Of a stretch of DNA of 32,962 bases, positions 1 to 32,962 are shown piece after piece; positions within the stretch are counted from its first letter, which is position 1; every line of letters starts with the position of its first letter. A model generated the notes under the pieces. It searched no databases and had not been told where the DNA came from. It saw only the letters and a program-made list of their open reading frames with translations. This DNA is from an uncultured Planctomycetales bacterium. GTDB lineage: Bacteria; 4484-113; JAFGCY01. The stretch covers positions 1-32,962 of the forward strand of contig CAYXMN010000005.1 in the NCBI GenBank assembly GCA_964465955.1, written 5' to 3'. The position numbers were made by a program, and so were the translations under genes.

Positions 1-286
1 CGCCGTAACCGCCGCCGCCGCCGAACCCGGAGCGGGGACGATCTTCCTTCGGCTTGGCTTCGTTAACCTTCAGCGTCCGCCCCATCATCTCCGCCCCGTT
101 CAAAGAATCAATCGCCTTCTGCGCCTCGGCGGAGTCTGACATCTCGATGAACGCAAATCCCTTCGAACGTCCGGTGTCCCGGTCGGTAATCACCCGCACC
201 GACTCAACCGCGCCATGGGCGGAAAACGCCGTGCGCAGATCATTCTCGGTGCAATCATAGGACAAATTGCCCACGTAAATATTCAT
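1..286 (-). CDS. RRM-type RNA-binding protein with glycine-rich tail; the 3' end runs off the window
   Basis: Absent from the ORF track because there is no stop in the window. Minus-strand translation from ATG 286..284 gives MNIYVGNLSYDCTENDLRTAFSAHGAVESVRVITDRDTGRSKGFAFIEMSDSAEAQKAIDSLNGAEMMGRTLKVNEAKPKEDRPRSGFGGGGGYG. RNP2-like IYVGNL and RNP1-like KGFAFIEM motifs are present. GGAG lies 7 nt upstream of the ATG. Confidence 0.8.
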   Translation of the reverse strand, partial: MNIYVGNLSYDCTENDLRTAFSAHGAVESVRVITDRDTGRSKGFAFIEMSDSAEAQKAIDSLNGAEMMGRTLKVNEAKPKEDRPRSGFGGGGGYG

Positions 287-552
287 CTAATGGCTCCACA
301 ATACATTTTGATGAGGCCTGTGATGGGTAAATGGAAGCGCGTTCATCTCTGGGGAATACAAAGCGCAGAATGCTGTAGTTCCTTCGAATGCTCCGGCGAA
401 TTCACCTTTCCACAGTACGCCACATGGCGTTTCATCGATTTAAGAATACCATAATTCAGGCTAATTGCACCTTTTTCGCAATAACCCAATTTTGGCGGTT
501 CAAACCAGCCTTGACGGCTGAATGCAAACATCGCGCGCGGTGGTAGCATCTA

Positions 553-1920
553 TTGATTGAAATGCTAGTCACCATCATCGCCATCGTACTGGTCTTCGGG
601 GTCATCATTTTCGTCCATGAGCTAGGGCATATGTTGGCCGCGAAAAGCGTGGGCGTCGCCGTGCCGGACTTCGCCATGGGCATGGGGCCCAGCCTGTGGC
701 ACTTCAAGCTGGGCGAAACGCGCTTCCACCTCTGCCCCTTCCCCATCGGCGGCGCGGTGCGCGTCGCGGGTATGGAAGGCGACGCCGCCGACGCACCGGG
801 GATCCGCCTCTCGGGCGATGTCTACCCCCCGCACCGCACCTGGCAGGGTAAAAACGGCTGGCAGAAAGCCTGGATCCTGATCGCCGGCCCCCTGATGAAC
901 GTGGTGCTGGCTTTTGTGCTAATGATCGTCATCGGCTTTGTCGGCTTTCCGTCCAACGCGGTCATGGTGAGTTCAATTGAGAATGGCCAACCCGCGCAAG
1001 CCGCCGGGCTGCGGGCCGGCGATTTGATCCTGGCAATCGACGGCGTTGAAATGGGCAGCAGCCAGGAACTGATCAGCGTAATCCAAAACGGCGGCGGGCA
1101 ACCGCTGACCCTCTCCGTGCTGCGCGGCAGCGAGACGCTCGCCCTCGCCGCGACACCCAAACAACTGGGCGGCGAGCACGGCGGCAACTACAGCCTTGGC
1201 ATCGGCATCGGCGATGTGATGTACAGCACAACCACCGTGGCCGTGGTCCAGCCGAAAAGCCGCGGGCAGCAGCTCAAACTGCGCCCCGGCGACAAGGTCC
1301 TCGCCATCAACGGCCAGCCGGTCGGCAACGGCTGGGAAATCTACACCGCACTGGCGCTGTTCGATGCAGACCTGAACCCGGTTGACGAGAAAGGCAACCT
1401 CCTGCCGGAAGGCAGCGGCGAGCCTTTCGAGATTACGCTTGAGCGCCGCGGAGAGGTGCGCACGGAAACGCTGCCCGGCGACACGACCGCGATTAGTTTC
1501 GGCGTTCAGTTCAAGCCGCTGCTCGAACACCTGCCCTTGAATCAGAGCCTGCGCCGCAGCTTAGCCGAAGCGGGCAACATGATGCTGGCGTTCCTGCTGG
1601 GCATGAAGATGCTGTTCACCTCCGAAGGCGTGAAGACAATCAGCGGGCCGGTGGGCATCATGGACATGATCGGCCAAAGCGCCAAGGCGGGCTGGTACAC
1701 CTTCTTGACAATCATCATCCTCATCAACCTAAACCTGGGGCTGATTAACCTGCTGCCGCTGCCGGCGCTGGACGGCGGGCGGCTGGTGTTTGTCACGCTG
1801 GCGGGCATTGGCGTGAAGATACCGGAACAGCGCGAAGCTACCGTGCATGCCGTGGGCATGTTCATGCTGCTGGGCCTGATCGCGGTGATCACTCTCACCG
1901 ACATCCTGGCATATTTCTAG
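553..1920 (+). CDS. rseP: RseP-type site-2 protease (M50 zinc metalloprotease with PDZ domains)
   Basis: HELGH zinc motif sits in the first TM helix. PDZ-like segments include GQPAQAAGLRAGDLILAIDGVEM and LRPGDKVLAINGQPV. The C-terminal NLLPLPALDGG motif is present. The track start is TTG at 553; ATG at 562 is an alternative. Confidence 0.9.
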   Translation: MIEMLVTIIAIVLVFGVIIFVHELGHMLAAKSVGVAVPDFAMGMGPSLWHFKLGETRFHLCPFPIGGAVRVAGMEGDAADAPGIRLSGDVYPPHRTWQGKNGWQKAWILIAGPLMNVVLAFVLMIVIGFVGFPSNAVMVSSIENGQPAQAAGLRAGDLILAIDGVEMGSSQELISVIQNGGGQPLTLSVLRGSETLALAATPKQLGGEHGGNYSLGIGIGDVMYSTTTVAVVQPKSRGQQLKLRPGDKVLAINGQPVGNGWEIYTALALFDADLNPVDEKGNLLPEGSGEPFEITLERRGEVRTETLPGDTTAISFGVQFKPLLEHLPLNQSLRRSLAEAGNMMLAFLLGMKMLFTSEGVKTISGPVGIMDMIGQSAKAGWYTFLTIIILINLNLGLINLLPLPALDGGRLVFVTLAGIGVKIPEQREATVHAVGMFMLLGLIAVITLTDILAYF

Positions 1921-2037
1921 CGCGCGGCTGGGCGGCTGCCGGTGTTGCGCACCGTTCTCACTTGCCATGCCTGGTTGAGATGGAGCGAGAATCTTGTTAG
2001 ACTCAATCGGTTCAATCTTAACTAGGACATCATTCGC

Positions 2038-2658
2038 ATGGAATCAGCTGTCGTCACGAATACCGCGGTTACTGCCGATACAACAGCCCGTAAAGCCTCG
2101 CGCACAGCGATCAATTTCTGGATTGATCTGCTGACAGCCATCGCTTTCGCCTTGCTGCTCAGCACGAGCTTCCTGATGAAGTACATCCTGCCGCCGGGCA
2201 CCTGCGACGGCGCGGGCGTCAAAGTCTGGCTCACCCACAGCCGCCACTGGTGGGGCGACATCCACTTCGTCGCCGCCCTGGCGATGATTGCGCTGATCAT
2301 CGTGCATATCTGGCTGCACTGGAGCTGGGTCACCGGCGCGTGGGGCAAACTGCTGGGCAACATGAAAAGCCCGGCGACCTGGACCGCGCTGGCTGTGATG
2401 GCTGGGCTGCTGGCGGTGCCGTGGATAATTCCCGCGGTGGAACTCGATGTGATGGCGGCGCCGGATCACTATTCCGTCGCGGATGGCGAGCATGGCCCGG
2501 CGGTGGACGAAGCCGCAGGCGTGGCGCCGTGCGGGGTGGAAGGCTTGAGCTGTGCGGATTGCCCGGCCTCCGGCGACCGGCTGTTCGGCGGCGATTGCAG
2601 CGCGGCCAGCGAGGACGGCGAGGTGGACTTAAGCGTGCTCGCGGAAGGCTTCGAGTAA
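2038..2658 (+). CDS. Integral membrane protein, DUF4405-like, with acidic Cys-containing C-terminal tail
   Basis: Three to four predicted TM helices with the His-rich signature SRHWWGDIHFVAALAMIALIIVHIWLHWSW, typical of DUF4405. AGGA lies 10 nt upstream of the ATG. The tail reads APCGVEGLSCADCPASGDRLFGGDCSAAS. Confidence 0.6.
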   Translation: MESAVVTNTAVTADTTARKASRTAINFWIDLLTAIAFALLLSTSFLMKYILPPGTCDGAGVKVWLTHSRHWWGDIHFVAALAMIALIIVHIWLHWSWVTGAWGKLLGNMKSPATWTALAVMAGLLAVPWIIPAVELDVMAAPDHYSVADGEHGPAVDEAAGVAPCGVEGLSCADCPASGDRLFGGDCSAASEDGEVDLSVLAEGFE

Positions 2659-2809
2659 GGGCCGGGCTGCATGTCGCCCGCTAGCCGCAGGGCTTGACCC
2701 ACGGACATCGATGGCGGCATGAAAATCCGCTGCTACGCCAAGACGGGGCGGCTGAGTCCTTCCCCTTCGCGCATTCGCATCCTGCCTCATTCTCGCGCAT
2801 AGAAAATGA

Positions 2810-2859
2810 AGAGACCCCGTACCAGCCGGGGCCTCTTTCGGCTCCCCCATAACGGGGAG
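2810..2859. terminator. Two adjacent GC-rich hairpins in a 332-nt intergenic region; candidate bidirectional terminator
   Basis: Hairpin 1 (2810-2836) is AGAGaCCCCG / CGGGGcCTCT with a 7-nt loop. It is followed by TTT on the plus strand and by TCTTCATTTTCT on the minus strand. Hairpin 2 (2842-2859) is CTCCCC-6nt-GGGGAG. The pair lies between the convergent genes 2038..2658 (+) and 2991..3980 (-). Confidence 0.3.
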
Positions 2860-2990
2860 TGAAGCAAATGTCGTATCAGACCAACGAGATTATACCGTGC
2901 AAATCCAGCGTGCGCATTAGGTTTAATGCGGTTTCAGCCGGGTTTTCGCCTTTTCAGTTATCAACAAGATATGCACCGGCGTCGATGCTG

Positions 2991-3980
2991 CTAATTGAAT
3001 GAGAATGTCACCTTGTTCTGGTTATTCTGTTGCCCGGCGAGCGCGTTAGCCCCAGATTCCCGAGCCGGGTGTTCTGCATCCGCGCTCAGCACCAGGACCC
3101 CGTTGGCCTGCAGGTTTGGCACCATCCATTCATTCGCGATGATGTAAGGAATTGCCTGGCCCGCGGGCAGGTTCCCGCAGAGCATGTATTCCGAAAAGCG
3201 GCTGAGCGTGCCCGATTCCACCATGACGTAATCACCGTCAGTGAAAGCTTCCTGCATCGGCTGGCCGGTGAACGGATTGACCCAGAACTGCGGATTGGGT
3301 TCGAGCTCCATCAAGCTTGAGAGCCGCGGCTGACTGGCTGGCGCACCTTGCGCCGGTTTCCCGTATTCACAGAGGAAGAATTTCAATGTATCATTTTTCT
3401 GGCGGACCTGATACTGCGGATCTTTCAGTTCATGCCATTCGCCGGCATTGATCAGCCGTTGCGCGTTGGGTTGGCCGCAAATATATGCACCAGGATCCAG
3501 CCCGGCAACAGGCTGTTTGAAAGGGATATACCCGCCATCGACCAGTTCCTGCAGCTGCACCGCGAAGTCGCCGGTATTCAAGGCATAGGACACCGCGGCA
3601 TCGTACAGCTGCGAACCGCAATTGGATTGGCTGAGCGGCAGGGCGGGCGTGCCTTCATCCAGCTTGACCCTGTAGGTCTTATAGGTTTTTCCCAGGTACA
3701 GCCCAAAAAGCTGCTGGCTGTTCAACCAGACGGCTCCGTCAATCAGCCACTCCGGTTTGCCTTGCAGGCGGCGTTTGGTCTCGTCGGGATACTCCGGCAT
3801 GAAGTCGGCGGAAAGATGACGGGCAAGGTTAATGTTCCAGCCGGTGTCCTGAAAAATCTGGTAACTACCTAGTCTGGTAAGGACGTATCCTGCCCCCGCG
3901 GCCACCACTAAGCCGGCTGTCCACAATGCAACCCGTAACCATCGCCCGCGCCTACTACCCATGCTCATATGATGCACCAA
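2991..3980 (-). CDS. Hypothetical membrane-anchored protein (single N-terminal TM); no recognised domain
   Basis: Long ORF with the N-terminal hydrophobic segment LRVALWTAGLVVAAGAGYVL after a basic stretch. Visibly lower GC than its neighbours. The start is uncertain (several in-frame Met: MVHHMSMGS). Confidence 0.55.
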   Translation of the reverse strand: MVHHMSMGSRRGRWLRVALWTAGLVVAAGAGYVLTRLGSYQIFQDTGWNINLARHLSADFMPEYPDETKRRLQGKPEWLIDGAVWLNSQQLFGLYLGKTYKTYRVKLDEGTPALPLSQSNCGSQLYDAAVSYALNTGDFAVQLQELVDGGYIPFKQPVAGLDPGAYICGQPNAQRLINAGEWHELKDPQYQVRQKNDTLKFFLCEYGKPAQGAPASQPRLSSLMELEPNPQFWVNPFTGQPMQEAFTDGDYVMVESGTLSRFSEYMLCGNLPAGQAIPYIIANEWMVPNLQANGVLVLSADAEHPARESGANALAGQQNNQNKVTFSFN

Positions 3981-4007
3981 GAAAACATTACGTTCAACTG
4001 CCCAGCC

Positions 4008-5102
4008 TTATAAATGCTGCCAGCCCAGCTCGCCCAGCATCAGCGTGCGCCCGTCCTCGCCGCGGTAGAAACAACCTTCCTCGGCGGGAACAACATAGCC
4101 TAGGCGTTGCACCTGCGCGGGGCAGCCGGCGAAATCCGCCTCGCGCACCTGCGGCGGCGTGGTAAACAACAACTGGTAGTCTTCCGCGCTAGCCAGCAAG
4201 TACTCCGCCAGGCTGTGATAACGCGCTGCTTTCCGGTCGAGCTGGTAGCGCGGCGGCAGGTTGAACGCGCGCGGCCCCCCGCCGCGCCAAGGCTTGTGCG
4301 CCGCGGCGAACGCCGCCAGCGCCGGATTGAAGCGGTAGCGCGCAAAATCCAGCAACAGCCCAGTCTGCGAGGCGCGCGCCAGTTGCAGCACGCACTGCGC
4401 CAGGCTGTCCGAGGTATCGAGGCACGCCGTGACCCTGCCCTGCTCGCGCAGCCAGCGCCCCGCCTCGAGCTGCGCCCGCGGCTGGCGGTGCGCGTTAAGC
4501 GCCGCGGGTTCCGCCGCCCCCGCCTCCCCGGCGCACAATAGCGCCAGGCCGATGCTGGAAAGCCCGAGCGCGCCGGTATGCCATAGCACATCGCCGGGCT
4601 GGGCCCCGGAGCGCAGCAGCGGCTCTCCGGCGGGCGCCTCGCCCAACACGGTGAAACCCACCGCCCACTGCGGCCCGCGCACCGTGTCGCCCCCGGCGAG
4701 GATTACGCCGCTCTCCGCCGCCGCTTGGGCCACGCCGTCCAGCAGCGCGTCCACGTCCGCGCCGCTGGTCTCCGGCGGCACCGCCAGGCAGCCGAAGGCA
4801 AACACCGCCGTCCCGCCCATCGCCGCGATGTCGCTCAAATTCACCGCCAGCGCTTTATAACCCGCGTCAGCCAGGCTCAGCCAGCGCCGATCGAAGTGCA
4901 CGCCTTCCACGAGCAAATCCGTGGTCACCAGCCAGTCGCGGGCGTTAAGCGCGCACCCGGCCAAGGCCGTGTCGTTGTCGAGCCGCAGCACCGCGCAGTC
5001 GTCACTGATGCCGACGGCGAGGCGCGGATCGCTCGCCGCGAAACGCCGGCGCAGGCTGTCGATAATCAGGGCTTCTGTAGTTGAAACAGGCTCGCTGGGC
5101 AT
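4008..5102 (-). CDS. thiL: Thiamine-monophosphate kinase (AIR synthase-related family)
   Basis: N-terminal signature GISDDCAVL ... WLVTTDLLVEGVHFDRRW ... AGYKALAVNLSDIAAMGG is typical of ThiL. AGGA lies 5 nt upstream of the ATG. Confidence 0.85.
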   Translation of the reverse strand: MPSEPVSTTEALIIDSLRRRFAASDPRLAVGISDDCAVLRLDNDTALAGCALNARDWLVTTDLLVEGVHFDRRWLSLADAGYKALAVNLSDIAAMGGTAVFAFGCLAVPPETSGADVDALLDGVAQAAAESGVILAGGDTVRGPQWAVGFTVLGEAPAGEPLLRSGAQPGDVLWHTGALGLSSIGLALLCAGEAGAAEPAALNAHRQPRAQLEAGRWLREQGRVTACLDTSDSLAQCVLQLARASQTGLLLDFARYRFNPALAAFAAAHKPWRGGGPRAFNLPPRYQLDRKAARYHSLAEYLLASAEDYQLLFTTPPQVREADFAGCPAQVQRLGYVVPAEEGCFYRGEDGRTLMLGELGWQHL

Positions 5103-5169
5103 GGCATCCTTGATTCAAACAGTGCGGCAGGTTTAAGCGGTCCGCCGTTGTGTAAGAATATTACGAAGC

Positions 5170-6036
5170 ATGATACACCGCGATGAGTATTGGCGGATGG
5201 CCCAGCGCGGCGCGGCAACGCTGGCGGAAGCCGGGCTGGCGGACATCGAGCTGGCCGTGCAGTGCGGCAGCGGCCTGGGCCGCCTGGGCAATGACTTGCT
5301 GGGCAACGCGCCAGCCATTGACATGGACGCTGTGCCCTATCTGCCCGCGGCGACCGTGACCGGCCATGGGCACCAAGTGCTGGCGGGGCAGGTGGGCCGG
5401 ACGCGCGTGTTGATCTACACTGGGCGCATCCATGTCTACGAGGGCCACACCCCGGAAGTCGCGGGCTTGCCCGCGGCCATCGCAAAAGCACTGGGCGCGC
5501 GTGCGTTCATCGCGATCAACGCCGCCGGGGGACTCAATCCGCAGTTCCGCCAAGGCGGGATCATGCTGCACCGCGACTATCTGAACTTTCAAGGCGACAA
5601 CGCTCTGGCGCATCTGGATTGCCCGGACCCCGCCGAGCGGTTCCTCGACATGCGCGAGGCTTACCACCGCGGCTTAGGCGGCGCACTGTGGCGCAGCCTG
5701 GCCGCCGCCGGCGCGCGGCAACTTCACGACGGGATCTACGCGGCGGTGCGCGGGCCGGTGTTCGAAACACCGGCGGAGTTGCACTGGCTGCGCAGCACCG
5801 GCGCCGACGCGGTGGGGATGAGCACGGTGCCGGAAATCATGGTCTGCCGCTGGCTCAGGCTGGCGGCGGCGGGAATTAGCGTGATCACCAACGAATGCCT
5901 GGGCGAGACCGGGCCGGAACACGGCGCGATCATCGCCGCGGCGGCAGGTGCTATACCTATCTTGGCGCGTGGGCTGCGCCATATGTTGGAGGATGGCGGA
6001 TGGCAGTTGTCACTAACGGAGGAACCTGGCGGCTAG
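5170..6036 (+). CDS. Purine nucleoside phosphorylase (trimeric PNP/MTAP family)
   Basis: Motifs GSGLG, TGRIHVYEGH, INAAGGLN, VRGPVFETPAE and GADAVGMSTVPE are present. I cannot separate PNP from MTAP specificity by eye. Confidence 0.85.
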   Translation: MIHRDEYWRMAQRGAATLAEAGLADIELAVQCGSGLGRLGNDLLGNAPAIDMDAVPYLPAATVTGHGHQVLAGQVGRTRVLIYTGRIHVYEGHTPEVAGLPAAIAKALGARAFIAINAAGGLNPQFRQGGIMLHRDYLNFQGDNALAHLDCPDPAERFLDMREAYHRGLGGALWRSLAAAGARQLHDGIYAAVRGPVFETPAELHWLRSTGADAVGMSTVPEIMVCRWLRLAAAGISVITNECLGETGPEHGAIIAAAAGAIPILARGLRHMLEDGGWQLSLTEEPGG

Positions 6037-7334
6037 CCTGTCTCGTGGCGCTCGCCGGAATAAGTTTGGCGCTGGCGCTGCCAAGCGGAGCCTTAGCGCA
6101 AACCACCGGCCTGGACCAGCTTGGGCGCTGGTATCTGGCCGAAGTGGACTGGAGCGACCGCGGCGCGCTGCCGTCGGATAACGAGCTGGCCGCGCCGTTG
6201 ATCGCGGAGTATAACTGGGCTTACGGTGCGATCATGATGGGGCTCAACGTCCGGGCGCGCGGCACGAGCAGCTATTACGCGGCGGTGGCGCTGAACGACA
6301 ACGCGAAGCTCGACGCGCTCGACAGCTTCGGCCCGGTCAGCAGCCCGGCCCTGTGGGATGCCGGGAAATATCATCTGGCGGCGGGATTGCCCAGCGGCCA
6401 GCTCGTGGTCTGGCTCTGCGCCCCCGGCACCCAGCCGCGGCGCGTTGTGCTGACGGACAGCTACACCGCCGGCACCGGTTTCGATTTGGCGGTGTATCCG
6501 CCAGATCCCATCAGCACTGATTGGAGCAAGTGGGTCATTTCCGCCGCCTACCAGTACAGCAAGGGCGATTCCGGCCTGCAGGTGGAATCGTTCCACGGCG
6601 ACGGCCGCTCGCTGGACTATACCAACACCTTACCCACGCCGGGCAACCTGGTCAGCGTGCAGTACATGGACTATCCGCTGGAAGACGGTAACATCACGCC
6701 CTACGTAGTCTTCAGCTGCGAGCGCGATACCCGTCCGGTGGCGGGCAACAACAGCCACACCGGCTTGCAGGCGGCGTGGTACAGCGGCGCCGAGGGGCGC
6801 TGGGTCCCGGTGGTCCTGCGCGAAACAGGGGTGTACTTGGGCAAGACCTACCTCGCCCAGTCCGGCACGGCCATTACGGCGCTGGCTGCCTTCGACCAGA
6901 CAGATGCCGGCGGCGCCTACGGCGGGCTGCAGCTCATCTCCACCAGCGCGAACCGGCATGGCCAGGTGGCCAGCACGCTCCACAGCAATTGCTGGCTGCC
7001 CTGTGCCCCGCAATCCAACAACCTGTGCTTCCTCCAGAGCGCGCGGGTGTCTAGCCCCTTCACCGTGCTCAGCGACGGGCTGGACGTGTTTTTTGGCTGG
7101 CGAGTCCAACCCGCGGGCGGCGGGCAAGGCGTGGATTATTACCACTTGCGGCTGTTCCAGGGGGAACGCTCCGCGCAAGGCGCGGCGAATACCGCGCATT
7201 ACCCGGTGCTGGGGGTGGCGGCGGCGGCGCACTGGAGCACCGGCGATCCGTCAATCTATTGGGTTCAGCGCGGGAATGACCGCGGCGAGGCCGGCGGCGT
7301 GCTCTACCAGCTGGTCTACTGGGCGGGCGCCTAG
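6000..7334 (+). CDS. Hypothetical secreted protein (signal peptide); no recognised domain
   Basis: The track ORF starts at 5895 inside the PNP gene. The internal ATG at 6000 gives MAVVTNGGTWRLACLVALAGISLALALPSGALAQ, a Sec-type signal peptide with an ALA-Q site. It overlaps the PNP 3' end by 37 nt. Confidence 0.6.
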   Translation: MAVVTNGGTWRLACLVALAGISLALALPSGALAQTTGLDQLGRWYLAEVDWSDRGALPSDNELAAPLIAEYNWAYGAIMMGLNVRARGTSSYYAAVALNDNAKLDALDSFGPVSSPALWDAGKYHLAAGLPSGQLVVWLCAPGTQPRRVVLTDSYTAGTGFDLAVYPPDPISTDWSKWVISAAYQYSKGDSGLQVESFHGDGRSLDYTNTLPTPGNLVSVQYMDYPLEDGNITPYVVFSCERDTRPVAGNNSHTGLQAAWYSGAEGRWVPVVLRETGVYLGKTYLAQSGTAITALAAFDQTDAGGAYGGLQLISTSANRHGQVASTLHSNCWLPCAPQSNNLCFLQSARVSSPFTVLSDGLDVFFGWRVQPAGGGQGVDYYHLRLFQGERSAQGAANTAHYPVLGVAAAAHWSTGDPSIYWVQRGNDRGEAGGVLYQLVYWAGA

Positions 7335-7375
7335 GATGCGCTAAAGCCTAAGCGCCGCCGCCGGGCACCGGCCCG

Positions 7376-7585
7376 CTAGGCGATTCGCACCATGCGCCAC
7401 AAGCCAAAGCGCGCCTGTTCGATCTGGTCCGGCGTGGCATACCCGCGTTCGACCAGCACGCGCTCGATTGAAAGCCCGCTGGCACTGGCCAAGGCGAATG
7501 CTTCAACATATTGCAGCCGGCTGATGACTCCGCTTTGCACCAATTGTTGTCCGAGCCCCTTGTTTCTCAGGCTTTCCTGCAACAT
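7376..7585 (-). CDS. Small (69 aa) stand-alone MshEN/T2SSE_N-like protein, degenerate motif
   Basis: ATG 7585 is preceded by GGAGG with a 6-nt spacer; the track TTG start at 7645 is unlikely. The sequence reads MLQESLRNK-GLGQQLVQSGVISRLQYVEAFALA-SASGL-SIERVLVERGYATPDQIEQARFGL. This has the same 24+5+24 architecture as the neighbouring paralogue, but the key Arg and Gln positions are replaced. Confidence 0.6.
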   Translation of the reverse strand: MLQESLRNKGLGQQLVQSGVISRLQYVEAFALASASGLSIERVLVERGYATPDQIEQARFGLWRMVRIA

Positions 7586-7656
7586 GCCGTTCCTCCGAAT
7601 TTTAGTAACCGCATGTTTTACCTGAAACAGCCAGCCTCTGAACAAAACTCAGAAGA

Positions 7657-7685
7657 AATATAGGGTAAATCTAAAATTCGCTCAA
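7657..7685 (-). promoter_or_regulatory. Sigma70-like promoter TTGAGC-17-TATATT for the 7376..7585 gene
   Basis: The minus strand reads TTGAGC GAATTTTAGATTTACCC TATATT (-35 at 7680-7685, -10 at 7657-7662). This implies a 5' UTR of about 65 nt. Confidence 0.4.
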
Positions 7686-7840
7686 CAGGCGGCGGTTAAT
7701 CGCTGGCCCAGCAAGCGCCGGATCTGCGGTGATCGTTGCGCCAACAAGGTTGTTCCCGGCATTGCGGGCAGATGGCGCTGAAAGAAAATCACGCGGCAGG
7801 CGCTGCCTTCACTTATAAACCATAGGAAGGCCAGGCGCAA

Positions 7841-8080
7841 TTAGGCGATAGCCTGGCCGCTCTGCTGGCACAAAGCGCGGTCGATGTCTTTTGGCGTGAC
7901 ATACTCCAAGTTCAGCAGTACTTCGCCGATGAGCTTCGGCGTCCCGTGCTGGAGCAACAGGCCGATGGTTAACTCATCCTCCGTAACCACTCCCTGTTTT
8001 AACAAGATTTCGCCAAGGCGCGCTTTTAGCCGCCCGCTCAGCCGTGTGTCGATCATCCTGCACCAATCCCGAAAAAGCAT
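7841..8080 (-). CDS. Small (71-79 aa) stand-alone MshEN (T2SSE_N) domain protein; predicted c-di-GMP receptor
   Basis: Residues 21-73 (nt 7862-8020) read RLGEILLKQGVVTEDELTIGLLLQ-HGTPK-LIGEVLLNLEYVTPKDIDRALCQQ. This matches the published bipartite MshEN motif RLGxx(L/V/I)(L/V/I)xxG(L/V/I/F)(L/V/I)xxxxLxxxLxxQ, a 5-residue spacer, then a second 24-mer. The alternative start is ATG 8056. Confidence 0.7.
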   Translation of the reverse strand: MLFRDWCRMIDTRLSGRLKARLGEILLKQGVVTEDELTIGLLLQHGTPKLIGEVLLNLEYVTPKDIDRALCQQSGQAIA

Positions 8081-8119
8081 CCTGCTAATTGCCCGCAGTT
8101 TCCCGCCTAATTAACGCTG

Positions 8120-8148
8120 ATTTTAACAGTCGTACCCTAGCGTTACAA
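8120..8148 (-). promoter_or_regulatory. Sigma70-like promoter TTGTAA-17-TAAAAT for the 7841..8080 gene
   Basis: The minus strand reads TTGTAA CGCTAGGGTACGACTGT TAAAAT (-35 at 8143-8148, -10 at 8120-8125). It lies just downstream of the lexA stop. Confidence 0.4.
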
Positions 8149-8179
8149 GTGGATTTGGCAGAATGAGACCAAGGTGCAA

Positions 8180-8800
8180 TTAATCGTAGACCCGGATCAG
8201 GCTCTTGAGCTTGCCCAGCACGCGCAGTTCAGTGAAATACATATCGGGATAGAGCGGATTGGCGGCCTTGAGCACGACCCGCCCTGCCTGGCGGAAAAAG
8301 AACTTAATGGTCGCCTCGTCTTCCACCAGCGCGGCGACAATGTCTCCGGGGCTGGCCGACGGCTGCTCGCGGAAGATCGCGATGTCGCCTTCCTTGATGC
8401 CCGCGTTGTGCATCGAATCGCCCTTGATGCGCAGCGCGAACAAGGTGGCGCCGTCTTCCGCCATCCCTTCGAGCGGCAGGCTGACGTAGTCCTCAATGTG
8501 CTGGTCGGCATAACTCAGCGCGCCGGCCGCGATACGCCCCAACACGGGGATGCGCTGCGGCTCTTCAATCCGCAGCACCTGTTTGCCCTTGCTGGCCAGC
8601 AGGATCGAGCGGCTGCGGTTCTTTGCCCGATCGATCAGCCCCTTCTTTTCCAGCGCAACCACATGGTCATAGGCGCCTTTCACGCTGCACTCGAAGGCCC
8701 CGGCAATGTCCCGGATGGCGGGAGCATAACCGTATTCCTCGCAGTATTTCGCAATAAACTGCAACACCTGGCGCTGTTTTTCCGTGACGCGTTTAGCCAT
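8180..8800 (-). CDS. lexA: LexA SOS repressor (wHTH plus S24 peptidase domain)
   Basis: The N-terminus reads MAKRVTEKQRQVLQFIAKYCEEYGYAPAIRDIAGAFECSVKGAYDHVVALEKKGLI. The Ala-Gly cleavage context is GRIAAGAL. The nucleophile motif is IKGDSMHNAGIKEGD and the catalytic Lys context is EATIKFF. Confidence 0.92.
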   Translation of the reverse strand: MAKRVTEKQRQVLQFIAKYCEEYGYAPAIRDIAGAFECSVKGAYDHVVALEKKGLIDRAKNRSRSILLASKGKQVLRIEEPQRIPVLGRIAAGALSYADQHIEDYVSLPLEGMAEDGATLFALRIKGDSMHNAGIKEGDIAIFREQPSASPGDIVAALVEDEATIKFFFRQAGRVVLKAANPLYPDMYFTELRVLGKLKSLIRVYD

Positions 8801-8806
8801 AACATT

Positions 8807-8835
8807 ATTATACTAAACTAGTGTATAACCGTCAA
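8807..8835 (-). promoter_or_regulatory. lexA promoter TTGACG-17-TATAAT, placed so that the transcript starts at or next to the ATG (leaderless)
   Basis: The minus strand reads TTGACG GTTATACACTAGTTTAG TATAAT AATGTT ATG (-35 at 8830-8835, -10 at 8807-8812). Only 6 nt separate the -10 box from the start codon, and there is no SD. Confidence 0.55.
8809..8827. promoter_or_regulatory. Dyad-symmetric element inside the lexA promoter spacer; candidate LexA operator
   Basis: TATAC-N9-GTATA spans 8809-8827, with an inner perfect ACTA-AAC-TAGT at 8812-8822. It overlaps the -10 box. It does not match the CTGT-N8-ACAG, GAAC-N4-GTTC or GTTC-N7-GTTC SOS boxes. Confidence 0.35.
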
Positions 8836-8938
8836 GCGTGAGTGGAAATATCAGTCAACCCGTACTAAAAATCGTTGATCATTGCCAAGCGTTAAGGAGA
8901 TCAGCGGCGGTAGGCCGGACACGCCTGGCGCAGTGCGC

Positions 8939-9967
8939 TTACAGCCCGCTGCGCACCCAGCCGCGCAACTGTTCCACCGCCTGCCACAGCTCCAGTACGC
9001 CGTCTTGCACCTGCGCCGCGAGCTGCTCCAGCCGCCCGGCCAGTACACGATCCAGCAGCTCTGATACTTGCGCGCGCAGGACGAACGCCAGCTCGCGCAC
9101 TAGGCGTTGGCGGCGGCGCGGATGCCCGGCGGGCAGAGCTGCCAGCCAGGCGCGGTGCCGTTCCAGCTCTTTCGCCAAGTCCGCCACCCCGAGGCCTTGC
9201 TGCGCCGCTAAAGCCAAGACGGGAGGCTCCCAAGGCGCCAGCCCAGCGCTAACCGGGACAGGGGCGGCCGCGGCCTCAGCGGCGGACTGAGCCGCCAGGC
9301 CGTGATGTGCTATATCGCTTGCGCTGATACTGCCAAGCTCCAGGCTGAAACGGATTTCTTTGAGCAGCAGCTCCGCGCCGGGACGGTCGCACTTGTTCAC
9401 CGCGAACACGTCGCCAACTTCCAGGATGCCCGCCTTGAGCAGTTGCACCCCGTCGCCGCCTTCCGGGCTGAACAGCGCTACGACGGTATCCGCCAGGCAG
9501 ATTACGTCGTAGCCGGTTTGCCCCACGCCGACGGTCTCAATCAGGATCCGGCCGTACCCCGCAGCTTCGAGTACGCTGGCTACCGCGCTCGCCCCCGGCG
9601 TTACGCCGCCTAGGCTGCCGCGGCTGCCCAGCGAGCGGATAAACACATCAGGATCACCCTGGCCCTCGCTGATGCGCAGGCGATCACCGAGCAGCGCGCC
9701 GCCGGTGAAGGGGCTTGTCGGATCGACCGCGATCACTCCGACCCGGTGCCCCGCGCGGCGCAGTTCTCTGATCAGCGCGTTGAGCAGGGTGCTTTTACCC
9801 ACGCCGGGACTGCCCGTCACGCCGATACGGTGGGCCGGCGCCGCTGGCGCGGGCAGGCTGGCCAGCAATGCGCTCACATCCGCCGGCGCGCCGGTGGCGG
9901 CCGTGCTGAGAATGCGTCCAAGCTCGGTCTGGTCCGCGAGCTGTGCTACGTCAATTAGCGACGGCAT
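8939..9967 (-). CDS. meaB: MeaB/ArgK-type G3E GTPase (methylmalonyl-CoA mutase-associated family)
   Basis: P-loop GVTGSPGVGKSTLLNAL is followed by GHRVGVIAVDPTSPFTGGALLGDRLR, ILIETVGVGQ and VNKCD. No mutase gene lies nearby in this window. Confidence 0.85.
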   Translation of the reverse strand: MPSLIDVAQLADQTELGRILSTAATGAPADVSALLASLPAPAAPAHRIGVTGSPGVGKSTLLNALIRELRRAGHRVGVIAVDPTSPFTGGALLGDRLRISEGQGDPDVFIRSLGSRGSLGGVTPGASAVASVLEAAGYGRILIETVGVGQTGYDVICLADTVVALFSPEGGDGVQLLKAGILEVGDVFAVNKCDRPGAELLLKEIRFSLELGSISASDIAHHGLAAQSAAEAAAAPVPVSAGLAPWEPPVLALAAQQGLGVADLAKELERHRAWLAALPAGHPRRRQRLVRELAFVLRAQVSELLDRVLAGRLEQLAAQVQDGVLELWQAVEQLRGWVRSGL

Positions 9968-11171
9968 AGTGGTATACCTTATTGGTGGCGGAATCGGTCA
10001 CGAAGCAATGGCGGCCATCGTCTGACACATCCACTGCGTACGGATCAACCAAGTCTCCCAAGCCGAAGCTGCCGATGCGCTCTAGACGCGGATTAAGCAG
10101 CGCCACCTCGCGGCGGCCGCCGTCCAGCAAGAACACTAGCCCGCTTGGCGCAACGTCCACATCGATGGGAATGTCGAAGCGCTGGCCAAGCTCCGGGCTC
10201 GCCGCGGACACGATGCGTAGCAGCGTCCCCCAGTTTGCCTCAGGATCAGACCGTCCTTCGAAGATTTGCAGCCGACGGTTGCCGCCGTCGCAGACGATGA
10301 GCTTGTTGAAGGCAAAGGCAATCCCGCCCAGGTGGTTAAAGGCGCCCGGCGTGGAGCCGGCATTGCTGGCGATCTGCAGCTGCATGAAGGACTGCGGCTT
10401 GCCGGCCAAATCGACCTTGGCGTTCATGATTGCACTGAAGTTCGGCACCTCGCACAGCGTCTTCGTGCGCCAGCGCCCGCTGCCGGGCACGCACAGGTAC
10501 AGGTAGTTGCTGGTGGAATCCGCGTAGCCCACCGTCGGCCCGTCGGCGGCGATGAACGAGGGCCAGAGCATCTGGGAGGTCATGAAATTCTTTGGCACGC
10601 CGTCCGGGGTGACCAGGTAGAATCCGGCTCCGCGCTTGGCGTGCACCCCGGTGTTGGTGTGCGCTTGATCCGCCAGCCAGAATCCCGCCGGGGTGACAAC
10701 AACGTCCGCGGCTTTGAACAGGCGGCCTTGGCTGTCGATCCACGGCGCGCCGTACGCGGCTTCCCAGTTGCCCCGCTTCTTAGTGCCCTCCCGCTGCTGC
10801 TGGTGGAGCAACTCGTCGCTGGGTAGCGTGCCTGCCAGCGCATTGCCTTGGCCCACCTCCCGCAGGTACTTGCCGTTGAAATCAAAGATTTGCACGCGGC
10901 TGATGCCGAGATCGCACACCCACACTTCGCCGGCGGTGGCGCACAGCCCGGCGATTTCGCAAAACTGGCCCGGCGGGTAGAACGTGTTCCAGGGATCAGC
11001 GCCTTCCGCGAGCGGTGGCGCCGGTTCGCCAAAGGTTCCGGCCAGCTTCCACGCAGTTTCGAACTCGTCGCTCGCGCCCTGCACAGGCAGGTCGGCGTCC
11101 ACGCGCTGGAGGCAGCCGCCCAGCAAGGGCAGCGCAGCCAGCAGCGTGATGGTTAGCAATCTCAAGCTCAT
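9951..11171 (-). CDS. NHL-repeat beta-propeller lipoprotein
   Basis: The signal peptide has a lipobox: MSLRLLTITLLAALPLLGGC. NHL-like repeats include SRVQIFDFNGKYLREVG, RRLQIFEGRSDP and PYAVDVSDDGRHCFVTDSATNKVYHY. The start overlaps the upstream stop (ATGA) and the stop overlaps the meaB start by 17 nt. Confidence 0.75.
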   Translation of the reverse strand: MSLRLLTITLLAALPLLGGCLQRVDADLPVQGASDEFETAWKLAGTFGEPAPPLAEGADPWNTFYPPGQFCEIAGLCATAGEVWVCDLGISRVQIFDFNGKYLREVGQGNALAGTLPSDELLHQQQREGTKKRGNWEAAYGAPWIDSQGRLFKAADVVVTPAGFWLADQAHTNTGVHAKRGAGFYLVTPDGVPKNFMTSQMLWPSFIAADGPTVGYADSTSNYLYLCVPGSGRWRTKTLCEVPNFSAIMNAKVDLAGKPQSFMQLQIASNAGSTPGAFNHLGGIAFAFNKLIVCDGGNRRLQIFEGRSDPEANWGTLLRIVSAASPELGQRFDIPIDVDVAPSGLVFLLDGGRREVALLNPRLERIGSFGLGDLVDPYAVDVSDDGRHCFVTDSATNKVYHYAVAN

Positions 11172-11905
11172 GCGGTTCCCGTAACGATGATATACCCTGC
11201 CTGGGGAGTTAGCCGATCCAACAGCAGGTGGAAGTCGTAATTGAGCTGCTCCTTGGCGCGATCGATATCCTTTTTACTACGCTCGTGGAACTTGGCCAAG
11301 TCATAGACCGGGTTCACCTCGCGCTCGATGAGCTTGTTCACGGGGCCGGGCACCTTCATCCCCGCCATCTTGCTGCGATCGATACTGAAGATGAGCTGCG
11401 TTTGGTTCTGCACGCTGAGGTTGCCCTTCACTTCGAACGGAATGCGGGTGAGCAACGCGGAGTAGCTGCCCTGCAGCGCCACGCCCTCCTCATCAATGGT
11501 TACCTGCGGATCCGGGCCCAGCTCGGTAGTGTCAGCCTGCAGCGCATCCGTCAACGCTTGCTCGGTGATGGTGGTTTGAAAATCGATTGACCCGATGGAC
11601 AGCTTGCCCTCCGCGCCGGGCTGCACGCCGCCGACGGTGATCACGGCATGCTTGATCAGCAGCGGCTCCAAATACAGGTCCGTGAAATCGAAGGTGAGTT
11701 GGACACTGCCGGGCGGCGGAGCTTGCTCGCCGTCTTTCAACGTCAGCTCTTCAGCGGGAGTCGCCGTGATGTGCACGTCCGCCAGCGGCACCGGCGGGTG
11801 CTTCAGCACGGTCTCGCGCACCTGGGCTTCCACCTCCGCCGGACTCGCGCCCGCGCTCATCAGGCTTGCCACCGCCGCCAGCAGCAGCGCGATCAGTTCA
11901 GCCAT
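11168..11905 (-). CDS. Hypothetical exported protein, possibly DUF2993/LmeA-like
   Basis: The track ORF (to 12070) overlaps tmk. The internal ATG at 11905 gives MAELIALLLAAVASLMSAGASPAE (signal or anchor) and overlaps the tmk stop as ATGGCTGA. The domain call rests on overall resemblance only. Confidence 0.5.
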   Translation of the reverse strand: MAELIALLLAAVASLMSAGASPAEVEAQVRETVLKHPPVPLADVHITATPAEELTLKDGEQAPPPGSVQLTFDFTDLYLEPLLIKHAVITVGGVQPGAEGKLSIGSIDFQTTITEQALTDALQADTTELGPDPQVTIDEEGVALQGSYSALLTRIPFEVKGNLSVQNQTQLIFSIDRSKMAGMKVPGPVNKLIEREVNPVYDLAKFHERSKKDIDRAKEQLNYDFHLLLDRLTPQAGYIIVTGTA

Positions 11906-12575
11906 TTCGCCATTCCTCCAGTTTGTGGTCCACGGCCCGCCGCACGGCTCCCGCGGTCTCATCCACCGAGCCGCCGCTGGGTATCCGGACGTAGCGCGCC
12001 GGCTCGCGGTTCGCCAATTCCGCGTAACGCTGGCGCACGCGCATGAAATACCCGCGGTCGCGCCGTTCAATGGCGTCCAAGGCCTCCGGCTGGTTCGCGG
12101 CCTGGCCCAGCGCCAGCGCCAGCGGGTAGCGCCGGCCCAGCGCGTCTTCAGGCGGCAAATCGAGCCAGAGCGTCAGGTCGGGCTTGAGCCCGCTCGCCGC
12201 GGCATGGCACACCGTGCGCAGCGTGTTCTCGCCAATCCGGCCCAGCGCGCCTTGATAGGCGAGCGTGCTGTCGGTGAAGCGATCGAGCACCACGAGCCGC
12301 CCTTCCGCCAGGTCCGGCTTGACCCGCACCTCCACCAGTTCCGAGCGCGCCGCGCAAAACAGCAGCAGCTCCGCCAGCGGGCTGTGCGCCAGCCCGGCCT
12401 TGGTCAGCTCGCGGATTTGCTCACCGAGCAGCGTGGCCCCCGGTTCGCGGTACGTCGTGGCGCGCAGCTGGCGCGACGCCAGGTGCTGCATCAGCAGGTT
12501 GACGTGGGTCGTCTTACCCACGCCGTCAATGCCTTCAAGAGTGATCAACCGCCCGGCCCGGTCACTCACGCCCAT
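11898..12575 (-). CDS. tmk: Thymidylate kinase
   Basis: P-loop ITLEGIDGVGKTTHVNLL, then YREPGATLLGEQIR and LVVLDRFTDSTLAYQG. The start was chosen at ATG 12575 (MGVSDRAGRLITLEG), and the track start at 12716 was rejected as an extension into the upstream gene. Confidence 0.9.
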   Translation of the reverse strand: MGVSDRAGRLITLEGIDGVGKTTHVNLLMQHLASRQLRATTYREPGATLLGEQIRELTKAGLAHSPLAELLLFCAARSELVEVRVKPDLAEGRLVVLDRFTDSTLAYQGALGRIGENTLRTVCHAAASGLKPDLTLWLDLPPEDALGRRYPLALALGQAANQPEALDAIERRDRGYFMRVRQRYAELANREPARYVRIPSGGSVDETAGAVRRAVDHKLEEWRNG

Positions 12576-13215
12576 CCTCCTGCGGGCGCACCGTGCCGGC
12601 GAGGGCCCCGCTAGCCACGAGCTGCTGCGTCGCGGCGCGCGCCAGGTCTTGCAGCACGCGGCGGGCCAGCTGGGCCGTGTCTTTGGTGCGGGCGCTATAA
12701 GCCTTGGGCTTGTCAAAATCGGCGATGCCGTCCGCCACGACTAAGCCCGTTTGGCACTCGACCAGCCGCCAGGACATCGCCCCCTTGGCGGTGGGATAAC
12801 TCGAACCCGCGTTGGGCCAAGTGCCGCCGGTGATCTCCACCCCGCCGAACACGCCGGTCAGCAGCGCTTCCACTTCGAAGTGCGCCCCGAGCTTGACCGC
12901 CTCGTCCAGTAGCAACGGGCCTGCGGGCAAGTCGAGCGCCGCGGGATCGACCAGCACGAACTCCACCTCGGGCAATTCCTTTTCAAGCTGAGCCTGCCAG
13001 ATTGTGAGCAGATCCGCCGCTCCGTCGCGCAAGCCGCCGTCATCGCGCAGCGGCGCCAGGCCCACCCGGGTGAACTGCCCGCTGCTGGCCGCGGCGTCGG
13101 CCGATTCCGCCAGCGTCCCGCCCTCCGCCAAGGCAGTCCCGGCCCGCAAGCTGAGCGCCGCCAGCAGGGCCAGACCCAAGCATCGGATGAGGTGAAGGGT
13201 GCGTACCCGGAGCAT
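12562..13215 (-). CDS. Hypothetical secreted protein
   Basis: Signal peptide MLRVRTLHLIRCLGLALLAALSLRAGTALAEG. No confident domain. The stop overlaps the tmk start by 14 nt. Confidence 0.55.
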   Translation of the reverse strand: MLRVRTLHLIRCLGLALLAALSLRAGTALAEGGTLAESADAAASSGQFTRVGLAPLRDDGGLRDGAADLLTIWQAQLEKELPEVEFVLVDPAALDLPAGPLLLDEAVKLGAHFEVEALLTGVFGGVEITGGTWPNAGSSYPTAKGAMSWRLVECQTGLVVADGIADFDKPKAYSARTKDTAQLARRVLQDLARAATQQLVASGALAGTVRPQEDGRE

Positions 13216-13251
13216 ATCAGACTATTCTACCGCCGCGCCAGAGCGCCGGGC

Positions 13252-13857
13252 TTAGCCCTTCAGCGCGGCGAGCAGGCGGCGGATCAGCTCCGCCGCGTCG
13301 TCGCCGGCGTAATCCTTGCGCGCTCTGGCCAGCGCCGCCTCCGCTTGCGCGCGGGGGAACCCGAGGGCCACCGCCGCCGCCAGCGCGTCCGCCGCCGCAC
13401 CGGCGGGCTGCTGCGCCGGGCCGCCTGCCACCTCGGCATGCGCGCCGAAATCTTTGGCCACCTTCTCGCCGAGTTCCAGGCAGATCTTCTTGGCCAGCTT
13501 GGGTCCCACGCCGCTGACCGTGGTCAGCAGCCGTTCATCGCCGTCGCGCAGCGCCGCCACCAACGCCGGCGCGCCAAGGTTGAGCAGGTTCAGCGCCACG
13601 CGCGGGCCGACGCCGGAGCCCGAGATCAGCACCGCGAATAAATCCCGGGCCAGCGGGCTGGTGAAACCGTAAAGCCTGAGCGTATCAGACTGCGTGGCCA
13701 GGTGCAGATACGTGCTGAGTTCCGTCAGCTCACCCTGGCTGAGCTGCGCGGCGTGCGCCGGCGGCAGGTACAGCTCCAGCGCCACCGGGCCGCAGGCGAA
13801 CAAGACGCGCCCGTCGAGCCCGATCGAGACCACGGTGCCATGCAGGCTGGCGATCAT
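13252..13857 (-). CDS. ruvA: Holliday junction DNA helicase subunit RuvA
   Basis: MIASLHGTVVSIG ... LRLYGF ... ARDLFAVLISGSGVGPRVALNLL ... VSGVGPKLAKKI (HhH motifs). The start overlaps the ruvC stop (ATGA). Confidence 0.9.
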   Translation of the reverse strand: MIASLHGTVVSIGLDGRVLFACGPVALELYLPPAHAAQLSQGELTELSTYLHLATQSDTLRLYGFTSPLARDLFAVLISGSGVGPRVALNLLNLGAPALVAALRDGDERLLTTVSGVGPKLAKKICLELGEKVAKDFGAHAEVAGGPAQQPAGAAADALAAAVALGFPRAQAEAALARARKDYAGDDAAELIRRLLAALKG

Positions 13858-14357
13858 TTACGCACCTCCCGCAGGGCGGCTGGAATACTCGCGCGCTGGC
13901 TGTGGCACAGCGCCACCGCGATGGCATCCAACTCATCATCGAGGCGGGCCGCGCCATCCAGCGCCACCAGCCGCCGCGCCATGAATGCCACCTGTGCTTT
14001 ATCCGCCCGGCCATTACCGGTGAGCTGGCTTTTGACCATTGTCGGCGCATACTCGCCGATGGGCAGCCCGGCGGCGGCGGCGCGCTCCAGCACCACCCCG
14101 CGCGCCTGGGCCACGCCGATGGCGGTTTTCACGTTCTTGGTGAAATACAACTCCTCCACGGCGAGGCAGTCCGGCGCATGCTCGCTAAGCAGCGTGTCAA
14201 GCCCGCGGGCCAGCTCGTGCAGCCGTTCGGGCAGGCTCATGCCGCGCGTCGTCTGCAATGTTCCGCTGGCCAGCACCTGCCCTGGCTTGCCCGGTGCGGC
14301 GAGCAGGAGCGCCCAGCCGCAGCGGTCATAGCCCGGATCGATGCCAAGGATGCGCAC
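13854..14357 (-). CDS. ruvC: Crossover junction endodeoxyribonuclease RuvC
   Basis: V/MRILGIDPGYDRCGWALL ... LAVEELYF ... QARGVV ... DELDAIAVALCH. The start was taken as GTG 14357, giving the family-typical N-terminus. The track uses TTG at 14387. Confidence 0.85.
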   Translation of the reverse strand: MRILGIDPGYDRCGWALLLAAPGKPGQVLASGTLQTTRGMSLPERLHELARGLDTLLSEHAPDCLAVEELYFTKNVKTAIGVAQARGVVLERAAAAGLPIGEYAPTMVKSQLTGNGRADKAQVAFMARRLVALDGAARLDDELDAIAVALCHSQRASIPAALREVRK

Positions 14358-14418
14358 TGCTGCATAATACACCCCGGCCACACGCAACTAACTTAGCGGT
14401 GTTATAGTCTTAATAAGC

Positions 14419-15177
14419 ATGGGGTACGGTTTTCGCTACGTATTAGGCGCAGTGGTTTTAATCGCCGTGTTGTTCGCTGGGCTTTCGCTGTTGCCCACGG
14501 CGATCAACCAGTGGCTAGTTCCCGCCGGCACCAGCCAGTCCAAGACCGCGGCCAGCGCGCCCAACCCGGCGGACCAAGCCCAGCAAGGCGCCTACAAACT
14601 GCCCGTCCCCGCCCCGCCGCAACCGCCCACCAAGCGCACGCCCGGCGGCGTGTCGAACCCGCCGCGCAAACCCGGCCCCACCGCTTCGAGCAGCGGGCAC
14701 GCGCAGCCAGCCGGACCGGCAGGCGGCGCTCCCGGCGGCGGCGGACCGGGTAATACTCCCGGCGCCGGCTCTGGCGGCATCATCGGCAGCCTGCCCGGCG
14801 GCGCCACGGGTGGAGGCAACGCCGGCGCGCCCGCCAGCCGCCCCCCTGTCACCGGCGGGCCCGCCAGCTCCGCGCCCGCGCCGCAGTGGTTCAAACTGGG
14901 CGGCGCTCAGCCGGATGACGGCCAAGCCTTGAATGCCATCGGCTGGCGCCAGGCGCGGTTTAGCCTGATCCTGCATAAGGAACCGGCCGGCGAGCCGTTC
15001 CGCGCCGCCACGAAAAGCAAAGCGCCGCTGACAATCGTCAAGGGCTCCCGGTTATGGGCCATCCGCCAGGAGGGGGAGTGGATCCTGGTGCGCTCGCCGG
15101 GCCGCACCATCGGCTGGGTCAATGCGGGTGATTTGGAGCCGATGTCGAGCACGCTGCAAATGCTGTACGGCGGGTAA
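14419..15177 (+). CDS. Membrane-anchored Pro/Gly-rich protein with C-terminal SH3b-like domain
   Basis: N-terminal TM segment VLGAVVLIAVLFAGLSLL. A low-complexity P/G/A linker of about 130 aa follows. The C-terminus GSRLWAIRQEGEWILVRSPGRTIGWVNAGDLEP resembles bacterial SH3. Confidence 0.6.
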   Translation: MGYGFRYVLGAVVLIAVLFAGLSLLPTAINQWLVPAGTSQSKTAASAPNPADQAQQGAYKLPVPAPPQPPTKRTPGGVSNPPRKPGPTASSSGHAQPAGPAGGAPGGGGPGNTPGAGSGGIIGSLPGGATGGGNAGAPASRPPVTGGPASSAPAPQWFKLGGAQPDDGQALNAIGWRQARFSLILHKEPAGEPFRAATKSKAPLTIVKGSRLWAIRQEGEWILVRSPGRTIGWVNAGDLEPMSSTLQMLYGG

Positions 15178-15301
15178 CGCGCGTTTCTTTGCCGCTCTGA
15201 TTCCTATGGAATGCGAATCCGCAAGGTTCCACCTTCAACCTAACCCACGCGGCCCTTGCCAGTGGACCTGGGTTCAACCGCGGCCAGGAGCCTGAACGGC
15301 A

Positions 15302-16753
15302 CTAGTGCTTGATCATCTCCCAATATGCCTGAGCTTCAAACTCCGGGCTGTTAAAGTCATCATGGCAGCCCAGGCAGCCTGCCACGCTCCCGCGGTCAAT
15401 GCTGAAGCCTCCGGCGGCGGCGCCGCCACCGCCCTGCATCAGCTCGGCATGCGCGCGCCCCGGCCCATGGCAGGACTCGCAGCTCACCGCGCTGACCGCG
15501 TCGCGCGGCTCCAGCGGGTCGTAGCCGCCGTTATCCAGCAGCGCGACCGTGTGGCACTCCAGGCAGTCCAGGCTTTCCTGCTCGTTCTGTGCCACCAGGC
15601 TCGCCAGGGCGTGGCTGTGCGCCGACTTGAGCCAAACCTGGTAGGCGCCGGCGTGGCAAGCGGCGCAGGCATCGGCACCCACATAGTCGTAGACCGGCTG
15701 TGCCTGGGGCATGTATTCGCCGCTCATTGTGAAGTTGTTGTCCTTCCAGCCGTCCTTGCGCACTTGCTTGGCCAGGCCCAGCCGCTCGCGAGCGCTGGCT
15801 TGCTCGCTGGTCAAGCAGGCCAGCACCTGGTCATCATCCAGCCAGTAATCAGCCAGCTCCTGCGACCAGGTGAACGGTGTTGTGCGCCCTTCGGTGAACT
15901 GCGCCATGGTCAGTGTGGTGATGCGCGGGACGGGCGGGGGCAGCACCGTCGCGCCCCCGCGCGGCGCCTGCCCCGCCGGCTCGCCAATCACGACGTCCAC
16001 CGGCAACCCGGCGAGCTGCGCCACCACCTCGGGCGGCTGGCCCAGGGCGGAGACAATCACGTGTGCGCCTTCGGGCAAGGCGTCGAGCACCGTCTGCACA
16101 CTCGCCACGGGTTCGGCCAGCTCCCACCACCCCGCCGGCGCCACGCCGGGAATCGCCTCATAGGCAGTCACGCCCACCACATACCAGCCGGAGCATAGCT
16201 GCAGGAACTTGCCGATCTTCACTCCATCAAGCTTTACCGAGAGGTTGCAGCTCGCCAGCGGCACCGGCGGATCGGCAAATGCGGCCTGCGCATCCGCGGC
16301 GTTCAAGTTGAGCTCCGCCGCGCCGATGACTGCCCCCGCCGCACCGATAACTTTAAGGATGTCGAGATGCGTGCGCGCGCGCAGGTCGGGGAAGTGCGCC
16401 TCCGGGTCGGCGAAGCTGCCGCAGTCGAACACCACCAGCGGCGGATCCGCGCGGGTGCCCTCCGGGTAGAGCACCATCTCGATGCGATACTGCGGATCGC
16501 CATTCGGGTCGTAGTTATCGAGCACTAAACCAAGGCGCGGCAGACCGCCGCTTTGGTGGGTGTCTCAGCCGCAGGGCCGCTGGAAGCCGCGCAGGTCGCC
16601 GAGGTAGGCCAGCGTCAGCGCGTCCGGCGCGGCGGTCACCTGCGCCCCGCGCCCGGCGGTTTCCCTGGCCGGTTGCGGGCAGGCGGCGAGCACCAGGCCG
16701 GCCAGCACCGCCGCCAGCGTAGTCAGCCGCGAGTTCAAGCGCGCATACCGCAC
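15302..16753 (-). CDS. Predicted selenocysteine-containing lipoprotein: degenerate metallophosphoesterase-like N-domain fused to a tetrahaem c-type cytochrome (TGA at 16567..16565 read as Sec)
   Basis: Track ORFs 16565..16753 and 15302..16525 are in the same frame and joined by a single TGA: ...LRGFQRPCG-TGA-DTHQSGGLPRLGLVLDNYD... The upstream part is a lipoprotein signal peptide (LVLAAC). The downstream part has CAACH, CLECH, CESCH and CLGCH (about 15361-15667) but no signal peptide of its own. The start is GTG at 16753. Confidence 0.6.
16529..16567 (-). promoter_or_regulatory. Candidate bacterial SECIS element (UGA plus downstream hairpin)
   Basis: The minus-strand RNA is UGAGACACCCACCAAAGCGGCGGUCUGCCGCGCCUUGGU. 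With U of UGA as 1, the lower stem is A11-U39, C12-G38, C13-G37, A14-U36 and A15-U35. An internal loop follows. The upper stem is G17-C31, C18-G30, G19-C29, G20-C28 and C21-G27. The apical loop is G22 G23 U24 C25 U26. Confidence 0.5.
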
Positions 16754-16759
16754 AGGTGA

Positions 16760-16765
16760 ATTATA
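16760..16765 (-). promoter_or_regulatory. -10 box TATAAT 6 nt upstream of the cytochrome GTG start (leaderless arrangement)
   Basis: The minus strand reads TATAAT TCACCT GTG. There is no SD and no good -35. Confidence 0.4.
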
Positions 16766-16819
16766 CGCAGTGCGCCTAGGACTGGCGGGTTGTTTGATCG
16801 ATCCGCCGGAGAGCCGCGG

Positions 16820-17746
16820 CTAGCGTGCCGGCGCAGCGGCCAGCGCCCGCCCCAGCGCCCGCGAGAACCGCTCCGCCTCCGCCGCGTCTAGGTGGCTGTT
16901 GTCCGGCGCAGCGTACTCCGCCGGATCGAAGCTGAGCCAGGTGCCGCCCGCCGCCGCGAATTGCAGCGCGAACGAATCCTCATCAAAGCCGCTCAGCTCG
17001 TTTTCCAGGGCGGTCATTGCCGCGCCCGCCGGGGGGCGGAAACCAAACACGCGCACGCCGCGCGCCGTCCAGCTCCGCACCTGCTCCAGCATTCCCGCCG
17101 TCAGCCGCGCCGACACCCGGTCGCGTTCGAACAGCTGGCGATAGTTCGCCAGCTTCGCCGCGCCGCCTTTGCCGGACACGTTGTAATACGCCTCCCAGCC
17201 GTCGGCATGGCGCACGCTGTACTCCCCGCCCCGGCCACGCCCAGCCAGGCGCTTGAGCTGGAGCGGCGTGTACGGCGCGAACCAGCCTACAGCCCGCCCG
17301 CCGTGCGCGGCGAGCCATAGCTCCACCGGCTGCTGGCGCCGCGCGGCGACGAATGCGTTCTCCGCCACCGCCGTCTCGCACAGCGCGCCGGGGCTCACGC
17401 CGATCACGATGCATGGGCTCGAACTGACTGGGTCGAGCACCGCGTCCGCCGCCTTTAGGTAGTCTGCGTCGAGGCCGCAGCCCGCCAGGCCGAGGTTCGC
17501 GATGCGCACACCGGGCAGCGCCTCATTCATTGCCGCCGGGCTCACGCCGCGTTCGACGCGCGAGTTGCCGAGCAGCACCAGATCGAAGCGCGGCCCCCAC
17601 AGCGCTTTGCGCGCGACGAACTGGGCTTCCGCCAAGCCGCCATCGGTGTTCGGGCGCAACCCCACCCCGGCGCAGATCAGCAGCGCCGCGAGCACGAGCG
17701 TAAGCGCGGTGCGGCCGGGGGCCATGGTGCTGCCCGCCGTCGTCAT
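16820..17746 (-). CDS. SGNH-like esterase/acyltransferase, paralogue 2 (putative polysaccharide O-acyltransferase partner)
   Basis: N-terminal anchor ALTLVLAALLICAGV. Block-I-like LVLLGNSRVERGVSP and block-V-like DNSHL are present. It is clearly homologous along its length to the upstream gene. The start overlaps the upstream stop (ATGA). Confidence 0.6.
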   Translation of the reverse strand: MTTAGSTMAPGRTALTLVLAALLICAGVGLRPNTDGGLAEAQFVARKALWGPRFDLVLLGNSRVERGVSPAAMNEALPGVRIANLGLAGCGLDADYLKAADAVLDPVSSSPCIVIGVSPGALCETAVAENAFVAARRQQPVELWLAAHGGRAVGWFAPYTPLQLKRLAGRGRGGEYSVRHADGWEAYYNVSGKGGAAKLANYRQLFERDRVSARLTAGMLEQVRSWTARGVRVFGFRPPAGAAMTALENELSGFDEDSFALQFAAAGGTWLSFDPAEYAAPDNSHLDAAEAERFSRALGRALAAAPAR

Positions 17747-18747
17747 CGCGGGGCTCCTGGCGAGGAAGAGCCGTGGTGGCAGATGCCCTCGATAAATCTA
17801 CCTCCGTCTAAGCTGCCTCCCGCGCTATCCGCAAGGATGCGCCGCGCCACCTCGCGCGAGAGCTGATCAGCGCTGTCCGCGCGCAGGTGGCTGCCATCGT
17901 AGGCGTGGTACTTGAGCGGGTCGAGCTCGAGCCACACACCGCCCGCCTCGGTGAACCGGCGCGGGAAATGCCGCGCGTCGAACCGGCTCAGGCGCTGCTC
18001 CAGCTCGTACATCTCCGGGCCCACCGGCGGGCGCAGGCCGTAGACGCGGATACCCGCCTGCCGCCAGGCGCGCACTTGGCGCAGCAGCGCCGCCGCCGCC
18101 GCCGGGCTGGCCGGCCCGCTGCGGAAGATCGCCTTGTAGTCCGCGAGCTGCAGCGTCTGGTCCTCAGGCTCGCGGGTGGAGGCGACGAAGCCGTCGAGCC
18201 GATACTCATTCCTATAGGTAACCTTGCGCCTGCCCCCGCGCAGCGCAGCGAGTACGTCCGCGAACTCATATGGCGCGAGCCAGCCCGGCAGCCGTCCGCT
18301 ATGCGCCGTGAGCCACATTTCAACAGGCTGGCGCCGGGCGAGATCGTGGAAGCCGTTGCTCTCTTGCGCGCTGGGAGTAAGCGTCCGCGGAGTGACGCAC
18401 AACAGGATCACGCGAGTGGGGCTGGCCGGATCGAGTACCTGCTCCGCCGCGGCGAGGTATTCCGGCGCATAGCCGTTGGCGCTGAAGGCGTAGTTGACGA
18501 TGCGCAGGCCGGGCAGCACCTGCCCCATCGCCGCGGGCGACAGGCCGCGGAACGCGCGCGAATCGCCGAGGATCACCACGTCCGCGCAGTGCACCCAGCA
18601 CATCTTCTGCGCCCAGAATGTACCCTCGGGTATACCGGTGTTCCCGCCCGCCGGGCGCGCGACGCCGCACAGCCCGATCAGCACCAGGCTGATCAGGAGC
18701 GTCTGCACCGTCGCGTCACTTATTACTTTCATCTTAGAACTGCGCAT
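17743..18747 (-). CDS. SGNH-like esterase/acyltransferase, paralogue 1 (putative polysaccharide O-acyltransferase partner)
   Basis: N-terminal anchor TLLISLVLIGLCGV. The GDS motif VVILGDSRAFRGLSP and the DGSHL motif near the C-terminus are present. It lies directly downstream of the MBOAT gene. The alternative start is ATG 18732. Confidence 0.6.
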   Translation of the reverse strand: MRSSKMKVISDATVQTLLISLVLIGLCGVARPAGGNTGIPEGTFWAQKMCWVHCADVVILGDSRAFRGLSPAAMGQVLPGLRIVNYAFSANGYAPEYLAAAEQVLDPASPTRVILLCVTPRTLTPSAQESNGFHDLARRQPVEMWLTAHSGRLPGWLAPYEFADVLAALRGGRRKVTYRNEYRLDGFVASTREPEDQTLQLADYKAIFRSGPASPAAAAALLRQVRAWRQAGIRVYGLRPPVGPEMYELEQRLSRFDARHFPRRFTEAGGVWLELDPLKYHAYDGSHLRADSADQLSREVARRILADSAGGSLDGGRFIEGICHHGSSSPGAPR

Positions 18748-20194
18748 AGATGAACGCCCCGCCCGGCCCGCGCAGGAACACGCTGGCGGCGAGAATTAGC
18801 GCCAGCCACAGCGGTTCGAGCCGCGCGCGCCACGCCGGCGCGGGCAGGAACCGCCAAAGCCGGAAATACACCCAGGCCTCGCGCGCGATAGCCAGCGCTA
18901 GCACGAGCAGCGCGAGCTTGCTGAGGCCCAGCGCCGCGCCGGGATTCAGCTCGCCCAGGCTCAGCAGGCGGGTCAACACCACCCAGGCTTGATCGAGGCT
19001 GCCGGCACGGAACACGACCCAGGCCAGCGACACCTGCAGCAGCGTGAACAGCGTTGCCAGTATGCCGCCGAGCGGCAGCTTCTGCAGCCGCGTGTGCCAG
19101 CGTGTCGCACGCTCGAACACAAGGTAGAAGCTGTGCAGCGCGCCCCAGACCACGAACGTCCAGGCCGCACCGTGCCACAGCCCGCATAGCGTGAACGTCA
19201 CCAATGTGGCGAGGTACGCCGCGCGGCTGGCGCCAATGCTGTTCGCCTGGCGCTTGTTCCCGCCACGCGGGCGCAAGCGGTAAGCCCAGCGGTTGGCCAG
19301 CGGCATGAACAGGTACGCGCGCAAAAAGCCGGTCAGGCTCATGTGCCAGCGGTTCCAGAAGTCGCCGACGCCGCGCGCGGTATAGGGATGGTCGAAGTTA
19401 TCGGCGAGCTTGAGGCCCAGCCAGTGGCCAAGGCCGATTGCGATGTCACTGTATCCCGCGAAGTCGCAGTAAACCTGTACGGTGTACATCGCGACGATGA
19501 CCCACCAGTACAGCGCACTCGCCTCCGGCGTGGCCGCGCCGAAGGCCTGGTTCACGACTGGCGCGAGCTGGTCGGCCAGCACCGCCTTCTTGAACAGGCC
19601 GTGGGCGATGAGCTGCATCCCGCGGAAGCGGCGCGCGCTGTCCGGCGGCTGCCAGTCGAGCAGCCCTGGCAACAGGTCACGCGCGCGGGTGATGGGGCCG
19701 GCCAGCAGCGCCGGCCAGAGCGACAGGTAAGCGAAAAGGTGCAGGAAACTCGCGGCGGGTTTGACCGCGCCGCGCGATACGTCGAGTACGTAAGTCAGCG
19801 CGAGGAAGGTGTAGAAGCTCAACCCCAGCGGCAAGGCGAGGCGCACCACCGGCAGCAGGCCGCCGCCGCCCAGCAACTCCACTAGCGAGTTGAGGCTCTC
19901 GGTAAGGAACCCTAGATATTTGAAGACGCCGAGCAGGCCGAGAATGAACACGACGCCCAGCGCGAGCGTGAGGCGCTGCCGCCCCGGCCAGCGCACCAGC
20001 GCGCCGCCGCACGCGTAAGCGCCGAGGCTGACCGCGAGCAGCAGGAAGAGGTAGCGCCAATCGTGCCAGCCGTAGAACAGCAGCGCCGCTCCGGAGAGAT
20101 AGAGCCAGCGCGAGGTTGGCCGCCGCGCCGCCAGCGGCCAGCCGGCGAAGAACACGGCAGCGAATACAACGCACACAAATGAGTTAAAAAGCAT
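18734..20194 (-). CDS. MBOAT family membrane-bound O-acyltransferase (AlgI/DltB/PatA-like)
   Basis: Multi-TM protein starting MLFNSFVCVVFAAVFF. The signature FWNRWHMSLTGFLRAYLFMPL contains the conserved His. Confidence 0.9.
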   Translation of the reverse strand: MLFNSFVCVVFAAVFFAGWPLAARRPTSRWLYLSGAALLFYGWHDWRYLFLLLAVSLGAYACGGALVRWPGRQRLTLALGVVFILGLLGVFKYLGFLTESLNSLVELLGGGGLLPVVRLALPLGLSFYTFLALTYVLDVSRGAVKPAASFLHLFAYLSLWPALLAGPITRARDLLPGLLDWQPPDSARRFRGMQLIAHGLFKKAVLADQLAPVVNQAFGAATPEASALYWWVIVAMYTVQVYCDFAGYSDIAIGLGHWLGLKLADNFDHPYTARGVGDFWNRWHMSLTGFLRAYLFMPLANRWAYRLRPRGGNKRQANSIGASRAAYLATLVTFTLCGLWHGAAWTFVVWGALHSFYLVFERATRWHTRLQKLPLGGILATLFTLLQVSLAWVVFRAGSLDQAWVVLTRLLSLGELNPGAALGLSKLALLVLALAIAREAWVYFRLWRFLPAPAWRARLEPLWLALILAASVFLRGPGGAFIYAQF

Positions 20195-20230
20195 CTTGCG
20201 CCACGGGCCGGCGGATGAGATTGGCTCGTA

Positions 20231-21757
20231 TTATGCGGGCGCGGCTTTGCCCGCGTCAAGGCCGGCGAGCCTGGCGAGCGTATCCAGCCCCGCGGAGACC
20301 AGCGCACGCTGCGACGGCCCGCGCAGCATGGAGCGTGGCTGAACCAGGATGCGCGCTAGCGCGGCCAGCGCATCTGCCGTGGTTTCCGCCGCGACCGCCA
20401 GCCCGCTGTCCAGCTCGGTGCCGTAATGGTCCCGCGCCGCCGCGTCAAGCACCAGCGAATGCATTCCGGCCAGCGCCGCCTCACGCACTACCGTGCTGGA
20501 GCGCGTCACATGCGCGTCGAGGCGCGTTAGCAGCAGCGGCAGCGGCGCGTCGGCGGCGAGGTCCAGCTCGTAGCGCCCCGGCGCGCATTGCTCCAGTGCG
20601 GCTCGCACCGCCGCGCGCTCCCCGGCCTGCACCGGATGCGGGCGCACCCACCAGTGCCAGTCCGCCGGCGAGGCGGCGAGCAGTTGGCGCAACCCCGGCG
20701 TTAGCCCCAAGTCCCATTGCAGCGAGAGCAGGATGTGCCTGCGCCCAGGGTGCGCGGCGAGCGCGGAGTTGATGCGCGCCAGTTCCTGCCGCGCCGCCGG
20801 CGTGTCCGCGCCTTCCCACAGCGCTTGCCAGGGATTGCCGCCAACCAGCGCGCGTGCGCCTTGCGCCCCGGCCCATTCATTGATTTGCAACGCACTCTCA
20901 GCATCCCAGCACCAGAACACCGTCGGCAACGTGGTGTAGCCGCCAGCCGGCGCGCACTGCCACGGGCCGTAGGCGAAGTGGTAACGCCCTTGCACGCCGT
21001 GCTGCACGTCCACGCACGGGAGGCCCAGCCGCCGCGCGGCCAGGCACAGCGCCATGCCCTCCATGGAGTAGTAGTACGTCGTCAGCGCGAGCTTGGCCCC
21101 GCTGGCCTGGAGGTAGCGCGAGAACAGCCCCGCCCAGCGGTGGAGGAGGCCAGCCTGGCGCGCCAGGAGCGGCGGCGTCAGACCCGGCATGCCCGCGCCA
21201 GTGGCTTGCACGGCTGCGACGATGTCGCGATACTGCGCAAATTGCTCCACGACAGCGCTGCGGACGGCGCCGCGCACCCGGTTGCGGAGGTTGGCCAGGT
21301 GCAGCGCGCTTTGGATGTAACGCGTGGGCAGCGCGCGCGGTGTGCGGAATGCGCCGCTGGGGCAATACTCCAGACCGAGGCATGTTAAGCCGCGCCGGGC
21401 AAGTTCCTCGCGCAGGTAGTCCAGCAGGCGGTCGTAGTACGCCCCGCCCGCCGGCGAGCGGTACGCGCTGTGGTGCAGCACGAGAACGTCAGCGCGCTGC
21501 GCGACCACCGCGTTCTGCACTCTGTCGGTCTGGACCGCCAGGCGCTGGGCCAGCAGCGCTTGAACTAACTTGCGCATTCCCCGTGGCGTGGCATGGGACG
21601 CGCTACCGCTTCCGCTCACCTCGCCTGTTACACGCAGCGCGTTGGCCAGTTGGAAGCGCACCGCCGGCCACAGGAGCACGTCTCCGGCGTGCCAGGTTTC
21701 CAGCCGGCATTCCCGCTCCAGCTCCCAAATCAACTCCATGTACTCCTGCGGCCGCAT
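20231..21757 (-). CDS. Putative polysaccharide biosynthesis enzyme, GT-B-like (weak resemblance to Capsule_synth KpsS/KpsC or TagF-type transferases)
   Basis: The track ORF extends to 22096 across the flippase 3' end. ATG 21757 (MRPQEYMELIW) overlaps the flippase stop by 1 nt. The motifs ILLSLQWDLG and WWVRPHP resemble the LQvxxD and KxHP motifs of capsule transferases. The family call is tentative. Confidence 0.45.
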   Translation of the reverse strand: MRPQEYMELIWELERECRLETWHAGDVLLWPAVRFQLANALRVTGEVSGSGSASHATPRGMRKLVQALLAQRLAVQTDRVQNAVVAQRADVLVLHHSAYRSPAGGAYYDRLLDYLREELARRGLTCLGLEYCPSGAFRTPRALPTRYIQSALHLANLRNRVRGAVRSAVVEQFAQYRDIVAAVQATGAGMPGLTPPLLARQAGLLHRWAGLFSRYLQASGAKLALTTYYYSMEGMALCLAARRLGLPCVDVQHGVQGRYHFAYGPWQCAPAGGYTTLPTVFWCWDAESALQINEWAGAQGARALVGGNPWQALWEGADTPAARQELARINSALAAHPGRRHILLSLQWDLGLTPGLRQLLAASPADWHWWVRPHPVQAGERAAVRAALEQCAPGRYELDLAADAPLPLLLTRLDAHVTRSSTVVREAALAGMHSLVLDAAARDHYGTELDSGLAVAAETTADALAALARILVQPRSMLRGPSQRALVSAGLDTLARLAGLDAGKAAPA

Positions 21758-23058
21758 CAGGACTGCTCTCCCGGCATCCGCCGCCACAGCGCCCACGGCA
21801 TCGGGTGCGCGCGCTGCACGAGCATAAAGGTCAGGCTGAACTTCACTGCGTAGCAGGCCAGCGTGGCCCAGCACGCGCCGATCGCGCCGTAGCGCGGCAC
21901 CAAGAGCCAGCACAGCCCGAGGTTGACCAGCGCGGCCGTGCTCGTGGTATAGGCGAGGAAACGCGTCTTGCGCGCAAAGAAGATGTAGTTCGTGACGAGC
22001 AGGTACATCCCGTCGAAGGCGAATCCCAGCGCGAGCAGCAGCACGTACTGCGCCGCGGCGAGGAACTTCGGGCCGAGCACGATCCCCGCTAGCCACGGCG
22101 CGAGCGTGCCCAGCAGCACGGCGGCCACCGCCTCCAGGCCGAAACCGGCGTAAGTGCCGATGACGAGCTTGCGCAGCACGGCGGGCTGGTTCGCTTTCAA
22201 CCGCTCAAACAGCCACGGCACATAGGCGCGGTTGAACGCGTCGTTGGCCATGTACAGCACCAGCGCGAGCTGCTGGCCGGCGGTGAACAGGCCGGTGCCG
22301 CCCAGGCCCTCCACGCCCGCCACGAATGAGCGCGACGTCAGCGCGATGGCGGCGTTGCCCAAGGCGTGCGGCAGCAGCGGCAAGCCAAAGCTGAGCGCGG
22401 CGCGCATCTGGCCCCAGTCTGGGCGCCAGCGCGACAAGCCGGCGGCCTGCTGCAGCACGAGGGCCAGCGCACCGGTCGTGCTGGCCGCAAGGAGCTGGCC
22501 CACCACGCGCCCGCTCCAATCCCAATGCAGTCCCACGATCAGCCACACGCTCAGGCCGAAGTTGAGCAGCGAAAAGCCGAGGTTGAAGGCGATGTAGGGC
22601 CAGGGCATTTTGCGCACTTGCCACAGCGCGAGCATGGTCTGGCCCAGCGCCATGCCGAAAGCCGCCAGCGCCACCGCCCACAGCCACTCGCGGGGGAACT
22701 GGATCAGCCGCTCGATCAGCGGCCCGGCCAGCTGCAGCAGCCCAAGCAGCAGCACGGCCGCCGCGCTCATCAGCAGCGTGCAGTTGCCGACATAGCGCGG
22801 GAAGTCGGACTGCTCGCGGTCGTAGTACTGCCGCTGGATTGCGCCGTGCAGGTTGAGGTTGGCCAGCGGCGTGATGAAGTTCTCCAGCGAAGTGAACAGG
22901 CCGATCAACCCGTATCCGGCAGTGTCGAGCACGCGCGTCAGCACAGGCAGCAGCACGAACGGCACCAGCCGGTTGGCCAGCCCGCCGATGAAATACACCG
23001 AGACGGTTTTGGCCAACCCTGCGCCAGGGATTGTGAACCGCCGGGGTCGATCGCTCAT
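21757..23058 (-). CDS. Wzx-type oligosaccharide flippase (MOP superfamily polysaccharide biosynthesis protein)
   Basis: About 12 TM segments. The N-terminus KTVSVYFIGGLANRLVPFVLLPVLTRVLDTAGYGLIGLF is typical of Wzx/RfbX proteins. Confidence 0.85.
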   Translation of the reverse strand: MSDRPRRFTIPGAGLAKTVSVYFIGGLANRLVPFVLLPVLTRVLDTAGYGLIGLFTSLENFITPLANLNLHGAIQRQYYDREQSDFPRYVGNCTLLMSAAAVLLLGLLQLAGPLIERLIQFPREWLWAVALAAFGMALGQTMLALWQVRKMPWPYIAFNLGFSLLNFGLSVWLIVGLHWDWSGRVVGQLLAASTTGALALVLQQAAGLSRWRPDWGQMRAALSFGLPLLPHALGNAAIALTSRSFVAGVEGLGGTGLFTAGQQLALVLYMANDAFNRAYVPWLFERLKANQPAVLRKLVIGTYAGFGLEAVAAVLLGTLAPWLAGIVLGPKFLAAAQYVLLLALGFAFDGMYLLVTNYIFFARKTRFLAYTTSTAALVNLGLCWLLVPRYGAIGACWATLACYAVKFSLTFMLVQRAHPMPWALWRRMPGEQS

Positions 23059-23097
23059 GGGTTAGCTACCGCGCAGATTGTACACGCAACCGTCTCA

Positions 23098-23103
23098 TAT
23101 ACT
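23098..23103 (+). promoter_or_regulatory. -10 box TATACT 6 nt upstream of the GTG start of the GT4 gene (leaderless arrangement)
   Basis: The plus strand reads TATACT AGGCGC GTG within the 51-nt divergent intergenic region. Confidence 0.35.
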
Positions 23104-23109
23104 AGGCGC

Positions 23110-24300
23110 GTGCGGATTGCGATCCTCGCCACCTGGTACCCCTCCGCCGCCAATCCGGCGGAAGCCGTGTTCATCCAAGAACAGGCGCGCGCGCTGGCGG
23201 AGCGGCATGCGATTGCCGTGCTGGTGCCGCAGGCGGGCGGCGGCGGCGCGATCAGCGTTGAGCGCGACAGCGTGCTGGGCTTCCCGGTGTACACGCAGGG
23301 CGGCCGCCAGGCGCGCGCGGCGCGAGGGCGGTTTAGCAGGCTGCGCCCGGTGCTGGGCAAGCTCGGCCTGGCGGACGTGTTCAATGCGCCGGCCTACGCG
23401 GCCTACGCTGCCGCGGCGAGCATGGCGCTGGATCATGTCGCGCGCGAGTGGGGTCAGCCCGAGCTGGTGCATGCGCACGTCACACTGCCCGGCGGGCTTG
23501 GCGCGGTACGGTGGGGCACAGCGCAGGGCATTCCCGTGGTGTTAACCGAGCACGCGAGTAATTTCCAGATGCACCTTGACTCGCCGCTCAAACGCAAGCT
23601 TGCCCGCGAAGTGCTGCTCGCCGCGAAGCAGGTAGTCGCCGTCAGTCCGCACTTGGCCGGGGCGATCAGCGCCGTGGCCCCGGATGCCCCGCTCAACATC
23701 GTGGGCAATCTCGTGCGCACGGAGTTCTTCAATATCGCGGCCACCCCACGTGAACCGGGGCCGCTGCGCATCATTGCCGTGGCGATGCTGGCTCCGAAAA
23801 AAGGATTACGCTACCTGCTCGACGCCGCGGCGCAGCTTCGCGCGGCGGGCGAAACCGGCTTTTGCATCGCCATCGGCGGGGACGGACCGGAGCTGCCCGC
23901 GCTGGAGGCGCAAGCGAGCAGCCTGGGATTGAACGAGCGCGTGCGCTTCCTGGGACGGCTTAGCCGTGAACAGGTGCGCGAGGCGCTGCAGGCCAGCGAC
24001 CTGTTCTGCCTGCCCAGCTTGCACGAGTCCTTCGGCATCGTCTTCGCTGAAGCGCTGGCATGCGGCAAGCCCGTGCTGTCGACCACCAACGGCGGCGCGC
24101 GCTTCGTCGTTGAGGAACGGCAAGGCCTGCTCGTCGAACCGGCGGATGCGGCGGCGCTGGCCGCCGGCCTGCGCCGGTTCATCCACGGCGAGGTGCCGCT
24201 CGATCCACCGCAGCGCTTACGTGCGCGGGTGGTGGAGCGCTTCAGTCCACAAGCGATCTGTGATCAACTGGACAGGGTGTATGCCGAGGCGTGTCAGTAA
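23110..24300 (+). CDS. Glycosyltransferase family 4 (GT-B, retaining type)
   Basis: The track ORF starts at 22366, antisense to the flippase. The in-frame GTG 23110 gives VRIAILATWYPSAANP. The C-terminal half has GDGPELPALE ... FCLPSLHESFGIVFAEALACGKPVL (EX7E region). Confidence 0.85.
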   Translation: MRIAILATWYPSAANPAEAVFIQEQARALAERHAIAVLVPQAGGGGAISVERDSVLGFPVYTQGGRQARAARGRFSRLRPVLGKLGLADVFNAPAYAAYAAAASMALDHVAREWGQPELVHAHVTLPGGLGAVRWGTAQGIPVVLTEHASNFQMHLDSPLKRKLAREVLLAAKQVVAVSPHLAGAISAVAPDAPLNIVGNLVRTEFFNIAATPREPGPLRIIAVAMLAPKKGLRYLLDAAAQLRAAGETGFCIAIGGDGPELPALEAQASSLGLNERVRFLGRLSREQVREALQASDLFCLPSLHESFGIVFAEALACGKPVLSTTNGGARFVVEERQGLLVEPADAAALAAGLRRFIHGEVPLDPPQRLRARVVERFSPQAICDQLDRVYAEACQ

Positions 24301-24306
24301 CGGGCC

Positions 24307-25419
24307 TTAACGCTGGTCCAGCGCTGTCAGCACCGCAGCCGCTTGCCTGGCCCGCGCCAGCCAAGTGTGCTGCTCCCGCCGCTCAATCACCCGCGCCCGC
24401 AGCGCTTGCACCTGGTCTAGACCGGCGTGCAGCTGAATGAGCAGCTCGCGGTACTCCTCCACGCTGCCCGCCTGCCAGCCCAGGCCGTGCTGCCGCACGA
24501 AGCGCGACCCGGCGGTTTCGCCGAGGCATGCCAGCGGCAGCGCCCAGCCCAGCGCCTCAGTCACCTTCACCGGCACGGTAAGCTGCAGGTACGGATGCTC
24601 GCCGATGGCCAGCGCGAACACATGGGCCGTGGCGGCCAGCTTGGTCAAGGCGGCGCCGCTGTGGTGCACCACGCGCACCTGGCGTGGATTGAACGCGCCG
24701 AGCCGCCCGCGTTGCGATTCCCATTCCGCCTGGCGGCAGCACAGCGTGAGGCGTACATGCTCCAGGCCGCGCAACGCCGCGAACAGCCCGGTCAGGTCGT
24801 ACAACGGCGGAACCACCCCGCCGACATACAGCAGGTGCAGATTGCCGTTCTGCTCCGGTTCGAGCCCCGCCGCGCCGACCTGCGGCGTGCAACCGGGCGG
24901 CAGCGCGCTTAAGCGTTCCGCCGGCCAGCCGCCGGGCACTACGCCGGCCATCTCCACCTGCGGCAGGAAGAGGTGATCGATGGCGCGGCGGTACCAGCGC
25001 AGGTCGTGGCCGTGGAAAGTTTCCAGCACGCGCTTCTTCCAGCCGGGGAAACGCGGCGGGTAGATGTCGAAGACGTAGTGCAGGTCGCGCAGGAAGACGC
25101 CGGACGGGATGCCGGCGCGGCGCACGGCCAGGAATAGGCTCGGTTCCAGCCAGGGCCTGAGCGGCAGGTGGTGCGGGTCCGCCAGCGCCGACGGTGTAGT
25201 GGAAGACTCGGCGTACAGAAAATCGAAACGCGATCCGGCGCGCAAAGCCAGGTGTAGCTTGCGCAAGGCCGCTTGGCGCTGCGCGCTATAGCCCGAGGCA
25301 TCGAGTACGTCGTAACCTAGCTCACGGAAGGCGGCCAGCATCGCCGTTGCGCGCACACGGCTGCCAGACGCGCCTGCCGCTTCCAGGGGCAGTGGATGAT
25401 GAAATATCATCTTCGGCAC
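24307..25419 (-). CDS. Putative glycosyltransferase (GT-B fold)
   Basis: The N-terminus MIFHHPLPLEAAGASGSRVRATAMLAAFRELGYDV and its position inside the EPS locus support the call. The start is GTG 25419 (overlapping the upstream stop by 1 nt) or ATG 25410. The family assignment is tentative. Confidence 0.55.
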   Translation of the reverse strand: MPKMIFHHPLPLEAAGASGSRVRATAMLAAFRELGYDVLDASGYSAQRQAALRKLHLALRAGSRFDFLYAESSTTPSALADPHHLPLRPWLEPSLFLAVRRAGIPSGVFLRDLHYVFDIYPPRFPGWKKRVLETFHGHDLRWYRRAIDHLFLPQVEMAGVVPGGWPAERLSALPPGCTPQVGAAGLEPEQNGNLHLLYVGGVVPPLYDLTGLFAALRGLEHVRLTLCCRQAEWESQRGRLGAFNPRQVRVVHHSGAALTKLAATAHVFALAIGEHPYLQLTVPVKVTEALGWALPLACLGETAGSRFVRQHGLGWQAGSVEEYRELLIQLHAGLDQVQALRARVIERREQHTWLARARQAAAVLTALDQR

Positions 25420-26630
25420 TAAGCAAAACCCTCCCCGGCGCTACTGGCCGGTCTAGCAACAGAACGTGGGGAGTTTAGCGCAAGTCCGGCGCCGATACCC
25501 ATGATCATCCACATCAGCAGGCCCAGTGATAAGTTGTGCTGGGTCAAGCTGACGTCAAACGTCTGCTGAATCAAAAGCGCCGTGGTGAACGCCGCAGCCA
25601 GGCGCACACGGTGGTCGCGCCGGCCGTGCCAGAACACGCGCCAAATGGCGAAGAGCGTGCCGAGCAAGGCGGCCAGCCCGGTGAAACCGACCTGCAGCGC
25701 CACCTGCAAATACAGGTTGTGCGCGCTGAGCTCGATCTCGAACAAGTTGCGCGGCAAGTAGTACGGCCCGTGGCCGAACACCGGTTTGTCGAGGATGCCC
25801 TGGAACATCAGCGCCCAGATCCAGGACCGCCCGGAGGAGATGCTTTTGCTAAACAATCCCTGGCTCAGTTCGGTGGCTTGTTCGAAGAAGGGCAACAATC
25901 CGATCACCGGCAGCACGACCGTAATCAACGCCGCGACGGCGATCGAAACCCAAAACGCGGCCAGGAAACGCCAACGGTGCGCGGTGAGCCAGCGCCAGCC
26001 GTAATACACCGCCGCCGCCGCCAGCAAGGCGAGCAGGATCGCCCGTGACTCGCTGATGTAGGCGAGCAGCGCGGTCAGCCCGGCCAGGCCAATCAGCGGC
26101 AAGCGGAGCAGCCGTTGTTGGGGCATGTGCAGCGCCAGCAGGATGAAGAATAAGCTGAAGCAGAAGTAGCCGCCCGCCAGGTTGGGATTGGACATGTGAG
26201 CCGAGAAAGCGCTGGGAGCACCAGCCCACAACCACCACGCGCCTAGCAGCCAGTTGGAGATCCCAAAACACCAGCCCAGCGCCAGCAGGCTGCTGGTGTA
26301 AAAACGCACGCAAGCCAGCATGGCGAACAGCACCAAGTAAAACACCGCCGACAGCACGCTGTAGCGGAAGCCTTTCAAGCTGCCCTGGATGACGAAGCCC
26401 AGGCAGTACAGGCCGATAAACACCCCCGCCCAAACCGCCACGGGATACAGCGCGCGGTGCCAGCGCCCACCGCACAGCCAGCGGCTGAGCAACAGGTAGG
26501 CGGCGTAGGCCAGGATCAAGCCCACAATCGCCTGGCCCGCCATCGTCACGATCCACGCCGGATAGTTGTTAATCGAGGCCAGTGCGGAGAAGACCGCCAG
26601 CAGCAGCGCGTGCAGCGGGCTCAGCTGCAT
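25419..26630 (-). CDS. Wzy-type polymerase / O-antigen ligase family membrane protein
   Basis: About 10-12 TM segments plus a periplasmic loop with SGRSWIWALMFQGILDKPVFGHGP, typical of Wzy_C. The start was taken as ATG 26630 (MQLSPLHALLL). The track start at 26792 overlaps the upstream gene. Confidence 0.8.
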   Translation of the reverse strand: MQLSPLHALLLAVFSALASINNYPAWIVTMAGQAIVGLILAYAAYLLLSRWLCGGRWHRALYPVAVWAGVFIGLYCLGFVIQGSLKGFRYSVLSAVFYLVLFAMLACVRFYTSSLLALGWCFGISNWLLGAWWLWAGAPSAFSAHMSNPNLAGGYFCFSLFFILLALHMPQQRLLRLPLIGLAGLTALLAYISESRAILLALLAAAAVYYGWRWLTAHRWRFLAAFWVSIAVAALITVVLPVIGLLPFFEQATELSQGLFSKSISSGRSWIWALMFQGILDKPVFGHGPYYLPRNLFEIELSAHNLYLQVALQVGFTGLAALLGTLFAIWRVFWHGRRDHRVRLAAAFTTALLIQQTFDVSLTQHNLSLGLLMWMIMGIGAGLALNSPRSVARPASSAGEGFA

Positions 26631-26652
26631 AAAGCCCACCGCGCGCTGAGTG

Positions 26653-28944
26653 CTAAGGCTGTGGGCGAACGGTGACAAGCCGCAGCTCCTCCTTGCCCAG
26701 GTAATCCTGCTTGGGCGAATACGCGGTAACCACCACGCCGCGCAAAGCCGCCCCTGCCTGCCGCACCGCCAGCGCGGTCTGCTGCAATTCATCCAAGCTC
26801 GCCGATTGATGCGGCAGGCTCAGCACAATCGCATCAAGCTGGTTGATCCATTGCTCATGGTTGACCCAGCGCTGCACCGGCGGCAGGCAGATGATGCGGC
26901 AGGTGTATTCCGGCAAGGGCCGCGCCAGCCACTCGCGCACTTGCGCCGGGGCTACTTCCAAGATGCCCGGCTTGAGCAAGGCGCGCCCGCCTTCCAGCTT
27001 CACCGCCAGCGTTTTGGTCGCTTGGCCCAGCGCGGTTTCAGCCAGCCCGGCCCCTGGTTCCTGGCCGACGGCGCGGGTCAGGCCAGCCTCCAGGAAACCC
27101 GCGTCGATCAGCAAGGCCGGCGCTTGGTCCGTCCCCAATGCGCCCGCGATCAGCCAGGCTAAATCGTAGCCGCCCTGGTGGCTGGACTGGTGGATAATGC
27201 CGATGCGTTTGCCGGAAGCGCTCAAATAGGCCGCCAGCCGGGCCAGCTGGTTGTCATTGATTTCCACCGGGCGCCATTGGCCCTCGCCGGGGGCGTGGCC
27301 CGGCAGTACGCTAATCACCCTGAGTCCCGCACCGAGGCGGATTTCACGCAGGCTGCGGATCGTCCGGCGCTGCGCTTCGAGCAGCACCAAGATTACCGCC
27401 ACCAGCACAAAGCCCAGGCCGCCGCCGAGAATGGCGTCCCGCGTCACCTTGGGGCTGTCGCGGCGTAAGGGAATCTCGGGCGAATCCAGCACCGTGGTCT
27501 TCAAACTGGTGCCGGCCTTGCCGAGCAAGGTGGTGGTTTCCTGCTCCTTTAGCGTCTCCAAGACTCGCTGCTGCGCGCTGATCTCAGCGCTGATCAGCAT
27601 CACCTTGCTTTCAGCTTCCGGCAGCTTGGCCAGTTCAGCTTCAAACGAACCTTGCAAGCCGGCCAGCTGCTCATTTGCCTGCACGGCCTGATCCCGGCTG
27701 GTGCTGATGGACTGGCGCAATTGCGCGGTGGTCACGTCAATTTCAGTTTGGAGGGCTTTAACGTCGGGATGCTGGTCGGTCTTCGTCTCCCGCTCAAGCT
27801 TTAGCTCGCGCACCAGATCCGCCAATTGCGTAAATGCGCCTTCCAGCTCCTTGGCCTCAGCCGGGAGATCCGCGTTCTCATAAAGCTCCGCGCTGCCTTG
27901 TTTTTTGAGCAAATTCAGCAAGGCATCGTAACGCTTGATTTTGATCAGGTTGTCAGTCCGCTGAGTCCCGAGCTCAGCGATGGACGCCACGGCGGCACCG
28001 CCTTGGCTGGTCGGGAAATACACCCCATGCTCTTCACGGTACGTATCCAGTTCACGGGTAAGCTCTTCAATCCGCGCCGTGGCCTTGCCGGTTTCTTCAT
28101 CAATGAAGTCCAGCACCGTCTCCATCTCGCCGTAGGTCCGGTCGCGGCGGTAATTCATATAGCCTGCGATGATCTTTTCCACCACTTCTTTAGCCAATAC
28201 CGGGTTGTGGTAGCGGTAACGCACTGCCAGGATGGTCTGCGAGGCATCAGTCGCTGGATCGACGCTTAATTTGCCGCGGAACTCGCGCCAGGCTTCCTCG
28301 CGCGGACGGGCGAGCAGGCGGTAGCGGTAGCCGGCGTGGTGCCCGGAGCCGAATACCGGGGTGAAGTTGATTTTGCCAAGCTCGACCGGCGTGCCGGCTT
28401 GGCCGCTTTTACCATTGCACTGCCAATTTCCGCTGGCATCGGCGCTAAGCGTGAACTCCACCGGCTCCAGCAACTCGTCGCTGATCTGGACGTTGGTCAG
28501 CCGCAGGCGGTTATACTCGTCAACCCGCGCCACCGTGTCGCCGCCGTGCAGGCCGAGCCGCCGGTAGACGCGCTCCAGCGGGGCGTCGCGGCCCTGCACA
28601 TCCATTATGTTGATCTGCAGGCCGAGTTCTTCCACCACAGGCCAGCCGATCTCGCGGCTGAGCAGCACTAAACGTTCGTCTTCTAGTTGAGAGCTGCTGG
28701 CGCCGCGCAGCATCGTCAGGCGGACCAACCCGCTTAAGGCTTCCGCGCCGCCGTCCACCTGCACCGTGCCGTAACTGGCATAGACCGCCGGGCGCGTCAG
28801 CGACCAGCAACCCAGGCCCAGGACGCCCAGCAGCGCGCCAACGAGCAGCCAGAGGCTGTAGCGCTTCAGCAGGAACGGCAGCAACCGTTGCAGGTACTCC
28901 GGGTCGTTGGCAGGCTCCCAGCCCGCGTGCGTCTCCTCGCTCAT
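26653..28944 (-). CDS. Polysaccharide co-polymerase (Wzc/GumC-like PCP) with C-terminal degenerate BY-kinase-like domain
   Basis: TM1 is YSLWLLVGALLGVLGLGCW, followed by a Wzz-like segment RPAVYASYGTVQV, a long coiled-coil periplasmic region, TM2 AILGGGLGFVLVAVILVLL, and a cytoplasmic domain. The start was chosen at ATG 28944 (MSEETHAGWEP, AAGG-type SD). The track TTG at 29049 is the alternative. Confidence 0.8.
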   Translation of the reverse strand: MSEETHAGWEPANDPEYLQRLLPFLLKRYSLWLLVGALLGVLGLGCWSLTRPAVYASYGTVQVDGGAEALSGLVRLTMLRGASSSQLEDERLVLLSREIGWPVVEELGLQINIMDVQGRDAPLERVYRRLGLHGGDTVARVDEYNRLRLTNVQISDELLEPVEFTLSADASGNWQCNGKSGQAGTPVELGKINFTPVFGSGHHAGYRYRLLARPREEAWREFRGKLSVDPATDASQTILAVRYRYHNPVLAKEVVEKIIAGYMNYRRDRTYGEMETVLDFIDEETGKATARIEELTRELDTYREEHGVYFPTSQGGAAVASIAELGTQRTDNLIKIKRYDALLNLLKKQGSAELYENADLPAEAKELEGAFTQLADLVRELKLERETKTDQHPDVKALQTEIDVTTAQLRQSISTSRDQAVQANEQLAGLQGSFEAELAKLPEAESKVMLISAEISAQQRVLETLKEQETTTLLGKAGTSLKTTVLDSPEIPLRRDSPKVTRDAILGGGLGFVLVAVILVLLEAQRRTIRSLREIRLGAGLRVISVLPGHAPGEGQWRPVEINDNQLARLAAYLSASGKRIGIIHQSSHQGGYDLAWLIAGALGTDQAPALLIDAGFLEAGLTRAVGQEPGAGLAETALGQATKTLAVKLEGGRALLKPGILEVAPAQVREWLARPLPEYTCRIICLPPVQRWVNHEQWINQLDAIVLSLPHQSASLDELQQTALAVRQAGAALRGVVVTAYSPKQDYLGKEELRLVTVRPQP

Positions 28945-29148
28945 TTCCGCCTTCCACTCCTCGCGCGGCCCGCCCCTGCCTAAGAGGCGCCGCGCAGCGA
29001 TTTTAGCATCTGCCCGGCTGTCACGAGGACCTTCCAGCCAGCCATTCAATAGGAGGGCATATCAGTTGTTTAATATTCTTCTGACTAAACTTACGTTAGA
29101 TCATTCTTTATTATTGGTTAGGCGGTTCTAGCGTCCGAAAATCATAGA

Positions 29149-29154
29149 TATAAT
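29149..29154 (+). promoter_or_regulatory. -10 box TATAAT 7 nt upstream of ATG 29162 (leaderless arrangement)
   Basis: The plus strand reads TATAAT CTCTTAG ATG at the end of an AT-rich 112-217 nt divergent intergenic region. Confidence 0.4.
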
Positions 29155-29161
29155 CTCTTAG

Positions 29162-31591
29162 ATGTTAATTCCCCTAAACCTACGGCTCGTTTGGGCCGCC
29201 CTGTTGATGGGCGGAGGCCTGGCGCTGGCCAGTTGCGGCGGCGGTTCCAGCACGGCCCCGGCTGCATCGCCGGTGCAGGCAACGCCCATGCCGGCCACGC
29301 CGCCCGCTTTGGACACGCTCGCCGCCCACCACGCCAGCTCTGCCGTGACGGCCGCCCGGACGATGATCGACCCGGCGGAGCCTGCGCGCACGGCGACCGG
29401 TGCGCCGTGGATTGGAGGCAATGTCGAGCTGGGCGAAACGACCACGCTGGCAAGCACCACGGAAGAATTCGCCTGGGCGATCTACCCGCTGCAGGGCTGG
29501 CGCGCGGATAGCATGAGCTGGATCGACCTAGAGCTAGGGGGCAGCTCGGGCACCGTCTATGTAGGAGTCAGTAATTACCAGCGCAATGCCTGGAACTGGC
29601 AAGCCGCCACCCCCGCTTCCAGCGGCCCGACGCGCGTGACCTTTGACACTGAGCAAATCAGCGCGCTACAGGACGGCGGCGCGGGTTTCCTGACCTTGCT
29701 GGTCGAGAGCGGCGACAGCGCCAGGTTCGGCGGCGCGGACTGCTCGTTCATTCCCACATTACCTGTCAGCGCCAGCGGCGCCAGCATCGGCGTCCCCGTG
29801 CAAACGTATGTGAGCAAGGGGGTGTTCGCCTTACCGTCTCAGGCGACCGACCAGAGCATTTACTCAGTCTGCAACGATCCCGCCGGGCCGACCTTTGTCA
29901 TCGAAATGAACCAAACCACCGGCGTCGGCCAGACGTATTCCACACCGGGCGCCGACCATACTTTGTTCGCCGCCACCCAGGGGCAGGACGGCGCGGTGTA
30001 TTACTCCACCATGCCGAGCGGCGAATGGTTCCGCTTCAATCCGCAAACCAAGGTGATCGAGAGCCTGGGGGTGCCGGTGCCCGGCTCGTGGACCTACAGC
30101 ATGTCCGGGGGCAGCACCGACGGCAACATTTGGGGTGGTAACTATGAAACCATGGAGCTGGTGTATTACAGCACCCGCGACCATGGGTTTCATGTCGCCC
30201 TCGACCCGGTGGAAACCACCAACACCTACCCGCGGACCGTGCTGGCCTGGCAAGGGACCGTGCTGGTGGGCACCGGCCCGGAAAAGCCCAGCCTCTACGT
30301 CTACTACCCCGACAACGGCGGCCAGGCGCACAATATCTGGCCGGAAGACTTGAGCATCGCTGGCGGCTGGGTGGAGCTGATCGCGATTGACCGGGAATAC
30401 AACCTGCCGTTGATCCGCTACGTGCCGCAAGACGGTGCGCTGGACCTGGCGCGCTATTTCGTGATGGACAGCCAGGAGAACCTGACCGAGATTGACGAGC
30501 CCAACTGGGCGCCGGCCTGGACCAGCGACGGGCGCGAGGTGTGGTTCTGGTCGCACAAAAACGTGCTGGAGTTCGTCCAGCCCGATGGCAAGAACTATTT
30601 CGTCTATGTGGACGCCGATCGCAGCTCCGCCAACATCTATAACTTGTGCAACGGCCCCGACGGCACGATTTACGGCGGAACCTTCCCCTGCCACCTATTC
30701 AACATCGATCCCGTCAACGACGTGCTGGGTGACATGGGCAACGCCACAGGCACGACCGGTCAAATCTACGGCTTTGCTAACCTCGGCACGAAGTTGTACA
30801 TGGTGGGCTACCCCCGCGGAAATTTATCGGTCTACGACACGGACTTGCCGTATAAGCAGGACGAAATCACCCACATGGCCGGCACTAAACCGGGCAGCAA
30901 CCCCCGCGACCTGGGCAATATCGAGAATTTCCAGAACCGGCCGCTGACCGTCGTCGCCGCCCCCGACGGGCGCATTTACATCGGCTCACTGGCGGACTAC
31001 GGCCATGACACCGGCGCGCTGACGATGTACGACCCGGCGACGGAGGAGTTCACCATTCACGAGCTTTATCCCGGCGAAGCGATTACCGGCCTGGTGCTGG
31101 ACGCGGACGGCGAGCTGTGGGGCACGAGCTGGTACACCTTGTTCCACTGGAACCAAGCCACGCAGGCTGTGGACTTCGAGCTCAAACCGGTGGAGCACAC
31201 CTACGGCACCAACACGCGCCTGACACTGGATCGCAACGGCATCATCATGGGCATGTGCGACCGCACCCCCGGCTACCTCTATGCCTTCGATCCGGTTGCG
31301 CGCGAGATGGTCAACGTGCACACCTTCACCGACATGGGCCGCGCCCAAAGCCAGAGTTTCACCGGCCTGGCCACCGGGCCGGACGGGCTGGTCTACGGCA
31401 TGACCATCGACGACCAGAACTACACCCCGCCCGCCGCCCACCTCTGGGTGGTTGACCCGGCAACCTTCGAGCCGCGCACGCTCTGGCTCGACACCACCGG
31501 CGCGCTGCTGCAGACCGGGCTGGCGTTCCATGAGGACAACATTTACGTCGGCGCGGGTTCGCGGGTGGTCAAGGTCGAGCTGGCGCGTTAA
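29162..31591 (+). CDS. Large lipoprotein with N-terminal beta-sandwich-like region and multi-blade beta-propeller repeats; function unknown
   Basis: The signal peptide has a lipobox: LMGGGLALASCGGGS. About 10 repeats of the type PDGTIYGGT, PDGRIYIGS, ADGELWGTSW, PDGLVYGMT, QDGAVYYST and TDGNIWGGNY are present. Confidence 0.7.
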   Translation: MLIPLNLRLVWAALLMGGGLALASCGGGSSTAPAASPVQATPMPATPPALDTLAAHHASSAVTAARTMIDPAEPARTATGAPWIGGNVELGETTTLASTTEEFAWAIYPLQGWRADSMSWIDLELGGSSGTVYVGVSNYQRNAWNWQAATPASSGPTRVTFDTEQISALQDGGAGFLTLLVESGDSARFGGADCSFIPTLPVSASGASIGVPVQTYVSKGVFALPSQATDQSIYSVCNDPAGPTFVIEMNQTTGVGQTYSTPGADHTLFAATQGQDGAVYYSTMPSGEWFRFNPQTKVIESLGVPVPGSWTYSMSGGSTDGNIWGGNYETMELVYYSTRDHGFHVALDPVETTNTYPRTVLAWQGTVLVGTGPEKPSLYVYYPDNGGQAHNIWPEDLSIAGGWVELIAIDREYNLPLIRYVPQDGALDLARYFVMDSQENLTEIDEPNWAPAWTSDGREVWFWSHKNVLEFVQPDGKNYFVYVDADRSSANIYNLCNGPDGTIYGGTFPCHLFNIDPVNDVLGDMGNATGTTGQIYGFANLGTKLYMVGYPRGNLSVYDTDLPYKQDEITHMAGTKPGSNPRDLGNIENFQNRPLTVVAAPDGRIYIGSLADYGHDTGALTMYDPATEEFTIHELYPGEAITGLVLDADGELWGTSWYTLFHWNQATQAVDFELKPVEHTYGTNTRLTLDRNGIIMGMCDRTPGYLYAFDPVAREMVNVHTFTDMGRAQSQSFTGLATGPDGLVYGMTIDDQNYTPPAAHLWVVDPATFEPRTLWLDTTGALLQTGLAFHEDNIYVGAGSRVVKVELAR

Positions 31592-31648
31592 GCTCCGGTC
31601 CCGCTGAACAGCGCGGCGACCGGCTACCGCCGATTCCGGCAACCGCGC

Positions 31649-31654
31649 TAAAAT
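31649..31654 (+). promoter_or_regulatory. -10-like TAAAAT 9 nt upstream of GTG 31664
   Basis: The plus strand reads TAAAAT GCTCCCGCC GTG with no SD. This is weaker than the other leaderless candidates. Confidence 0.25.
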
Positions 31655-31663
31655 GCTCCCGCC

Positions 31664-32938
31664 GTGCATGTGCTGCTCGTCTACATGTATTACCTGCGCC
31701 CCGGCGACCCCGGCATCAAGCGCCACAACGAGTTCGCGCGGCTGTGGGCGGAGGAGCACGGGCTTAAAGTCACCGTGCTGGCGATGCCGGCGCACAACAA
31801 CAGCGGCGAGTTCTACCCGGACTGCGTCGGCCGGCGCGTGACCCATGAGCGCGACGGCGCTGTGGACGTATGGCGCGTGAGGATGCCGGACACCTGGCGC
31901 AAAGGCTACCTCGGGCGCACCTGGGCGCAGCATAGCTGGGCGCGGAATGCGCGCGCCGTGCTGCGCGAGCTGGACGGCGCCCCGCCGGACGTGGTGGTCG
32001 CCTCCAGCCCGCCGCTATGGGCCGTCGCGCCGGGCATCGCGGCCCAGCGCCGCTGGCGCATCCCGCTGGTGCTGGAGATCCGCGACATCTGGCCCGAGGC
32101 CATTGTGCGCTTCGGCTTGGCGGGGCCGCGCCATCCCGCGGTACAAGTGCTCGCAAGGCTGGAGCGCCAGGCGCACCGCGCGGCGGACCACGTGGTCAAC
32201 ATCTTCGAGGGCCACCGGCAGAACCTGCTCCAGCGCGGGCTCGTCGCGGAGTCCGCCGCGACGGTGATCCCACACGGCGTGCTGCTGGAACCGTTCGACG
32301 AGCTGCCCGCGGGCACGCGCGAGCGGATGCGCGCCAAGCTCGGCGTGGGCGCGGACCAGGTGCTGGCAATGTACGCCGGGGCGCACGGGCCGATGTACAA
32401 CCTGCACGATTTGATCGAGGTGGCGGAAGCGCTGCGCGGGCGGGAGGACATTAAGTTCGCCACCATCGGCGAGGGTTTCGAGCGCGCGCAACTGATGGAG
32501 GAGGCGGCGCGGCGCGGCCTGAACAACCTGCGCTTCCTCGGCCCGGTGCCGTCGAGCGAGGTGCCGGCATACTTAAGCGCGGCGGACATCGCGCTGAGCT
32601 TTGTCAACCACAAGGTGCTGACGGGCACGAACAGCCAGACCCACGGCGCGTTCCGCAACGCGCTGTTCGACTACGCCGCCGCGCGGCTGCCGGTGGTGTT
32701 TAACGACGCGGGCTATGCCGTGCAGGAGGTGCAGGACCGCGCTAAAGCCGGGCTGTACGCGGACACGCGCGCGGGCGCGGGGGAGTTCGCCGCGCACGTG
32801 ACACGCCTGGCGGACAACGCGGCGCTGCGGCGCGAGATGGGGGAGAACAACTACCGCGAGATCGCCGTGCGCTACAACCGGCGCAAAATGGCGCAGGTGT
32901 ACGTGGAGATATTTAAACGGGTGGCGGCAGGGAAGTAA
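31664..32938 (+). CDS. Glycosyltransferase family 4 (WbuB-like)
   Basis: The N-terminus HVLLVYMYYLRPGDPGIKRHNEFARLW, the segment IRDIWPEA, and the C-terminal GEGFERAQLMEEAARRGLNNLRFLGPVPSSEVPAYLSAADIAL are typical of WbuB-type GT4 enzymes. Confidence 0.85.
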   Translation: MHVLLVYMYYLRPGDPGIKRHNEFARLWAEEHGLKVTVLAMPAHNNSGEFYPDCVGRRVTHERDGAVDVWRVRMPDTWRKGYLGRTWAQHSWARNARAVLRELDGAPPDVVVASSPPLWAVAPGIAAQRRWRIPLVLEIRDIWPEAIVRFGLAGPRHPAVQVLARLERQAHRAADHVVNIFEGHRQNLLQRGLVAESAATVIPHGVLLEPFDELPAGTRERMRAKLGVGADQVLAMYAGAHGPMYNLHDLIEVAEALRGREDIKFATIGEGFERAQLMEEAARRGLNNLRFLGPVPSSEVPAYLSAADIALSFVNHKVLTGTNSQTHGAFRNALFDYAAARLPVVFNDAGYAVQEVQDRAKAGLYADTRAGAGEFAAHVTRLADNAALRREMGENNYREIAVRYNRRKMAQVYVEIFKRVAAGK

Positions 32939-32962
32939 CGTCGCGTGTCTCGGTGGCGCGGG

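Follow-up and report, generated by a model that had tools for sequence, protein, structure and literature searches.

A minus-strand reading frame interrupted by a single TGA codon in the window, the whole 32,962-bp contig analysed here, is very likely one gene for a periplasm-facing lipoprotein of about 483 residues, a divergent UshA-like (PCGU) selenoprotein (Table 1). The TGA, at codon 63, is real and almost certainly encodes selenocysteine, an insertion that we predict from sequence comparison. As the family is already catalogued, the gene adds a divergent member to it rather than a new kind of protein. The novelty of the family implied by the first-pass annotation does not hold, as the family has been on record since 2008 (PMC2398784) and is represented by a curated model, NF041198.

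The frame contains one internal stop across its 484 codons, which confirms the TGA-interrupted single frame proposed for this strand. Read from the DNA, the 62-aa ORF (16753..16565) and the 407-aa ORF (16525..15302) into which the locus is split lie in this common frame, and 13 sense codons separate codon 63 from the GTG at 16525, both as first described. The junction in the window reads FQRPCG-TGA-DTHQSGGLPRL. A fully syntenic orthologue, 64% identical, on a separate 2.7-Mb ENA contig (L001; ERZ21869602, ctg94833l; 21 kb of the 2.7 Mb compared), carries ATG at the position homologous to the GTG start. The TATAAT hexamer upstream of this start probably serves as a -10 box, for an mRNA with little or no leader, and the 11-nt block around it (CGTATAATTCA) is conserved in L001. 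A consensus promoter scan returned no -35/-10 pair for the gene.

Table 1 Features of the predicted selenoprotein locus in the window (positions in the window; codon and residue numbers counted from the GTG start).
Feature	Position	Strand	Details
Complete gene	15302..16753	-	GTG 16753 to TAG 15304..15302; 484 codons (483 + stop)
TATAAT hexamer	16760..16765	-	6 nt upstream of GTG; probable -10 box
GTG start codon	16751..16753	-	First start after the upstream stop
Signal peptide and lipobox	16679..16753	-	L-A-A-C, codons 22-25 (16679-16690); by pattern inspection
5'-nucleotidase (UshA/CD73)-fold domain	15764..16636	-	Residues ~40-330; degenerate metal ligands
P-C-G-U motif	16565..16576	-	P60-C61-G62-TGA63; TGA 16567..16565, proposed selenocysteine
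Candidate SECIS hairpin	16529..16557	-	From folds of Sec forms and loop comparison
Tetrahaem cytochrome c554-like domain	15305..15709	-	Residues 349-483
CxxCH 1	15653-15667	-	C363/C366/H367
CxxCH 2	15551-15565	-	C397/C400/H401
CxxCH 3	15467-15481	-	C425/C428/H429
CxxCH 4	15362-15376	-	C460/C463/H464

The upstream piece carries the lipobox expected from the first reading. Within MRYARLNSRLTTLAAVLAGLVLAAC, LAAC fits the lipobox pattern [LVI][ASTVI][GAS]C and recurs in L001; most of the full-length homologues in this clade, like L001, retain a Cys following a hydrophobic segment. On this pattern, Cys25 would be the lipidated N-terminus. The following domain adopts a 5'-nucleotidase fold. An AlphaFold model of the Cys-containing orthologue P0002 has pLDDT >90 over most of the N-terminal domain, a Foldseek search with this model places CD73 and UshA at the top (E ~1e-13), and a profile comparison with the PDB returns 2z1a (E 3e-8). 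When compared with 2z1a, the ligand motifs are degenerate: GD becomes G[N/S], GNHE becomes G[S/A]AE, and GGH becomes G-x-x with loss of the His. The window protein has DCGSF, GAAE and IGEP at these respective positions, and DLR in place of DxH at motif I. By these motifs, it lacks the dimetal ligands that a catalytically competent 5'-nucleotidase or metallophosphoesterase requires.

All four CxxCH haem sites previously assigned to the downstream piece are present, and they are invariant in 18 aligned homologues. This C-terminal module matches Pfam PF13435 (E 8e-12; 46.3 bits, cut-off 20.8) and cytochrome c554 in the PDB (1bvb, E 1e-21). PDB entry 6i5b was rejected as a relative of the whole protein; it is OcwA, and the haem modules alone match. 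The architecture runs from signal peptide and lipobox through a degenerate phosphoesterase domain to a tetrahaem module.

We compared the TGA63 column across 74 related loci. The window aligns with their PCGC/PCGU motif, P-C-G-U/C followed five residues on by GG[LV]xR, and the column holds TGC or TGT in 63 loci and TGA in 11. The motif PCGC..(5)..GGL.R, put forward in the first-pass annotation, matches the homologues exactly. P0002 and P0005-P0015 run unbroken across the junction as RGFQRPCGC..Q.GGLxRL, with Cys in the TGA column. A signature, GF(Q/E/H)RPCG[U/C], unites the window, L001, L084, L087 and P0002-P0015 in one clade. Close orthologues are absent from the GTDB representative genomes, where the best match is 38-39% identical, and a metagenome pattern scan recovered neither the P0002 nor the P0003 locus.

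Four members of the clade carry TGA, at 35-64% identity and from different samples. In L001 the codon lies at 9956-9958, in a column identical to that of the window TGA, and it occupies the same column in L084 and L087, two more distant metagenome contigs of the same clade. On the contig of P0003, another close relative, ORF positions show a 62-aa ORF in frame with a shortened main ORF, in line with a single gene. Because the independent, syntenic L001 shares the column together with L084 and L087, the TGA is not a product of chance or error. A sequencing or assembly error could arise in a lone metagenomic contig such as the window, but recurrence of the identical codon at the identical place in independent assemblies from other samples leaves that explanation with a practically negligible probability.

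The same comparison bears on whether the gene is dead or dying after mutation of a Cys codon (TGC/TGT) to TGA. In favour of such a change, TGC is one substitution from TGA, and the clade includes the Cys orthologue P0002 (63% identical over 92% of the length). Against this, the TGA is common to the four divergent clade members, the 483 codons contain no further stop or frameshift, and the four CxxCH motifs and other invariant residues are intact. Between the window and L001, codons 40-76 give dN 0.15 and dS 0.39 and the remaining codons dN 0.31 and dS 1.09. With dN/dS thus about 0.3-0.4 on either side of the TGA, both flanks are coding and under purifying selection, and a pseudogene is highly improbable. 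The lower dS near the TGA also reveals extra constraint on synonymous sites around it.

A further possibility is that the locus makes two products, a 62-aa lipopeptide terminated by the TGA and, from GTG 16525, a 407-aa protein. This division matches ORF callers and public protein sets, in which P0001, P0003 and P0004 are stored truncated. Attachment of c-type haem requires export, as is established for cytochrome c maturation, yet the 407-aa protein would have four c-type haem sites and no signal peptide. Protein-level conservation moreover extends over the 13 codons that separate the TGA from the GTG, with 11 of 13 positions identical to L001 and the invariant GGLxR among them, and the called starts vary from one orthologue to another (window, codon 77; P0003, ~codon 106). 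Separate products are accordingly very improbable, and full-length homologues in which Cys aligns with the TGA support the earlier proposal that the downstream ORF belongs to a fusion translated through this codon.

TGA retains its ordinary meaning elsewhere in the window, where it is the terminal stop of 7 of the 26 ORFs, including RuvC and Tmk, so genome-wide reassignment of TGA was rejected. Within the window, which is the entire contig, we found no selA, selB, selC or selD, nor any tRNA gene. The sole AIRS-family ORF of the window (4008-5102, minus strand) was rejected as SelD; it is ThiL, scoring 228 bits with TIGR01379 against a cut-off of 184, and 69 against 125 with the SelD model. A crude GC3-based scan for further genes with in-frame TGA missed the target gene itself. 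For MeaB of the window, the nearest match is 70% identical and comes from a MAG with the label 'Planctomycetales', too distant for the Sec status of that MAG to be borrowed.

Bacterial selenoprotein genes are expected to have a SECIS hairpin about 16-37 nt past the UGA, with G/U in its apical loop. Immediately 3' of the TGA, the Sec forms share a candidate SECIS hairpin with a stem of 5-6 bp and a GGUCU loop, a function that we propose from four sequences. Its core stem pairs 16551-16547 with 16541-16537 (+17..+21 with +27..+31, counted from the U of UGA), and the apical loop occupies 16546-16542 (+22..+26); a lower stem extending to 16557/16529 is seen in the window only. Pairing is kept in 83% of cells in the four Sec forms, with two compensatory pairs, versus 53% in six Cys forms. 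The heptamer GGUCUGC at +22..+28 is present in all four TGA forms of the clade and in none of the 63 Cys forms. E. coli fdhF has this heptamer in its SECIS at an identical offset, so that G23 and U24 fall in the apical loop with matching spacing. In the E. coli element these two bases are the SelB contacts.

The fold energy of this element is unremarkable, with a dinucleotide-shuffle z of -0.7 in the window and an MFE no better than that of synonymous-codon resamples in any Sec form, and much of the pairing is explained by the Gly-Gly-Leu-Pro codons. The case for a SECIS is for this reason built on register, covariation and loop identity, not on stability. Rfam gave no match at the gathering score; relaxing the limit to E values up to 10 added nothing but noise. 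A terminator reading of the hairpin was rejected, as the T-run is not found in L001.

These observations also weigh on readthrough of the TGA without selenocysteine, in which a near-cognate Cys or Trp tRNA or a suppressor tRNA would yield a full-length Cys- or Trp-containing protein. The hairpin is unexceptional by energy alone, and most homologues have a functional Cys form, both of which would suit such decoding. This reading is nonetheless unlikely, as TGA is a normal stop in the window, Sec and Cys pair in this column within a curated selenoprotein family, and the GGUCUGC loop at fdhF spacing is confined to the TGA forms. Selenocysteine at codon 63 remains the preferred assignment.

A CxU selenoprotein described as 'COG0737, UshA-like' was reported by Zhang and Gladyshev in 2008 (PMC2398784), and the family also appears in later reviews (PMC9312934, PMC13188914). 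Its NCBIfam model, NF041198 ('UshA_like_PCGU'), ranks first among NCBIfam models for the window protein and likewise for 18 of 18 aligned homologues. The profile includes the C-terminal haem module, its positions 397-517 of 519 aligning to residues 349-473 of the window protein. Entered with C in place of U, the window protein reaches 113 bits, below the cut-off of 275; L001 and L084 score 115 and 136.5 bits, whereas the canonical TGA-bearing members L012 and L017 exceed the threshold (299.8 and 276.4 bits). The window protein therefore falls in a divergent clade and is truncated by automatic annotation.

With E values up to 1 allowed, the SoxB model TIGR04486 gives no match to the window protein and detects canonical NF041198 members only, at 85-94 bits, far under its 550-bit cut-off. 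ExtKL (NF040886) scores 18.3 bits against a cut-off of 250, and NF049981, whose motif is CxxU rather than CxU, does not match the window protein. Since ExtKL and NF049981 pair Sec with multihaem or UshA-like scaffolds, selenocysteine in such proteins is not unprecedented.

We know of no experimentally established function for the UshA-like PCGU family. In the model that we favour, UGA63 would be read as selenocysteine by SelB and Sec-tRNA, with SelB directed by the short hairpin just 3' of the UGA, whose GGUCU loop would present G23/U24 at the fdhF distance. The product would then be exported and lipidated at Cys25. Its N-terminal domain retains the 5'-nucleotidase/metallophosphatase fold without the dimetal ligands, and Cys61-Gly-Sec63, on the loop after the first strand, would take their place as a redox or substrate-binding centre of selenenylsulfide type. 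The four-haem c554-like module may carry electrons between this centre and periplasmic or membrane carriers. Loss of the ligands, combined with strict retention of the Cys-Gly-Sec loop and the haems, argues that the chemistry of the family is redox at CxU, not phosphoester hydrolysis.

A bolder and rather doubtful extension is that the GF(Q/E/H)RPCG[U/C] clade forms a functionally distinct subfamily. Here Cys-Gly-Sec, along with Cys111 and Cys169, which are specific to the clade, would wholly replace the dimetal site, and this centre would be wired to the four haems. The result might be a periplasmic selenoenzyme acting on a substrate new for the fold (for example sulfur, selenium or arsenic species), and the clade would have gained an fdhF-like SECIS of its own, separately from that in the canonical family.

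Because the clade falls under the NF041198 cut-off, gene callers and public protein sets record it as an orphan 62-aa ORF and a truncated 'cytochrome' that lacks a signal peptide. Any census that counts selenoproteins or exported multihaem proteins will miss this clade. Neither this point of annotation nor that of chemistry changes the picture of existing selenoproteins.

Like the NF041198 family, the window protein combines a signal peptide, a 5'-nucleotidase-fold domain and a C-terminal CxxCH module, and shares P-C-G-U/C, GG[LV]xR five residues on, and Sec/Cys alternation in one column. It differs from canonical members in its more degenerate metal-ligand motifs and in its locus, which is without the DUF4159 and thioredoxin/HEAT neighbours found at 22-31 loci across the wider family, most of them in Cys-form Planctomycetota and Verrucomicrobiota. 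In canonical members the hairpin is a clear one of 9 bp and its loop falls at +32..+34, in contrast to the loop at +22..+26 of the window candidate. Compared with the fdhF SECIS of E. coli, the window hairpin is without the bulged U17 and has a loop of 5 nt (4 in fdhF), a different stem sequence and a core of just 5-6 bp. The N-terminal fold is common to the 5'-nucleotidases UshA, CD73 and T. thermophilus 2z1a and to SoxB, but where UshA has a C-terminal substrate-binding domain, the window protein has the haem module. This module has four CxxCH motifs with c554-like spacing, as in cytochrome c554 of Nitrosomonas europaea (1bvb); that cytochrome is a free electron carrier, whereas its counterpart here forms the C-terminal module of a larger lipoprotein.

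The window's gene for a predicted UshA-like lipoprotein forms one reading frame interrupted only by an in-frame TGA. The two ORFs into which the mechanical list divides it share one frame, and 13 sense codons separate them. The N terminus, MRYARLNSRLTTLAAVLAGLVLAAC, is basic at first and continues through a hydrophobic core to an L-A-A-C lipobox, and four CxxCH motifs fall in the C-terminal third. The first-pass annotation had described the TGA, the split, the lipobox and the four haem motifs, and all are present where it placed them.

Positions of the gene, its parts and neighbouring features in the window
Feature	Position	Strand	Details
Target frame	GTG 16753 to TAG 15304..15302	minus	484 codons, one internal stop
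In-frame TGA	16567..16565	minus	codon 63, context ...LAYLGDLRGFQRPCG-TGA-DTHQSGGLPRLGLVLDNYD...
62-aa ORF	16753..16565	minus	mechanical ORF list
407-aa ORF	start GTG 16525	minus	mechanical ORF list
Candidate SECIS core	16537-16551	minus	stem then GCCTTGGTTT
TATAAT block region	16754-16770	minus	11-nt block CGTATAATTCA
Divergent ORF	14419-15177	plus	252 aa, directly downstream of target
Site of extra DNA in L001	13215-13252		between RuvA and next shared gene
Overlapping long ORFs	20231-22096 and 21757-23058	minus (both)	overlap about 340 nt
AIR-synthase-family gene	4008-5102	minus	ThiL; TIGR01379 228 bits, cut-off 184

A search with the joined sequence, in which C stood for U, retrieved 29 relatives. 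The full-length ones, namely the Cys orthologue P0002 (63% identity) and P0005-P0015 (31-41%), run continuously over the junction with Cys in the TGA column. The junction is also the conservation peak of the N-terminal half, RGFQRPCGC-x3-Q-x-GGLxRL, which bears out the PCGC..(5)..GGL.R motif named in the first-pass annotation. Two separate products split at the TGA would explain the locus poorly. The earlier proposal of a single fusion gene with its TGA decoded read the biology correctly.

The three closest entries, P0001 (the window's own call), P0003 and P0004, are deposited N-terminally truncated, and stand in public protein sets as 'Cytochrome_C554' with a separate 62-aa ORF upstream. This truncation is systematic in the window's clade because the clade scores under the cut-off of the NCBIfam profile NF041198. 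On the P0003 contig, compared at the ORF level, the 62-aa ORF is in frame with the truncated main ORF. P0004 is encoded by L001, a locus on an independent 2.7-Mb ENA contig, of which the analysis covered 21 kb; the gene order around it follows that of the window (MBOAT, two hypothetical genes, target, divergent gene, RuvC, RuvA). Its DNA has the same layout, a 62-codon ORF followed by TGA (L001:9956-9958) and DSHQSGGLPRLG, and a TGA in the matching place on an independent contig makes an assembly error a poor explanation. A degenerate DNA-pattern scan of JGI metagenomes added six clade members, with TGA in L084 and L087 and TGC in four.

Upstream of the gene, a TATAAT-containing block is kept between the window and L001:9757-9769 within diverged intergenic surroundings. 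From the end of the TATAAT it is 6 nt to the start codon, which is GTG in the window and ATG in L001, and no Shine-Dalgarno sequence precedes that codon. This suggests that the transcript is leaderless or nearly so and is driven by its own promoter. Downstream, the first 170 residues of the divergent 252-aa ORF are very Pro/Gly/Ala-rich and the protein has no Pfam or NCBIfam match; L001 and the P0003 contig have opposite-strand ORFs of similar size in this place (222 and 251 aa, respectively). L001 carries about 3.8 kb of extra DNA (L001:13146-16834) encoding an IS1595-family transposase, a P63C-domain protein, an unannotated ORF, a SocA_Panacea (antitoxin-like) protein and a 101-aa ORF, which looks like a mobile insertion. 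The window's overlapping long ORFs correspond in L001 to ORFs of 521 and 433 aa that abut without overlap, so the true start of the window's 621-aa ORF probably lies further downstream.

Both flanks of the TGA evolve as coding sequence. Between the window and L001, codons 40-76 on both sides of it give dN 0.15 and dS 0.39 and the remainder of the gene dN 0.31 and dS 1.09, so synonymous change is lowered near the TGA. The frame contains no second stop or frameshift; each of the four CxxCH motifs is preserved, as are the remaining invariant residues. A pseudogene therefore accounts poorly for the locus. Genome-wide reassignment of TGA is ruled out, as it terminates 7 of the 26 window ORFs, including the Pfam-supported RuvC and Tmk.

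The P-C-x-[C/U] column was readable at 74 loci, which include L001, the window, some of the 80 loci that a GTDB representative-genome scan returned, and loci from elsewhere. It holds TGC or TGT in 63 and TGA in 11, the latter found outside the window's clade in Fibrobacteraceae, Acidobacteriota, Krumholzibacteriia and unclassified MAGs. At the level of codons this is the textbook pattern for a Sec/Cys pair, as had been proposed. Decoding of UGA63 would be SelB-dependent. The 33-kb window, a complete contig, contains no tRNA-Sec, SelA, SelB or SelD gene, and the GTDB representatives include no genome close to its source. The AIR-synthase-family gene considered as a SelD candidate is ThiL.

Seven TGA forms outside the clade share a 9-bp hairpin starting at +23 (counted from the U of UGA), with a loop at +32..+34 and several compensatory changes; this hairpin is absent from the window. 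The four TGA forms of the clade instead have a 5-6-bp stem (+16/17..+21 with +27..+31/32) closing a GGUCU loop at +22..+26. Across these four Sec sequences, the whole of the comparison, standard pairs fill 83% of pair cells, part of the pairing being forced by the Gly-Gly-Leu-Pro codons, and at two positions both partners differ (G-C to U-A and C-G to G-C); in the same register the six Cys forms pair in 53% of cells. Against a SECIS, the stem is short, with a folding energy no better than that of dinucleotide shuffles (z = -0.7) or synonymous-codon resamples, and Rfam returned no match. The second Gly of GGL is GGT, used for about 10% of Gly codons in the clade genes examined, in 4/4 Sec forms and 0/6 Cys forms of the clade. 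Among the 74 loci, GGTCTGC at +22..+28 occurs in four of the 11 Sec forms and none of the 63 Cys forms. E. coli fdhF, whose sequence 5,412 E. coli genomes match at 100% identity, has the identical heptamer at identical positions; its SECIS loop includes G23 and U24, the SelB contacts. The clade hairpin is a likely SECIS candidate. A simple terminator scan flagged its core in the window, probably by coincidence, given that the T-rich tail is missing in L001.

The AlphaFold model of P0002 has pLDDT >90 across most of residues 31-330, and in structure it most resembles CD73 and E. coli UshA (E about 1e-13). The family profile matches Thermus thermophilus 5'-nucleotidase 2z1a (E 3e-8) and cytochrome c554 1bvb (E 1e-21). 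Residue-level alignment to 2z1a shows the metal-binding motifs replaced: GD by G[N/S] in the family (DCGSF in the window), GNHE by G[S/A]AE (GAAE), GGH by sequences lacking the His (IGEP), and DxH of motif I by DLR in the window. The N-terminal domain is therefore a metallophosphatase fold without the dimetal site. The Cys-Gly-Sec loop directly follows the first strand and motif I, beside the would-be metal position. The haem module has three invariant His (H379, H435 and H483) besides its four CxxCH, which would suit an arrangement like that of c554, with bis-His ligation of three haems and another ligation of the fourth. We propose that the protein would be exported by the Sec pathway, lipidated at Cys25 and loaded with haem in the periplasm, and that a Cys61-Sec63 selenenylsulfide might act as a redox or substrate-binding centre exchanging electrons with the four haems. 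Canonical family members resemble SoxB weakly, a hint of sulfur chemistry; the window protein lacks this resemblance. A further fusion of a c554-like multihaem module with a thiol-redox domain, here peroxiredoxin (AhpC/TSA, Redoxin), occurs in the 675-aa metagenome protein P0016.

The best curated match of the target and of every aligned homologue is NF041198 (UshA_like_PCGU, 'UshA-like (seleno)protein'), whose 519 positions cover the haem module (target residues 349-473 align to positions 397-517). The window's clade is the most divergent, marked by G-F-[QEH]-[RK] ahead of PCG.

Scores against NF041198 (cut-off 275 bits)
Locus	Form	Source	Bits
L012	Sec	Fibrobacteraceae	299.8
L017	Sec	unclassified MAG	276.4
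L065	Sec	Acidobacteriota	247.6
L008	Cys	Verrucomicrobia	240.5
L005	Cys	Blastopirellula	186
L084	Sec	window's clade	136.5
L001	Sec	window's clade	115.2
Window	Sec	window's clade	113

In the wider family of Planctomycetota and Verrucomicrobiota, mostly Cys forms, a same-strand cluster from -6 kb to +5 kb is conserved at L005, L008, L019, L024, L031, L047 and about 25 more loci. Its upstream part encodes a DUF4159 protein and two large proteins without annotation, of about 670 and 970 aa; downstream comes a protein of roughly 1,100 aa that joins thioredoxin to HEAT repeats. In Armatimonadota loci a DUF1573 protein takes their place. The surroundings of the window gene contain none of these genes.

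The first-pass annotation knew of no described family of this kind, which is incorrect. Besides the NF041198 model, a CxU selenoprotein 'COG0737, UshA-like' has been in the literature since the Global Ocean Sampling analysis of 2008, which lists 92 homologues with Cys next to 76 sequences with Sec and counts it among the major selenoprotein families (PMC2398784). Two later reviews include it (PMC9312934, PMC13188914), the most recent citing NF041198. ExtKL and another UshA-like family, with a CxxU motif, appear in the same tables, which gives Sec a precedent in scaffolds of the haem or UshA-like type. The target provides a useful annotation correction and suggests that the family's chemistry sits at the CxU site, not at a metal centre. 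It shares motif, architecture and Sec position with the canonical NF041198 family but differs in scoring under the curated threshold, in lacking, like L001, the DUF4159 and thioredoxin/HEAT neighbours (22-31 loci), and in its candidate SECIS; it is a new, divergent and mis-annotated member of a known selenoprotein family rather than a new class.

Follow-up and report, generated by a model that had tools for sequence, protein, structure and literature searches.

Proteins of the COG0737 UshA-like, CxU kind form a known selenoprotein family (PMC2398784, Zhang & Gladyshev 2008; PMC9312934; PMC13188914), which is modelled in NCBIfam as NF041198 'UshA_like_PCGU'. For the bacterial SECIS element (bSECIS), the described criteria are an apical loop of 3-9 nt, an upper stem of 4-16 bp, a spacing of 16-37 nt from the UGA to this loop and a folding energy of <= -7.5 kcal/mol; moreover, the loop has a G in one of its first two positions, usually as G[G/U] (PMC13188914). 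In the SECIS of Escherichia coli fdhF, the determinants for SelB are G23 and U24 in the loop together with a bulged U17; both loop bases are conserved, and SelB contacts G23 (PMC8659212).

We analysed a stretch of DNA of 32,962 nt, here referred to as the window, which is a whole contig. On its minus strand lies a gene (Table 1) with a reading frame that is unbroken when translated through an in-frame TGA. In a list of ORFs made with translation table 11, this gene is cut into parts of 62 aa and 407 aa, both in one frame; in homologues, single proteins span both parts. The predicted product is a lipoprotein joining a UshA-like (5'-nucleotidase-like) domain to a tetrahaem cytochrome c domain. 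The fold of the former was modelled on P0002, the closest Cys homologue, which is 62% identical to the protein; the AlphaFold2 model has a pLDDT of 85-98 across most of the UshA-like domain, and with this model Foldseek returned structures of CD73 and E. coli UshA (E ~1e-13, probability 1.0). The CXXCH motifs are at residues 363-367, 397-401, 425-429 and 460-464, and all four are invariant in the homologue alignment.

Table 1. Features of the putative selenoprotein gene and of the hairpin downstream of its TGA (window coordinates; + positions are counted from the U of the UGA)
Feature	Position	Strand	Details
Putative selenoprotein gene, complete	15302..16753	-	GTG start, 483 codons and TAG stop; single in-frame TGA at codon 63
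Predicted lipoprotein signal peptide	16679..16753	-	Lipobox L-A-A-C (Cys25) at its end; from the translation; also in L001 and P0002
P-C-G-U motif with proposed Sec codon	16565..16576	-	TGA at 16567-16565; C-x-U redox motif; Cys in 85 homologues, TGA in 11 others
UshA / 5'-nucleotidase-like (calcineurin-fold) domain	15764..16621	-	~residues 45-330; AlphaFold2 and Foldseek on P0002
Tetrahaem cytochrome c domain, C-terminal	15305..15688	-	Pfam PF13435 Cytochrome_C554, E = 8e-12
Candidate SECIS hairpin	16529..16557	-	+11..+39; internal loop A16 / G32 C33 C34
Upper stem-loop, proposed SelB-binding core	16537..16551	-	GCGGC-GGUCU-GCCGC, +17..+31; -8.3 kcal/mol alone
Apical loop	16542-16546	-	G23 = 16545, U24 = 16544

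Against NF041198, the protein scored 113 bits, which is below the cut-off of 275 bits. Most of this score came from the cytochrome part, and the N-terminal domain alone gave 24 bits, in the PCGU region only; the true members L101 and L026 scored 300 and 291 bits, respectively. Thus, the protein is a divergent relative of NF041198, and its identity to these two members is only ~25%. Nevertheless, it has the features of that family: the PCG-U motif from which the family takes its name is at the homologous position (P-C-G-[U/C]), the N-terminal part has the 5'-nucleotidase-like fold as modelled on P0002, the C-terminal multihaem CXXCH cytochrome domain ends in ...NSP.F....W..I.H, and forms with Sec and forms with Cys occur side by side. 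We regard the gene as an ordinary new case among selenoproteins of an already described kind.

At the position of codon 63, we compared 97 fetched loci with the motif PCG[C/U]...Q.GGL. A Cys codon is present in 85/97 and TGA in 12/97, and the sequence on both flanks is conserved, so that our gene forms a Sec/Cys pair with its homologues. One locus with TGA at the same codon, L001, lies on a contig of 2.7 Mb; because the TGA is also read there, it is not an error. A search for further TGA-split relatives with the 62-aa N-terminal fragment as query returned the query alone, and a scan of metagenomes for relatives returned distant ones only. Recoding of codon 63 as selenocysteine is well supported, chiefly by the alignment of TGA with Cys codons.

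Counted from the U of the UGA (window 16567), the RNA of the minus strand reads UGAGACACCCACCAAAGCGGCGGUCUGCCGCGCCUUGGU. The two-tier hairpin reported in the initial annotation is present as described: the lower stem consists of the pairs A11-U39, C12-G38, C13-G37, A14-U36 and A15-U35, and the upper stem of G17-C31, C18-G30, G19-C29, G20-C28 and C21-G27, enclosing the loop G22 G23 U24 C25 U26. This fold of nt 11-39 has an energy of -13.3 kcal/mol. The minimum-energy fold returned by RNAfold, at -13.4 kcal/mol, has stems 17-19/31-33 and 21-23/28-30, a bulged G20 and the loop UCUG. Thus, the two folds are isoenergetic, and the second one places G22 and G23 inside a stem.

The fdhF SECIS sequence cited in the same annotation is exact: in 5,419/5,426 complete E. 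coli genomes, fdhF matches a 45-nt string that includes TGACACGGCCCATCGGTTGCAGGTCTGCACC with 100% identity. As in fdhF, the hairpin lies inside the coding sequence directly 3' of the in-frame UGA, and GGUCUGC occupies +22..+28 in both, so that G23 and U24 are equally far from the UGA (spacing 18 nt). The energies are also similar, with -14.2 kcal/mol for a 42-nt fdhF segment vs -13.3 kcal/mol for nt 11-39 here. By contrast, the loop has 5 nt rather than the 4 nt of fdhF, and the upper stem consists of five G-C pairs in which G17 is paired, with no bulged U17 and with A16 unpaired opposite G32 C33 C34. Only ~10/17 core positions (15-31) are identical to fdhF, and host gene and lineage are unrelated.

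The hairpin has all structural features of a bSECIS, i.e. a 5-nt loop that starts with GG, a 5-bp G-C stem, a spacing of 18 nt and energies of -8.3 / -13.3 kcal/mol for the upper stem-loop and nt 11-39, respectively; its location within the coding sequence, directly 3' of the in-frame UGA and in one continuous frame, is also that of a bSECIS. However, a simple implementation of these criteria also accepted 37% of the sequences resampled with synonymous codons and, among the Cys homologues, 20% (27% with GC matching). Thus, the bSECIS model is permissive, and compliance with it is necessary but not discriminating. Rfam gave no SECIS match in the whole window at gathering thresholds, and SECIS_2 and SECIS_3 (RF01988 / RF01989) gave none in 16450-16650 at E up to 10; by contrast, E. 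coli fdhF, the positive control, scored 87.1 bits with SECIS_2 (threshold 70) and 35.8 bits with SECIS_3. Neither L001 nor L111, whose SECIS represents this family and is supported by covariation, is recognised by these models. Because the models recognise the fdhF context only and miss the L111 SECIS, we rejected this null result as evidence against a SECIS. The initial annotation had held that a background score in SECIS models would count against the hairpin; this applies in part, in that the score is at background with the Rfam models.

Folding energy relative to shuffled controls, which had also been suggested as a check, lent no support, since dinucleotide shuffling gave z-scores between -1.1 and -1.3 for the hairpin, which is not significant. 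The real E. coli fdhF SECIS reached z = -1.56 only; because the genuine element is also not significant, the shuffle z-score has little power and is uninformative. Moreover, when the same peptide was resampled with synonymous codons, 30-61% of the sequences gave a hairpin at least as stable as the native one. Stability as an argument for the hairpin was dropped because the native sequence is no more stable than these resamplings.

Specific features of the hairpin, tested post hoc, were less frequent in resamplings. Given the peptide and the codon usage of the window, GGTCTGC occurred at +22..+28 in 3.3% of them, the complete upper stem plus GGU in 1.5%, the full lower stem in 0.3% and the upper stem alone in 21%. 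The peptide Gly-Gly-Leu-Pro fixes G22, G23 and C28, and C25 and U26 come with the common CUN codons for Leu. By these specific features the hairpin exceeds chance, but the argument that a match in sequence and register is unlikely in a random coding segment was overstated, and the hairpin carries less weight than it implied. U24 comes from a GGU codon, which is rare (7% of Gly), and the lower stem depends on rare codons (CAA for Gln, 26%; CTT for Leu, 5%; GGT for Gly, 7%).

These numbers bear on an alternative in which the UGA is read as selenocysteine and the hairpin is mostly a by-product of coding Gly-Gly-Leu-Pro when the genome is rich in GC. The conformer that functions would then be the fold with the bulged G20 and the UCUG loop, or some other structure that overlaps it, and the identity to the fdhF loop would be a coincidence. 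The slightly lower energy of the UCUG-loop fold and the bases set by the peptide agree with this alternative. In the Cys homologues, moreover, all five upper-stem pairs are present in 6/85, and in 5/17 of those encoding Gly-Gly-Leu-Pro, and the closest Cys forms retain 2-5 of the 5 pairs. From the frequency of the upper stem in resamplings and its completeness in 6/85 Cys homologues, it follows that the stem is partly a by-product of coding this peptide. The initial annotation had reasoned that Cys orthologues with the same nucleotide hairpin would point to mere coding of a conserved protein sequence; what they keep is a degenerate upper stem, and none of them has the GGUCU loop.

The comparison of the two TGA orthologues argues against this alternative. 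Between the gene of the window and L001, identity is 61% for the protein and 67% for the DNA, and their longest identical nucleotide run over the whole gene is the 27 nt from +9 to +35, i.e. in the hairpin, followed by runs of 22 and 19 nt. Within it, 9/9 consecutive synonymous codons are identical vs a background of 58%. Downstream of the TGA, no conserved element besides the hairpin was found between the two genes. The upper stem-loop of L001 is identical to that of the window, and the fold with the GGUCU loop is both the minimum-energy and the centroid structure of L001; the lower stem differs. The rare GGU codon is present in both genes, and the GGUCU loop occurs in 2/2 TGA orthologues vs 0/85 Cys homologues; the comparison of TGA orthologues covers these two sequences, which share ancestry. 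Finally, the UCUG loop lacks a G in positions 1-2 and thus departs from the bSECIS description. In total, we consider the by-product alternative unlikely, and the hairpin is most likely the signal for reading the in-frame TGA as selenocysteine.

A second alternative is that the TGA is a true stop and the gene either split or a pseudogene, with a 62-residue lipopeptide as product and perhaps a separate 407-residue protein from the GTG at 16525, and that the hairpin has no role in recoding. This in-frame GTG is 14 codons past the TGA, and it is here that gene callers divide the gene. The lack of hairpin stability over background also fits this alternative, as does the absence of visible machinery for Sec: none of selA, selB, selD or tRNA-Sec was found within the window, i.e. 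the whole contig, which has no tRNA of any kind. Cytochrome c maturation attaches haem to CXXCH in the periplasm, and a haem-binding domain therefore needs a signal peptide. Here the only export signal for this domain is the signal peptide upstream of the TGA, so the four CXXCH motifs of a restart product could not receive haem. Moreover, L001 has the same TGA, and in a third assembly the contig of P0003 carries a 62-aa ORF and a truncated gene with the same split point, which implies a TGA there too; these sequences differ by ~35-40% in protein. When the window is compared with L001 by codon position (1/2/3), the identities are 0.69/0.73/0.53 for the part upstream of the TGA and 0.73/0.78/0.51 for the part downstream. 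Because identity is higher at positions 1 and 2 than at position 3 on both sides, both flanks are coding in one frame, and purifying selection acts in that frame on each. The codon also aligns with the conserved Cys of a known Cys/Sec family. A true stop is thus very improbable, and the Cys/TGA alignment, the TGA of L001 and the coding flanks support what had been proposed initially, i.e. that UGA 63 is not a nonsense mutation but is recoded as selenocysteine under the guidance of a hairpin of the SECIS type.

An AIRS-family gene at 4008-5102 was considered as selD and rejected; it is thiL (228 bits with the thiL model vs 69 bits with that of selD, for which the cut-off is 125).

Reading of TGA without a Sec system, by lineage-wide reassignment (Trp or Gly) or near-cognate read-through (Cys or Trp), is the least credible alternative: although stops are less often TGA than a genome of 66% GC would lead one to expect (TAA 12, TAG 8, TGA 6) and the lineage is unclassified and has not been cultured, 6/26 genes end normally in TGA and no other likely gene in the 33 kb has an in-frame TGA, which excludes genome-wide reassignment, and the lone in-frame TGA is exactly at the Cys/Sec position and is followed by a SECIS that complies with the model.

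Altogether, we consider it likely that UGA 63 is read as selenocysteine in an exported lipoprotein, with the downstream hairpin acting as a bacterial SECIS. In this mechanism, selenocysteine at codon 63 would complete Cys-Gly-Sec, a redox motif located in the 5'-nucleotidase-like domain, which is joined to the cytochrome c domain with its four haems. The GC-rich upper stem would present G23 and U24 in the five-base loop, at a distance of ~20 nt from the UGA. With the ribosome positioned on this codon, SelB loaded with Sec-tRNA(Sec) would bind the loop and prevail over release factor 2. The sequences themselves show the TGA, the fold and its agreement with the SECIS model, the Cys codons of homologues and the conservation in a second orthologue. 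The hairpin is probably a SelB-binding element; SelB binding, insertion of selenocysteine and a redox function of the C-G-U site, with the haems supplying it, are inferred. The hairpin itself would be built on a palindrome imposed by the peptide, with Gly-Gly-Leu-Pro encoded as GGN GGN CUN CCN, and the choice among synonymous codons, several of which are rare (CAA, GGU, CUU, GGU), would complete it.

In an NJ tree, the clade of the window is among the Cys forms, apart from a Sec clade with 10 members. The SECIS elements of true NF041198 members have a 9-bp stem with compensatory changes and GGA or GGC in the loop at +32..+34, whereas the loop here is at +22..+26; moreover, the metal motif D-x-H-G of NF041198 is replaced by D/N-x-R-G in the clade of the window. 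Our tentative proposal, which we hold at slightly less than even odds, is that this clade and the NF041198 Sec clade each replaced the same catalytic Cys by Sec on their own, here by means of a different and more 5' hairpin (+22 vs +32) that grew from the palindrome imposed by Gly-Gly-Leu-Pro.

Genes of this kind are prone to being mis-annotated as a 62-aa ORF and a truncated cytochrome, and protein databases already hold fragments of such split genes (P0001, P0003, P0004 and P0030). The curated NF041198 model will not rescue the annotation of the protein described here because its score is below the cut-off. The proposed Cys-Gly-Sec site would lie in a metallophosphatase fold that is degenerate and connected to four haems, and the Sec form marks the residue as catalytic. 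The UshA-like CxU selenoprotein family would be extended to a divergent clade of an uncultured, unclassified lineage, and one protein superfamily would have SECIS elements at two different positions. If the conversion was independent, it would be a natural case of a convergent Cys-to-Sec change, with a SECIS that was born from coding sequence and converged on the fdhF loop GGUC. A conserved palindrome coding for Gly-Gly-Leu-Pro may pre-adapt a site for the evolution of a SECIS.

The in-frame TGA at 16567-16565 is, in the translation, codon 63 of a single frame of 483 codons (16753-15302, minus strand), which the standard ORF list breaks into pieces of 62 aa and 407 aa. We searched 161 related loci from metagenomes and genomes for PCG[C/U]...Q.GGL and found this motif 97 times, with TGC (50), TGT (35) or TGA (12) as the variable codon. 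The closest relatives are P0002, which is a Cys form (RPCGCDSHQSGGLPRL), P0003 and P0004. In both P0003 and P0004 the ORF is interrupted at the same site, leaving a truncated gene next to an ORF of 62 aa; the TGA of P0003 is implied by this break, and the same in-frame TGA was read from the DNA of L001, the P0004 locus on a 2.7-Mb contig. Between the window and L001, protein identity is 61%; for codon positions 1/2/3, nucleotide identity is 0.69/0.73/0.53 5' of the TGA and 0.73/0.78/0.51 3' of it, indicating purifying selection in the same frame on both parts. Moreover, cytochrome c maturation demands export of the haem domain, and the sole signal peptide of the gene is located 5' of the TGA. 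Lineage-wide reassignment of TGA is excluded, because TGA is an ordinary stop in 6 of the 26 likely genes of the window and no likely gene besides this one has it in frame. Taken together, the Sec/Cys alignment, the shared TGA, selection on both flanks, the ordinary use of TGA as a stop and the need for export make it very unlikely that the gene is split or carries a nonsense mutation. In total, recoding of the UGA to selenocysteine, which the initial annotation favored over a nonsense mutation, has good support, chiefly from the comparison of proteins. P0002 and P0003 (Sec form by its ORF break) are 73% identical, occur in one metagenome (JGI sample 3300075153) and have the same flanking genes; their coexistence points to a recent Sec/Cys switch inside the window clade.

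The minus-strand RNA reads ...CAG CGG CCC UGC GGC UGA GAC ACC CAC CAA AGC GGC GGU CUG CCG CGC CUU GGU UUA GUG..., with the U of UGA (+1) at window 16567. Every pair of the two-tier hairpin proposed in the initial annotation exists, i.e. 11-15 with 35-39 and 17-21 with 27-31, enclosing the loop G22 G23 U24 C25 U26 (-13.3 kcal/mol for nt 11-39). The RNAfold optimum (-13.4 kcal/mol) is shifted, with stems 17-19/31-33 and 21-23/28-30, a bulged G20 and a UCUG loop; the two folds are isoenergetic. The bacterial SECIS consensus (PMC13188914) allows 3-9 nt in the loop and 4-16 bp in the upper stem, and asks for G at the first two positions of the loop, a distance of 16-37 nt from the UGA and an energy of -7.5 kcal/mol or lower; the window hairpin agrees with it throughout (5 nt, 5 bp, GG, 18 nt, -8.3 or -13.3 kcal/mol). 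In L001, a hairpin with the GGUCU loop is both the minimum-energy and the centroid fold, and the lower stem is not kept. In this comparison with the one other TGA-bearing orthologue whose DNA was readable, two sequences in total, the longest identical nucleotide run of the whole gene (27 nt; next 22 and 19) falls on the hairpin, at +9..+35, and 9 of 9 consecutive synonymous codons in it are identical vs 58% gene-wide. The hairpin includes the rare codons GGU (7% of Gly), CAA (26% of Gln) and CUU (5% of Leu).

The stability of the hairpin is unremarkable: dinucleotide shuffling, a control proposed at the outset, gave z of -1.1 to -1.3, the genuine fdhF SECIS itself reaching just -1.56, and when this peptide was recoded with synonymous codons, 61% of the resampled sequences folded at least as stably as the native one. 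The peptide G-G-L-P fixes GGN GGN CUN CCN, and thus G19, G20, G22, G23, C28 and C29 are dictated by the protein. Among resampled sequences, 21% had the complete upper stem, 1.5% had this stem together with GGU, and 0.3% had the lower stem. Retention of the hairpin in Cys orthologues, which the initial annotation would have read as a sign of mere coding constraint, was partial: all five upper pairs occur in 6 of 85 Cys homologues (5 of the 17 encoding GGLP), and the GGUCU loop in none of the 85. The six nearest Cys forms whose DNA could be read show 2-5 of the five pairs and the loops GGCCU, GGGUU, GGUUU, GGCCU, GGGCU and GGACU.

The E. coli fdhF SECIS sequence used for comparison in the initial annotation is correct: of 5,426 complete genomes of E. 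coli, 5,419 have an fdhF that is 100% identical to a 45-mer including it. GGUCUGC starts at +22 in both RNAs. In E. coli, the loop is conserved at G23 and U24, and SelB contacts G23 and the bulged U17 (PMC8659212); the window hairpin has G23 and U24 in equal register but is without the bulged U17. Rfam SECIS models gave no match in the window hairpin region and 87 bits on fdhF as a control; they also miss L001 and the covariation-supported SECIS of the NF041198-type clade. From this null result it follows only that the element does not resemble fdhF along its whole length. The likeness to fdhF, initially considered improbable by chance, is real and partly forced by the encoded peptide. Altogether, the hairpin is the probable SECIS.

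The gene is flanked by a polysaccharide-type cluster on one side and a divergent hypothetical gene and ruvC-ruvA on the other, an order common to three assemblies (window, L001 and the JGI contigs); no functional link between the gene and its neighbours is evident. Two hypothetical proteins of the cluster (~330 and 305 aa) have no Pfam or NCBIfam match. Similarly, five further ORFs that are well formed and show the usual GC3 pattern (14419-15177 and 5895-7334, plus; 24307-25419, minus; 2038-2658, plus; 2991-3980, minus) have none at E 1e-3 or lower. Past ruvA, L001 encodes an IS1595-type transposase, a P63C-domain gene and a SocA_Panacea-domain gene (9146-12834), and these Pfam domains are absent from the ORFs scanned in the window counterpart (12562-13215 and beyond). 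The AIR-synthase-family gene at 4008-5102 (minus) was rejected as selD (69 bits, cut-off 125) and is thiL (TIGR01379, 228 bits, above cut-off). Stop codon usage in the 26 likely genes (TAA 12, TAG 8, TGA 6; e.g. at 9951, 11168, 12562, 13854, 17743 and 21757) is unusual for 65.7% GC; three of the six TGA stops fall in ATGA stop/start overlaps, and L001 has the same bias (TAG 6, TAA 4, TGA 3-4).

Features of the selenoprotein gene, its product, the neighbouring cluster and the second Sec clade
Feature	Position or extent	Strand	Content or basis
Lipoprotein signal peptide, lipobox LAAC	N-terminus of product	minus	translation
Motif F-Q-R-P-C-G-U	includes TGA codon	minus	translation
N-terminal domain	~290 residues	minus	5'-nucleotidase-like by model of P0002
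C-terminal domain, four invariant CXXCH		minus	Pfam Cytochrome_C554 and homologue alignment
Upstream cluster	window 16820-22096	minus	Polysacc_synt-type gene, hypothetical (~520-620 aa), MBOAT acyltransferase, two hypotheticals
Counterpart cluster	L001 1-5709		same gene order
Second Sec clade	L007:711, L026:2006, L044:1817, L047:922, L101:3097		
Second Sec clade	L102:3052, L106:3172, L111:3052, L128:408, L152:2065		

The fold of the product was judged on the AlphaFold2 model of P0002, which is 62% identical to the window protein; its N-terminal domain is modelled with high confidence and matches the 5'-nucleotidases E. coli UshA and human CD73 at E ~1e-13. Members of the window clade have a degenerate form of the D-x-H-G metal motif (GDLRG or GNFRG). 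The best NCBIfam match is NF041198 (UshA_like_PCGU, UshA-like (seleno)protein) with 113 bits vs a cut-off of 275, and the match of the N-terminal domain alone is confined to the surroundings of the PCGU motif. A 'UshA-like, CxU' family has been on selenoprotein lists since the GOS analysis (PMC2398784) and is included in recent reviews (PMC9312934; PMC13188914); the gene is a new, mis-annotated representative of a selenoprotein type already known. In the mechanism that we propose, with the UGA in the A site, SelB together with GTP and Sec-tRNA(Sec) would bind the apical GGU loop of the +17..+31 hairpin and would deliver Sec for insertion, after which the ribosome would melt the hairpin and read its codons as Q-S-G-G-L-P-R. 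The C61-G62-U63 centre, placed in a 5'-nucleotidase fold with a degenerate metal motif, is probably a redox site to which the four haems would feed electrons outside the cytoplasmic membrane.

The ten TGA loci in Fibrobacteraceae and other MAGs form one clade, of which the two members tested, L101 (300 bits) and L026 (291 bits), score above the NF041198 cut-off. Their hairpin has a 9-bp stem (...GGCCC-GG[A/C]-GGGCC...) that closes on GGA or GGC at +32..+34, a loop built consistently by the Arg codon pair CGG AGG. In the alignment, 94% of cells are paired vs 29-59% with partners slid; three pairs have compensatory changes, and no shuffle reached the observed covariation score. Over all loci, a model-compliant hairpin (-7.5 kcal/mol or lower) is present in 11 of 12 sequences with TGA vs 20% of those with Cys (Mann-Whitney p = 5e-7), a contrast carried by the ten-locus clade. 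In a neighbor-joining tree, the window and L001 lie among Cys forms, far from this clade, and the loops of the two hairpins (+32..+34 vs +22..+26) are 10 nt apart. Separate Sec clades with displaced loops suggest that Cys was converted to Sec twice independently in this family, or that an old SECIS moved.
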